From NCBI RefSeq assembly GCF_009834535.1, contig NC_045696.1:60018001-60082000 (forward strand): DNA of 64,000 nucleotides, given 5' to 3'. The notes beneath the pieces were generated by a model. It saw only the letters and a program-made list of their open reading frames with translations. It was not told the DNA's origin and made no database searches. Source of the stretch: Camelus ferus (lineage: Eukaryota). Position numbers and translations under genes: made by a program. Of this stretch, positions 1-64,000 are shown piece by piece (the first letter of the stretch is position 1; the number at the start of each line of letters is the position of its first letter).

Positions 1-1149
1 TCTACTGCCTTCATGCAAATGAGACACAGTAAGGGGACACTCCTTCCCTCTGTCGGCAGCCAGACTCTTGGTTCACAAGAGCAATCAAGTATCTCGGGCT
101 TGAAAGTTGAATGGAGCAAGCACTCCAACACAACTGTCCCCTACGGGAAAGGAGAAAGTTTGGAGCCTCCTGCTTTTGGGGGGCAGGGTGGGGGTAGCTC
201 ATGTGCCTGGCAGCCCTAACGCCCAATAGAACATCCTCTCTCTGGGGCCTCCCAACTGCCACAACTAGCCCTCTCCTAATGACAAAAACTTAAAGCAGGT
301 AAGCGAGGGCTCCTCACACAGCCGGCAGCCCAAGGCAGTGTCGCGCGAGTGCAGTCGCATAATCCCTGCCCTTTGCTCCGGAATCGTCCACAGTTAAGAG
401 GAGTGTGCGGGACGGAGCGTTTGTAAACCGCGGGATAAAACCAGGCAGAAAGGAATCAGATCCGGATGTCCCAGGTGGGGCTGTGGTTTGGGATGCGGGT
501 CTCCCCTCGAGTTTGCGGGGCTCGGGAGAGGAAGCTGGAAGAAGGCAGCTGGCCTCGGCGCGGTCAAATTCTAGGGATTAGCCACTGGGCCCTGAGCACC
601 CATACTCCCAGGAGACGAGCCCTGAGGAGTAGCGGTGGCCCCCACACTTTGGCTCCAGCGAAGATTCCGTGTCACGCGCTTCCAGCGGCCCTTCGCCTCC
701 CCGAGGCCAGGGCACCGGCTGCATCACTCAGCGCCTGCCAGCAGCTCGACAGCCCCAGGCCGGCCACAAGGGCCGCTTTGTGCCGGGGAATGCAGAGACC
801 CGTCCCCAACGCGGTGCTGGCGGCGGCCCTCCCCGCGCACAGGGCGCGGGTGCTCGCGGGCTGGGTCAGCAGACGGGCAGGGCTGTTTACACAGGAAGGC
901 TCCTCCTCGCCCGGGAGGCGACCGGAGGCGGACGACAGCCGGGCGGGAATGCAGCGGGCCGCGCGCGGGGTGGCGCACGCAGTTCGGAAGCCCTTACCCG
1001 GCAGTTCCCCGCGGCTCGCCCACCTGGGAGTCCCCGGGGGACGCCTTCCACCTTCAGATAACATCCCCTGCCCCAGCCCCTCCGAGATGCCTGCGGGCCG
1101 CTGGGTGCTCCACAAAGTTTCTTTCCGCACGGCGGGTGGCGCGGCTTAC

Positions 1150-1219
1150 CTGAGAGCCGGGGCACGAGCGCGCAGAGCCCGAGGAGGCAGGCGTACAGGG
1201 GAGCGGGGGCCCGCGGCAT
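1150..1219 (-). CDS. ITGB5: Integrin beta-5, coding exon 1 (signal peptide); the rest of the gene lies left of the window
   Basis: CCACCATG Kozak start at 1219; [23 protein letters not shown](G) matches the ITGB5 N-terminus; 70 coding nt then CAG|GTAAGC donor at 1149; adjacent to MUC13 as in other mammals. Confidence 0.96.
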
Positions 1220-1234
1220 GGTGGGGCGCCCAGC

Positions 1235-1339
1235 TCAGCGGCGGCGCGAGCGGCGGACGGCGCGGGGGCGGAGGGCCGGGGACCGCGGCCGGGCGGGAGG
1301 CGGGGGCAGCTGCGCTGGCCCGCGCCCCGCCGCCACCAT
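1235..1339 (-). other. Upstream ORF (34 aa) in the ITGB5 5' leader
   Basis: GGG-ATG-G start at 1339; MVAAGRGPAQLPPPPARPRSPALRPRAVRRSRRR-TGA; the stop ends 15 nt before the ITGB5 ATG, in the same frame. Confidence 0.6.
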
Positions 1340-3796
1340 CCCTCCCGCAGCGCTCGCCGCCGAGTCCCCGGGCCGCCGCTGCGCCGACTCGCCGGCCAGG
1401 ACGCTCGGGGTGTCGCCGCTAGGGACAGCCCCGGCGGGCGGCTCCGGGCAGAGGGGACGGCTGGCTTCTGAGCAGCGGCCGCGACTTCGGCTCCGGGACG
1501 CTGTCCGCGCTGAGGCTCCCCAACACGCCGCCACACACTGCAGTCGCCTCCGCCCCTTCCCTTCCTCCCTCCGGCCCGCCAGACTCTACTTTCCTCCTCT
1601 CCTTACTCCTCCCCTTCTTTCCCCTTCCCGGCCCCCGCCCGGCTGCCACACGGTCAGTTTACGGCGAGGCGGGGCGGGGCGATCTCCGCCCCGCGCGGCG
1701 GCGGGCCCGGGACCGGAGGCCGAGGGCGTCCAGGTGGAAGTCGCTTCCGGCGCACCTAGGGGCGGGGACGGTGATCAAAATCTCGGGGTAGGGCCTGGCT
1801 GGGCTTTCCTAGCAGCTGGGCCATACTGGAAGGGGGCGGGGCACGCTCCACAGGCAAGACGAGCTTACTTGGGGTTTCTAGACTTCAGGAGTGGGGTTCG
1901 GGGAGGGGGAATCATGCGGTGGCCATCTCGTCCTCCTAAAGCCGCGCTCGCCCAAGGGGTGGAGGCCCCTCTCATGTCACTGCGAGGCGACGCGCTCCGT
2001 GGGGAAGAGAGGGCACGTGGGGCGTGGAGGCACACAGAAAACCCACGTTAACCTCAGTAAAGTTTGCTCCTTTCGCGGATTCGAGACTAGCCAGTATGTC
2101 GCTATTCTGCGTTTTCCTTATCTCGATACACTGGCGGTTTCCGTGAAGTCAAACTGATAAACTAAAAAAACAGATGTTCAGGCTTTCACCTTATCCTTTA
2201 CATCTGAGCCGGTTCTGAAGTTGCCAGTTAAGAGTGGGTGTGGGGAGCTTCCCGTGACAGCACGTGCAAAGGACCAGGTGGGATTAGGCTGGGCCAGGTT
2301 GAATGGGTTAAGACTGAAATAGTTTATAGGCAAGAAGAGAGGAGGCGGCTTCCATGTAGAAGGAAATAATAATAGGATGCCCAACATGAACAAAAAGCAT
2401 ACTGCTAGCCAGGCACTGTAATGTAAAAATACTGCCTTAACTCCCGTAATCCTCCCCACAACTCTCCTGTTATCCAGATAAGAAAACTGAGGCACAAAAG
2501 GCTTAACTTGCAGAAATGCAGGAGCTGGATGCATTGTCCAGAAGTCTAGAGTGCCTTTACTGAAAGCAGAAGCAATAAGGAGTAAAGAGCAAAGTGATCT
2601 GACTTTTGTAAATCAGGAAGCAGTTGGATAGATGGCTCCCAGGAGGCAGGCAGGGGAAAGTTCTAACCACTGAGATTAGGGAATTTGGAGTTTAATCTTT
2701 AATTGTACACCTCCACTCGTGACTCTACCAAGGCAGTGCCTGATGCCAGAGGAAGTAAACATACTCTTGTGGTATAGTGTACACAGAGGCCAAGCTCCAA
2801 ATTTCACTTGAAGGCCAGTGTTTCATCCTTAGACTACATGCAAATATCATCATACTCTAAATACTCCCATGTTTGTTCTAATGTAAGAGTCATTCTTGTC
2901 CCTAAACATTTTCCAGTAAAATTGGTGCTGCAGAGGCTGCCCCAGGTTTATCTTGGGTCTTTCTGCCTCACTGGAGTGACCTTGGGGCTACTCTTATCCA
3001 TGCTTGAGAGGCAATGATTATAAATAATGGGCAGCCAGTGAAAGAGTTTGAACTGGGAGCTGTTATGTGCTGAGTGGTGATTTTAAAAGATTTGTCTGGT
3101 AGGGATGTGAAGGATGGATTAGATGGAAGGAAAGTTAAGTTGCAGAAACTAGGTAAATATTGCATTGACATGTACAATAGAAGCTTGCATTTATCAAGCA
3201 TCCTTTAAGTTTAGGCCCTGTGGCGTCTGATCTGTGCATCACCTTCCCCACTCCAGCATTGTGCTTCACTATTCAGACCCAACACAGACCCCTGTTTACC
3301 TGGACTGCACCTGGAAAGTACACTGCAGTCAAATCTGCCTTCCTCCTGTCCCACCTCGTGGTTCCCAACCTGCCCAGACCTGCCGTAAACCGCTGAATCC
3401 CAAGTGATGACAACATTCTTTTATGCTCCATTATCTCAGAACTGGTTTGGAGATGCCTCTTCTAATTCCTCCCAAGCCTTTGCTTTCTGGTTTGTAGCTT
3501 TTTCTTACCCAAGCATCCTCCCTTCCTTTTATTAAGCTGGAGGGTGGAAGTGCCCTTTAAATGCTTTGCCTTCCTCTGATAAGCAAATTTGGGGGGTCCC
3601 CCTCAGGAGAGAGACAAGGCAGTACTTCCTGAAACAACCTTTGTGGCTGCCTCAGGAACGCCTTATTTCTGATCCTTTCTGAGCTTCTGGGCCCAAAGGA
3701 GGCTGCTGGTTGGATTGAGTTTGAGTCTCAAGGCTTGAGCATGAATAACCCAGAGAAATTTTATGTTTCTTATTACTTTAAAAATAAGATTAGTTC

Positions 3797-4375
3797 CTCA
3801 AAAAGTTAAATATAGAATTAACATTTGATCCAGCAACTCGAACTCTCAAGTCCCAAAAAAATTGAAAGCAGGGCCTTAGACAGATACTTGTACGCCCATG
3901 TTCATAATGGCATTATTCACAATCGCTGAAAGGTGGAAACAACTCAAACATCCATCAACAGATGAATGGATAAATAAAATGTAGTATCGACATACAATGG
4001 ATTATTCGCCTTAAAAAGGAATTAAATACTGATATGTGTTACAACACAGATGCACCTTGAAAACATTAAGCTAGGTAAATTAGTGAGACACAAAAGAAAA
4101 AGTACTGTATGATTCTACTTATATGTGGGACCTAGAATAAGCAAATTCATAGAGTCAAAGAGTATAACAGAGGTTTCCAGGGGCTAGAGAGAGGTCATGG
4201 GGAGTTATTAATTAATGGGCACAGAGTTTCAGTTTGGGATAATGGAAAAGTTCTGGAAATGGATCATGGTGATGGTTGCACAACATTGTAAATATACTTA
4301 AGGCCAGTGAATGTACACTTAAAAATGACTAAAATGATCAATTTTATGTTATGTATATTTTACCATAATTTTTTT
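3797..4375 (+). mobile_element. Old L1 (L1M-type) 3' fragment
   Basis: Typical ORF2-end/3'UTR motifs: ttcctcaaaaagttaaatatagaatta, tccatcaacagatgaatggataaataaaatgt, ggaaaagttctggaaatggat. Confidence 0.8.
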
Positions 4376-4610
4376 TAAACTGCCTGAAATCAGATTAGTT
4401 AAGTTTCCTATTTCACAATTCAGATTTACATGCTAACTCTCTCCCACAGAGTTGTCATATTGTGCAATTCAATTTATAATCCAGGTCAAAAATATTTTAC
4501 TGATAAACAGTTGCCATTTAATATGCAGGGAAGAAAGTTGGAGCAGCAAAAGACAACAACCCTACAGTAGTCACCTGAGTTTGGGTAATATGCTTCATTT
4601 ACTTTACTTT

Positions 4611-4766
4611 TTGTTTTTTAAAATATTTTATTTATTATTTTATTTTGGCAGGTGGGGGGAGGGGAGGTAATTAGGCTTATTTCTTTTTAGAGGAGGTATT
4701 AGGGATTGAACCCAGGACCTCATGCATGTTAAGCATGTGCTCTTCCACTTGAGCTATACCCTCCCC
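4611..4766 (-). mobile_element. tRNA-derived SINE (resembles camelid Vic-1) with target-site duplication
   Basis: Minus strand GGGGAGGGTATAGCTCAAGTGG (A box) ... GGTTCAATCCC (B box) and A-rich tail; flanked by direct repeat cttcatttactttacttt at 4593-4610 and 4767-4784. Confidence 0.85.
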
Positions 4767-7700
4767 CTTCATTTACTTTACTTTTAATAGTAATTTCTGG
4801 TATTGTCACAGTGGAAAAAATGAATGATTCCAGTGACAGAATATTACAAAAAATTTTTGCAGCAATTGATGGGGCAATGAAACATGTATAAACTTTTCTT
4901 TAAGGTTAATATTAAGTTGTCATTTTAAAAATACCAAATTATATTCCTTTTTATAGGAAAATGTTCTATATAGGTTTTTGTCTCCCTACAGTACTCGGTC
5001 CCGGTTAGGAAACCATAATCCCCATGCCAGCCCTCAGAGGTTTGCTGCCCATCTGGGACTGCCAAGGACAGATCTAAAGGCATGGTGCAGATAAAGGACA
5101 AACAAGGAGAGAGGCAGATGACAGGCCAGAGTGAGCATACCAGGTTCCATTTTGGTGAAAATAGCCTACTAGGTGAACTGGCATATAGTAGATCCTTCAG
5201 TAAGTTTTGGTGGTTTATTTGGAGTTAAGCATGCACACTGCGGTTATGCCAAGACTGAGATGGGTAGAATTTCATATTGAGAAATGGAATACAGAAAACA
5301 TCTTGATGGAAATTTTCAACAAGGAAAGGTGTTTCTGTTCATTGTTGCTTTTGATATACCAATGTAGTTGTAAATCACAGAAATGCCACATTCCTCTGAA
5401 GCTGTTGAGAAGCACATTCAAACTTATTTACAGAGCAGCTAGCACATCCTTGATAAAGAAGTCATGTGTCTTCAACCTCTCTGTTCATAGAATTATCAAT
5501 TCTGAAAGGGCTCATTCATTACTATATCTTTCTGATAGCAATTTTTCAAAGATTAGTTTTGAACATATTTTTAAAATTACATATTCCAGAGAGAATGTAT
5601 GTTTTCCAGCCTTCATGAACTGAAATATTTTAAAACAATATCCATTAATAAAATTACAGTAAAAGTTGTGATAGTTTTCAATTAATTTTGGCGTGTCTGT
5701 TTCCTTTTTTAGAACACTTTTCTTTAAAATTGTCTGCAGAGCTTAGACCCAGAGGAGACTGCTGGAGTCTTTCTCTAAATGCCCCTTTTCCAATTTAGCA
5801 AAGCCATCACAATTTGTTTCTTTTTCTAGAAGTTATCTCATACCACCTAAAGAACACAAACTCTTTTCTAGTTATTTAAATGAAAACTACAATGAATGAG
5901 GACAAGTACACACACACACACATACACACACACATCCCCCTTTTAAATTAAACATGTCTAGAGACTTCTGGAGTAAATGTCAGGGAAAAAGGAGTGAGAA
6001 GGGAATGGGGAAGGGGCACAGGACTGATATGGTCCATGCAGATGTGGCCTGGGGAGAAATGCCACAGAATGGGGGGATGGACAGAGGGCAGTGAACACCA
6101 CAAACACGGGCAAGGAGGAGATAGCTGAAGACTGGAAGGAATGAGCAGGTACCTTGGGAATGTGCTGGAAAGCTGAGCCAGCATTCTGCCTCGGCCACTT
6201 GAGTACCATTTTTTTAATCCTCCTTTTCACCCACACTTTTGTCCTTGCCACCCCCGACTTCTTTCTTGCCTTTCTCTTCTGCCTTGTCTTCTTGCTATCA
6301 GTGGTCCTGAAGATAATGCTTAGCTAGGCACTCAGCAGCTTTTCAAAAGGTATGACAAGCCTCGACCCCCTACCCCTTTCTAGGGGCCAGGTTTGGGGCT
6401 GCAGTGGGGGTGGAGTCTGTGCAGCTGCTCAAGGACCAGGTCTGCAGAAGTCAAGGGCCAACAGCCCTGCAAGAAGGCATCAAGCCTCTAGCTTGGGACC
6501 CAACTTTGGCCTGTGGACAGGGGCTACTGCCCCTTTCATAGAATATAGCTCTTCATATTTAATTGCTAACGGAGGAAAACTATAAATCTGGGCTCGGAAT
6601 CAGAAGAATTCAGTCCCGTTCCTCAGTGCCATCAACTAGCTGAGCAACCATGCAATTGCCTGCCCCTTTCTCAGTCTCAGCTTGCTCACTTGGAAAGCAA
6701 AAGATCCAGTCCATGCCAGAGCTGGCTCTGTAATTATTACCTGTGAAGTCAGATGTGTTTGGCACTTGGCAGTAGGCTCTGGTTTACATAACCTGTTCTA
6801 CCAACTAAAAACTGTCCTTCAGAAAACCACTGCCTTTTAACAGGTTGCAGGACCTGGTCGAACACGTTCTCTTCATGGGAAGATCGTGAGGGCCTGAGAA
6901 CGGACTCTGAAAATGAGCACTTCACTTCTTTGAGGGATGTTCCAAGGAGCCTCCATCAGCTCCCCGGCTAATCTGCTCTGATTATTTAATCATCAGTCAC
7001 AGTAGGTTCTTCATTCTGTGTAACCCAAGTTCCTTCTTTGGTAGCTTCCTCTTCCTCAGCCTCCGTGGAGATAGGTCATTGTCTGCTCTAACATTTCAGA
7101 GGCCATAAAATGAAACATGATGCCTGCAGTGCCCACCAGTGGTTCCTCCTAAGTTCAACTAAATATTCAGACTCATGAGCCTTCCAGAGGCCACACTTGG
7201 CTTTAGTCAGAAAGATGTAGGGAGGAACCACAATTGACCAGCATGGCAGCATCAAGAGTTCGTCTCATGGGTGCCCTAGTCCAGTCTCGCATAGCAGTCA
7301 TCTCAGGTGCAAGGAGATAAGGTCTCTGTTGCACAGGCATAGGTGCCTCCCTGTCTTAGAAGCCATTATATTTTGTAATAACTCCAGGGGTATAGTCTCC
7401 AGGTTCCTCACAAAGACAAGCCCGTTCAAAAAGCCACGACACTTAGAATGGCCCAAAGAATGGTGCCCAGCAGGTATTTGTAGTTCGATCAGGTAGTTAC
7501 AGTATCAATCATTGCTATAAAACATACCCCACTCTTCCCATTTGGACTCTGACGCTTAGAGAAGTAATAACAAGCTTAGAGTCAACATCTCCTGACTCCA
7601 AGGTCCACTGTCCTTTCTGTTCTACCACAGCTGCCTCATTTCGAATGGAAATTTTGATCTTCACTGTGACTATGACATAGTCTTAATATAATTTGTACTT

Positions 7701-8854
7701 AAAAGAAATACAGCTTCAAATTTTCTGAAGTGCAATCCCACCTAACAGTGGGTCTTATCTGTGATTATTTCAGAACATATTTATATGCAGGAAATATTTA
7801 CATAAATCAGCAAATACATCTGGAAATACCTGTCACACAGGCATTCATTGAATGTTCATTGCATAGTCATGTGCTTCCTGAATTGGGAGGTGGACCCACA
7901 TGATTTCTCAGGGAGAGAGTTTTGACCCACTAGTCTTCCAAGTCATATTACACAGGGGGGCCATCCGGGGTCACAGCGGGCCTTTCATTACAAGGAGCTC
8001 CATGCTTTATAGCTATCCTCATCCCCAGACCACAATTAACAGCAAACACAGGGCCTTTTACCCTCAGGTCAATAAGCTGAAGTGTAGTTAGCTGTGGAGA
8101 TTTGCAAGCCATGCAAATCACTGTTTTCCAAATGCAGCCGAAGGACAAAGCCCAGCCAGGCCCAAGGCAGGATGCCCACAAGTTATAACTTGAGCCAGCT
8201 GGGCTCCCTCCCTCCAAAGAGACCAGGGAGGGCACTGCAAGTTTCTCCATGCAAGAAGACAGGACTTGAGTAAATGCCTTACCAAGTTTAGTTGTTCAGC
8301 CTTCTCATCAGAAAAAGCAGGCGGGCACACACTTGGTGTAATTGAAAGGTCAGTAGACCAGGAAATCAGATGATTATGCAACACACGAGGCCCATCACAG
8401 ACTGGCCCCGACCCCCACCCTCACAAACACATTCTCACCTTTGCACACCGTGTTTCTTCTCCTTAGAAGGTCCTATCCCTGATCTTTCCAGTTGGTAAAC
8501 TGACTCATCTTTCCATACCCAGCTCAAGCCTTCCAGAGCTGATGTTCACAGACTCTTTTCCTCCTTGTTCTCAAAGGGCTTGGTCCTTGCTCCATCACAT
8601 GAGCTGAATTCGAAATTACTTACTTACGTTGTGACTGACTCTCTGACTTAACTGAGAATTAAGAGAATAGGCACTTAAAGAGTATTTGTGGCATGACTCA
8701 TTTATTTAACAAATATTTACGGAGTGTATACTCTGTGCCAGATACTGTTCTAGGTTAGGGATGGAATAGTGGTATTTATGCAGAATCTTGAATGATGAGA
8801 AAATGCTGTAAGGTAAAGGAAGGGAGAGAGAGAGACGGGATAGCTGTTCACAGA

Positions 8855-9181
8855 GCACCCATTTCTTCATCTTCCTGGACATATAGCTCTGCTTTATTCC
8901 TCTGCCTCCCCTGGTGTGTTGGGTGTGGCTATATGACTGAGCTCTAAGCCAATGTGATGTGGGGAGAAAGGAGATGTATTAACACCAGACGTGACCCCCC
9001 CAAAAATCTCTCTTGCATGGTCCTCCGCACTCTTTCCTCTTCCACTAGATTGATGCAGATGAGTGCAGTGTGACCTTGAGAAACATGTTCCTAGTGAGGA
9101 AATCATAGCAAGAGGGAGCCTGGATCACCACTTAGAGGAGAGCAGAGGGCTCATCAGGAACGCCCAGGAGCAAGAATAGAC
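8855..9181 (+). mobile_element. MLT1-like (ERVL-MaLR) LTR relic
   Basis: Degenerate motifs ggtgtggctatatgactgagctctaagccaatg ... gagcctggatc ... gagcaagaatagac. Confidence 0.5.
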
Positions 9182-9516
9182 GTCTCTGGATTATAAGGGG
9201 GTCCACTGTCCAAAAGTTTATTTGTATTGACACTTTTGAGGTGTGTGTGTGTTTTCTGAAAGTTTGAGACTTAGAATAATAATGGAAACATTTAAAAGAT
9301 TAGTTAAATATAGATGTTCTATTACAGAATGAGAATTATGTACCATTTTGAAGATATTATATAAGTTAACTCTTTTCAAGAAAATGGTAAAGACGCTTAG
9401 TCAGGGCTGGGTAAGAGAGTCTTTCTGTTGTGGCCTAAGCCTTTTTAAAAAACATACTTAAAAAGTGTCAATGCAAATAGACATTTGGACAATCGACTCC
9501 ATTATAATCCAGAGAC
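9182..9516. repeat. Imperfect long inverted repeat (arms about 65 bp), probably an ancient MITE/DNA transposon
   Basis: Left arm gtctctggattataagggggtccactgtccaaaagtttatttgtattgacactttt is the near reverse complement of the right arm ending ...aaaagtgtcaatgcaaatagacatttggacaatcgactccattataatccagagac. Confidence 0.75.
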
Positions 9517-10189
9517 TTCTCTTGTTTTGCCCTAATTCTATTGATTTGCTTCCATAATCCAGATTATTTTTTGCTCTAGGATGTTACTTCATTGAAATAG
9601 GGCCTTCTTTCTATCATTCAGTGAATTTTTTTGAGGACCTTCTACATACCAGAGAAATGAGACAGAGGGCTTTTCTCCGGAAGCTCAGGAGCAGAGAAGG
9701 GCTGGCTGATAAAGGTAGTATTAAGGGGGAATGAGGATGTCAGCCCAACGGGGGGGGGGTCACTTCCAGCTTGGACTCTGTCAGGAGGTTATTGTTTCCA
9801 GCAAATGGAAAGAAGCCTCAAAGATTCGAGAATGGAGCGACTTCTCACTAGAGAGAGAGAAGCTGGAACCGTGCCCTGACCCCAAACAGAGGAAGCCAGA
9901 GCTGCAGGTGGCAGTCATACACAGCAGGCATTTTGCAGATGATTTTAGCTGATTTACTTCAATGGAGAGAATACTTTCTGAAATTTGAACAATTGCATAA
10001 AGACAAAATGTTTCACTTTTGGTAATAAAGACCCGTAAACCTACAAGCTCCAGGAAGCTCTGTTTGTGTCCGGCACCAGGCCTAGTCAATATAGGACACT
10101 CTCAGTTTCAAATGTATGTCTCACTGTCTCTACTGACCACTGAAATATCCTACATATGTCAATATTTTGGCATTAAATGCCAGAGACGT

Positions 10190-10465
10190 AGGCTCTGGGG
10201 TCAGACTGCATGGGTTTGAATCCCAGCTGTATTGCTTACTACCTATGGGACTTTGAGCAAATTTCTTACCTCTGTTTCCCCAACTGTTGAACAAGGATAA
10301 TAATAGCATCTACTTCATGACTGTGAGAACGGAAAAGGGTTAATATATGTAAATATATGTAAAGCATATGCAACACATTAAAGCATATGCAATAATATGT
10401 AAAGCACTAGAAATTGTACCTGGCATGCATTAAATATTCCATGCTATATTACTGTGATTATTATT
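10190..10465 (+). mobile_element. MIR SINE
   Basis: ggctctggggtcagactgcatgggtttgaatcccagc ... gataataatagcatctacttcat ... gtaaagcactagaaattgtacctggca. Confidence 0.7.
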
Positions 10466-11929
10466 GTTGTTTGTCAAACTGGTGCTCTCATCTAGGAGCA
10501 GGAGAGAAACCTTTTATTAGAGCACATGTCATGATTGTGGGCTCAACAAAATATTATTGAGCCTATAGGAATTATGAAGCCTTTGATGGTCTCCTCCAAG
10601 GTTCTGTCTTTGAATAAAAGAACACACGTCACAACCTGGAGGTTGAAGAGAAGATCCCCACACTGTGCCCCAGGGTTCTTCTTGACCTCATTCTCTAAAA
10701 GCCCAGCTACACCTTGCTCACCTCATAAAAACTGATGAAAGACAGAAACCTCTCACTGGTGGCATTTTTTTTTTTAATTTAAAATGAAGAATTGTTCCAT
10801 GAAAACGGGTATATCTCCTTTTTTATTTTGGAAAACCATTAAATAAAATGTTACCTGAATAATTCTACCAAACTATACACACCATTAAGATGACATTAAC
10901 ATGACTTCAATACTAATCTTTATTGGACCACTAAAAAGAAACGTACTATCTCTAGCGATCCAGTAACAATTATGCAAATAGTGCAACAACAGTGAACTGA
11001 TAACATTCATATTTCCCTGACACAACAGTGAGGACAGAAGAGACCAAGAAAAATCAAAGGGGAATTATTTAGAATTGTTGCCTTAAAAGTGAAAGATTTC
11101 AAACAAACCTTTTAAAAGAGCTGTCCCCCAGAAGCCCGGTGTTGGCAAGCCATAGGAGACAGCGCCACCTACTGGCCATGGAATTTCCCCACCTGCTAGG
11201 AAGGGGCAAGAGGGTGGTGGGTAGTTAGGTGGGGCAAAACTGCCCCCAGAGATGTAAGTTTCAAGCTCTTCTGGTGCTGGTGTCACCTGGATGCCTGACC
11301 TCCTCCACAAGGAGGCTCGGAGCCCTCTGAAGCTTCTTGTGTGTAATGGACTCTTGGTTTCTAGAATCTCTGGGGAAGGGATGAGATATGTGATCTGGGG
11401 CTTGACTGCCAGGAGCAAGTGGTTCTCAAACTCCCCTGCACATTCGAGTCACCTGCGGAGCTTAACAAGCCTGCCCTAGACCAATGAAGCGCTGCGCTCT
11501 GGGATGGGACCCAGGCATCAGTGATTATTAAATCTTCTCAGGTGACTTGAATGTAAGCTGAGACCTGCTGCTGTCGGGGCAGCAGCCCATCATCCCCGGC
11601 CGGCTTCACCCAAGGCTGACCTCAGAGAGCCTTCAGGCGGAAGTGGACATCAGCAGAATGACACGTATGTGCTCCTGCCCTGTCTTAGGGCTGTGATCAG
11701 AGGATGCCTCCCTCAAGGTCAGAGAGGCCCCTGCATGAGCGGCCACCCCTACTTGAAAAAAAAAAAAGCTTTGTTGTGGTACACTTGATGTACAATAAAC
11801 TGCACTTACACGAAGCATACGATTTCAGTTTTGGTAGACCTGGGAACCTTCACCACCATCAAGATAATCAACATACCCCTTGGAGACCAAGCTGGAAGAG
11901 TCCCGTTTTCTACTGTCTCACAAACTGTT

Positions 11930-12420
11930 TAATATTCTGCACCAGGCACTGTGCTGGGTAAGAAGGAAACAGACTCACCGTGTGGAACCTCTTTCCTGGG
12001 GGAGTGAGTTCCAGGAGCCCGTTGGGATCTGAAGGACTAGATACTTCTACTCGGGAGTGCCGGGTGGAGAAGAGGAGAATTAGGAAAAGCTGGTCAGAGG
12101 AGGCAGAGGTGCTCACTAGGCAGCTGAAGGAAAGGGGCATTTCAAGTGTAGGGCACAGCACAGGCAAAGACACGGAGGTATGAGGAGGTGGACGTTCAGG
12201 GAGCAGCAGGTGTGCCAGTGTTAGTGCCCTGCAGGGGAGGGGAGGGGAGGGGAGGCGAGGCCAAGCTGGAGCAGCTGGTGGCAGCAGCTGCAGGACTGAG
12301 GAGCCACAAGCAGCCTGGCTTGATTCTCTCAATAGAGAACCGCTGAAAACCTTAAGCAAGGGAGTGTCCTGATCAGATTCACATCTTCGAAAGTTCATTC
12401 TGACAGCCCTCCAAGGTTGC
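11930..12420 (+). mobile_element. L2 LINE relic
   Basis: ccaggcactgtgctgggt ... ggcaaagacacggagg ... ttaagcaagggagtgtcctgatcagattcacatcttcgaaagttcattctgacagc resemble L2 motifs. Confidence 0.55.
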
Positions 12421-12937
12421 AGGACAATCAGAAAACCTTTGCAAAGGTCCCAATGAGCAGAAGCAAATGAATTACAGGCCATATTATGCAAGAATCAAAA
12501 GCAACTTTGGAGGCTAAAGCCATCTACATAAACATTACACATACACATACTTAGAGCATGATTTTTATTCAAACAATAGCAATGAAAGTCTCCCAAGAAT
12601 GGATGTACTCTGGTCCATGAAGCCCAGAGTTCTGCAGGCCCAGGGCCTTTGAGAAGTGATGGAAACTGGCATGGTCTGGTGCAGAGGGGCACAAGAGAAG
12701 TGGGACTTTTTAGTAAAGAGGTAGAAATAGCCTACGTTTAGCACTAAATCCAGAATCATCTTCAGATGTAAAGCAGGTAGCACACAGGTCAGAAATAGAA
12801 TCTGTGATGACGTTACAGTGGCCAGCCAATTTAAAGTTATGTCTGCATTGATTCTGCTGGTGTTAACCTATTGATGGATGGCCAGTGTCTTTACAGTGGG
12901 CATTAATAGCTCATAAAAGTGTTTCTTTTATTCCTTT

Positions 12938-13469
12938 TGTTACCGAGTCCAAATTTGTTCTGCTCGCCGCATGACAGGCCTATAAATCGGGAGACAAGGT
13001 GTTGGGGCAACAAATAGCAACTTTATTCAGAAAGCCAGCAGACCGAGAGGATGGCAGACTAATGTCTTGGAGAACCATCCTATCCAGTCAGGATACAGGC
13101 TTCTTTTACACACAAAAAAAAAAAACCAGGGGAGGGGGTGTGGCTGGTTGTTGCAAACTTCCTGCTGTAGGAATTCTGTGTTCTTGCAGACGTCCACTTG
13201 GGTCAGGCCACGGTGTCCCTGTAAACCTCCAACTAAACAAACGTTATTCTCTATTTTGCAACTTGCCATCTCTACGTAAGCGCACGAGTGCTAACATCCT
13301 TAAAGGTCAGAGCCCGGAGAATAGGCTCTCCTGTATATTCCAGGCCAAAGGCAACACTGTTTCACAAAGGGTGCAGAGCTAGCAAGACTAAGCCTAGGAA
13401 ACAGAGCACAGTGGTTAAAACTAAAGGAACAGATCCAATGTAGAGTCAGATTTGTTCTCCTCTATTACA
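12938..13469 (-). mobile_element. ERV solo LTR (about 530 bp)
   Basis: TG...CA termini (tgttaccgag ... tctattaca), near-matching 4-bp flanks cttt/cctt, minus-strand AATAAA at 13022-13027. Confidence 0.7.
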
Positions 13470-14084
13470 CCTTCACTAGCTAGCCTTGAGAACACAAGAG
13501 ATGTGTCAGTGAGGATGCTTTCACCTGCAAAAACAGAAACAATTGCTCAAACTGGCCTAACAGTGAAGTGTAGAGACTTCAGGTATAGTCTGATCAGCTT
13601 TGCCCTCATCTCTGTGTCAGCGCAGCAATACTGAAGGAGTTCAAGGCCTTACATCCTCAACCCAACCCTCCAGGAGAGTCTCTCTTCCTCCAAGCCTCCT
13701 ACCAACATTTGAGCTTTACTCCAATTGCATCCACTTATGCCACGTGCTTATTAAGTCAATCACTGTGGCAAGGAGGGTGGATACAGTCAACTTGGGCCAA
13801 TCAGGGCCTACATTTGGAGCTGGGGATGGGATCAGTCCCACCCAAAATGCTTGATTGCTTCATAACGGAAGAGCTGTGAGGTATGCTTGGGGAAGCAGCC
13901 AAAAATATCTACTCCATGATAAAATAAATTACCGTGGGTATTCCAACAGGCCCTCATGAGGACAGCAGACGTCAATCACCTTGGTTTGCCATGTATCGTG
14001 TTTGCCATTGAAAGTGACACATAACTGCTATGTGCGTCATCCAAAGTCCCAAATACAAGGATGGACACCAGCTACTAAAGACAC

Positions 14085-14090
14085 TTTATT
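14085..14090 (-). terminator. Polyadenylation signal AATAAA of MUC13
   Basis: tttatt on the plus strand at the end of the presumed 3' UTR exon. Confidence 0.7.
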
Positions 14091-14311
14091 TGTTAACAGT
14101 CAAGAACAAATAATAACAATAACAAATAAAAATGACTTGCCCAAGGAGACCAGACATTAGACATAAACAAGGATACTATTATCATTAAAGAAAGACTGTG
14201 CTGGATGTAGCTTCCCCCTTTCTTGGCTGTATGTGTGTTGGTAGCCCCTGCTAAGCCTCTGTCCCCAGGGAAGGCCTCTGTTCTTTAGTGAGGCTCCAGA
14301 ATCTGCATCAC

Positions 14312-14425
14312 GAGGGAGGGTATGTGTTTAGCATGCACGAGGTCCTGGGTTCAATCCCCAGTACTTCCATTTAAAAATAAATAAACCTAATTACCTCCCC
14401 CTCAAAAAAAAAAAAAAAAAAAAAA
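14312..14425 (+). mobile_element. Internally deleted Vic-1-like SINE in the MUC13 3' UTR (antisense to the mRNA)
   Basis: gagggagggtat..agcatgcacgaggtcctgggttcaatccccagtac..aaataaacctaattacctccccc followed by poly(A); TSD core gaatctgcatcac at 14299-14311 and 14432-14444. Confidence 0.85.
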
Positions 14426-16535
14426 GACCCGGAATCTGCATCACAAGACTGAACATCTGGATCCAGAGCACAGCTGCCTCTCACCATCAGCCAGACAGAA
14501 GGCCTACAAGTTTGAAGTGACTTTAACCTCTTGCTCCGGGAGTTTTATCTTCACACCCTTTCCTAGCTTCTGAGTCTTGGGTGGGACACGAAGTAGAGGA
14601 AGTGCCCATTCGCTCATCGAGGCGGGGACTCTGAGGGTGAAGGTGGGTCCTGGGTATCTTCTCCCTGACTCAGCCTCCCCGTCCAGCTTCCTTACAGTCA
14701 CTTGCCCGAGAATGAACCCAAGAACCTTAAAGGATGGTGTCTCTTCCCATCCCCTGGGACCTCCACAGCTGATGTGTAAGAGTCTCCCAGAATTAGGTCA
14801 CTTATGCACAGGCTGTCAACTCAAAGTGACACTCTTGTAGACTCTTCCAGGAGTGAACGATCTGGGGCACTTCCGTCTAGATTGGAAATGGTTACTGTTG
14901 CTCCACCGTGTAAAAGAAACCCCAACCCCTGTACTGACTGGAGCAAATCAACTATCTTAACAAGTGCTGGTCCCATCTGTGTGCATTTAATTTCACAGGT
15001 ACTTAGCAAACAAACTGTATTCACTGCAAATTGTCACAACTTCCATTCAGAGAGGCTAGGTGTTGGTTGGAAGAGAAATCCCAAACGTCAGAGCTTCTCA
15101 GCTGCTCACGTCTCCTTCAGTCTTCCAAACACTTGAAGTAAAAGCTCATATGCTGGGTTCAGGGCCATGAATGGTCCCAAACTTTTACCATCCTAGACAA
15201 AAAGAGAGGTGGGGGGGAATTCTTAGAAAAGTATTCCAACAGAAACGTATGAGACAATTTAGATTCATAAAGGATTACTATAATTTTAATTAACATTATT
15301 TAATACTACTGTTCCAATTAGAACCCATCATTGTGCTGAGTTCTTTATGCATATTAGCTTATTTGATCTTTATCCTTTGAAGGAGGCATCCTTCTGTCCA
15401 TTTCACAGATGAGAAAACAAACCCAGAGAAGTCAGGGAACTAGCCCGAGACCACAGACTTAGTAGCAGGAAGGGCAAGGCTGGGAAGCCAGGTGTCTGAT
15501 TTAAATCCCACACCGACTCAGCCACCAAAGGGCTTTCTTCAGAGGTTATACTTGAGGTAAGGGCTCCAGCGATGTGGAGAAAAGGTTTGAAATGAGTTCG
15601 ATGGTTAAGGTTCACCTCAGGTAGGACCAACAGGGGCGCCCACGGGACGTTCACCTGGGCCGCCCGCAGAAGTGATCGCACTCGGGGGTGGGGATGGGAG
15701 TGGGGGGTCCGGTGCTGTGCTCCCTCCCAAGCCCCTCCCCCACCTCCCATGTCTCCTCCTCTCTCAGCCTATTTTCTACTCTCCTGGGGATGCCTCACCC
15801 CACCTCTCCCTCCATCCCTTTCTCCTCACTCTTCCTTTTGAAAACAAATCCTTTCTCTCCTCTCCTGTCTTCTCTCCTCTCTGGCTCCCTCCTCTTCCTG
15901 GGCCATCCCTCCTTCCTTCTGTCCTGTCCCTCTTCCCCGCAGGAGTCCCCTGAAGGCTTTCTCCTCTCAGCATTTCACTGGGTTGCACTAAGCAGTGCCA
16001 GCTGCGCTTATCTAATGCACATCTGAGGACGAGCTAGTCGCATCGCAAGCCCTCCCATGGGAAATAAAGCATTACCAGCCTCAGAAATTGATCTGGCTGC
16101 CTTGAGGTCTGCGGGGAGGAGAGGGGAGCTTTGCCCTTCTGTGGGCTGGATGGGAAGGGTCCACGTAAACAGGACCGTGCTTACATCCAGCAGTGCTGCC
16201 CAGGCCTGAGCCAGGTCCTAGTTCCTGCAACAGTCTGGGAGCTGTCATCACAACCACTGGAGTCATATCCGTAGAAACGGATTTAAAGAGACCATAGAGG
16301 CATCTAAATTAAAGCTTCTCTTTTTACAGCTGAGGAAATAGACAGCCAGAGAAATTAAGCGATGTGTTTAAAGTCACATAGATGGTCAGTGTTAGGGACC
16401 AGGTGGTGGCTATTTACAATAGCTTTGGATTGAAAAAAAAAGCCTACAGGACAGCCAAGGCTGGTGATGATACAACAGCCAGGTCCCTGGGGCATCTCAC
16501 TCAGCAAAGGAAACAGAAAGCACGTCAAGACTCAC

Positions 16536-16914
16536 CTAATAGTTGGGCGGTGGTGTACTAGCCTGGTCTGTATAGAGACTCTGTGGCTGACTGTCTTCGG
16601 AGAGGTTCAGCTTGACTCTAGGGAAGATGCTCCCATGTGCTCCGAGATTGAGGTTTCCATAGGGACCCTGTGGCTGACTGTCTTCAGAGAGGTTCAGCCT
16701 GACTCTGGGGAAGATGCTCCCATGTGCTCCGAGATTGAGGTTTGCATAGGGACCCTGTGGCTGACTGTCTTCAGAGAGGTTCAGACTGACTTTAGGGAAG
16801 ATGCTCCCATCTGCTCCGAGATTGCTAAAGCTGGTCATCTCCTGTAGTCTCAGATTTTGAAATTCATTCTCAACCAAGTTCTGTTCTTCCATATTCTTGC
16901 CTTTGATCTTTAAT
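16536..16914 (-). CDS. MUC13: MUC13 exon 11: cytoplasmic tail with triplicated 29-aa module and stop codon
   Basis: Acceptor gattacag|A at 16914; (R)LKIKGKNMEEQNLVENEFQNLRLQEMTSFSNLGADGSIFPKV... resembles the MUC13 tail; TAG stop at 16538-16536 directly followed by GTGAGT donor. Confidence 0.93.
16563..16823 (-). repeat. Coding tandem repeat, 3 x 87 bp (29 aa)
   Basis: ctgtggctgactgtcttc recurs at 16581, 16668 and 16755 (87-bp spacing). Confidence 0.95.
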
Positions 16915-18893
16915 CTGTAATCAGTAACAGGAATTAGAATCTGACAATGGTGGCAAGTTCCTTGAAGCGAATATTAATATTTTATTTAAAAAAGATTTAA
17001 CATTTTGAGTAATTTCAAATTTACGTATAAGTTACAAAAAACAGTATTACACGAAGCTCCCATACATCTATCACCCAGATTCCCCGTTGTTAATATTTCT
17101 GAGCTATTTAAGAACAAGCTGCAGACCTGATGTCCACCACCCATAGTGTCTCATTACTTCATTCCATGCAGATTCCCTCAGTCCATTCATAAGTTCCAGG
17201 AAACCATCAAAACCAGAACGTTAATCCTGATCTAGCATTACTGTCTCATTCTACTGATCCCATTTACTATTTGCTAATAATGTTAGTATTGTTAAGTGTG
17301 TCTTTGAATTCTTTATGGAAATGATAATAAAGGTCAAAGAAAAAAGATGATTTGTGACAAAACTTTCATTCAGGCAGAGTCACTATCCACAGAAGCACCT
17401 CAGTGAATAAAGTGAGTCCCAGGTATAAAGGTCTCAGGAGGAGGAACCAAAGTTTCCCAGGTTCTGCTGCAGGCCCTCAGGGATCTCAAAGGGTCAAAGC
17501 CAAATGGAAGTATTTGCAGGTGAAGGAGGCATCTGCCCCAAGTGAACCTCAAACCCCATCCATGGTCCTGCCCTTCAGAGTGGGTCGTGGGGCCAGAGGC
17601 ACCTATGATGGCCACAGGGCAGTCCCACGGTGAGCCTCAGACACTGGGAATGTCGTAAAGGAAGACCCAGCCCCCTGGTGACCGTGATGGCCAGCCCAGC
17701 CCACAGTACAGCTCCTGCCCTGTGACAGCCCTCCTGTCTAAGGTGACGGAGGAGAGGTTTCCTTCCCTTGAAATGGACAAGAAATGATAACTCCTGGCTT
17801 GCTCCCAAGAGTCACGAGACTGAGGCTGAGCTAAGAGCAAGCCAGGCTCTGCACTAGGAGGGAGAACCGAGAACCAGGGCTGTCCCAGGGGCGAGCGTCC
17901 CCCCACGGCCCCGCAGGGCAGGAGCCAGTCCCGAGAGAGACAGCCTGGCTCCAGAACCCTGGGTCCTGGCCCTCTCCCTGCAAAAGGAGTCATTCTCAGT
18001 TCCCAGCTTGGCATCCTGGCAAGCAAGTCTCTGGGGAAGAGTTAATATCAAAATGGAATAGAAGAGAAATAAAATTTTAGAAAAGTAAACTCTATTTGTC
18101 CTCTCTTGTTACAGTGCAAAAATACCTATTTTGCCAAAATTTGATAGCAGATAAATGTTATTTTTAAGTAGCTTGGTTTTACCACAGTGGCTCCTCACTT
18201 GGCACATTTAGAATGGACTGGATAACAGCTTTCCACCCTGCTCATGGAGGGAACTCAAGATATCTAACTATTCGTTCAGGAAATGAATGGACCCCACTCA
18301 AGTTTTAAGAAGAGCACTTAAGACACCGCGCTGAGGAGCAGCCATGAGGAGATCATGTTTCTAAAGCCCAGGGGCTCACTTGAGGTTGTCTGGCTATTTG
18401 TGTGAAGACCTGGGCAGGGGAGTGATTGATGAAAATTAGATCTGACAACATCAGTGGAGTCAAATACGCTAACAGCCGAGTCTCAGTGCCATCAGAGAGC
18501 GGCTGCTCTGTCACAGTACAGTATTAAGCAAAAACAAACCTCAGGAAAAAAATTTTAAAACACAAAGAATACAAAATTATCTATGTCATTGTAAAAGGTA
18601 GAAACAACCTGGAAGAATGTATTTCAAAATGTTGGTGACTGCAGGGTGTCAGGTTTTGTGGGTGAGTGTTTATTCTGCTCCTGTACACATTTCTCTCTTT
18701 TCTTCAATGATCATGTGTAGCTTATAGAATCAGAAGAAAATTCAGGTAAGAAAAAAAGGTCATTGGTGTGAGAGAGGCCTCGCCGTATTTTTCAGCTCTT
18801 GCCCAGGGAAGTCTGGGCACGTCTGGAAGTTTGGAAACCAGAGTGTAATGATGGTATCACTGTGTCCCCCAAAAGGGACACTTCATCCTATAC

Positions 18894-18978
18894 CTTATCG
18901 AGAAGATGAATGCAGTCACTACACCGAGGATGAGGATGCCAGCAATGGTACCCACGATGGTGAGGATCAGCTGAAAAT
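18894..18978 (-). CDS. MUC13: MUC13 exon 10: transmembrane helix
   Basis: tttctctttcag| ... (N)FQLILTIVGTIAGILILGVVTAFIFSI(R) ... AG|GTATAG; 85 nt, phase 1 to 2. Confidence 0.95.
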
Positions 18979-19456
18979 CTGAAAGAGAAAAGAGCTGAGT
19001 AGGAGAGGCTCCCCCGAGCACACCTCCACTGCCTACTGCACAGGTGCATGCGTTCCCAGTGGGTCCTGGCCCTGAGGACAATCAGGCTGTGGTCTCTGAT
19101 GCCTCCAGGGCCAGGATGGAGGGTGGCCCACCTCCTTTAACCCTCTGTCCACCCACCCCCATCTGTGTCTTCAGAACTCAATCAGAAGAGACAGCCTTGC
19201 CAGATAAACCAAGACCATAAACACAAAGGAGGCCATGGTGACAGGACCCTCCTGGGCTTCGTGGTGGGTGGGATCTCATCTGAGGTCCACACACCTCCGT
19301 GCCTCTGCTGCCTGTGCCTGCCCATCGCTGACCTTGCTGATAAACTAGGGGAACCAGGTGGGGGTTAACTGTGCCAGTAACAGAGGATCCAGGAAATGGC
19401 CTGATGGAACCGGTGAGGGAAGAGCCTGGGGGTTCATTACCACCCATCCTCCTCTA

Positions 19457-19752
19457 GATCTGCTCTGTCTGGCACTACTGAGCCCTTGAAAAGTGGCCTT
19501 GGGCTGGCCTTTAAGTGTAACATGTGCAGCGGATTCTAAACACACAGTATGAAAAAAATGTAATCCATCTCATTAATAATTCCTAGATTAATAACCTGTT
19601 GAAATGATAATGTGTTCAATATCAAGCAAAATAAAATAATTAAAATCATTTTCACCTATTTCTTTTTACTTTTTACATTTTACTTAACACTTTTAAAATC
19701 TGAAATTAATTCTGCAGCTCATGTGCTGTGTCTGTTGGACGCTGCTGCTCTA
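19457..19752. mobile_element. MER3/MER33-like hAT-Charlie DNA transposon relic
   Basis: ctgctctgtc ... ttgaaatgataatgtgttc ... aaaatcattttcacctatttctttttactttt ... ttggacgctgctg. Confidence 0.5.
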
Positions 19753-20559
19753 ACCACTTGGATTTTTTCTTCTGCATGACTGCCCTGCGTATCACCTCCA
19801 ACCTCACTCACGGGGCCATCAACCATTAAGTCTAGGAAAAAACCCTCAAAGGTGATCTGGTCCGAAACTCTCATTTTATAGGTGTGGACACAGAAACCCC
19901 AGAAAGGAGAAATGATTTAGCAAACCCAGCCTCACAGCAAAAGATAGTAGGAATTGAAAGCATTTCTCATCACTAACTTTGTGGCTGGCTGAGAGACTGA
20001 CAGGGGTATTTCATTCATCACTGATCTTTTAATTCATTACATACAATTTCAAATATAAAATCATTTAACATATAAAGTTAGTATTGACCCCAACTGGTGG
20101 GAAAGAACTAAGCAACTGAATTTGCAACAACACATGCAAACTAAGAAATCACTCTCAGGCAGAAAAGATTTGAATATTTAACGTCTGTTTTCTAGTTCTG
20201 CTCTCCCATGACCACACATTTTTGGAAAACACTGGCCTTGGATCCTTTCTAGCAGCAGACAAGGTGTATTTAAGCTACTGTAGGAAGGAAACATAAGGTT
20301 GGGACTCCCTTCTTGGCCTGGGGCAAGTCCAGAGGCAGCAGCCCACGTGCTGGACTGACTTCTCTGATTTCTCACAGCAGAGGGGCCCTGCCCGAGACTA
20401 AGGGTGGGCATGGGATGGCCTGACCCAGAAGACAAACACAGGCAGGTTTTCTGTGTCTTTGAGAAACAGGCCCGAGACTTGGGGCACTGGACAGATTCTG
20501 AATGTGGTCAAGGTTTGTATCTCAGTTATTGAATAACAGAGCAAGACTTTTCTACTCAC

Positions 20560-20597
20560 TGTCTTTACAGCCAACTCCGCTGTAGCCAAATGCACAC
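20560..20597 (-). CDS. MUC13: MUC13 exon 9 (end of third EGF-like domain)
   Basis: tgtgtttcag| (P)CAFGYSGVGCKD(N) |GTGAGT; 38 nt, phase 2 to 1. Confidence 0.93.
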
Positions 20598-21060
20598 CTG
20601 AAACACAAGGAGCAGGAAACCGTGGTAAAGAGCCTTGTGGGAGCAGGCCAGACCTCCCACCCAACCTCCGTATGGTCCTTGCATCTCTTTCTTTATCCTC
20701 CCTGTTCCATCTTCTTTTCGTCATTTCTTTCTTACCCTCCCCATCTTCCTGGCTAAACCTGGAAGGTTGAGGGGGGCACACAATCCCACATGCTTCCATT
20801 TGCTACCATGAATGCTCATGCTGTGAGCACCAGGAGGATTCAGCAATTCAGGGGAGGCTGAGCCTGAGAGGCACGGAGCATAGCAGGACCCCCTCGGGCT
20901 GTGGGCCTACCTGGCCCTGCTGAATATTTGCTGCCCGGTGAGGTGGGGCACGTTATTTATATTCTTTGAGCTTCGGGTTCCTCACCTGAAAATGGGGACA
21001 GTGCTGTTGTGTGAGAAGAATTACCTAGTGTGGTTCCTAGCACACAGAGGATGTTCAAAA

Positions 21061-21326
21061 GCTGCTGCTGCTGCTGCTGATGGTGATGATGGTGGTAGTG
21101 GTGATGATGGTGATGATGGTGATGATGGTGGTGTAGCGGTGATTGTGATGGTGATGGTGGTGATGGTGGTGATGGTGGTGATGATGGTGGTGTAATGGTG
21201 GTGATGATGGTGGTGGTGGTGATAGTGGTGGCAGGGATAGAGGTGGTGTTGGGTGGTTGGTGGTGGTGGTGGTAACGACGATGGTTATGATGACGATAGT
21301 GATGATGACAGTCATGGTCATGATGC
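21061..21326 (+). repeat. Degenerate (GAT/GGT)n trinucleotide microsatellite in MUC13 intron 8
   Basis: Visible run of gct/gat/ggt triplets. Confidence 0.9.
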
Positions 21327-21451
21327 TCTGTACCTACCAGCTTTTGGCAGGAGCCAACACCCTGACCCTAAACTCATACATCTGTTACAAGCTCTATCCT
21401 TTTCGCTCAGCCTCAGCTACGGCAAGATGAAAAAGCAGTGTCTTCTCTTAC

Positions 21452-21581
21452 GGTTGACAGGCCCCGTGACTGTCCTCCCGGTAGCCCGGCAGGCACACGC
21501 AGTCCGCGCTCGTGCTGCTCCTCACTAAACATTGCCGCTTGTTCTCTGCGTTGCAGGTGTCATCGCAGGTTGGACCGAAGG
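21452..21581 (-). CDS. MUC13: MUC13 exon 8 (EGF-like)
   Basis: ctgttttgcag| (A)FGPTCDDTCNAENKRQCLVRSSTSADCVCLPGYREDSHGACQ(P) |GTAAGA; 130 nt, phase 1 to 2. Confidence 0.93.
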
Positions 21582-21910
21582 CTGCAAAACAGAGTGATTT
21601 CTGGGTAATTTTCAGACACAACCTCCTCCTATCCAAAGTGACATGTCACAGAATACAGTGTTTTTCACATTGCTCTTTCTAGGTAAAAGGAAGTGCTCAG
21701 TGGTCTGCACGTAATGTGCCCCCTGTGAAGCTGCACAAGGCTCTCCTCACTGGCTCTCAGCCAAGGCCCCACCCAGGTCCGTAGGTCTGCAGCCAACATT
21801 CCCACCCCTTAGACTCTGAAAAGCACATGGGAACTTGAGCAGGACAGTCTGTATTTTGAAAATGTATAAGGAGAGAGGAGAGGGACATTTAGAACCAAGG
21901 GAGCCCTTAC

Positions 21911-22036
21911 CGACACACATGGGGATCTGCGGGTTGGGCCTCACCAGCCCCTGTTTGCACTGACACAGTAAACCACTGGAGCAGTTGTCCTGGTCATTCT
22001 TCTTCTCACAACCATAGTAGTCACACCGGTCTTGCT
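21911..22036 (-). CDS. MUC13: MUC13 exon 7 (EGF-like)
   Basis: gcctctcag| (E)QDRCDYYGCEKKNDQDNCSSGLLCQCKQGLVRPNPQIPMCV |GTAAGG; 126 nt, phase 1 to 1. Confidence 0.93.
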
Positions 22037-23599
22037 CTGAGAGGCACACAGAATTCAAAGATGAATTAGGAAGACAGTATGGATAAGGTGACTTGTAAAG
22101 CACTCACTCAATTGTTGTGGTAATTGCTTTTTAATAGGTTTGGAATTTAACAAATAAAGACCTGAGACTCTAAAATTCAAGTCCCCAATCATTTCTTCTA
22201 TATCTATATCCTATATTACTCAATTCAAATTAATTCAATCCAATGCAGTACAGTTATGTTCAATTTCAAGACCTCTTTTGCACCTGGCTCTTTGCTGGAT
22301 TCCACAGGGGACACAGTAGCTGTGTAAGTTTCAGGCCCCATCTTTGTAGAGTTACATGACTGTCACATCCAGCAGCAGCCTTAGGAACAGTGGGAACTCA
22401 GGGGCTCGGGTAGCTAAAGGTCACATTGTGGAGGAGGTGGGTACTGGGCCAAGTGCTGAAAGATGGGGAAGATATGAACAGTCAAAGGAGAGACAAAATC
22501 TGTCGAAGTGCAGTAAGTGAGGCATGAAAAGAAGTGAAGGATTGTTGTCCGGGAGTGACGGAGTTGTACGTGGGCAGAAGAGAGGCAGAGAGGTGAGGAG
22601 GGAACGTCAGGATTTCTCAGCACTGCCGTTGATTGGCTGTGGGCTTCCTGTTCAATTATTTCATTGGTGGTGGGTCCACGTTCCCTCCATCTATGAACTA
22701 AGGCTAATGATTCTTGTTTCGTGTGATTGTTGCGAGAATTGAATGAGATCATGGAAATGCAAGTGTCCACTCAGCAAATAATCGTTGTTTTGTTCATTCA
22801 CAGGTAGAGCAGGGTTTGAACACAAGGCTAAGGACATTGATGTTTATCATATAAGCCTGAAAATCATTGGTCGATTTTGACCAGAAGCATGGCAGGAGGA
22901 AGCAATCTGGTAAGTACGTTAGTCTAGAAGCAGAGCGGAAGGCATTAGGGATAAATGGGGGAATGTGAGGATGGATGATGGGGAGGGGATAGGAGCAGGT
23001 AGAGCAGATACGTGCTCACTCTCTTCTAAACACCCCAAATCCATACCTGACCTTCCTTCATCACCTGCCCTTTCAAAATGCCTCCAATTAAAAGCTTAGA
23101 GAAAGAGATTCTATAGCTTTTGACACAGAAGAATCTGTCTTTGCAGCAGGAGCAAGAGAGCAGGAGAAGCTGTTTTTCTCCAGAAGTTTGGCACTCTCAC
23201 GTCCATTTGCTGGGCGGTTCATGCTCCTGTGGCCACCTCGAGCTGGCAGCATGTGGTATTTGCTAATGTATCTCAGAGTACGTGACTGGTCTCAGAGTGG
23301 GGAGATGCTGAGAGCAGCTGGTAAAGAAGAGCATTTCTCAGTCTGAGGCTGAACGGTTTCAATTTGGCCAGAGCTCAGAGCCAAGTAGAACCAAATGAGA
23401 GCACGGCAAAGGGTACTCAACTATGTCCTGAAGGGTACAATGGTTATTTTCATCTAGTACCCACTCTGAGCGGTCAGTCCCCATGCTGATGGGAACCCTC
23501 AACTTCCTCGCACTTGCTGGAGATCTCATCTAGCCCAAAGCAGAGCGTAGGATAAGGTTCTGTCTTGCCCTGCTGACAATTTCACCTTCCGGGGGAGAG

Positions 23600-24430
23600 G
23601 TTCTGACTGCATGAATTGCTACCCTCAGCCAAATTCTGACCCCAAGGAGAAATTTATCGGCAGGCAGAAGTGATGGGTCTCCCGGAAGACAAGGATCACG
23701 TGACAGCCAGAAAGAGGAGTGTGACTTAGAGTAAATGTTGACATGTTCAGAAAGGACAAGGTGTAGGTCCACGGCACGAGACTCTGGAAGATGAATGTAG
23801 AAGAGAAGGTAAGAAGCTCTGAAAATGTGATTATAACTGTGCAGCTGCAAATGATCCCAATAGATGTATAAAAAAAATACAGTGGGAGAGTGTCTGTAAC
23901 TTAAGAAACTGGCATGGTTTGCACAGAAGCTCTCAGATGAGAGACAGAAACAAAATATGAAAAGAAGGTCCTGGAACCAAAGATGGAATATTAAACATGT
24001 GACACAGTCTAGAGTCCCAAATGAGTTCAAGTTTGCCACAAGCAAAACCCAAAACAGCAGCAAGAGTCCAATGACACAGAGCAAAGGGTTAAACATGAAA
24101 AATGGGTAAATCAGTGAAGGGGTGTGTGTCTCTTCCACCAGGAAGTAATACTTGGATGGAAAAGAGTTGAATGGACATGGCTAAGGGAACTGAAGTCCCC
24201 GGAAAGAACACAGAGCAGAGCAGCCCCCATCATTCCTGACAAAAGTTTAAGTATTTTATTCCAGAGCATTTATATTCCAGGTCCTGAGAGAATAGTGAGA
24301 ATCTTTGTGGAATCTTGAAAAAAAGATAAAAGAGAGAGAGAGAAGGTGCCGGAAAACGATCGATGACCAGGATTTCTTTATATTTTCAAAAAGAGAAATA
24401 AATTTTGCAAACTAGGCCATGGAAGTTCCA
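23600..24430 (+). mobile_element. Probable ancient CR1/L3 LINE ORF2 relic
   Basis: ccaggtcctga (PGPD-like) followed by attttcaaaaagag...gcaaactaggccatg (IFKK...NYRP-like); very degraded, boundaries uncertain. Confidence 0.35.
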
Positions 24431-24789
24431 AACATCAAAAAGCAAACATTCAAGAGACAAAAAGAGGAGTCTTGGAAGGATCAAAAATGAGGATGAGGGA
24501 GTCGGGCAGGGGTCAAGGGAAGGTGGGGGGAGGCCCAGAGAGAAGACGACTTCAGGACGGGGAGGGCACCAGTGTCAGAGGCTACAGAGAAGTCAGAGAA
24601 ATTGTTCCTCAGCAGAAGCCTTTGGATTTGGTTGCCACGGGAAGAACCAGTTATAAAGAACTTCCCGCAGGCCAGCCGGCCCTAACAGCTCCCTCTGAGG
24701 GGAGGACCTCCTGAGGACGGCTGTGCTGGTTGCAGTCATAGTACCAGTTTACTCCTGCCTTCCTATCTACGCCCCTAGCAGCACCGGGC

Positions 24790-25185
24790 ACACTGTGTTT
24801 GGTCATGTGAACTGAGGACAGTTGTAAATCTAACATAAGCAGAAAGTGAGAAACACCTGTGTATTGAAACTTGCCCTCTTGCTGCTCTTGAAACTCTTTG
24901 GGACTAACCTGCTGGGGGATGAGAGACCACGTGGAGCAGGGACTAACCGTCCCGCTGAATCATCTGAGATCAACTGGTCCCCAGGAGGCCCACCCAGCAG
25001 CTAACGGCAGATGCCTAAGTGAGCCCAGCAGAGAGCAGCCAAGCTCCACCTAGGTCAGCAGAAGTGCCCAGCTGAGCTCAGCCCACATTCTGACCCAGAG
25101 AATCACGGTGCGGTAATAAATAAATGGTGGTTGTTTTAGGCCACTAAGTTTGGGGTGTTTGTAACACAGCAGAAATGAACAGTCA
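24790..25185 (+). mobile_element. MLT1-like LTR relic
   Basis: 3' end aataaatggtggttgttttaggccactaagtttggggtgtttgtaacacagca is typical of MLT1. Confidence 0.65.
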
Positions 25186-25595
25186 CAGCTCTGCTGTGGG
25201 CTTGTGTGTCTGCCTAGAGGAGAGCCAGTATAAGTAAAACTTTCTGTGAGCATTTGGAAAGCTCTAACTTGGTAGAGAGCCCTCTTTTTTCTCCTTCTTC
25301 ATCTTTCCATGTCCAGAGGCTATTTGTCCAAGACTACCTTCCAAGCAGAGGGACAAACTAGTCCATTTTTTGACTTAGGAGACAGTTAGGAAGGAGCAGA
25401 AGCCACGTGAGAGAGGAAAGGGAGGGAGGAAGAAAGGACGGTGCAAAGGAAACTCGTCTGTGGACGTCAAAGGACAGATGTCTGTGGATTCAATTACCCA
25501 GTTCTTCTGGCCCCCTTCACACAAATAATAGCAAAGTTTATGAAAACCTAGATAGGTCTTCAGGTAAATGTGGAATAAAATTATTTGATACTTAC

Positions 25596-25756
25596 CAGTA
25601 TATCCTGTAAAGACATCTGCATTGTCTTCAATTGCTTTTGTAATTGCATTAGATACTGTAGTCTCATTTAGTTCTGTAGTTTCCTTAAAGATGTTTACTA
25701 CTTCTATGTCAACATCCTTGTCACCAGCACGCAATTCAGATCTTGCTGCAGATGTC
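25596..25756 (-). CDS. MUC13: MUC13 exon 6 (SEA domain, C-terminal part)
   Basis: cagtcttag| (R)TSAARSELRAGDKDVDIEVVNIFKETTELNETTVSNAITKAIEDNADVFTGYT |GTAAGT; 161 nt, phase 2 to 1; an alternative in-frame AG lies 6 nt upstream. Confidence 0.9.
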
Positions 25757-28700
25757 CTAAGACTGAAATGAAATCATTACTTGATGAATTGAACTTAAGC
25801 TTCAACAAATAGGTCTTCAGACCTCCCAGACTCTCAAATCTCCCAGCACTAGTCCCAACCCACTGTTCTAAATCCACAGTTGAGGCCCACATAGGGAGAC
25901 CTGGGGTTGCAGTAAGATGGCAGTTCATAGCCCAGAGATCTCTATTCGATGTGCATTCAGAGGAAATCTATGGCTACAATAAGGTCCTGCTGGAAGGTAC
26001 GTAAAAACATTGTGGACAAACTTGTTTAGCATCTAGGAGCCCGGAGTGAACCAGAAGTAGAAGTTGCATCTGAAATAGGAAAGTGTCACTTTCTGCAGAA
26101 AATCAGGAGTACATTTCTTAACAACATGTAAAATCTCAGACTTGTGCTTTGAGAGAGACAGATGGGTGTGTGTTCCTCCCTGTGCACAGAGAGAGCAGTA
26201 ATCCACCACACAGAGTCTGGGTCATTCCCAGAAAAGGCCCAGGAAGCCAGCAGGCAGTTCAAAGTGCATGCAGATTGGGCCTGGGCACATAGGACCCAGA
26301 GAAGAACTGATCCCAAGGAGGGTGGGGCTGGGGGAAGCATCAGCATACAGCCCGACATCACATCCCCAGACACTAAGTCCTCCTACGACCAGGACATCGT
26401 AAGGGCCTCTCTCTCGAATCAGCGCTGCAATTTGGGGCCCTAAGAACAGCTGTGCCAAGTTCTGTTTCATTATCCAAAAGGAATCAAGTCACACAACCAC
26501 TGAGAGAGAGAGAGAGAGAAAAACGACTGTTAAAACCTGCTTCCCTCTCTGATTAGTGTCCGTGTTTTTTTTTAAGACTCAGGATCTATTTTTCCCGTCT
26601 AATTATTTTCCTGTATTCTCTTTTGACATCTGAATAAACACAGAAGCTTGAAAACATAGCCAGCCTGCTTGGGAAATGTTCACCGCCATGTGGGTTCTGC
26701 AGAACAATCAAGAAAAACCGAACATGAACCAAATTCTGCTTTTTAGGAATCATCCCATAAAAAGGGATTCCAAAACGAAAAATGGGCTTCTAATTCTAAT
26801 TAAAAGTTTCCTACAGTAATTTGCTCATAGTAGGATTTGAAGGCGGGAGTGGAAGGAACAGGGCAGTGAGAAAGGGGTACTTGACACAAGCAATTCTTTA
26901 TCGGTTGAAAGATGCCCAGAGATCCACGGTGTAACTCTGCAGTGGGGCTAGGGAAGAAATGCCGTCCATTATTCATTGATTCAGAGAACCTACTAGCACA
27001 CACCCCAAGTCAGGAGGCAAGACGTCCCACTCACAGAACATTTACAGGAAACACTGGAGCAGCCGCGCACTTACGCGACAAGAGGTGCAGAATGCAGGAC
27101 TACAGCGCGGCTTGCAGTTAAGCACCCAGGGATCGAGACCCAGGATGGACAGGACACCGTCTTCTGTGGCCCAAGACCAGTCCCAGCTTCCCTGAACCTG
27201 AGTGTCCTCCTCTGTCCAAACAGAGCTTCGAGTGTTTGAGAAACTCTGAGGATCCTTCTCATTCCAACATTTAGGCAGGAAATAAAAAGATCTTGGGGAA
27301 TCAGAGGCAAGGGCACTGGTCTGGAGTCTAAGAAATGCCTTTGAAAGTGAAACCAAGGTCCACGTGCCGGGCAGGGCCCCTGAGCTGAAGGGAGTCACTC
27401 CTCCCCAGGACACTGAGCTCACAGGTGAGGGGTTGCCTCCAAACACCGCTGGCTCCCTTTCAGTAACTTCTTAGGAATGACGGGAGTGCCAGAGCAACAG
27501 GGAACCCCCAGATGACCTTGTGGGGCCAGCTCTCCCTCACACTTGCAGGGTCTGTTATTCTGGACGGGAAACAGACAGGAACTAACATGTTTTGAAACTG
27601 ACTCTGTTCCAGGCACTTTGCACAGGGAATCTTCCCAAGGGTATCTCATTTGCTCCTCCCGGGGTTTCAAAAGTTGATTGGATTATCCCAGTTGTACAGA
27701 TGAAGTAATAAAAATTTAGAGAGGTTAAATCACCTGCCTAGTCACACAGCAAGTGGTGCCAAGGCCAGGATTCGAGTGTGGATTTAGCTGACCCCACCAC
27801 ACTGCACTGATCCTGTTTTTATCCAGTCATCCCGATGCACGAACTCCTTGTTTTCCCTTAAGCCAAACCTAATGCCCTGACAGTTGGTGGCTGTACCTCC
27901 AGCTTTGAGCCTCCACATCGGGGCTCAGCTCCCTGCCTGCCGCTTGCCCTGGGCCTCCTATTGGCTGCCTGCTGTCCTGGCCACCAATCATATGGGACCC
28001 TTGTTTACCGCCAAGATCAAAACGCACCAGCTTTAGGAGGTCTTCTCTGAATTTATATATATGAATGTATATATTGTACATTTTTCTAGTATGGATTTGA
28101 CAAAGCTTATAAAGATAGATGAGGTAGTAAAACCATAAAATACAAATACATTAGGGCTGCTTTTTCTGCATGACTCCGTTCACCTTAGAGCTGCCTTTCC
28201 CCGGCCTGCTGCACTTGTGTGTCAGCATGCTTCAGAGAAGGCCGAGATGGAATCACTGACTTTTTGAGGCTCCTCTGCCTTTTTGGGTTCCTTAGTAGCA
28301 CGTAACCCTGGTCATTGGATATTCATATGCTCACTGAATGCCTGTTCTTCCTGAAGAAAGAGCTCAGGACGGGCCCTTCAGTGGCCAGGTGTGTGCCTGG
28401 GGAACTCCTCTCTGCTCATTTCCCCCATGAGGGAAGAGACAGCCATGAGTCACTCATTGTGCTCCTGGCCCCCTGGAAGGAACATGGTTTGTAGCCAAGG
28501 GATCAAACCAAACAAACTGATGACTGGTGATGTCACGTGTGCACACTGCTGCGTTGCCAATCACAGGCAGCATCTTGCTGTTCCCAGGCTGCACCCTGCG
28601 CACCCATGCATGGCTCAGTGTGACATCAGAGGCTGGGCCCTCTGCAATGAGTGCTCTTCCTGACATGTGACTCGCCACCCTATGGCCTCACTGCCTCACG

Positions 28701-28779
28701 GGGAATGCCAGAGAAGATGGGAAGATAGGCATACACACACCTGCTTCCAAAGTTCCCCTTCAGTCCACAGCAAACTTAC

Positions 28780-28835
28780 CTTATTTTAACAATTACAGTC
28801 TGTCCGTAATCAGAATTGTTAAATGCCTTTTTAAA
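28780..28835 (-). CDS. MUC13: MUC13 exon 5 (SEA domain)
   Basis: ttttcctccacag| FKKAFNNSDYGQTVIVKI(R) |GTAAGT; 56 nt, phase 0 to 2. Confidence 0.92.
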
Positions 28836-29438
28836 CTGTGGAGGAAAAGAACAGATTTAATAACTACAAAGAGGGGGGAAATGTGATACTGTATCTATGT
28901 TTTAGCATAAGTCCATTTCTAAACTCATTTATACAAATAATACAGCAAATTATTTATTCTTTACATACGCTCTAACACCTTTCAGTAAGTTTTGCTTTGA
29001 AATAGTAAGATTCTGATATAATTCAGAGCTACCCAGGAAAAAGCAGGAAACCTAAAGCACTCAGTCTAATCAATGATCACACTCTTAAAAATCAGCTGAC
29101 TAACTTCAGTTTTGTCTTATCAAAGCCACGGTGAAGTTCTGCAAGTCTGTTACACTTACCTGTATGCAAACTTCATACACTCATCATTTATCCAGGAACA
29201 CATAATTGCCTGCCTTCCCAGGGCGTCAGGCCAGGAACACGGAGATGACCAAGGTGGGCAGAACCAGCCTGAGAGCCAATGGGGGCTACACCATGAACTT
29301 GAGTGAGGGGAGCACCACAGAGAGTATGATCTACCCTGGGCGTTCAGAGAAACTCCCTCCAGGCTGCAGAGAAGCAGAGCGAGCGGCACAAAGGAGAGCA
29401 GCCTTCCAGCACTTCAGCGGGTGGTGCGGGGCCAGGGC

Positions 29439-29608
29439 GCGGAGGGAGCGGCAGCGCGGAGGGAGCGGCAGCGCGGAGGGAGCGGCAGCGCGGAGGGAGC
29501 GGCAGCGCGGAGGGAGCGGCAGCGCGGAGGGAGCGGCAGCGCGGAGGGAGCGGCAGCGCGGAGGGAGCGGCAGCGCGGAGCGAGCGGCAGCGCGGAGGGA
29601 GCGGCAGC
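29439..29608 (+). repeat. GC-rich minisatellite, 10 x 17 bp (GCGGAGGGAGCGGCAGC), in MUC13 intron 4
   Basis: Ten near-identical copies read directly; one has a single G>C change. Confidence 0.95.
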
Positions 29609-32363
29609 CCGGGCCGGCCTTCAGAGGTGGCGGGGCTCAGAGCGGAGCGGGCTCAAGTGCCACCTTTCTCCCCCTGTCAGCTTTCTTTGAACCTCGCTGT
29701 CTGACTGGGAAGTGTGAGATAGCAGTAATTTCCACCACCCAAGGCCGCAGGTGTAGACGAGGAGGGGGAGTAAAGGATCGTGGCTTTGTGCGCTGGAAGG
29801 GGCTCCAGCACAGGTAGATCTTGCTAGGCTCGAGTTGTGTCCCAGGAGCAGAGACAACTCTAGAAATTTATACAGACGTGGCCAGAGGTAAAGCTGGGAC
29901 TCTGGCAGGGGTGAGGGGATGGGTGTCCCAATTAGAACATAAGTTCTTTGATGACACAAATGAGATTCATTTTCTGTTTCTTAGGACACAACCCCCCTCC
30001 CGCCTGCTCACCCCTATCCTCGTCCCACAGCGCCCAACACCAGGCAGCCCCCAGGAAACACCCACACCAGCTGACTGATGACTGAGGGAATTAAATGTGA
30101 AAGTCATGACCTTGGACGTGTCTTCTCCTTTTTGGGCCCCAGTCTCCATGTTTATTACATGAGTGTTGAACTGGGTTGGTGCAACTGTTTTAGAATCCAA
30201 GAATTTTATTATTTTTCTCCCACGGGGGCCCTACATTTTAAAAGATCTTGGCAACCAATGTCACTTAGAAAGATGTTAGAACATTTCTCTTTCATTCTAG
30301 TCAAATCCAAATAAATTTGATGCTCTCCTTATTCTGGGCAGCCTTATATCTGGAATATGTCAGATTCCTTTTCAATTCTTTTAAATATTAGGAAGGGCTG
30401 GTATTTCTGTAAACCATCAGGGCCCCAGGTATCTACTTGAAAAAAGTTCACTGAATGACCTCCAAGTTTCCATCATCTCCCCTACTGACCACTGCCCATT
30501 TAATTTCCTTAATCTCAAAGAAGAGATTGCAAAATTAGCATCTGCCATTGGAAAAGGGTTTCCATTTTTCCCTCTTCCAGGCCACCCTTTGAGGATTTGG
30601 GGATATGCACCTCTTCAGCGGAAGGGCTGCAAGGCTGGGCAGGAGGGCAGGAGTTATCCAAACAGGCCTGCCGGCTTCCACTGCACAGCAGAGCCAGCAG
30701 GGAAGGAGAAGCAGCTCCGTGGTCAGGCAGGTCTGGGTTCACATCCCCCCACCCCGTCCTCACTCATCAGCTGGGCGACCTTCGGCCAGTTACTCAGCCT
30801 TCCTGATCCTTGACTACCCACCTCACCTGCAGAACAGTTCCACAGCACCGTCTCCCCCATGTGGCGATTTTGAGAACTAGAAATATTATGCATAAAATGC
30901 CAGGTACAGCAGCAGTAGGGAAACTTCAAAACCCTGTGCAGACTGTCCCTTTGAATCTATCTGGGGACAAAAAGGACCCTGGGAGACGTCTCAGGGCCTG
31001 AGCTGGCACTGCCCTGGCTATAGAGTCTGCTAAGTGGACCTGGAAGAAAGTAAATGTCTCTCTTTCCCCACCTCTAGTTGTTGCAAAGGAGTTTTGGTGC
31101 TTCCCTTTCAGATTGATAGCCTCTTAGAAATTACAAGAGTGCTCTAGCCCTTCCTGCTTCCCCAGGATCATTGAGACCTGCCTGAGATCAAGTCACTGAA
31201 CTAGACTCTGAAGCCCGGGGCCTAGGCCTGTAGCCAGAGGGGGTTTTGGACACTCGTACTCAGAGCAAGTTGGGAAGTGCAGTGGCCACAGTGGCCAGAG
31301 ATTGGTAAAGCCACACAAGACCATCAGGGGTTCCCTGGAAGCAGGAACACACTGGTGTTACTGTCCTCAATGTAGCACGTATCATGCAAGCGGGGATTTG
31401 GAATGTAGACCCAGGGTGAGAGGCTAAGTCCGTCCAGCTGGCCCCTGGTGCACAGGTGGTGCAGCAAAGGGGCAGGGCAAGCCCGGGGCACCCGGGCATT
31501 GCTCACAGTGCCTGGCACCGGCTGTTTGCTTGTAAGCACTCACTCTGTCTGTACCATCTGTAAATCATTTGGATAATAATTTTTCACGTTTAACAAATTC
31601 TAATAACAAAATTCTTTTGTAATGTTATAATTTCAAATTGAAAGACATTGACATAGAGTAAGATTTTAATTTTTAACATCTTACTAGAATTCTAAGATGT
31701 ATTTACAAGCTAACATTTTCTTCTTCAAAACCAAACTTTGAGAAATACTGGCTGGAGGCCCTAAGACCTTCCAGATCTGACAGCAGTTGGTCCAGAATGA
31801 AGATCTCCATCTCTCCATGTTGACATTCTTACTCACAGTAATCAAAATGAAACGAAGCTATTGTTCATTTTGACATTTTTGAACATGGGAAAATGAAATA
31901 ACGGATGTTAAGTCAGATGGAGTTCCTCTTCCAGATGTTAAAAAAGCCAGACAAGCACAGGAAAATGTGCAAATTTGATTGTAAAAAGAAAAATATCTTT
32001 AAATTTTTTTCCCTTCAAGACTATGAAAATAATTTATTTTAAAGCATCATTACATTTATCTGTCCATTTAAAAATATTTTAATAGCCTCTGTAAGAATGA
32101 GTATGGCATGGCCGCCAGGTGTAGGGGCAGGGGTGCGGGGACCAGGGCCCCAGAGGAGGAGCCGGGCAACCAGGAAGCAGTGACACCCGGGAGCTGGGGA
32201 CAGTTACTGTTTACCAGCCAATAAGGGTGCATTTCTCTGTTTGAACCACTGGTACAGCCACACCCATGTGAACCACCTGAATGTCATTCTCTAGTTAGAG
32301 AGAGAATAGTCAGTGTTAGAATAAAGAATATCTGTATGGAAAAGATAGTTAGAAAATACTTAC

Positions 32364-32470
32364 AAATTCAGTAATTTCAAAATGTAATTTTTGATAGGCC
32401 ACAGAATTTTCATCTTTCAAGTCCTCTATATTTGATGTTTTGAATGTAATTGTACCAGGGAATATCTTTC
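32364..32470 (-). CDS. MUC13: MUC13 exon 4 (SEA domain, N-terminal part)
   Basis: gaatttcag| (G)KIFPGTITFKTSNIEDLKDENSVAYQKLHFEITEF |GTAAGT; 107 nt, phase 1 to 0. Confidence 0.93.
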
Positions 32471-33658
32471 CTGAAATTCAAGCAGAATATTTCTGTGATA
32501 CTTAATGTAAAAAGGGCCATTTCCATTTTGTTTAAAACATAGATTATTGTAAAAAAATTCTAAACTTATGAAGATACTACTGGAAGTATGGGAATACGAA
32601 AAACATTACCCCCTATTTCTCCCAGCTCTGTTTTTTTTCTGTGCCTGGTTTACATCGTTATAGCTCCAATATATATCACGAGTCTTCTTTACTTATTATT
32701 ACATAATAAACATTTTTCCAGATTATTACTTAGGCTTTGCAACTATCATTCTAAATGCTATATAGTATTCTATGAAATACATGTTCCCTCCATTGATTTT
32801 TTTTAGTGCTTTTAATTATTTAAAAGGGAAAAAAAGCTTGCAGTGAACGTCTTCATACACAGAGCTTTCTATTTTGGAGGTCATTTACTTAGAGTGCACC
32901 CTCAGAAATGAGATTATTAGTGCTTAAGATAGGACATCCTTCTGCGTTTTGGTATATCTCTAATCCCTGTGGCCAGTACAGTTCATTCATGTCCTATAGA
33001 GTTGGTCTGCTCTGGGAAGGAAGGGTATTTCTCATTCAGAAAACAGATCCACATTTATAAATCAGTAAACAGCCTTGGACTTTCATAGCAGTCAGCTGGT
33101 CTAACCAAAAAAGTGTAGTGCTGATTTGCTCCTAAAGTCCGTTTCTAGAGCTGAGAAGCTCTTAAGTCTCCAAAAATAGGGTTTGGTGTTTGGAAGAAGC
33201 AAATCCTATGACAACACAGAACAGGACCAAGGTCAGAGCCGAAGTAGCCCGGCTTGTCTGGCTGAGTGGTTTTAGGCATACGGCCTTATTCTGTATCAGA
33301 GGAGCCACGGAGCAGCACCACCCTGTGTTTATGCAGCCTTTGTACTTTGTCAGGGACTTCAGCACCTCTCATTCTCATTTTGACCCCATGGCACCGTTCC
33401 TTGAACTGTGAGGTGAAGGGACACATGCACTCCTGTACCTTCAGGACTAGCTCCCAGGTCTGACTCGGTCCATTTCCTCTCCCACTAGGTCCCAGTGAGA
33501 TAAAGACAGGTGCCTCTTCTCTACTTGGTGGGGCTTTGTGGCCTCCAAATTTGCCTCTACCTTTAGAATTCTGGAGGCTCTTTTCACCATCATCTTAAGT
33601 TTTCTATTCCATTTAGGTCTGAGGTGCAGGTCTACATGGTTCATCCCTTGTCACTCAC

Positions 33659-33781
33659 CTTTACTGCATGTGGAAGAGTTATAGTATTGCCCTTCTGGAC
33701 ACAGGCAGAAAAATGTATCATTCAGACTCACACACGAAGAACCACCCTTACAGGAATCCTCTTGGCAAGGGTTGGTGGGAC
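33659..33781 (-). CDS. MUC13: MUC13 exon 3 (first EGF-like domain)
   Basis: ccattgcag| (G)PTNPCQEDSCKGGSSCVSLNDTFFCLCPEGQYYNSSTCSK |GTGAGT; 123 nt, six Cys, phase 1 to 1. Confidence 0.95.
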
Positions 33782-34699
33782 CTGCAATGGAGTAGAAAGA
33801 GATTAAAAATCCATAGATTGACAACAAATAACACTCAGAAACATACTTTTAAACCTTCATGCCTCCCTCCCAGGCACTTTCTGTTCGTTAGCTGTGTTAT
33901 TCCATGGTACCCTCTTAGAACAGCTAGAAACAAATACATATTTTCTTACGTCTCTAGGAAGTTTGTTGCTAAAATTCTGGAGCCAAGCGCTTGTCAACAG
34001 TAAAGGTCAGAGTCTGGTGGGTAAGAGTCTGCTCAGAGAGGGGTAGCAGCCTTCTAACTGCAAGGAGTACGGAAATATGTTGGACCTCAAGGATCCTCCA
34101 GAACCTTGACGTCTGGTCCTCCAGCACTAGGTAGGGCTCCCACAACCATTTTAGAGAAAGCATCGTATTTTTTCAGGAAGATGTGAATAGCTCAATTACA
34201 GGGAAGACCAGGCAGGACGCTCCAAAAAGAAGCTATTCTATTCTGGTTAGCATCATGGCATACAGACCCAGGAAGAAAGGAAAGGGATAGTAAGGGAACA
34301 ATGTGGATTAACTCAGTGAACATTCCAAGAGCAAGCAATGCGGGGACACTCCACCCTCTGGCTTTCTGAGTGGATGACCTGAATAAATGGTGAGAAGAAT
34401 GTTACAGTGGTCTCTGCACCACTGGCCAGGACTCCAAGACAAGGCCAGGTGCAGCATCCTTCCTATCTCTGTAGAACTGATGGGACCCGAGAAGGGAAGA
34501 TAGGTCACTGGCCAAACGGTGGTCTTGGCTAGCCACTTTCTTCATCTCTGTCCACTGAAATGATTCTGAGCTTTGATTTCAGAATAGATCATGTGACTGA
34601 CAACCTCCAGAGCTGTCTTAAGATTCACATGATCCTATAGGTGAAAATCACTGCTCTTAAGAAAAAGCTGTGTATAAGCTACAATGTGTACAACATGGT

Positions 34700-35478
34700 C
34701 TCTTTTCTTATTGAAGTACAGTTGATTTACAATATTATAATTTCAAATGTACACTACAGTGATTCAGTATTTTTGTAGATTATACTACATTATAAGTTAT
34801 TATAAGATAATGGCTATAATTCCCTATGCTATATCATATATCCTAGTTGCTTATCTATTTTATAGATAGTAGTTTGCATCTGATAATCCCATACCCCTAA
34901 TTTGTCCGTCTCCCTTTTGTTAACCACAAGTTTGTTTTCTATATCTGTGAGTTTGTTTTTGTTTTGTATATGCATCATTTGCATTATTTTTTAGATTCCA
35001 CATATAAGTGATATCATACAGCAGTTGTCTTTCTCTGTCTGACTTATTTCACTTAATATAATGCCCTCCAAGTCCATCGACATTGCTGCAAATGGCAGAA
35101 CTTCATTCTTTTTATGGCTGAGTAATATTCCATTGTGTATGTGTGTATATATATAAAAATATATAATGTATATGTATAATATATAATGTATGTATATCAT
35201 GCATTTTATAAATATATATATGTGTGTATGTGCGTGTATATATCTCTCTCTCACATCTTTATCCAATCAGCTGTTGATGGGCACTTGGGTTGCTTCCATG
35301 TCTTGGCTGTTGTAAATAATGCAGCTATGAATATTGGGGTCCTTGCATCTTTTTGAATAAGTGTTTTTGTTTTTTCCAGCTATATACCCAGGAGGGGAAT
35401 TGCTGGATCATATGGTAAAACTAAAAACAGAACAACTATATGATTCAGCAATTCCACTCCTGGGCATGTATCTAGAAA
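34700..35478 (-). mobile_element. 5'-truncated L1 (3' end) with a short inverted 5' segment
   Basis: Minus-strand L1 3'UTR/ORF2 end (ORF track NGILLSHKKNEVLPFAAMSMDLEGIILSEISQTEKD) to about 35417, then a plus-strand L1 piece 35418-35478. Confidence 0.8.
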
Positions 35479-35744
35479 TAACATGCTTTGTTTTATGATA
35501 AAGGAGGGGACTACATACAAACATACAAGTGTATATGTTTGTATTTGCCCAAACACAAGCAGCTGGCCACAGAAGCTGCCTCTGGGGAAAGAAACTGGGG
35601 TCCTGTATCCTAGGGGTTTAAGATGGGAAGGAGATTTAATTTTTACTGCATATACTTTTATTCTTTTACTTTAATTAAATTTAAGCTTCTTTTCCCATAA
35701 CTCTGGACCTAATGTAGTTTTATTTTAAAATGAAAAATAAAATA

Positions 35745-36570
35745 GTGCTGGTGAGGAACTCTTATATTGGCAGGAATGTTAAATGGTACAGCCACTTTGG
35801 AAGATAGGTTGGCAGTTTCTTACCAAACTAGATGTACTCTTACCATGTGACCCAGCAAGTGCCGACCTTAGTACTCACCCAAGGTAAATACTAAATATTA
35901 ACTTTGTATTTACCACAACTCACATCCGCTCATAAACCTGTACACTGATAGCAGTTTTATTCAAAATCACCACAACTTGGAAGCAACCAAGATGTCCATT
36001 AGTAGGTGAGTGGATAAACAAACTGTGGTACAGCCACACAATGGAAAATTATTCAGTGTTCAGTCTCGAAAAGACATAGCGAAATGTTAAATGCATATTA
36101 TTCAGTGAAAGAAGCCAATCTGAAAAGGCCACATACTGTGTGAATCCAACTACATGACACTCTGAAAAAGGAAAAACTATGGCAACAGTAAAAAAGGCCA
36201 GTGATTGCCAGGGGTTAGCTGGAAGGGAGCGGTGAATAGGCAGAGCACAGGGGATTGTTAGGAAAGTCTTTATGAACATAGCCTTTATGAAACCATAATG
36301 ATGGATACACATCTTCTACATTCATCCAAACCTATAGAATATACAACACCAGCAGTAAACCCTCATGTGAACTGGACTTGGGGCAACTATGATTTGTCAG
36401 TGCAGATTCATCAGTTGTCACAACTGTACCCTCTGGTGAGGGATGTTAATAATGAGGGAGGCTATGCAGGCATAGGAGCAAGGAATACAGGAAATCTCTG
36501 TACCTTCCTCTCAATTCGGCTGTGAGTCTAAAACTGCTCTAAAAAGTAAAGTCTATCTAAAAAGAATTTT
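35745..36570 (+). mobile_element. Old L1 (L1MA/MB-type) 3' fragment
   Basis: aaatggtacagccactttggaaga ... aacttggaagcaaccaagatgtcc ... taaaactgctctaaaaagtaaagtcta. Confidence 0.8.
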
Positions 36571-37330
36571 TTTAAGAGTGAAGAAAAATCAGGCTCCATG
36601 CAACACAGGAGGCATAATGCAGTGTCTCATAAACAATGTAAGGCTCTCCCCTCCAACCAGGTGTAAATCAATATTCTAAGGAAAGTAAATAGCTTTTTAA
36701 ATAAGCCTCAGCTACGCTGCAAGGATAATTTGGAAAATCCTAGGGAAGAAACTGAGTGCAGCACCCTTCTGGACACACTGGACAGACAACTCCCTGCATG
36801 CTTTCTTCCTGGCAATAAAGGACAGACTTGTTAGCTCTTCTGTGTCTGGGAATAAAGTCACATGATGTTACAGTGTGAAAGGGATTTGGGAGGCTATTTA
36901 GTTCAATCACACCTGATTACAGATGAGCAAGTAGAGGCCAAGAGAGAAATGATTCGCCCTGCACCCCACAGTAGTGAGTGTAGGGCCAGAACACAGATTG
37001 CCTTACTCAGGGGGGTGGGGGCATAAATGGCGTAGAAAAGCTGCTTTTCCTGATCACGGGATTTGTGTAGCTGCCTTCAGAGTGGCTCCTCCTGTCATGA
37101 AAGAAGACTGGGAATCCGGTTGTGACACATGCTCTGCCTCCATTTGCTTAATCATCCATATCTTAGATCTATCCAAGAACATTAGGGAAGCCAAAGAAGT
37201 AAGCGTAGGGAGACATCAATTGTTTTTTGACTTTGGGCAACTTGCCGCCCTCACTGGGCCTCAGTTTCCCTTTCTGAGAATAACAGTTTATCTAGACCCT
37301 TTTCGCAAAGGTTTGAGGATTCTTTTAGAC

Positions 37331-37555
37331 CAGGGGCTGGCAAACTCTCACTCAGGAGCCAATAGTGGCCAGTCTTCTGTTTTTCTTCTAAAGTTTTATT
37401 GGTACACAGTCAGGCACATTCATTTATATATTGTCTACAGCTGCTTTGATATTAAAATGGTAGAGCTTAGTGGCTGTAACAGAGACCTCATTGTGGCCCA
37501 CAAAACCTAAAATATTTACTAGTTTGCCTTCACTGATAAAACTTGCTGACCCTTG
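37331..37555. mobile_element. MER58-like hAT-Charlie DNA transposon
   Basis: TIRs caggggctggcaaact / aacttgctgacccttg; 8-bp TSD-like flanks ttttagac / ctctagac. Confidence 0.75.
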
Positions 37556-38219
37556 CTCTAGACCAAGTTTTGGGAAATGAGGCAAGTGGTTTCTGTTTCA
37601 GTAACTTTGGCTTGAGGTCAATTGTCCTCTCTTAGTACCCCCAAACACCCATCCTCTGGACCATGGCTCTGCTCACGTCTAGGACGAGGACTGAGCACTG
37701 CTGTGGTTTGGCTTTTTATCCCTCAAATTCCAAATTGCGATCAGCTACTTTTGCAATGTCATATTTCTCAATAGCACTTGGTCAGGAACCGGGGTAGCAC
37801 TGACTCCTTCCTTCAGGAGACCAGGGATCTAGACCAGTGGGGCTGGAGAGTCAGTGCTTATTAGGACCTGACCTTCTCAGAGAAGCTGAAACTATTTCCA
37901 AAAATCTCCTAGGAAGACAGAATCTGGAAAAGCAGATTTTCTGAAGTCCAAGTTCATAAAAATATTCCCCATCTGGCAAATTGCTGGAGGAAAGGAAAAC
38001 AGAATAGACCTACAGGCAACCTTGTAGCATCTCTGTCATCGCTCTTAGTCTTTGTGACTGCAGACTTTTTAACTCTAGAGTTTCGTATCCAAGGAAACCT
38101 TGAGTCACTTCACAAGCACTTCCCAAGCACTTCCCTACTACATGAGAACACACTTACCTACCATCCATCACAGTGCTGTGACTCCTCACTGAGGAGTCTT
38201 TCCTGGAATTGCTCTTAAC

Positions 38220-41200
38220 CTGTGGGACCAGGGTTTGGGCTGTTGGTCTCTGATGAAGTGCTGCTGCCCCAAGTCACTGAAGGAACAGTCCCTATGAAAT
38301 TACCTTTCGTGACAGTGGTGCCCGCAGCTACCGTGGTGGGAGGAGGAGGGCTCGATGCCGTGATGCCTGCAGCCGCCGTGGTGCTCTGAGCCCCTGTGGA
38401 GGAAGGAGGAGGGCTCGATGCCGTGGTGCCTTCAGCCGCTGTGGTGCTATGAGTCCATGTGGAGGAAGGAGGAGGGGGGGATGGCGTGGTGCTTGCAGCC
38501 GGCGTGGTGCTTGTAGCCGCCGTGGTGCTGTGAGCACCCGTGGAGGAAGGAGGAAGGCTCGATGCCGGGGTGCCTACAGCCGCCGTGGTGCTCTGAACCA
38601 CTGTGGAGGGAGAAGCAGGGCTCGATGCCGTGTTGCCTGCAGCCGCTGAGGTGCTCTGAGCCCCCGTGGAGGAAGGAGGAGGGCTCGATGCTGTGGTGCC
38701 TACAGCTGCCGTGCTGCTCTGAGCCACTGTGGAGGGAGTAGGAGAGCTCGATGCCGTGGTTGCCTGCAGCCGCCGTGGTGCTCTGAGACCCCGTGGAGGA
38801 AGGAGGAGGGCTCGATGCCATGGTGCCTGCAGCCGCCGTAGTGCTCTGAGCTCCCGTGGAGGAAGGAGGAGGGCTCGATGCCATGGTGCCTGCAGCCGCC
38901 GTAGTGCTCTGAGCCCCCGTGGAGGAAGGAGGAGGGCTCGATGCTGTGGTGCCTACAGCTGCCGTGCTGCTCTGAGCCACTGTGGAGGGAGTAGCAGGGC
39001 TTGTTGCCGTGGTAGCTGCAGCTGCCGTGGTGCTCTGAGCCACCGTGGAGGGAGTAGGAGAGCTTGATGAACTGGTGCCTGCAGCCGCCGAGGTGCTCTG
39101 AGCCCCCGTGGAGGGAGAAGGAGGGCTCGAAGCCGTGGTAGATGCAGCTGCCGTGGTGCTCTCAGCCCCCGTAGAGGAAGGAGGAGGGCTTGATGCAGTG
39201 GTGCTCTGAGTACCCGTGAAGGGTGTAGGTGGGCTCGAAGCCGTGGTGACTGCAGCCGCCGTGGTGTTAGGAGCCCCCGTGGAGGAAGGAGGAGGGCTCG
39301 ATGCTGTGGTGCCTACAGCCGCCGTGCTGCTCTGAGCCCCCGTGGAGGAAGGAGGAGGGCTCGATGCTGTGGTGCCTACAGCCGCCGTGCTGCTCTGAGC
39401 CACTGTGGAGGGAGTAGGAGGGCTCGATGCCGTGGTGCCTGCAGCCGCCGTGGTGCTCTGAGACCCCGTGGAGGAAGGAGGAGGGCTCGATGCCGTGGTG
39501 CCTGCAGCCGCCGTGGTGCTCTGAGCCACTGTGGAGGGAGTAGCAGGGCTTGATGCCGTGGTAGCTGCAGCTGCCGTGGTGCTCTGAGCCACCGTGGAGG
39601 GAGTAGGAGAGCTTGATGCCATGGTGCCTGCAGCCGCCGAGGTGCTCTGAGCCCCCGTGGAGGGAGAAGGAGGGCTCGATGCCGTGGTGGCTGCAGCCGC
39701 CGTGGTGCTCTGAGCCCCGGTAGAGGAAGGAGGAGGGCTTGATGCAGTGGTGCTCTGAGTACCCGTGGAGGGTGTAGGTGGGCTCGAAGCCATGGTGACT
39801 GCAGCTGCCGTGGTGCTAGGAGCCCCCGTGGAGGAATGAGGAAGGCTCGATGCCGTGGTGCCTACAGACGCCATGGTGGTCTGAGCCACCGTGGAGGGAG
39901 TAGCAGGGCTCGATGCCGTGTTACCTGCAGCCGCCGTGGTGCTCTGAGCCCCCGTGGAGGAAGGAGGAGAGCTCGATGCCAAGGTGCCTGCAGCCGCCGT
40001 GGTGCTCTGAGCCCCCGTGGAGGGAGTAGCAGGGCTCGATGCCGTGTTACCTGCAGCTGCTGTGGTGCTCTGAGCTGCTGTGGAGGGAGTAGGTGGGCTC
40101 GATGCCGTGGTGCCTTCAGCCGCCGTGGTGCTATGAGTCTCTGTGGAGGAAGGAGGAGGGCTTGATGGCGTGGTGCTTGCAGCCGCCGTGGTGCTGTGAG
40201 CACCCGTGGAGAAAGGAGGAGGGCTCGATGCCGTGGTGCCTGCAGCCGCCGTGGTGCTGTGAGCCATTGTGGAGGGAGTAACAGGGCTTGATGCCGTGGT
40301 GCCTGCAGCCGCCGTGGTGCTCTGAGCCACTGTGGAGGGAGTAGCAGGGCTTGATGCCGTGGTGCCTGCAGGCGCCGTGGTGCTCTGAGCCCCCGTAGAG
40401 GTAGGAGGAGGGCTTGATGCAGTGGTGCTCTGAGTACCCGTGGAGGGTGTAGGTGGGCTCGAAACCGTGGTGACTGCAGCCGCCGTGGTGCTCTGAGCCC
40501 CCGTGGAGGAAGGAGGAGGGCTTGATGCCATGGTGCCTGCAGCCGCCGTGGTGTTCTGAGCCCCCGTGGAGGAAGGAGGAGGGCTCGATGCCGTGGTGCC
40601 TACAGCCGCCGTGGTGCTCTGAGCCACTGTGGAGGGAGTAGCAGGGCTTGATTCCGTGGTAGCTGCAGCTGCCGTGGTGCTCTGAGCCACCGTGGAGGGA
40701 GTAGGAGAGCTTGATGCCGTGGTGCCTGCAGCCGCCGTGGTGCTCTGAGCCACTGTGGAGGGAGTAGCAGGGCTTGATGCCGTGGTGCCTGCAGGCACCG
40801 TGGTGCTCTGAGCCCCCGTAGAGGTAGGAGGAGGGCTAGATGCAGTGGTGCTCTGAGTACCCGTGGAGGGTGTAGGTGGGCTCGAAGTCGTGGTGACTGC
40901 AGCCGCCGTGGTGCTATGAGTCCCTGTGGAGGAAGGAGGAGGGCTGGATGGCGTGGTGCTTGCAGCCGCCGTGGTGCTGTGAGCACCCGTGGAGGAAGGA
41001 GGAAGGCTCGATGCCGTGGTGCCTTCAGCCGCCGTGGTGCTCTGAGCCACCGTGGAGGGAGTAGCAGGGCTCGATGCCGTGGTGCCTGCAGCCACCGTGG
41101 TGCTCTGAGCCACTGTGGAGGGAGTAGCAGGGCTTGATTCCGTGGTAGCTGCAGCTGCCGTGGTGCTCTGAGCCACCGTGGAGGGAGTAGGAGAGCTTGA

Positions 41201-44200
41201 TGCCGTGGTGCCTGCAGCCGCCGTGGTGCTCTGAGCCACTGTGGAGGGAGTAGCAGGGCTTGATGCCGTGGTGCCTGCAGGCGCCGTGGTGCTCTGAGCC
41301 CCCGTAGAGGAAGGAGGAGGGCTCGATGCCGTGGTGCCTGCAGCCGCCGTGGTGCTCTGAGCCACCATGGAGGGAGTAGCAGGGCTCGATGCCGTGGTGC
41401 CTGCAGCCACCGTGGTGCTCTGAGCCACTGTGGAGGGAGTAGCACGGCTTGATTCCGTGGTAGCTGCAGCTGCCGTGGTGCTCTGAGCCACCGTGGAGGG
41501 AGTAGGAGAGCTTGATGCCGTGGTGCCTGCAGCCGCCGTGGTGCTCTGAGCCACTGTGGAGGGAGTAGCAGGGCTTGATGCCGTGGTGCCTGCAGGCACC
41601 GTGGTGCTCTGAGCCCCCGTAGAGGTAGGAGGAGGGCTAGATGCAGTAGTGCTCTGAGTACCCGTGGAGGGTGTAGGTGGGCTCGAAGTCGTGGTGACTG
41701 CAGCCGCCGTGGTGCTATGAGTCCCTGTGGAGGAAGGAGGAGGGCTGGATGGCGTGGTGCTTGCAGCCGCCGTGGTGCTGTGAGCACCCGTGGAGGAAGG
41801 AGGAAGGCTCGATGCCATGGTGCCTTCAGCCGCCGTGGTGCTCTGAGCCACCGTGGAGGGAGTAGCAGGGCTCGATGCCGTGGTGCCTGCAGCCACCGTG
41901 GTGCTCTGAGCCCCCGTGGAGGAAGGAGGAGGGCTTGATGCCGTGGTGCCTACAGCCGCCGTGGTGCTCTGAGCCACTGTGGAGGGAGTAGGAGTGCTCG
42001 ATGCCGTGGTGCCTGCAGCCGCCGTGGTGCTCTCAGCCCCCGTAGAGGAAGGAGGAGGGCTTGATGCAGTGGTGCTCTGAGTACCCGTGGAGGGTGTAGG
42101 TGGGCTCGAAGCCGTGGTGCCTACAGCCGCCGTGGTGCTCTGAGCCACTGTGGAGGGAGTAGCAGGGCTTGATGCCGTGGTAGCTGCAGCTGCCGTGGTG
42201 CTCTGAGCCACCGTGGAGGGAGTAGAGGAGCTTGATGCCGTGGTGTCTGCAGCCGCCGAGGTGCTCTGAGCCCCCGTGGAGGGAGTAGCAGGGCTCGATG
42301 CCGTGGTGGCTGCAGCCGCCGTGGTGCTCTGAGCCCCCGTGGAGGGAGTAGCAGGGCTCGATGCCGTGGTACCTGCAGCTGTGGTGGTGCTCTGAGCCGC
42401 TGTGGAGGGAGTAGGTGGGCTCGATGCCGTGGTGCCTGCAGCCGACGTGGTGCTCTGAGCCACTGTGGAGGGAGTAGCAGGGCTTGATGCCGTGGTGCCT
42501 GCAGCCGCCGTGGTGCTCTGAGCCACTGTGGAGGGAGTAGCAGGGCTTGATGCCGTGGTGCCTGTAGGCGCCGTGGTGCTCTGAGCCCCCGTAGAGGAAG
42601 GAGGAGGGCTTGATGAAGTGGTGCTCTGAGTACCCGTGTAGGGTGTAGGTGGGCTCGAAACCGTGGTGACTGTAGCCGCCGTGGTGCTCTGAGCACCCGT
42701 GGAGGAAGGAGGAGGGCTCGATGCTGTGGTGCCTGCAGCCGCCGTGGTGTTCTGAGCCCCCGTGGAGGAAGGAGGAGGGCTCGATGCCGTGGTGCCTACA
42801 GCCGCCGTGGTGCTCTGAGCCACTGTGGAGGGAGTAGCAGGGCTTGATTCCGTGGTAGCTGCAGCTGCCGTGGTGCTCTGAGCCACCGTGGAGGGAGTAT
42901 GAGAGCTTGATGCCGTGGTGCCTGCAGCCGCCGAGGTGCTCTGAGCCCCCGTGGAGGGAGAAGGAGGGCTCAATGCCGTGGTGGCTGCAGCCGCCGTGGT
43001 GCTATGAGCCCCCGTAGAGGAAGGAGGAGGGCTTGATGCAGTGGTGCTCTGAGTACCCGTGGAGGGTGTAGGTGGGCTCGAAGCCGTGGTGACTGCAGCC
43101 GCAGTGGTGCTATGAGTTCCTGTGGAGGAAGGAGGAGGGCTGGATGGCGTGGTGCTTGCAGCCGCCGTGGTGCTGTGAGCACCCGGGGAGGAAGGAGGAA
43201 GGCTCAATGCCGTGGTGCCTACAGCCGCCGTGGTGCTCTGAGCCACCGTGGAGGGAGTAGCAGGGCTTGATCCCGTGGTGCCTGCAGCCGCCGTGGTGCT
43301 CTGAGCCCCCGTGGAGGAAGGAGGAGGGCTCGATGCCGTGGTGCCTACAGCCGCCGTGGTGCTCTGAGCCACCGTGGAGGGAGTAGCAGGGCTTGATGCC
43401 GTGGTGCCTGCAGCCGCCGTGGTGCTCTGAGCCCCCGTGGAGGAATGAGGAGGGCTCGATGCCGTGGTGCCTGCAGCCGCCGTGGTGCCCTGAACCCCCG
43501 TGGAGGAAGGAGGAGTGCTCGATGCCGTGGTGCCTGCAGCCGCCGTGGTGCTCTGAGCCCCCGTGGAGGAATGAGGAGGGCTCGATGCCGTGGTGCCTGC
43601 AGCCGCCGTGGTGCTCTGAGCCACTGTGGAGGGAGTAGCATGGCTTGATGCCGTGGTGCCTGCAGCCGCCGTGGTGCTCTGAGCCCCCGTAGAGGAAGGA
43701 GGAGGGCTTGATGCAGTGGTGCTCTGAGTACCCGTGGAGGGTGTAGGTGGGCTCGAAGCCGTGGTGACTGCAGCTGGCGTGGTGCTAGGAGCCCCCGTTG
43801 AGGAATGAGGAAGGCTCGATGCCGTGGTGCCTACAGCCTCCGTGGTGCTCTGAACCACTGTGGAGGGAGTAGCAGAGCTCGATGCCGTGTTGCCTGCAGC
43901 CGCCGTGGTGCTCTGAGCCACTGTGAAGGGAGTAGCAGGGCTTGATGTCATGGTGCCTGCAGCCGCTGTGGTGCTCTGAGCCCCCGTGGAGGAAGGAGAA
44001 GGGCTCGATGCCGTGGTGCCTGTAGCCGCCGTGGTGCTCTGAAAGCCCGTGGAGGAAGGAGGATGGCTCGATGCCGTGGTGCCTGCAGCCGCCGTGGTGC
44101 TCTGAGCCCCCGTGGAGGAAGGAGGAGGGCTCGATGCCGTGGTGCCTGTAGCCGCCGTGGTGCCCTGAACCCCCGTGGAGGAAGGAGGAGGGCTCGATGC

Positions 44201-47200
44201 TGAGGTGCCTACAGCCGCAGTGGTGCTGTGAGCCCCCGTGAAGGGAGTAGCAGGGCTCGATGCCGTGGTACCTGCCGCCGCAGTGGTGCTCTGAGCCACT
44301 GTGGAGGGAGTAGCACGGCTTGATGCCGTTGTAGCTGCAGCTGCCGTGGTGCTCTGAGCCACTGTGGAGGGAGTAGCAGGGCTTGATGCCGTGGTGCCTG
44401 CAGCCGCCGTGGTGCTCTGAGCCCCCGTAGAGGACGGAGGAGGGCTTGATGCAGTGGTGCTCTGAGTACCCGTGGAGGGTGTACGTGGGCTCGAAGCCGT
44501 GGTGACTGCAGCTGGCGTGGTGCTAGGAGCCCCCGTGGAGGAATGAGGAAGGCTCGATGCCGTGGTGCCTACAGCCTCCGTGGTGCTCTGAACCACTGTG
44601 GAGGGAGTAGCAGAGCTCGATGCCGTGTTGCCTGCAGCCGCCGTGGTGCTCTGAGCCACTGTGGAGGGAGTAGGAGAGCTTGATGCCGTGGTGCCTGCAG
44701 CCGCCGAAGTGCTCTGAGCCGCCGTGTTGCTCTCAGCCGCCGTGGAGGGAGTAGGAGAGCTTGATACCATGGTGCCTGCAGCCGCCGTGGTGCTCTGAGC
44801 CACTGTGGAGGGAGTAGCAGGGCTTGATGCCGTGGTGCCTGCAGCCGCCGTGGTGCTCTGAGCCCCCGTAGAGGTAGGAGGAGGGCTAGATGCAGTGGTG
44901 CTCTGAGTACCAGTGGAGGGTGTAGGTGGGCTCGAAACCGTAGTGACTGCAGACGCCGTGGTGCTAGGAGCCCCCATGGAGGAATGAGGAAGGCTCGATG
45001 CCGTGGTGCCTACAGCTGCCGTGGTGCTCTGAACCACTGCGGAGTGAGTAGCAGGGCTCGATGCCGTGTTGCCTGCAGCCACCGTGGTGCTCTGAGCCAC
45101 TGTGGAGGGAGTAGCAGGGCTTGATGCCGAGGTGCCTGCAGCCGCCGTGGTGCTCTGAACCCCCGTGAAGGAAGGAGGAAGGTTCGATGCTGTGGTGCCT
45201 GCAGCCGCTGTGGTGCTCTGAGCCCCCGTGGAGGAAGGAGGAGGGCTCGATGCTGTGGTGCCTACAGCCGCCGTGCTGCTCTGAGCGACTGTGGAGGGAG
45301 TAGGAGTGCTCGTTGCCGCGGTGCCTGCAGCCGCCGTGGTGCTCTGAGCCCCCGTGGAGGAAGGAGGAGGGCTCGATGCCGTGGTGCCTGCAGCCGCCGA
45401 GGTGCTCTGAGCCGCCGTGTTGCTCTGAACCGCCGTGGAGGGAGTAGGAGAGCTTGATGCCGTGGTGCCTGCAGCCGCCGTGGTGCTCTGAGCCACTGTG
45501 TAGGGAGTAGCAGGGCTTGATGCCGTGGTGCCTGCAGCCGCCGTGGTGCTCTGAGCCCCCGTAGAGGTAGGAGGAGGGCTTGATGCAGTGGTGCTCTGAG
45601 TACCCGTGGAGGGTGTAGGTGGGCTCGAAACCGTGGTGACTGCAGCCGCCGTGGTGCTAGGAGCCCCCGTGGAGGAAGGAGGAGAGCTCGATGCCGAGGT
45701 GCCAGCAGCCGCCGTGGTGCTCTGAGCCCCCGTGGAGGGAGTAGCAGGGCTCGATGCCGTGGTACCTGCAGCCGCCGTGGTGCTCTGAGCCCCCGTGGAG
45801 GAATGAGGAGAGCTCGATGCCGAGGTGCCAGCAGCCGCCGAGGTGCTCTGAGCGCCCGTAGAGGATGGAGGAGAGGTTGATGCAGTGGTGCTCTGAGTCC
45901 CCGTTGAGGAAAGAGGAGGGCTCGATACCGTGGTGCCTGCAATCACCGTGGTGCTGTGCACACCCGTGGAGGAAGGAGGAACGCTCGATGCCGTGGTGTC
46001 TGCAGCGGCCGTGGTGCTCTGAGCCACAGTGGAGGGAGTAGCAGGGCTCGATGCCGTGTTGCCTGGAGCCGCCGTGGTGCTCTGAGCTCCCGTGGTGGAA
46101 GGAGGAGGTCTCGATGCCGTGGTGCCTGCAGCCGCCGTGGTGCTCTTTGCCACAGTGGAGGAAGGAGGAGGGCTCGATGCCGTGGTGACTGTAGTCGCCG
46201 TGGTCCTCTGAGCTTCCGTGGAGGAAGGAGGAGGGCTCGATGCCGTGGTGCCTACAGACTTCGTGGTGCTCTGAGCCACTGTGGAGGGAGTAGCAGGGCT
46301 CGATGCAGTGGTAGCTGCAGCTGCGGTGGTGCTCTGATCCGCCGTGGAGGGAGTAGGAGAGCTTGATGCCGTGGTGCCTGTAGCCACCGTGGTGCTGTGA
46401 GCACCCGTGGAGGAAGGAGGAACGCTCGATGCCGTGGTGTTTGCAGCGGCCGTGGTGCTCTGAGCCCCCGTGGAGGAATGAGGAGAGCTCGATGCCGAGG
46501 TGCCTGCAGCTGCCGTGGTGCTCTGAACCACTGCGGAGGGAGTAGCAGGGCTCGATGCCGTGTTGCCTGCAGCCGCCGTGGTGCTGTGAGCCTCCGTGGA
46601 GGGAGTAGCAGGGCTCGATGCCGTGGTGCCTGCAGCCGCCGAGGTGCTCTGAGCGCCCGTAGAGGATGGAGGAGAGGTTGATGCAGTGGTGCTCTGAGTC
46701 CCCGTTGAGGAAAGAGGAGGGCTCGATACCGTGGTGCCTGCAATCACCGTGGTGCTGTGCGCACCCGTGGAGGAAGGAGGAACGCTCGATGCCGTGGTGT
46801 CTGCAGCGGCCGTGGTGCTCTGAGCCACAGTGGAGGGAGTAGCAGGGCTCGATGCCGTGTTGCCTGGAGCCGCCGTGGTGCTCTGAGCTCCCGTGGTGGA
46901 AGGAGGAGGTCTCGATGCCGTGGTGCCTGCAGCCGCCGTGGTGCTCTTTGCCACAGTGGAGGAAGGAGGAGGGCTCGATGCCGTGGTGACTGTAGTCGCC
47001 GTGGTCCTCTGAGCTTCCGTGGAGGAAGGAGGAGGGCTCGATGCCGTGGTGCCTACAGACTTCGTGGTGCTCTGAGCCACTGTGGAGGGAGTAGCAGGGC
47101 TCGATGCAGTGGTAGCTGCAGCTGCGGTGGTGCTCTGATCCGCCGTGGAGGGAGTAGGAGAGCTTGATGCCATGGTGCCTGTAGCCACCGTGGTGCTGTG

Positions 47201-50200
47201 AGCACCCGTGGAGGAAGGAGGTACGCTCGATGCCGTGGTGTTTGCAGCGGCCGTGGTGCTCTGAGCCACCGTGGAGGGAGTAGCAGGGCTCGATGCCGTG
47301 GTACCTGCAGCCGCCGTGGTGCTCTGAGCCCCCGTGGAGAAATGAGGAGAGCTCGATGCCGAGGTGCCTGCAGCTGCCGTGGTGCTCTGAACCACTGCGG
47401 AGGGAGTAGCAGGGCTCGATGCCGTGTTGCCTGCAGCCGCCGTGGTGCTGTGAGCCTCCGTGGAGGGAGTAGCAGGGCTCGATGCCGTGGTGCCTGCAGC
47501 CGCCGAGGTGCTCTGAGCGCCCGTAGAGGATGGAGGAGAGGTTGATGCAGTGGTGCTCTGAGTCCCCGTTGAGGAAAGAGGAGGGCTCGATACCGTGGTG
47601 CCTGCAATCACCGTGGTGCTGTGCGCACCCGTGGAGGAAGGAGGAACGCTCGATGCCGTGGTGTCTGCAGCGGCCGTGGTGCTCTGAGCCACAGTGGAGG
47701 GAGTAGCAGGGCTCGATGCCGTGGTGCCTGGAGCCGCCGTGGTGCTCTGAGCTCCCGTGGTGGAAGGAGGAGGGCTCGATGCCGTGGTGCCTGCAGCCGC
47801 CGTGGTGCTCTTTGCCACAGTGGAGGAAGGAGGAGGGCTCGATGCCGTGGTGACTGTAGTCGCCGTGGTCCTCTGAGCTTCCGTGGAGGAAGGAGGAGGG
47901 CTCGATGCCGTGGTGCCTACAGACTTCGTGGTGCTCTGAGCCACTGTGGAGGGAGTAGCAGGGCTCGATGCAGTGGTAGCTGCAGCTGCGGTGGTGCTCT
48001 GATCCGCCGTGGAGGGAGTAGGAGAGCTTAATGCCGTGGTGCCTGCAGCCACTGTGGTGCTCTTAGCCCCCGTAGAGGATGGAGAAGGGGTTGATGTAGT
48101 GGTGCTCTGAGTACCCGTGGAGGGAGTAGCAGGGCTCGATGCCGTGGTGCCTGCAGCCGCCGTGGTGCTCTGAGCCCCCGTAGAGGAAGGAGGAGGGCTC
48201 GATGCCGTGGTGCCTGCAGCCGCCGAGGTGCTCTGAGCGCCCGTAGAGGATGGAGGAGAGGTTGATGCAGTGGTGCTCTGAGTCCCCGTTGAGGAAAGAG
48301 GAGGGCTCGATACCGTGGTGCCTGCAATCACCGTGGTGCTGTGCGCACCCGTGGAGGAAGGAGGAACGCTCGATGCCGTGGTGTCTGCAGCGGCCGTGGT
48401 GCTCTGAGCCACAGTGGAGGGAGTAGCAGGGCTCGATGCCGTGTTGCCTGGAGCCGCCGTGGTGCTCTGAGCTCCCGTGGTGGAAGGAGGAGGTCTCGAT
48501 GCCGTGGTGCCTGCAGCCGCCGTGGTGCTCTTTGCCACAGTGGAGGAAGGAGGAGGGCTCGATGCCGTGGTGACTGTAGTCGCCGTGGTCCTCTGAGCTT
48601 CCGTGGAGGAAGGAGGAGGGCTCGATGCCGTGGTGCCTACAGACTTCGTGGTGCTCTGAGCCACTGTGGAGGGAGTAGCAGGGCTCGATGCAGTGGTAGC
48701 TGCAGCTGCGGTGGTGCTCTGATCCGCCGTGGAGGGAGTAGGAGAGCTTGATGCCATGGTGCCTGCAGCCACTGTGGTGCTCTTAGCCCCCGTAGAGGAT
48801 GGAGAAGGGGTTGATGTAGTGGTGCTCTGAGTACCCGTGGAGGGAGTAGCAGGGCTCGATGCCGTGGTGCCTGCAGCCGCCGTGGTGCTCTGAGCCCCCG
48901 TAGAGGAAGGAGGAGGGCTCGATGCCGTGGTGCCTGTAGCCACCGTGGTGCTGTGAGCACCCGTGGAGGAAGGAGGAACGCTCGATGCCGTGGTGTTTGC
49001 AGCGGCCGTGGTGCTCTGAGCCACCGTGGAGGGAGTAGCAGGGCTCGATGCCGTGGTACCTGCAGCCGCCGTGGTGCTCTGAGCCCCCGTGGAGGAATGA
49101 GGAGAGCTCGATGCCGAGGTGCCTGCAGCTGCCGTGGTGCTCTGAACCACTGCGGAGGGAGTAGCAGGGCTCGATGCCGTGTTGCCTGCAGCCGCCGTGG
49201 TGCTGTGAGCCTCCGTGGAGGGAGTAGCAGGGCTCGATGCCGTGGTGCCTGCAGCCGCCGAGGTGCTCTGAGCGCCCGTAGAGGATGGAGGAGAGGTTGA
49301 TGCAGTGGTGCTCTGAGTCCCCGTTGAGGAAAGAGGAGGGCTCGATACCGTGGTGCCTGCAATCACCGTGGTGCTGTGCGCACCCGTGGAGGAAGGAGGA
49401 ACGCTCGATGCCGTGGTGTCTGCAGCGGCCGTGGTGCTCTGAGCCACAGTGGAGGGAGTAGCAGGGCTCGATGCCGTGTTGCCTGGAGCCGCCGTGGTGC
49501 TCTGAGCTCCCGTGGTGGAAGGAGGAGGTCTCGATGCCGTGGTGCCTGCAGCCGCCGTGGTGCTCTTTGCCACAGTGGAGGAAGGAGGAGGGCTCGATGC
49601 CGTGGTGACTGTAGTCGCCGTGGTCCTCTGAGCTTCCGTGGAGGAAGGAGGAGGGCTCGATGCCGTGGTGCCTACAGACTTCGTGGTGCTCTGAGCCACT
49701 GTGGAGGGAGTAGCAGGGCTCGATGCAGTGGTAGCTGCAGCTGCGGTGGTGCTCTGATCCGCCGTGGAGGGAGTAGGAGAGCTTGATGCCATGGTGCCTG
49801 CAGCCACTGTGGTGCTCTTAGCCCCCGTAGAGGATGGAGAAGGGGTTGATGTAGTGGTGCTCTGAGTACCCGTGGAGGGAGTAGCAGGGCTCGATGCCGT
49901 GGTGCCTGCAGCCGCCGTGGTGCTCTGAGCCCCCGTAGAGGAAGGAGGAGGGCTCGATGCCGTGGTGCCTGTAGCCACCGTGGTGCTGTGAGCACCCGTG
50001 GAGGAAGGAGGAACGCTCGATGCCGTGGTGTTTGCAGCGGCCGTGGTGCTCTGAGCCACCGTGGAGGGAGTAGCAGGGCTCGATGCCGTGGTACCTGCAG
50101 CCGCCATGGTGCTCTGAGCCCCCGTGGCGGAATGAGGAGAGCTCGATGCCGAGGTGCCTGCAGCTGCCGTGGTGCTCTGAACCACTGCGGAGGGAGTAGC

Positions 50201-51531
50201 AGGGCTCGATGCCGTGTTGCCTGCAGCCGCCGTGGTGCTGTGAGCCTCCGTGGAGGGAGTAGCAGGGCTCGATGCCGTGGTGCCTGCAGCCGCCGAGGTG
50301 CTCTGAGCGCCCGTAGAGGATGGAGGAGAGGTTGATGCAGTGGTGCTCTGAGTCCCCGTTGAGGAAAGAGGAGGGCTCGATACCGTGGTGCCTGCAATCA
50401 CCGTGGTGCTGTGCGCACCCGTGGAGGAAGGAGGAACGCTCGATGCCGTGGTGTCTGCAGCGGCCGTGGTGCTCTGAGCCACAGTGGAGGGAGTAGCAGG
50501 GCTCGATGCCGTGTTGCCTGGAGCCGCCGTGGTGCTCTGAGCTCCCGTGGTGGAAGGAGGAGGTCTCGATGCCGTGGTGCCTGCAGCCGCCGTGGTGCTC
50601 TTTGCCACAGTGGAGGAAGGAGGAGGGCTCGATGCCGTGGTGACTGTAGTCGCCGTGGTCCTCTGAGCTTCCGTGGAGGAAGGAGGAGGGCTCGATGCCG
50701 TGGTGCCTACAGACTTCGTGGTGCTCTGAGCCACTGTGGAGGGAGTAGCAGGGCTCGATGCAGTGGTAGCTGCAGCTGCGGTGGTGCTCTGATCCGCCGT
50801 GGAGGGAGTAGGAGAGCTTGATGCCATGGTGCCTGCAGCCACTGTGGTGCTCTTAGCCCCCGTAGAGGATGGAGAAGGGGTTGATGTAGTGGTGCTCTGA
50901 GTACCCGTGGAGGGAGTAGCAGGGCTCGATGCCGTGGTGCCTGCAGCCGCCGTGGTGCTCTGAGCCCCCGTAGAGGAAGGAGGAGGGCTCGATGCCGTGG
51001 TGCCTGTAGCCACCGTGGTGCTGTGAGCACCCGTGGAGGAAGGAGGAACGCTCGATGCCGTGGTGTTTGCAGCGGCCGTGGTGCTCTGAGCCACCGTGGA
51101 GGGAGTAGCAGGGCTCGATGCCGTGTTGCCTGCAGCCGCCGTGGTGCTCTTTGCCACCGTGGAGGGAGGAGGAGGGCTCGATGCCGTGGTGCCCGCAGCC
51201 CCCGTGGTGGGAGGAGGAGGGCTCGATGCCGTGGTGCCCGCAGCCCCCGTGGTGGGAGGAGGAGGGCTTGATGCTGTGGTGCCCGCAGCCCCCGTGGAGG
51301 GAGGAGGGCTCGATGCTGTGGTGCCGGCACCCCCTTTGGAGGGAGGAGGAGGGCTTGATGCCGTGGTGCCGGCAGCCCCCGTGGTGGGAGGAGGCGGGCT
51401 CGATGACGTGGTGCTGGCAGCCCCCGTGGAAGAAGGAGGAGTGTTTGATGTTGAATTGCCTGCAGCCCCTGTGGAAGAAGGAGGGATTGATGTGGTGAGG
51501 CTTGTAGCAATTATGGTGGGAGGTCTATTCG
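38220..51531 (-). CDS. MUC13: MUC13 exon 2: giant PTS mucin domain (about 4,437 codons), with one +1 frameshift at about 38760 in this sequence
   Basis: Acceptor tttgttcctccag|CG at 51531 is in phase with exon 1; 4374-aa ORF 38447-51571 plus ORF 38215-38727 carrying the repeat end; phase-1 donor CAG|GTTAAG at 38220 (alternative AAG|GTAATT at 38304); length 13312 = 3n+1. Confidence 0.9.
38320..51500 (-). repeat. Coding VNTR of 63-bp (21-aa, TTAAAGTTASSPPPSSTGAQS-like) and 45-bp (15-aa) units in higher-order blocks
   Basis: Read directly; near-identical out-of-frame ORFs recur at 45956, 46757, 47621, 48341, 49376, 50411 and at 40916, 41717. Confidence 0.97.
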
Positions 51532-51675
51532 CTGGAGGAACAAAGATATCAAGTTTTAGAAGACAAAACATTGAATATATAATAGCAGCTGCTATTATTT
51601 AAAACGAATTAGTACCTAATGTATTCTTTTCTGAAAAATAAGTATCGTGTACTACATTAAAAATAAAAAATATAT

Positions 51676-54600
51676 GGAGGTTAGAGGTCAAGGTGGTGGA
51701 GTAGTAGGACCCGGAGCTCACCTCTCCTCCTGACTACAACAAAACCACAACTGTCTGCTAAACAACCATCAAAAAAATAAACCAACAAAACAAAATGAAA
51801 CAAAACAAAAAAACTGGGACCTAGCAAAAAAGATATTTCAACTGGAAACATAAAGATGGAACCACAGTGGAACGGCATGAAGGGTGTGATCACAATGTAA
51901 TCGGGCCAAAGCCCCACTGGGGTGGGCGACCTACAAGCTGAAGAACAATTAAGTTGCAGGGCCCCTCCCACAGGAGTGAGAGTTCTGAGCCCCATGTCAG
52001 GCTCCCCAGCCTGAGGTCCTGGCATTGGGAGGAGGAGACCTAAGGACATCTGGTTTTGAAGACTAGCAGGACTTAGCTCCAGGAGCCCCACAGGACGGGG
52101 TGAAACAGAGGCAGTGATTTCATACAAACCTGGGCCAGACCTGCCTACTGGTTTGGAGGGTCTCCTGGGGACATAGGGGATGGCTGTGGCTCACCCTGGG
52201 GCCATGAAATCTGGTGGCAGACATTCTGGGAGTGTTCATCTACGTGAGCTTTCCCAGAGGCTGACATCTTGCTTGGGACATTAGCACCAAGACCTAGCCC
52301 CGGCAAACAGCCTAAAGGCTTAAGTGCTGGGAAGCCTCAGGCCAAACAGCATACTGGGTGGGAACACAGCCCAACCCATCAGCAGACTTCCTGAGCCTTG
52401 AACCCCCCTCTAGACACGACCCTAGAGATGGCCCTACCCACAGAGGACCAGGACCAAGCCTCACCCAGCATTGGACAGGCACTAACTCCTCCTGCCAGGA
52501 AACCTGCATAAGGCTCTAGTCCAGCCTCACCCACCAGGGGGAAGAAGATATCAGAAATAAGAAAACAACAATCCCAAAGCCTGTGGAAGGAATCCACAAA
52601 CACAGGCCAGATTCTACCCTGGGACTGGCTGGACCCTGGCCCTTGGGTGACAAGAGAAGAGTGTACTGCTGGGATGCATAGGACATTTCCCACAGAAAGC
52701 CAATTCTCCAAGGTCAAAAAATATAACTAAACTACCAAAAAATACAAATAGAAAGATAGTATGAGGCAGCAGAGAAATATCTTTGAGGCTAAAACACAAG
52801 ATAATAAAATTCCAGAAGAAGATATTAGTGATGATGAGATAGACAATCTATCCAAGAAAGAGTTTAGAGTAATGATGGTGAAGATGTTTAGAGAACTTAG
52901 AAGGAGTATAGATGCACAGGGGGAAGTTTTTAGCAAAGAGTTAGAAAATATAAAGAATGCCCAAAGAGAGTGGAAGAATAAAATCACTGAAATGAATAAC
53001 ACACTAGAAGGAACCAAGAATACGACTAAATGAGACAGAAGAACAAATCAGTGAGCTAGAAGACAGATTAGTGGAATTCACTACTGTAGAACAGAAAAAA
53101 GAAAAAAAGAATGAAAAGAAATGATAGTTTAAGAGAAGTCTAGGACAACATGAAGAGCACTAATATTCACATTATGGGGGGTCCCAAAAAGATGAGAGAG
53201 AGATAAAGAATCTGAGAATATATTCCAAGAGATAATAGGCCCAAACTTCCCTGACTTGGGAAAGGAAACTGTTAGCCAAGTCCAGGAAGCACAGAGAGTT
53301 CCATACAGAATTAATCCAAAGAGGAGCACACCAAGGCACATAGCAATCAAACTGACAAAATTAAAATCAGCAAGAGAAAAGCAACAAATAACATACAAGG
53401 GAACTCCTATAAGGTTATCAGCTGATTTTTCAGCAGAAATGCTACAGGCCAGAAGGGAGTGGCACAATATATTTAAAGTGATGAAAGGGGAAAACTTACA
53501 ACCAAGAACACTCTATCTAGCAGGGCTCTCATTCAGATTTTATGGAGAAATCAAAACCTTCTCAGATAAACAAAAGCTAAAAGAATTCAGCACCACCAAA
53601 CCAGCTTTACAACAAATGTTAAAGGAATTTCTCTAGTTATCAACCCACAAGGAAAAAGAAGAAAAAGAAGAAAGAAAGAAAGAAACTAAGAAAAAGGACC
53701 TACAAAAACAAACCCAGAACAATTAACAAAATGGCAATAAGAACATACGTATCAATAACTACCTTAACTGTAAATGGATTAAACACACCAACCAAAATAC
53801 ATAGACTGGCTGAGTGGATACAAAACAAGACCCATATATATGCTGTCTACAAGAGACCCACTTCAGAGCTAGGACACATGCAGGCTGAAAGGCAATGGAA
53901 AAAGAGATTCCATGCAAATGGAAACCAAAAGAAAGCTCAAGTAGCAATACATCTATCAGACAAAATAGATTTTAAAATAAAGACTGTTACAAGAGACAAA
54001 CAAGGGTACTACATAATGCTCAAGGGATCAATCCAAGAAAAAGATATAACAATTGTAAATACATATGCACCCAACATAGGAGCACCTCAGTATCTAAGGC
54101 AACTATTAACAGATATAAAAGGAGAAATTGGCAATAAAACAATAGTGGGGGACCTTACCACCTCACTTACATCAGTGGACAGATCATCCAGATAGAAAAT
54201 CAATAAGGAAATATGGGCCTTAAATGACACATTAGACCAGAGGGACTTAATTGTTATCTGTAGAGGATTCCATCCAAAAGCGACAGGATATACATTCTTC
54301 TCAAGCACACATGAAACATTCTCCAGAACTGACCACATGCTGGCCCACAAAGCAAGCCTCGGTAAATTTTAGAGAACTGAAATCATACCAAGCATCTTTT
54401 CCGACCACCATGCTATGAGGTTAGAGATCAACTATAAGAAAAAAAAAAAAAAAAAAAAACAAACCCCAAAACCTGCAAAAACTGCAAACACGTGGAGGCT
54501 GAAAACAATATGCTACTAAACAACCAATGGATCACTGAAGAAATTAAAGGAGAAAACAAAAAATACCTTGAGACAAATGAAAATGAAAACACAATGATCC

Positions 54601-57600
54601 AAAACCTCTGGGATGCAGCAAAAGTAGTTCTAAGAAGGAAGTTTATAGCGATAAAAGCTTACCTCAGGAAACAAGAAAAATCTCAAGTAAACAACCTAAC
54701 CTTACACGTAAAGCAGGTAGAGAAAGAAGAACAAACAAAATTCAAAGTTAGTAGAAGGAAAAAAGATTAGAGCAGAAATAAATGAAATAGAGACTAAAAA
54801 AACAATAGACAAGATCAATAAAACTAAAACATGGTTCTTTGAAAAAATAAATGAAGTTGATAAACCTTTGGTCAAACTCATCAAGAAAAAAAGGGAAAGG
54901 GCCCAAATTAACAAAATCAGAAATGAAGAAGGAGAAGTTACAATTGACACCACAGAAATATAAGGGATCAAAAGAGGCTACTATGAGCAACTATATGCCA
55001 ACAAAAAAGGACAACCTAGAAGAAATGGATAATTTCCTAGAAAGGTACAATTTGCTAAGACTGAACCAAGAAAAAATGGGAAATATAACTAGACCAATTA
55101 TCAGTTCTGAAATTGAATCAGCAATTTAAAAAAGTCCCAACAAACAGAAGTTTGGGAGCAGATGGCTTCACAGGTGAATTCTACCAAACATTTAGAGAAG
55201 AGTTAACACCTATCCTTCTGAAACTATTCCAAAAAATTGCAGAGGAAGGAACACTTCCAAACTCATTCTATGAGGCCATCATCACCCTGATTACCAAAAC
55301 CAAAGATATCACACAAAAAGAAAATTATAGGCTAATATCATTTATGAAGATAGATGCAAAAACCCTGAACAAAATACTAGCAAATCATCTCCAATGATGC
55401 ATTGAAAGGATCATACACCATGATCAAATGGGATTTATTCCAAGGATGCAAGGATTTTTCAATATCCGTGAATCAATCAGTATGATACACCACATTAACA
55501 AATTCAAGAATCAAAACCATATGATCATCTCAATAGACGCAGAAAAAGTTTTTAATAAAATTCCACATCCATTTATAATGAAAACTTTCCAGAAAGTGGG
55601 CATAGATGAAGCATACCTCAACTTAATAAAGGCCATATATGACAAGCCCACAGCTAACATCATACTTAATGGGAAAAGCTCAAAGCATTTCCTCTAGGAT
55701 CAGGAACAAGACAAGGATGCCCCCTCTCACCACTTTGATTCAACATAGTTTTGGAAGTCCTAGCACTTACAATCAGAGAAGAAAAAGAAATAAAAGGAAT
55801 CCAAATTGGAAATGAAGATGTAAAACTATCAGTGTTTGCAGATGACATGATACGATACATAGAAAACTCCAAAGAAGTGACCAGAAAACTACTAGAACTC
55901 CTCAATGAATTTGGTAAAGTTGCAGGATAAAAAATTAATACACAGAAATAAGTTGCATTTCTATACACTAATAACAAAATAGCAGAAAAAGGAATTAAGG
56001 AAACACTATCATTTGCCATCATACCAAAAAAAACAAAAAAAAAAAAAAAACCTAGGAATAAACCTACTCAGGGAGGTAAAAGATCTGGACTCAGAAAAAT
56101 ATGACACTGATGAAAGAAACTGAAGATGACATAAACAAATGGAAAGATATACCATGTTCTTGGATTGGAAGAATCAACATTGTTAAAATGGCCATACTAC
56201 CCAAGGCAAGACACAGATTCAATGCAATCCCTATCAAATTACCAATGATATTTTTCACAGAGCTGGGACAAAAAAATGTTAAGATTTGTATGGAAACACA
56301 AAAGACCCCAAATAGCCAAAACAATCTTGAAAAGGAAGAATGGAGCTGACGGAATCACACTCCCTGGCTTCAGGCTATACTACAAAGCTACAGTAATCAA
56401 AGCAGTATGGTACTGGCACAAAAACAGACACATAGATCAATTGAACATGATAGATAGTCCAGAAATAAACCCACACACTTATGGTCAATTAATCTACAAC
56501 AAGGGAGACAAGAATACACAATGGAGAAAAGATAGTCTCTTCAACAAGTGGTGCTGGGAAAACTGGACAACTACCTGTAAAAGATTGAAATTAGATCTCT
56601 AATGCCATATACAAAAATAAACTCAGAATGGATTAAAGATCTAAATATAAGACCAGATACTACAAAACTCCTAGAGGAAAACACAGGCAGAACACTCTTG
56701 GACATAAATTACAGCAATGTATTTTTTGAACCAGCTCCTAGAGTAATGGAAATAAAAGCAAAAATAAACATATGTGATCTAATTAAACTTAAAAGCTTTT
56801 GCACAGCCAAGGATACCATCAACAAAATGAAAAGATAACCTACAGAATGGGAGGAAATATTTGTAAATGATCTGACCAAGAAGGGACTAATTTCCAAAAT
56901 ACACAAACAGCTCATACAGCTTAATATCAAAAAAACAAGCAACCCAATTGAAAAAAAAATAGGCAGAAGACCTAACGGACATCTCTCCAAGAAGACATCC
57001 AGATGGCCAACAAACACATGAAAAGATGCTCAACATCACCAATTGTTAGAGAAATGCAAATCAAAACTACAGTGTGATATCACCTCACACAGGTCAGAAT
57101 GGCCATCAAGAAGTCTACAAATGAACACAACATTGTAAAATGATTATAAATCAATAAAAAATGTTAAAAAAAAAGAAGAAGTCTACAAATGATAAATGCT
57201 GGAGAAGGTGTGGAGAAAAGGAACCCTCCTACACTGTTGGTGGGAATGTAAATTGGTTTAGCCACTATGGGGGGTAGTATGGAAATTCCTTAAAAACTAA
57301 AAATAGACTTACCATATGATCCAGCAATCCTGCTCCTGGGCAAATATCCAGAGAAAACTCTAATTCAAAAAGACACATGCACCCCAATGTTCACAGCAGC
57401 ACTATTTACAATAGCCAAGACATGGAAACAACCCAAATGTCCATCAACAGATGGCTGGATAAAGAAGCGGTGGTATATTTATACAATGGAATACTACTTG
57501 GCAGTAAAAAAGAATGAAATAATGCTATTTGCAGCAATATGGATGAAACTGGAGAATGTCCTTTTAAGTGAAATAAGTAAGAAAGAGAAAGAAAAATACC

Positions 57601-57983
57601 ATATGATGTCACTTACATGTGGAATCTAAAAAAAAAAACAAACAAACAAACTTATTTACAAAACAGAAACAGACTCACAGACATAGAAAACAAACTTACG
57701 GTTGCTGGGGCGGGAAGAGTGTGGGAAGGTGTAAATTGGGAGTTTGAGATTTGCCGTCACTAATATATATAAAATAGATAAACAACAAGTTTATACTGTA
57801 TAACACAGGGAACCATATTCGATATCTTGTAACCTATGGTGAAAAAGAATATGAGAACAAAACTATGTATGTTCCTATGTGACTGAAGAATTGTGCTGTT
57901 TGCCAGAAACTGACACGATATTGTAAACTGACTGTACTTCAATGAAAATACATTACAAAAAAATACAATAAACAACAAAAAAA
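51676..57983 (+). mobile_element. Near full-length, inactivated L1 (about 6.3 kb) in MUC13 intron 1, antisense to the gene
   Basis: 5'UTR, ORF1 pieces 52761-53636 (RLSADFSAE), ORF2 pieces 53731-57629 (endonuclease start MAIRTYVSITTL.VNGLN, RT-region FADDM, C-terminal), 3'UTR and A-rich tail; many stops and frameshifts. Confidence 0.95.
57125..57175 (+). mobile_element. 51-bp L1 3'-tail insertion nested in the older L1
   Basis: acacaacattgtaaaatgattataaatcaataaaaaatgttaaaaaaaaag flanked by a perfect 17-bp TSD aagaagtctacaaatga (57108-57124, 57176-57192). Confidence 0.85.
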
Positions 57984-58155
57984 TTTAACAGACAAAACTG
58001 CAAAAGTTAATATGTATCTTATTCAGTTATATATTAATTCTATTATGGTAATGTGACATATAATTAATATGGAATCCATCATTTATGCCTGCGGTTGCAG
58101 AACTATCAGTGTGAGTTTAATACTCCTCAGAGCAGTTCTCTCTGACAACTAGAAA

Positions 58156-58173
58156 TGCCACCAGGTGGCGCTG
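58156..58173 (+). promoter_or_regulatory. Candidate CTCF site in MUC13 intron 1
   Basis: TGCCACCAGGTGGCGCTG closely matches the CTCF core CCACYAGRKGGCRS. Confidence 0.6.
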
Positions 58174-59335
58174 TTATGACCTGGAAGTGGCCTCGTTGAT
58201 CTCTTTACAGCTTAAGTCATTTGCCCCAATTTTCCAATACGGGGCATTTTAGCTGAAGGGTGGTAGGAAAGGGGAAGTGTTTAAAGAATGAGGAAATAAA
58301 ACTATATAATTAACTGTGTATTATACTTGCTTCAAATTTTTTCTAATGATGTTTACTCATTCATAATTCTAGACACAAAACCCTTTAAAGAGTAAGATGA
58401 ATAGAGATGATATTTGCCCTAATGGCTAGGGGATCATCAAAGTTGCCTTTTTTCAAGTCTTAGGAACCCCTGGACACAGAGGGCAGTAAACTCTCAGTGA
58501 TCCAGTCATCACTTTTCTAGAACACTGCACTGTCTCTAAGAACTCTGACAGTGATGTTAGGTTAAAAAAACTTATTAAAAGAAAATGTTTTAGTGAGGAA
58601 GCTATTCCTAAACCTTCAGACATAGAAAATTGCTGAAGATGCTACCTGACTCCCCCTTGGGTCTGGAAGCTTTGGTGCAGAATCTGGCTCCTCACCTGGA
58701 ACAGGGCCTGCCTGAAGCAGTCCTTCATAGGCACCCGCTTTTCAGGGGTAAGAAAGTAGTTCCCCAGCTGGCCATCGGGGCTGCTGCTACGCCTGCTCTG
58801 GCTACTACTCTCCTTTGTCAGGGGCTGACCCTGCGCCCAACAGGGCCTATGGAATAGATGTGAGCGTCCACATTTGACAGAAATGCCACCAACACTCAGA
58901 GGTATTAAGGAATTGGCCAGAGGTAAGTTTCGATTCCCATGCGTAAGGGGCAATAAGCTCTGGATGCCAGAATCAGGGATTAAACCAGGTCCCTGCTCTG
59001 CAGTAGGACTCAGATGACATCTGGGGGTTAAAGAGAAGGGGGCATAGTGCACTGGGCCCTTGAACTACGAAGTTGTTCTTGTCTGGCTCCAGGACTCTCA
59101 AGGACAAACTGCTGGCTTGCCGAACCCCACATCTCAGTCCAGAGCCCTCTTTCTCTGCGGCTCAATCTGCCTTCATCACAGACTGAAACGCCTTGTGTGT
59201 TCGAGCCCAGTTGGAGGGGAAACTCCATCCACAATGTAGTGCACCTGATGGGGCTGTGGCAGCACAAGCCTGTGGAGTCTCCCTCAAAGACAACAAACAG
59301 GATTGAAAGAATCAAAAAGTTTAAATGTTCCTTAC

Positions 59336-59387
59336 CTGAGATTAGAAAAAGGAGGGCAGGCAGAGTGAGGTGACTGAAGGCTTTCAT
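59336..59387 (-). CDS. MUC13: MUC13 coding exon 1 (signal peptide)
   Basis: ATG at 59387; MKAFSHLTLPALLFLIS; 52 nt then CAG|GTAAGG donor, phase 1. Confidence 0.93.
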
Positions 59388-59439
59388 TCTCTATGTTCTT
59401 GCTGGGTAATCCGGGGAGAAAATGACTTCCCTCCTACTG

Positions 59440-59510
59440 TCTTTCCTTTTAACTCTCTCTCAGGTTCAAAGTCCAGTCATTAACTGATGTCAATCCAGTC
59501 AAAGGCAATT
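59440..59510 (-). promoter_or_regulatory. MUC13 proximal promoter: TATA-like TTAAAA, HNF4-type DR1 and HNF1-like site
   Basis: GGTTCAAAGTCCA (59463-59475) contains the HNF4 motif CAAAGTCCA; adjacent GTTAATGAC on the minus strand; TTAAAA about 60 nt upstream of the ATG. Confidence 0.55.
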
Positions 59511-60589
59511 ACCAGTTAGGGTTTGGTCATACAGCGTAGGTCTCTCCTGAGCTTTTGAGATTGAACAAGGAGGTGAACAAGGCCTTACAGATTATTTTTC
59601 TGTCTCATGGTCCAGGATAACTCAGGACAGTCCAAACATCCTTGGGAGTTTAGAAGGTGGTAGGTAGAGGGAAGTTAATATCTTTATATTCCAAATTTCC
59701 CCAAACTACCATCTTTTAGGAGGTGACCATTCCTTTAAACACCCAGTTATGTAGTTTCACTCACTCCATTTGAGTGTGGAGAATCCAGTTTCCTCCAGCT
59801 GTAGATCTGAGAACCCCTGAGGGGTGCTTCGTGTTTCCCCAACTGCTTGTTGCTTAGCTTTTGTCACCTTTCGCTGTGGACACCACTGGGCCTCTCTGAT
59901 GGTCACTTCCAGCGACTCTGTCATCATGCCTCCAAGCGTCCATGGTTCTCCACATATCTCTGTACCTGGACTCGGTCCCCATTAATGCCCTCAAAAGCAG
60001 TTAATATCAAATTGTAGCATTTACCCTAAGTGGCCTGAAAGCTGGTGGGTGACAGGTCAAGGAAGGGAAAATACAGTGCAGACAAGGAAAGACTTAAAAC
60101 AGATGACTGATCTCCTCATTCCTGGTCATTCACTGGAATGTCCCCCTCCCAGGTCCTCTGCTTACCTCTCAATCCCCAGCCCCTGGCCTCTCACCATGTT
60201 TCAGGAAGCAGCTTTAACACCTAGAGGAGGGTCTTCTCTATCCAGTCCTCCCTCTTTAACACCCAGGTCTCCAACCCCCTGCATTTAGCCCCAGGTAGAG
60301 GATGCAGCCAATAACACCTTGTGAGTGTTAGGCAGAGCTTTAAGTCTGACCTTAGCAAAAATGAAAAATTTTATGTTATTTCACAGCAGAGGAGTTCCCT
60401 GTTGTACCAAAAGTCTCTATTCAGGAATAGGTTTGGGGGTTTGCTCGTATACAGCTGAGAAGCGACTTAAATCTTTGTCCCGAGCAAAGACACCTCTCAG
60501 GCCCATGTGTCTTGCTCTTATTCTCAGCCTGAACGATTCCTGGCACCAGGAGTTAAACAAAGCCTTAAAGTCCTTTTCTCTTTTCTTTT

Positions 60590-61650
60590 TAAACTCACTT
60601 TATTAAGGTAGATGTAATTTACTTCAATAAATGAATTTATAGAAAGTGTAAAATTCAGTGAGTTATGATGGATGTATATACATGTGAAATCACCATTACA
60701 GTCAAGATATAGAACATTTCTATCACATCCAAAAGTTTCCTCTTGTCTATTTGCAGTCCATTCTTTCCTCCTTGTCCAACCCCAGGCAACCACTGATCTG
60801 CTTTCTGTCACTGGAGGTTAGTTTGCTTTTTTCAGAATTGTGTATAAATGGAGTCATGCAGTATGCACTATTTTATGTCGGCTGCTCTCCCTCAGCACGA
60901 TGACTGTGAAATTTGTCCACATTGCTTTGTACTAGTTCTTACTCTTTCCTGCTTCCTTCCTTCCTTTCTTTCTTTTATAAGTTCATGGTTGTATAATTTA
61001 TGTACACTGCACATATTTAAAGCTTCAACGTGTGCTCACCCAAGAAACCATTAACATAATCGAGATCTGAAACATTTTCATAATTCCCAAAAGTGCTCTG
61101 GTGTTCTTCCTTCCCACACCTCCAGTCAGAGGTAACCACTGATCTGCTTTCTGTCACTATAGATTCACTTGCACTTCCCAGAATTTTATATTAATGGAGT
61201 CATCCAGATAGGGGATTTGGGGGGTTATTTTTTGGTCAGGGTTCTTTGACTTAGCATCATTATTTTGAGTCATCTATGTTGTTGTGCATATTAATAGTTT
61301 GTTTTTTCTTATTTATGAACAGTATTCCACTGTATAGATGTTCTAGACATACCATGGCTTGTTTATTCATCTGTTGATAAATATTTGGATCATTTCCAGA
61401 TTTTAATTTTTACAAATAAAAGTGCCGTGAATATTCCCTGTACAAGTCTTTGTGTGGACATACACTTTTATTTCTCTTGGGTAAACAGTTACCTGTGGAA
61501 TGGCTGCATTATATGGTATGAATATGTTTCACTTTTAACAGACTCTCAAACTGTCTTCCAAAGTTGGACTATTTTATATTCCCATCAGTGATATATGAGT
61601 TCCAGTTGCTACCATTCCATGCCACACCTGGCTATTATCAGTCTGTATGA
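60590..61650 (-). mobile_element. Old L1M 3' fragments (minus strand)
   Basis: ccccaggcaaccactgatctgctttctgtcact appears twice; attttatattcccatcagtgatatatgag. Confidence 0.7.
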
Positions 61651-61669
61651 TATAAACCACTTTTATGGA

Positions 61670-61908
61670 ATGTACTTTGGTGCAGCCATTATGGAAAACA
61701 GTATGGTGATTTCTCAAAAAACTAAAAACAGACTTACCATATGATCCAGCAATCCCACTCCTGGGCATATAACCCGAGGGAACTCTAATGTGAAAAGATG
61801 TGTGTTCAGTAGCAGCACCCCCAGTGTTCACAGCAGCACTATATACAATAGGCAAGACATGGAAACAATCTAATTGTCCATTGACAGATGACTGGATAAA
61901 GAAGTTGT
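61670..61908 (+). mobile_element. L1 ORF2-end fragment interrupted by a younger L1
   Basis: ggtgcagccattatggaaaacagtatgg ... gactggataaagaagttgtg, then an abrupt switch to an L1 5' end. Confidence 0.75.
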
Positions 61909-64000
61909 GAGCATGGGAGAAGCAAGATGGCGGAGTAGAAGGACACTTGTAGCTCACCCTTTCCCACAAATACACCAAAACGCACATCTATGGACCCACT
62001 CAGACAACCAGAGCCAACCAACCTGCTGAACTCTGACAGAACATTGCCCTCTTTGAAAGACAAAGATGCCAAAAATCTGGTAGGAGAAAAGGAAAAAAGA
62101 AAGAAGAAAAAGCAAAGCAGTGCAGGACTGGTCCTGCGGGGAGGGAGTGGCAAAGGAGGACTAGCGCTTGTTCTCTGGGTCTCCCCCTCTCAAAGGAGAG
62201 GCCAGCAGGATAGAGGGGGAGCCTCTGAGGCTCAGATCTGCCCGGAGCACCCCTTGACCGACAGAACTAAGTTAAAGGGGCACAAAGGGTCCCAGTGACA
62301 TCCAGCCCGAGACGCAAGCCAGCAGCTGGGGCCAGGCCAGGCTGCCTGAGCTGGGCGGAGGACTGGGGCGGCTGCACTAGGTAGCCCCAGGGGACTGCAG
62401 GGGGCTGCGCACCCTGGCTGGGAGGGGATATGGAGCAGAACAACCTCGGTCTCCCATAAACTGCGAAAAAAGCAAAGCAACACAGCTGGTGTGCCCTGGG
62501 GGCAGGGGTGCATAGCCTTTGTCTCCTCAGACCCACAGCGCCATTATTGGAGTTTCTCACAAGAAGAGAGGCAGGGTGCAGCCACAGCCACCACATCCTC
62601 CTGTGCGCAGTGCCCGGGCAGGGGCAGGGCCGAGACCTGAATCCGCACCCTGGGGGGCTCTGCAACCTCCTAGGCAGGACTGAGACTTGTTTACAGCCCA
62701 TGGCAGATAGGCTCTTTCTGCCCTGGCACCTCAGAGAACTCGCGGCACCAAGACAAACAAGAAGCTGAGATTTGGCATGGAGCAGGGGCAGGGTGGTTCC
62801 ATGGTCTTCCCTGAGCCCACCTTCAGAGTGCTGACCCAAGGTGGAGTGGGCAGCTGCTCAGAGCAGTGGAGCAATTGAAGCTGGGAGAGGGCAGGTGGCC
62901 ACCTGCCTTCCTGGCAGTAATGCAGAACCTGACCATGGTGCTGGGAGGGGGCACAATCCACCCACCTGCCTCACCTGAGTTCAGCATCTGACTGCAACAT
63001 CGGGATGGGGAGTGACCTGCCTGCCCACCCACTGGTGCCAGAGAGATATGAGCAATATGAAGAAGGAGAGGAACCAGTCCCAATTAAAAGATCAAGAGAA
63101 ATCCCCTGAAAGCACGATCAAGGAAATAGATATCGATGGCCTACTAGATCAAGATTTCAAAAAAGGACTGATCAAAGTACTGAAGGAACTAAAAGAAATA
63201 GTGTTTAGATATAAAATATGTCAAAAATGAAATAGAAGCTATAAAGAAGAACCAAGTAGAATTAGTAAACTCATTTGCTGAGATGAGAGCTGACCTAAAG
63301 GCTGTACAAAGCAGGCTAGATAATGCAGAGGAAGGAATAAGTGACCTAGAAGACAGGACAACAGAAAGCACCCAATCAGAACAGCTGAGAGAAAAACAAA
63401 TAAAAAACAATGAAAACAATATAAAGAACCTATGGGATAATATAAAGCATGCTAATCTACACATAATAGGGGTTCCAGAAGGGGAAGAAAGAACAAAGGG
63501 GATTGAAAAGGTATTTGAAGAAATCATGACTGAAAACTTCCCAAACCTAAAGAAGGAATCAGATATCCAAGTACAGGAGGCTCAGAGGGTCCCAAACAGG
63601 AAGAACCCAAACAGACCCACACCAAGACATATCATCATCAAGATGGCCAGAGTCAAGGATAAAGAAATGATCCTCAAGGCAGCAAGAGAAAAACAAAGAG
63701 TGAGTTACAGGGGAACCCCCATAAGGCTCTCAGCTGATTTCTCTACACAAACACTATAGGCCAGAAGGGAGTGGCAAGATATATTCAAAGTTCTGCATGA
63801 AAAAAAGATGCAGCCTAGGATGCTCAATCCAGCAAGGCTATCCTTTAGAACAGAAGGAGAGATAAAGAACTTCACAGACAAGCAAAAACTAAAAGAGTTT
63901 AGCAACACTAAACCTAAAAGAAATATTGACAGGTCTACTCTAAATAGGAAAGAAGCAGGATGCTACAAAAATGAGAAACTCATAACTAGAAAGGTGATAA
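61909..64000 (+). mobile_element. 5' part of a second L1 (5'UTR plus disrupted ORF1), running off the window
   Basis: caagatggcggagtag 5' terminus; ORF1 from about 63048 with a frameshift near 63220 and a stop at 63757-63759 (PTPRHIIIKM, GTPIRLSADFS). Confidence 0.92.

Follow-up and report, generated by a model that had tools for sequence, protein, structure and literature searches.

Among the closest described systems is the MUC13 gene of other mammals, which the locus reported here resembles in exon order, in its SEA and EGF domains, in its transmembrane (TM) helix and tail core, and in its ITGB5/HEG1 neighborhood; in those mammals, the cytoplasmic tail is about 66 residues long, contains a single core with rare exceptions and mostly ends in DY. 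MUC1 is also comparable, as a transmembrane mucin with tyrosine motifs for adaptor binding and endocytosis: according to a review (PMC4202122), AP-1/AP-2 binding requires its Y20 and Grb2 binding its Y60, both tyrosines being important for endocytosis. Paired receptors (KLRC/NKG2, PIR, Ly49, and CEACAM1 with CEACAM3) are described as tandem genes whose outer domains are homogenized by conversion and whose tails differ (PMC3210942, PMC2832619). In an artiodactyl, the pig, two MUC13 forms with distinct PTS regions, MUC13A and MUC13B, are reported as alleles of a single-copy gene, and the authors connect them with adhesion of E. coli F4ac (PMC3440394), the F4ac locus being placed proximal to MUC13 in a later paper. 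Finally, exon 5 in the genes for red and green opsins is a diverged coding exon between homogenized flanking introns, and a divergence peak of this kind in a coding exon under conversion is presented as a sign of selection (PMC3924837).

In Camelus ferus, one MUC13 gene (copy A) departs from the MUC13 plan of other mammals: its tail has three cores and 126 residues, with two YxxL motifs, LV in place of LI and no NPY, and it has an adjacent paralogue (copy B). The window, i.e. the whole 64,000-nucleotide stretch of DNA that was analyzed, contains copy A on the minus strand, with the following features.

16823-16737, minus strand: tail repeat unit 1 (U1), NLGADGSIFPKVSLNLSEDSQPQGPYANL, with YANL at 16748-16737; seen in unit-specific contigs.
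16736-16650, minus strand: tail repeat unit 2 (U2), NLGAHGSIFPRVRLNLSEDSQPQGPYGNL, ending in GPYGNL, with YGNL at 16661-16650; seen in a unit-2-specific contig, 16668-16737.
16649-16563, minus strand: tail repeat unit 3 (U3), NLGAHGSIFPRVKLNLSEDSQPQSLYTDQ, ending in SLYTDQ; recognized by comparison with copy B.
16914-16536, minus strand: exon 11, encoding the stop codon and all of the tail except the first residue; delimited by splice contexts and RNA exon 10-11 junctions.
16872-16889, minus strand: EEQNLV, a motif of the acidic dileucine type in which copy A has V in place of I; camelid A rows read LV and B rows LI.
16539-16550, minus strand: C-terminal PPNY, matching the PPxY pattern; alpaca reads PPEY, and dromedary RPNY, without the pattern.
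18894-18978, minus strand: exon 10 (TM helix), strongly diverged from copy B.
20560-33781, minus strand: exons 3-9 (EGF, SEA, EGF, EGF), near-identical to copy B.
38304-51531, minus strand: exon 2, which contains the PTS repeats in a single open frame of 4,383 codons.
59336-59387, minus strand: coding part of exon 1, signal peptide MKAFSHLTLPALLFLISG.
53600-57100 (intron 1) and 63200-64000 (upstream), plus strand: fragments with ORF2-like and ORF1-like translations, which we take to be LINE-1-like.

The repeat is clear-cut. Tandem Repeats Finder recognizes, at window 16572-16824, a period of 87 with 2.9 copies, 93% matches and no indels. Exon 11 encodes LKIKGKNMEEQNLVENEFQNLRLQEMTSFS, then three 29-residue units, then ASTPPPNY and the stop codon: the three 87-bp units are all in frame within one exon, which has a good AG acceptor and a GTGAGT donor directly past the TAG. 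U3 has the register of the original single unit, the original C-terminus coming right after it. Per 87 bases, U1 and U2 differ at 5 positions, U2 and U3 at 10, and U1 and U3 at 11. U2 is a mosaic, U3-like at unit positions 12, 31 and 38 and U1-like from position 50 on, which is the product expected of an unequal crossover in a two-unit ancestor. The dN/dS ratio between units is about 1, i.e. the changes between them fit neutrality. The RefSeq protein XP_032337379.1 (P0001, mucin-13-like, Camelus ferus) has an identical tail, with a 100% match to the window frame. A first-pass annotation had recognized MUC13 and a triplicated tail module from the sequence, and had put the tail at about 126 residues with additional Ser and Tyr; all of this is borne out, since the tail measures 126 residues against a median of 66 (126 rows measured) and contains 14 Ser and 4 Tyr, compared to 8 and 2 in human.

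Sequencing data support the three unit types. Of 24 runs, 14 contained at least half of the sampled words, and four DNA and four RNA-type runs were compared to the window. Contigs specific for unit 1, unit 2 and unit 3 were recovered with no differences in all four DNA runs (organisms A and B, four studies). The repeat is therefore unlikely to be an assembly artifact, an explanation that we reject, and the reads do not reduce to the single copy that the first-pass annotation had named as the outcome that would go against it. In three of the DNA runs, the contig ends (16650; 16668-16737; 16755) are the unitig ends computed for a three-unit sequence with k=31, and in run X1 a single contig connects mid-U2 with U1. 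Such short-read contigs show three unit types and not a count: two- or four-unit forms, or a 2/3 heterozygote, add no new 31-mers.

Exon 11 is spliced to exon 10 in contigs of three of the four RNA-type runs (X16, X17 and X19). In X16, RNA pieces lie across both unit junctions, consistent with three units; X17 (depth 102) and X19 (depth 5), which come from two studies of organism A, each contain a contig matching the computed two-unit form, the match consisting of six differences (three of them listed by place) and a loose end. Alternative splicing was rejected as the source of the two-unit RNA: the repeats hold no GT/GC-AG pair 87 nucleotides apart. Contig sets of the same kind retained the unit-2 loop in DNA runs. 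The likeliest reading, to which we give a good measure of confidence, is that these contigs stem from a real two-unit allele; assembler simplification or template switching is possible. The copy-number polymorphism that the first-pass annotation proposed to look for thus finds an exact two-unit form in two of the four RNA-type runs, the DNA contigs showing three unit types without an exact count. Unit copy number probably varies, and the third unit is probably dispensable, a two-unit form with one YxxL motif being expressed in two of the four RNA-type runs.

At this place, the sequence FPKV-I-KLNL stands in the models of both dromedary (XP_064333070.1) and alpaca (XP_072826895.1). A 171-nucleotide GT-AG intron running from U1 (16786) to U3 (16616) reproduces this VIKL junction exactly, including the extra Ile, which a plain crossover would not; the 171-nucleotide skip is used by none of the three RNA contigs that span its donor. 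We infer that dromedary and alpaca each have at least two units, hidden behind a predicted intron in the RefSeq models. Short camelid exon-11 proteins were absent from the 930 candidates, so the alpaca and dromedary unit numbers follow from gene models. With at least two units in both species, the first duplication would predate the camel-alpaca split, dated to 'more than 11 million years' (PMC13751797).

To place the tail among its relatives, we used a census of rows P0001-P0127, made up of a first search in full, the best 120 of 130 second-search matches and cluster members (P0128-P0169 were excluded); three rows without an anchor were dropped and six camelid rows set aside, and rows are not species. 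A single core is present in 117 of the 118 non-camelid rows, the exception being a fusion of two whole genes; an ancestral and widespread multi-copy tail, the other outcome foreseen as adverse by the first-pass annotation, is not what these rows contain. The core, NLGAxGSIFP[KR]V, is the best-conserved stretch of the tail (best columns over 113 rows: N 94%, G 89%, A 97%, F 100%, P 100%, K 95%); it lies within the unit and is now present three times. Shorter tail duplications have occurred elsewhere: NPYxN was doubled by one in horse and rhino, and repeats of NPYSQ occur in one bat row and of FSNS in cricetid rodents.

YANL, at tail position 57, and YGNL, at position 86, fit the Y-x-x-bulky hydrophobic pattern of AP-2/AP-1 signals (the YxxPhi and [DE]xxxL[LI] dileucine sorting consensus is given in PMC6912373). 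Among the 115 non-camelid rows that have the tyrosine, 111 read NPY, 50 have YxN (one of them at a neighboring Tyr; 31 read PYAN) and none has YxxPhi, which occurs elsewhere in the tail in 9 of 114 non-camelid rows. Thus YxxL is new at this tyrosine, as had been proposed, and its leucine, judging from the rows compared, is a novelty of the unit junctions. About 25% of the tail residues are bulky hydrophobic, so a junction YxxPhi can arise by chance. YAN and YGN in copy A also match the Y-x-N pattern, which is the GRB2 SH2 docking consensus. The duplication did not create this motif, as had been supposed, since YxN is present in the 50 rows just mentioned and in camel copy B, and was merely doubled; human lacks it, as do the pig, ruminant and whale rows. 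MUC1 has two separate, tested motifs, whereas in copy A the predicted YxN and YxxL motifs fall on one tyrosine, present twice by virtue of the repeat.

Other motifs of the copy A tail have been altered. The dileucine pattern [DE]xxxL[LI], matched in 115 of 118 non-camelid rows, is kept in copy B as EEQNLI and reads EEQNLV in copy A of all three species. NPY is lost in all three A units; copy B retains it together with the dileucine and has lost its last nine residues. The tail ends in DY in 104 of 115 non-camelid rows, and this conserved terminal Asp is changed in copy A. PPxY, found in none of the 118 non-camelid rows, is a WW-ligand pattern; a YAP1/WW link was considered and rejected, the terms 'WW domain' and 'PPxY' having no occurrence in the paper that connects MUC13 with YAP1. 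The human tail contains a predicted PKC site, RITASRDSQ (10.1101/2022.10.27.513982), which aligns with the acidic LNLSEDSQ: as far as this site is concerned, the multiplication of Ser phosphosites suggested by the first-pass annotation did not take place. NPxY and PP1 patterns are absent from the copy A tail, and a PDB search with the tail gave two matches (E 0.54 and 0.87), neither a relative. The HEG1 tail resembles that of MUC13, and it is the terminal Tyr-Phe of HEG1 that binds KRIT1 (PMC3461514), but MUC13 lacks this Phe and we do not claim a KRIT1 link. The first-pass annotation had overlooked the paralogue pair with the repeat in one copy, the dileucine and NPY changes in that copy, and the two-unit RNA form.

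The repeat region has three genome matches: the window (copy A), a one-unit paralogue, copy B, located about 96 kb further along (minus strand, L003:1447-1651) and a gap-flanked near-copy (copy C). The copy B tail stops after NPYSN, nine codons short of the old end. Annotated A-type tails exist in C. ferus, dromedary and alpaca, and B-type tails, with the same truncated end, in C. ferus, dromedary and Bactrian camel; the MUC13 proteins found include no B-type tail for alpaca. Note that the Bactrian B-type protein (P0127) has two RefSeq accessions for one sequence and so possibly represents two B loci or two transcripts. Copy C is a 29-kb piece (G000:C1:64,024,320-64,053,413; L029-L032) lying between two gaps 4 Mb away. 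It has three units, differs from the window by about 1%, carries many 1-bp indels, including in exons 7, 8 and 11, and outside exons 10-11 frequently agrees with copy B. Most likely this piece is a second haplotype that was misplaced, a third paralogue being possible; contig depth taken as its copy number gave inconsistent ratios and was not used. At window position 16832, where T/C determines Ser or Gly in EMT[S/G]FSN, the window and six runs have T, and copy C, X15 and X16 have C; the residue is Gly in the dromedary and alpaca models.

Copy A has the MUC13 architecture, with a signal peptide, a PTS exon, EGF-SEA-EGF-EGF domains, one TM helix and a tail with the conserved core. The gene order ITGB5-MUC13-HEG1 is that of other mammals, with the start of ITGB5 at window 1219 and the last exon of HEG1 beyond copy B, both located by means of short motifs. 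A second HEG1 last coding exon lies between copies A and B (G000:C1 ~60,113,900-60,114,050, L007, compared to ~60,191,200, L014); it has an open frame and a stop codon, differs at a few residues and retains the terminal RRRDYF. The PTS exon has 4,383 codons in copy A versus about 0.7 kb in copy B. In the assembly, the end of exon 2 in copy A is put out of frame by a single extra base near 38764, and the RefSeq protein P0001 crosses part of the PTS exon around it in the wrong, His/Gly/Cys-rich frame. The 10-mer at 38764 occurs once and seems to combine two 9-mer variants that are common (86 and 14 copies), so the extra base is likely an assembly error. That this base breaks copy A, the tripled tail never being translated and the repeat reflecting pseudogene decay, is very improbable even with the frameshift near 38764 and the wrong frame of P0001 in its favor, as the base is the sole break in about 13.2 kb and sits in that odd 10-mer, exons 3-11, whose splice sites are canonical, are intact, and spliced transcripts are present, one at a contig depth of 102. 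Copy B exon 8 (~G000:C1:60,135,200, L009) has a 1-bp insertion in the assembly, possibly an error, the dromedary and Bactrian B proteins reading through.

Identity varies from about 80 to 98% between parts of the duplicated block, which speaks for an old duplication and for patchy conversion. Two mucin-13-like proteins are present in gray whale, and in an unnamed protein two MUC13-like units are joined (P0018, P0126, P0009); MUC13 may have undergone more than one duplication in mammals. Around exon 1 and upstream (window 59000-61659), A and B diverge by 7-11%, compared to 0-1.6% in intron 1, which hints at different promoters and expression for the two copies.

The two copies are alike in their outer domains and unlike in their tails. 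Between A and B, ectodomain exons are 0-1% apart (about 2 differences in 615 bases for exons 3-7 and 9), versus 20-25% for exons 10-11. In 500-bp bins, divergence is 0-3.2% across 19,000-38,000 and 19% in the exon-11 bin; 100-bp bins peak at exon 11 (17-24%) and exon 10 (12-17%), with two patches of 9-15% in intron 10, and the intron just downstream of exon 11 is 0-2% from copy B. Exon 10 has no indel able to block conversion. At the protein level, the ectodomains (about 205 residues) of camel A and camel B show 1-3 differences and those of alpaca A and camel 11-13; in the TM and tail, A and B differ at 34-36 of 86 residues, and dromedary A and alpaca A at 4 of 96. Ectodomain and TM-plus-tail trees, built from 26 rows chosen from the matches, disagree accordingly: in the former, camel A and B are closer to each other than to alpaca A, the camel-only clade having modest support (81/67), and in the latter the A clade, including alpaca, has 100/99 and the B clade 100/100. 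Gene conversion has likely homogenized the outer domains of A and B, to judge from these comparisons.

Whether selection kept the tails apart is a matter of weighing. With the repeat collapsed to one unit, exons 10-11 have a dS of about 0.32 and a dN of 0.26-0.28 between A and B (dN/dS about 0.8); about 17 of 63 synonymous sites differ, versus 116 of 1972 sites in intron 10 (Fisher p=2e-7, linked sites being counted as independent). Positive selection by dN/dS is not supported: exons 10-11 show no excess of nonsynonymous change between A and B (Fisher p 0.76-0.85), and relaxed constraint therefore fits as well as positive selection. The two intron-10 patches at 9-15% show that old non-coding sequence can survive conversion. 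For the opsins the selected residues are known, whereas the target of selection in camel MUC13 is inferred.

The reading we put first, with somewhat less than even confidence, is that the repeat lengthened the tail of one paralogue whose TM and tail exons were kept apart amid conversion of the outer domains, and that the new YxxL motifs are predicted AP-2/AP-1 signals, which would give copy A a trafficking unlike that of its twin. An old segmental duplication would have given two tandem MUC13 genes; a first unit duplication would have occurred before the camel-alpaca split, a third unit would have been added by unequal crossover, and some animals would later have contracted to two units, selection holding the two tails apart. 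Copy A would thereby have traded a weakened dileucine for two YxxL motifs on tyrosines that also fit YxN. Its tail is likely unfolded, and within this predicted unfolded segment AP mu-subunits would bind YANL and YGNL when unphosphorylated; once phosphorylated, the same tyrosines could bind GRB2 instead, like the pair of tyrosine motifs in MUC1.

There is a substantial, though minority, probability that the expansion was near-neutral: the copy A tail was relaxed, its unfolded segment tolerated duplication, units drift between two and three by unequal crossover, and the YxxL motifs are by-products of the junctions, any selection falling on the transmembrane or juxtamembrane part. The dN/dS ratios (about 0.8 for the two paralogues, about 1 for the units) agree with this, as do the alteration of the conserved NPY, dileucine Ile and terminal Asp in copy A, the expression of a two-unit form, the crossover mosaic in U2 and the recurrence of small tail duplications in horse, rhino, bats and cricetid rodents. 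It accounts less well for the fact that all units keep the frame with the stop intact, for an A-type tail nearly constant between dromedary and alpaca (4/96), and for exon 11 having remained unconverted while the adjoining downstream intron is 0-2% from copy B.

It is improbable, in our judgment, that the repeat serves signaling avidity and not uptake, the tripled core and the doubled ancestral YxN strengthening recruitment of GRB2 or of core partners and acting on tight junctions or MAPK. The repeated unit does contain the best-conserved columns of the tail, NPYxN was doubled in horse and rhino too, and deletion of the human tail is reported to alter tight-junction composition (10.1101/2022.10.27.513982); yet YxN is not essential, since human and the pig, ruminant and whale rows lack it, the basic PKC-type site has disappeared, and the literature searched names no partner of the core.

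Returning to altered sorting, the giant PTS exon lies on the same copy as the extra sorting motifs. This pairing is a single case and may be a coincidence; it is suggestive because recruitment to clathrin structures is reported to drop more than fivefold with longer MUC1 repeats (PMC10104535). A wider proposal, rather unlikely as a whole, is that the camelid mucins form a paired-receptor-like pair in which a converted SEA-EGF core is carried either on a short PTS region with a clipped tail or on a giant PTS region with a tail rewired for removal (two YxxL motifs, and PPxY in wild camel and alpaca), the signals offsetting the steric barrier to clathrin uptake; growth of the two ends would then be coupled, and two- and three-unit alleles would form a dose series. 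The likeness in sequence to paired receptors lies in the tandem arrangement, the homogenized outer domains and the differing tails. The camel pair differs from them in that these are mucins and not Ig- or lectin-type proteins, that the PTS exons differ about 18-fold in length, and that neither the A nor the B tail matches ITAM (6-12 residues between YxxL motifs), ITIM, ITSM or acidic hemITAM patterns; the YxxL tyrosines of copy A are 29 residues apart. Unlike the pig alleles, camel A and B are tandem genes that differ in the TM and tail.

Published work on the MUC13 tail, its duplication, camelids and internalization (mostly open literature) contained no report of the repeat or of the gene pair, and papers on MUC13 and camel, judged by title or the start of the abstract, included none on camel MUC13. 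Tandem repeats within exons and partial conversion have each been described before; a mucin pair that combines the two appears not to have been. In addition, a predicted intron appears to conceal the repeat in the RefSeq models of dromedary and alpaca.

What the MUC13 tail binds matters, as tail deletion changes tight junctions (10.1101/2022.10.27.513982), and the human variant p.Arg503Ser, beside the same tyrosine, has been tied to iron uptake. Long mucin repeats are reported to hinder clathrin uptake (PMC10104535), so that the joint presence of a giant PTS exon and extra sorting motifs is directly testable. Camelids offer a natural experiment, in which near-identical SEA-EGF domains are carried on one-, two- or three-unit tails that split the ancestral motifs between them.

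Follow-up and report, generated by a model that had tools for sequence, protein, structure and literature searches.

Membrane mucins determine how high the coat on gut cells stands and what its chemistry is, and they serve as decoys or receptors for pathogens. The locus analysed here, a 64,000-nt stretch of Camelus ferus DNA (hereafter the window), raises the question of whether a single 13.3-kb exon can belong to a MUC13 gene and encode most of a giant membrane mucin. On balance, we favour the reading that this interval is the mucin-domain exon of a camelid MUC13 paralog, which would have grown to a domain of MUC17 size and would encode a membrane protein of 4,855 aa.

Gene structure of the window MUC13 copy

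Exon 2 was delimited by splice sites read from the sequence, with the acceptor AG at 51533-51532 behind a pyrimidine tract and the donor GT at 38219-38218. The remaining exons were located with MUC13 proteins from the database as tblastn queries and then chained, and all of them were flanked by AG and GT. Exon 1 ends in phase 1 and exon 2 carries on in phase 1. The public model of the window gene, P0001, is a 626-aa "mucin-13-like" protein that maps 100% to window exons. The exons are listed below.

59336..59387, minus strand: exon 1, start codon and signal peptide MKAFSHLTLPALLFLIS; 52 nt, donor CAG/GTAAGG
51531..38220, minus strand: exon 2, the PTS (mucin-domain) exon; 13,312 nt, AG/GT splice sites
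33659..33781, minus strand: exon 3, EGF-like module 1; 123 nt, tblastn, hEGF E 9.6e-4, below the cut-off
32364..32470, minus strand: exon 4, start of the SEA domain; 107 nt, tblastn
28780..28835, minus strand: exon 5, SEA domain FKKAFNNSDYGQTVIVKI; 56 nt, tblastn
25596..25756, minus strand: exon 6, SEA domain; 161 nt, acceptor of the public model 6 nt upstream
21911..22036, minus strand: exon 7, EGF-like module 2; 126 nt, tblastn
21452..21581, minus strand: exon 8, EGF-like module 3; 130 nt, tblastn
20560..20597, minus strand: exon 9, CAFGYSGVGCKD; 38 nt, tblastn
18894..18978, minus strand: exon 10, transmembrane (TM) helix FQLILTIVGTIAGILILGVVTAFIF; 85 nt, tblastn
16536..16914, minus strand: exon 11, cytoplasmic tail and stop codon; 379 nt, tblastn

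When the exons were joined and one base near 38760 was dropped, the coding sequence was 14,568 nt, or 4,855 aa, and exon 2 accounted for 4,436 aa with 2,164 Ser+Thr and 540 Pro. The open frame of exon 2 was composed of 25.5% T, 22.7% S, 20.4% A and 11.9% P. A signal-peptide exon followed by one large P/T/S-rich exon (T+S 48%, P 12%) is an arrangement of the MUC13 family, as is the order of domains, namely signal peptide, PTS exon, EGF, SEA, EGF, EGF, TM and tail. The hydrophobic TM helix was read directly from the chained translation, and exon 11 contained an 87-nt (29-aa) repeat in 2.9 copies at 16572-16824.

Homology to named MUC13 proteins also placed the gene in this family. Identity to such proteins was 41-62%, with 62% to named seal and goat MUC13-type proteins. 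The alpaca relative as query gave eight matches of 642-1,078 aa, including mucin-13 of grey seal, squirrel and koala, and the tail exon gave five matches, named or unnamed. Pfam searches of single-exon ORFs returned only sub-threshold EGF-type matches and no SEA match; SEA appeared only on spliced database proteins, with 25.0 bits (E 2.1e-5) on P0001, just below the 26.4 cut-off, and 27.1 bits on the alpaca protein P0002.

An earlier note, made from the letters of this DNA, had described a 13,312-nt exon of PTS repeats in MUC13 and a giant tethered protein. The splice sites at 51531/38220 confirmed the exon length, the chained exons reproduced its coding length exactly, and the exon consisted almost entirely of a 63-nt (21-aa) Thr/Ser/Ala/Pro repeat. 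Its family assignment agreed with the domain order, the 62% identity to named MUC13 and the HEG1 gene beside it. The 4,855-aa tethered protein stood as arithmetic; it requires a one-base error in the assembly, and otherwise translation stops at 38449.

MUC13 copies and the HEG1 neighbourhood

The assembly contained a unique 2.5-kb piece (window 31500-34000) three times, with identities of 100, 99 and 99%. With three copies, the window gene does not have the character of a one-to-one ortholog of human MUC13, namely a single copy with conserved tail and TM. MUC13 and the last HEG1 exons were found twice in tandem, with MUC13 offset by 83-96 kb and the HEG1-tail matches 78 kb apart. The HEG1-type tail was located at C1:60191258-60194185 and again at C1:60114011-60115954; such a tail lies upstream of the tandem partner (copy B), and a duplicate HEG1 fragment lies between the window copy and copy B. 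In the human gene order, MUC13 is placed between ITGB5 and HEG1. No Pfam match was obtained in the GC-rich stretch at window 1-2000.

Copy B adjoins the whole HEG1 gene and has an exon 2 of about 0.85 kb with 15-aa units. The tail of copy B was 98% identical to dromedary mucin-13 XP_064333069.1, compared with 63% for the window tail. Copy B and the window copy differed by 257 mismatches and 49 gap openings over 12.8 kb, and their TM exons (exon 10) differed at 22 of 125 positions (82% DNA identity). Because these differences are mostly substitutions, the TM exon has diverged and the tail is so close to dromedary mucin-13, copy B is, as judged by alignment, a genuine copy and not a false duplicate. 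Since dromedary mucin-13 matches copy B, the same alignments indicate that the window gene is a MUC13 paralog and that the conventional MUC13 (copy B) has been retained. Alpaca records include both "mucin-13" and "mucin-13-like", and the latter bears the window-type tail.

The third copy (copy A) is a 29-kb piece at C1:64024320-64053413, 4 Mb away, with 100-N gaps on either side. It was 98.6-99.6% identical to the window copy, with exons 3, 5, 9 and 10 identical. This closeness and the flanking gaps would be expected if copy A were the MUC13 cluster assembled a second time, either misplaced or as an alternative version, in which case the family would have two members and not three; the gap openings, counted as an excess over mismatches (53 vs 128, and 4 vs 2), point the same way. 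However, substitution divergence from the window copy was about 0.9% in introns, and the end of the copy A array aligned at just 83%, with length differences of 18 and 19 nt. That array spans at least 4.76 kb and has the window unit type in a different sequence order. We therefore regard a misplaced second assembly as somewhat doubtful: the divergence of copy A looks more like that of a paralog than of a second haplotype.

Reading frame of the PTS exon

In the assembled sequence, 4,360 codons of exon 2 are read before a stop is reached at 38449. An uninterrupted frame from the start codon to the tail is absent from the assembly and is restored by dropping one base near 38760.

38447..38449, minus strand: premature stop codon in the shifted frame
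38750..38767, minus strand: frameshift site, GCAGGCAACCACGGCATC; single occurrence

The sequence GCAGGCAACCACGGCATC, found once, exceeds GCAGGCACCACGGCATC (46 copies) and GCAGGCAACACGGCATC (9 copies) by one base in length, and the 31-mers of the frameshift site are each unique within the window. The spacings between anchors were divisible by 3 in 167 of 168 cases, and the sole exception, of 64 nt, holds the frameshift site. Upstream of the shift, all 4,255 codons of the PTS frame were free of stops, against 32 and 27 stops in the remaining two sense frames. About 13 stops would be expected in the PTS frame from single-substitution paths to stop (530 vs 947 and 1,513), a figure that is approximate because the duplicated blocks are not independent. 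The frame of the array is more open than chance allows and appears to be under selection. Among 104 units, diversity was much the same at the three codon positions (0.146, 0.123 and 0.146), so there was no sign of residue-level constraint, and constraint looks confined to frame and composition.

Copy A also showed single-base length changes, mostly in short homopolymers, in three exons (7, 8 and 11), and copy B showed one in exon 8. Apart from these changes, the exons were 97.7-100% identical, and exon 8 is intact in the dromedary protein. Because no other unit among the 168 spacings is out of phase and conserved exons of the sister copies carry single-base indels, the extra base near 38760 is likely an assembly error. 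With the site read as GCAGGCACCACGG or GCAGGCAACACGG, the gene would be intact and encode 4,855 aa.

If the extra base were real, the product would lack the EGF, SEA and TM parts. It would be a PTS polypeptide of about 4,377 aa, secreted without an anchor and ending in an off-frame tail, or the mRNA would be lost to nonsense-mediated decay, and the gene would be a recently disabled paralog. The base is present in the assembly, the public model had to place four small introns within the array to avoid the frame break, and loss of the window gene could be tolerated if copy B is retained. But such a loss would have to be very recent, because a single unit is out of phase, no stop lies upstream and the ten other exons are intact; moreover, the single-base indels of copies A and B suggest consensus errors in the duplicated region. 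We consider a real extra base unlikely and continue with the intact gene.

All pieces and small introns of P0001 fit the window DNA exactly, and the introns appear to serve only to bypass the frame break. The model was rejected as an independent witness of the extra base, since it derives from the same assembly.

Repeat organisation of exon 2

In exon 2, TRF gave many rows of period 63 and one row of period 486 with 25.5 copies at 38707-51209. The GC content was 0.63-0.66 within the array and 0.34-0.51 in its surroundings. The following parts were distinguished.

51138..51484, minus strand: 5' sub-array of 45-nt (15-aa) units of type GTTASSPPPPTTGAA; TRF period 45, 7.8 copies
38333..51209, minus strand: main array of 63-nt (21-aa) units with consensus SSPPTPSTGAQSTTAAAGTTA; TRF and anchor spacings
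45831..51125, minus strand: higher-order repeat block of 5.3 kb; mutual identity 99.2-100%, diagonal scan
38220..38332, minus strand: non-repeat 3' end of exon 2, ending in TVTKGNFIGTVPSVTWGSSTSSETNSPNPGPT

In the main array, 104 spacings were exactly 63 nt, and unit variants of 45, 81, 108 and 126 nt were also present. The 45-nt unit type GTTASSPPPPTTGAA makes up all of copy B exon 2. An alternative in-phase donor, AAAG/GTAATT, lies 84 nt upstream of the end of exon 2 and is used in the public 626-aa model; the portion downstream of it resembles the rhino MUC13 sequence SSITSSENSTPKPSTTG.

BLAST of exon 2 against itself returned the self-match alone, and the higher-order blocks came from the diagonal scan, with lags of 720, 801, 864 and 1035 nt. 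Three tandem 1035-nt copies differed at 2 of 1,897 nt, and more blocks of 503-1,044 nt were 99.2-100% identical. Judged by this identity, 45831-51125 would be either a recent expansion or the part of the array most exposed to assembly mis-sizing, and because these 5.3 kb consist of 99-100% identical blocks, the true array length may differ from that assembled. That the assembler over-expanded a much shorter exon, with 45831-51125 being one block multiplied, would fit the imperfect assembly nearby (gaps around copy A, exon indels), but is improbable: near-identity outside this region was limited to one other pair of 503 nt (40609-41111 vs 41410-41912, 99.4%) and identity at the 63-nt lag was just 71-88% there, so that about 7.5 kb cannot have come from miscounting identical units; one copy per near-identical block would still leave, by a rough estimate, about 9 kb; and copy A, on a second contig piece, independently has its own array of like units.

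Comparison with known mucins

The MUC17 PTS domain, according to PMC13643018, has 4,073 aa with about 12% P, 23% S and 26% T and a reach of about 1 um. The camel mucin domain is closely alike, with 4,436 aa and 11.9, 22.7 and 25.5% P, S and T, and exon 2 thus encodes several thousand PTS residues, as in the giant mucins MUC3, MUC12 and MUC17. In both MUC17 and the camel gene, SEA and EGF modules, a TM helix and a tail follow the PTS domain. However, MUC3, MUC12 and MUC17 are of another lineage and locus, from which the camel gene does not descend: the sequence of its C-terminal exons, its three EGF-like modules and its HEG1 neighbour mark it as MUC13-type. These comparisons indicate that the camel gene resembles MUC17 in working principle and not in membership.

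The exon and domain order of the camel gene is that of human and most mammal MUC13 (PMC10984281), and the position beside HEG1 is likewise shared with mammalian MUC13. The HEG1-like records found have a C-terminal EGF-TM part in common with MUC13. In contrast, annotated MUC13 proteins in our searches measured 320-859 aa, while the camel PTS exon is 13.3 kb and the gene is one of two or three copies, with a TM and tail that have diverged from the copy matching dromedary mucin-13. For human MUC13, no VNTR exon is given in CHM13 (PMC13345508).

For pig MUC13, PMC3440394 describes a polymorphic PTS region of 3-5 kb linked to ETEC F4ac, the repeat region being associated with how susceptible pigs are to ETEC F4ac diarrhoea. 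This region consists of tandem repeats in exon 2 of a 12-exon gene, and short reads could not resolve it (PMC3440394). Pig MUC13A/MUC13B and the camel gene are alike in that both are MUC13 of artiodactyls and have several kb of tandem PTS repeats in exon 2. They differ in that the pig array was about 3-5 kb by Southern blot in a gene reported as single-copy, whereas the camel array is 13.3 kb in a duplicated gene, and in that the pig units are 8-9 aa (ASTSAPSA/ASTSAPAAG, TPTPTTTP; PMC3440394), whereas the camel unit is the 21-aa SSPPTPSTGAQSTTAAAGTTA. Because of these differences in unit and copy number, the two expansions look independent. The longer, polymorphic pig region with its ETEC F4 link and the giant size class had both been put forward in the earlier note and accord with these sources. 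Its statement that MUC13 has become giant held for a giant exon within the MUC13 family, and was not supported for the gene as such: the giant gene is a paralog among three copies, and copy B is short.

Proposed origin and significance

We propose that a tandem duplication would have led to copy B with a short exon 2 and to the window copy with a 13.3-kb exon 2 made mainly of the 21-aa unit. The 63-nt unit may have arisen from the 45-nt unit through an 18-nt internal duplication (AAGTTA beside AQSTTA) and may have spread via unequal exchange, the latest step being the higher-order blocks of 0.7-1.0 kb. The 99-100% identity of the 1-kb blocks suggests that the array may still be growing. Without the extra base, the product would be a 4,855-aa type I membrane protein, running from signal peptide and PTS rod through EGF, SEA, EGF and EGF to TM and tail, and its rod, some 4,400 aa long and carrying about 2,160 Ser/Thr, is predicted to be densely O-glycosylated. 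By analogy with MUC17, it could form a tall glycocalyx or a pathogen-decoy layer on the gut epithelium, while copy B would keep the ordinary short MUC13 role.

A broader and more tentative possibility is that camelids built a new MUC17-class glycocalyx mucin from MUC13, by a tandem duplication that freed one copy, an about fifteen-fold expansion of a 21-aa unit derived from the ancestral 15-aa unit, giving a rod some 4,400 aa and 1 um long, and simultaneous remodelling of the anchor and the signalling tail, with the ordinary MUC13 kept. The remodelling would correspond to the diverged TM and the 29-aa tail motif (2.9 copies) of the window copy. If true, the change from a small signalling mucin to a giant barrier mucin could here be followed in datable steps, and the locus would be a clear example of mucin function enlarged via duplication and repeat expansion. 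A MUC17-size MUC13 beside an ordinary short copy would also offer a natural paired test of mucin length alone.

Database records and precedents

The searched protein sets yielded no annotated precedent for a giant MUC13. A MUC13-family search of a representative library gave 255 matches, and the longest among the best 150 of these was 1,997 aa. The long matches (1,084-1,997 aa) came from other vertebrates and a cephalopod; they were HEG1-like or uncharacterised, and none was MUC13. When the giant ORF was searched against a set of 5.8 billion proteins, none of 1,450 candidates of 2,398-7,630 aa matched the array, which is weak evidence of absence because HMMER biased-composition handling may explain it. 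A full-text literature search, with most subscription journals outside its scope, found no camelid MUC13 or MUC13 duplicate.

The pig MUC13 records were 320-546 aa and left out the known PTS region. These records, together with the 626-aa public model and its bypass introns, mean that livestock annotations badly understate mucin repertoires. The four actual or possible RNA runs among public sequencing data contained 9-16% of the words of window 33600-38900, close to the exonic share of about 15%, which we do not count as evidence. Overall, 20 of 24 public sequencing runs shared words with this segment, and 16 runs, from 12 studies, contained at least half of them.

Structure of the window copy

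Database MUC13 proteins, retrieved with the tail exon as query, were used to place the remaining exons of the MUC13-type gene in the window (the window copy). All exons have canonical AG/GT splice sites.

Window copy, minus strand, exons 1 to 11: 52, 13312, 123, 107, 56, 161, 126, 130, 38, 85 and 379 nt
Exon 2, minus strand, 51531..38220: 13,312 nt; acceptor with pyrimidine tract and AG at 51533-51532, donor GT at 38219-38218

Chaining these exons with one base dropped near 38760 gave a CDS of 14,568 nt (4,855 aa), exactly the figure in an earlier note on this DNA. The modules were ordered as signal peptide, PTS (the Pro/Thr/Ser-rich mucin domain), EGF, SEA, EGF, EGF, TM and tail. Pfam matched SEA on spliced database proteins, with E values of 2.1e-5 and 4.6e-6, while searches of single exons returned EGF-type matches alone, all of them sub-threshold.

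The 13,312-nt exon claimed in the same note was confirmed in the assembly by the splice sites at both ends and by its translation, a Thr/Ser/Ala/Pro repeat (T 25.5%, S 22.7%, A 20.4% and P 11.9%) with the consensus unit SSPPTPSTGAQSTTAAAGTTA. A frame open from stop to stop covered 38447..51598 (4,383 codons). TRF over 36-54 kb returned 141 rows with a predominant period of 63 nt, sub-periods of 18, 45, 81, 108 and 144, and a row of period 486 at 38707-51209. GC content was 0.63-0.66 in the array interior versus 0.34-0.51 outside. The feature is a real, selected and very large mucin exon; its gene is a camelid paralog of MUC13 and not the only MUC13.

Exon 11 contains an 87-nt (29-aa) unit in 2.9 tandem copies with 93% matching (16572-16824, minus strand), of the form NLGA[DH]GSIFP[KR]V..LNLSEDSQPQGPY. 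The unit is present once in alpaca mucin-13-like and as an ordinary single motif in dromedary mucin-13 and in copy B, a second MUC13 copy on the contig, so the signalling tail is also enlarged in the window paralog.

MUC13 copies on the contig

Searching the window's own assembly, we found the array repeat elsewhere on the contig that holds the window (C1, whole-contig positions), and a unique 2.5-kb piece (31500-34000) occurred three times, with 100, 99 and 99% identity. The assembly has three MUC13 copies, not one.

C1:60125346-60162751: copy B, matching window 11085-61659 at 93.7-99.2%, with mostly substitutions
C1:60191258-60194185: HEG1-type tail, upstream of copy B
C1:60114011-60115954: duplicate HEG1-type tail, between the window copy and copy B
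C1:64024320-64053413: copy A, 29 kb long, flanked by a 100-N gap at each end and 4 Mb away from the cluster

Copy B has 288 nt in place of the 12.8 kb between 38381 and 51138 of the window. Its exon 2 starts and ends as in the window copy, is about 0.85 kb long, and is in frame with 15-aa units (TTASSPPPPTTGAAG). Its TM exon differs from that of the window copy at 22 of 125 positions; it has an intact tail of the kind usual in mammals. Dromedary mucin-13 (XP_064333069.1, 461 aa) matched the tails of copy B and the window copy at 98% and 63%, respectively.

The two tails of the neighbour gene HEG1 are 78 kb apart and 80-92% identical to the conserved end of an alligator HEG1-like record. Since this tail is present twice, the duplication carried MUC13 plus the HEG1 3' end; the tail lying between the window copy and copy B is probably a defunct remnant of this tandem event. 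Both mucin-13 and mucin-13-like are listed for alpaca, the latter with window-type TM and tail and only one 29-aa unit. From the presence of both types, a duplication older than the divergence between Old World and New World camelids is suggested but not proven.

Copy A was 98.6-99.6% identical to the window copy. Its array holds at least 4.76 kb of window-type units and is ended by a gap; the array end is in frame, with only 83% aligned identity to the window and length differences of 18 and 19 nt. Placement and quality of copy A look doubtful, and it may be either a misplaced piece of the MUC13 cluster or a third MUC13 gene.

The frame of exon 2

The frame set by exon 1 stayed open through 4,360 codons of exon 2; its last stretch was off-frame (...AAAGNHGIELSYSLH...) and met a stop at 38449. 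Past the break the PTS reading went on in another frame up to the exon end. One extra base causes this break in the window copy as assembled. The form with the extra base, GCAGGCAACCACGGCATC, occurred once, and two one-base-shorter forms occurred 46 and 9 times, in frame. Spacings between repeat anchors were multiples of three in 167 of 168 cases (42 to 207 nt), the sole exception of 64 nt being the extra-base unit. In the 4,255 codons upstream of the shift no stop interrupted the PTS frame; the other two sense frames had 32 and 27. About 13 stops were expected in the PTS frame when scaled by single-substitution paths to stop, an approximate figure given the non-independence of duplicated blocks. 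Selection has thus preserved the open frame of the array, which leaves two readings of the break: a very recent event, or an error.

Single-base length changes were also found in exons 7, 8 and 11 of copy A and in exon 8 of copy B, mostly in short homopolymers and in exons otherwise 97.7-100% identical between copies. Exon 8 is read without interruption in the dromedary mucin-13 protein. Taken at face value, these changes together would leave the animal with no unbroken MUC13 copy; consensus indel errors in the duplicated region appear more likely, and one such error within 13.3 kb would be unremarkable. Judged from these sequence comparisons, the extra base near 38760 is probably an assembly error.

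Length of the array

Between 45831 and 51125 the array is made up of blocks of 503-1,897 nt; at lags of 720-4,455 nt they showed 99.2-100% identity, and three copies of 1035 nt lie in tandem among them. These blocks represent either a very recent expansion or a spot where the assembler may have miscounted. The remaining 7.5 kb of the array is diverged, with 71-88% identity at the 63-nt lag, and only one more near-identical pair (503 nt) was found there. Miscounting of identical units cannot have produced this diverged part, and exon 2 is therefore multi-kb in any case; we estimate its true length at no less than about 9 kb.

Public annotation and database precedent

The closest protein match was XP_032337379.1, a 626-aa mucin-13-like model of Camelus ferus, whose 14 aligned pieces together matched the window at 100%. 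The model takes an internal Met (39874) as its start and spans the array through four small GT-AG or GC-AG introns (360, 179, 193 and 172 nt) that lead it into, and then out of, off-frame reading. The contig recorded for it has exactly the length of C1 (122,453,268 nt). The model therefore describes the same DNA and says nothing independent on the extra base. About 4,200 residues of the window gene are missing from public annotation.

The eight relatives of the alpaca protein within 638-2,000 aa reached at most 1,078 aa. Among the best 150 of 255 family matches in a representative library of 1.84 billion proteins, none exceeded 1,997 aa. Five of these 150 were longer than 1,078 aa and none carried a MUC13 name: two were HEG-like by name (one via a cluster member), and three, from quail, fish and octopod, were called "hypothetical" or "uncharacterized". 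Pig MUC13 records (320-546 aa) are without their known PTS region, so annotated lengths understate reality. Our literature search found nothing on camelid MUC13 or a MUC13 duplicate.

Comparison with known mucins

PMC10984281 describes human MUC13 as a TM mucin of relatively small size that has a SEA domain, three EGF-like domains and a tail active in signalling; in CHM13 the human gene has no VNTR exon (PMC13345508). The camel protein, if intact, would be membrane-anchored via a MUC13-type SEA/EGF/TM module, with a predicted 2,164 Ser/Thr per 4,436 residues in its mucin domain. In composition this domain is almost identical to its counterpart in MUC17, a PTS domain of 4,073 aa for which PMC13643018 gives a bottle-brush form with a reach of about 1 um. 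By this analogy an intact window gene most likely would work like MUC17 while belonging to the MUC13 lineage. The earlier note held that MUC13 itself had become giant; the very large exon, the lineage and the MUC17-like composition bear this out in part, but the gene is a paralog, a short copy B is retained, and one extra base interrupts the reading frame in the assembly.

The long PTS region given there for pig MUC13 agrees with a repeat region of 3-5 kb by Southern blot, made of 8-9-aa units in a gene reported as single copy (PMC3440394). A later paper (PMC4138166) maps the F4 locus to a position proximal to MUC13. Judged against the account of the pig gene in PMC3440394, the camel array is an event of that kind which has gone three to four times as far and has taken place in a duplicated gene copy.

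Other features of the window

In intron 1, residues 1-24 of the dromedary mucin-13 model (MSASGKAHVDEHSQNVCHKISWPQ) map to 52196-52267 (minus strand), which precedes exon 2 by about 650 nt, and also to the equivalent place in copy B; they reflect an alternative first exon or else an artefact of the model. Also in intron 1, 52000-58000 has strong AT skew (0.34-0.36) and low GC (0.34), and its minus-strand frames contain long open stretches of a kind typical of an old LINE. Intron 4 contains a 17-nt minisatellite (29437-29612, 10.4 copies, 98% matching), precisely at which the gene-copy alignments are interrupted (29459/29590). A low-complexity tract rich in TGG/TGA triplets in intron 8 (21078-21273), outside the gene model, gives long His/Thr/Pro runs in minus-strand frames. 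Positions 1-2000 are GC-rich (0.68) and contain two open frames on the plus strand, of 327 and 329 codons, that overlap each other and gave no Pfam match; this segment may be a CpG-island promoter serving the next gene, presumably ITGB5 by human gene order.
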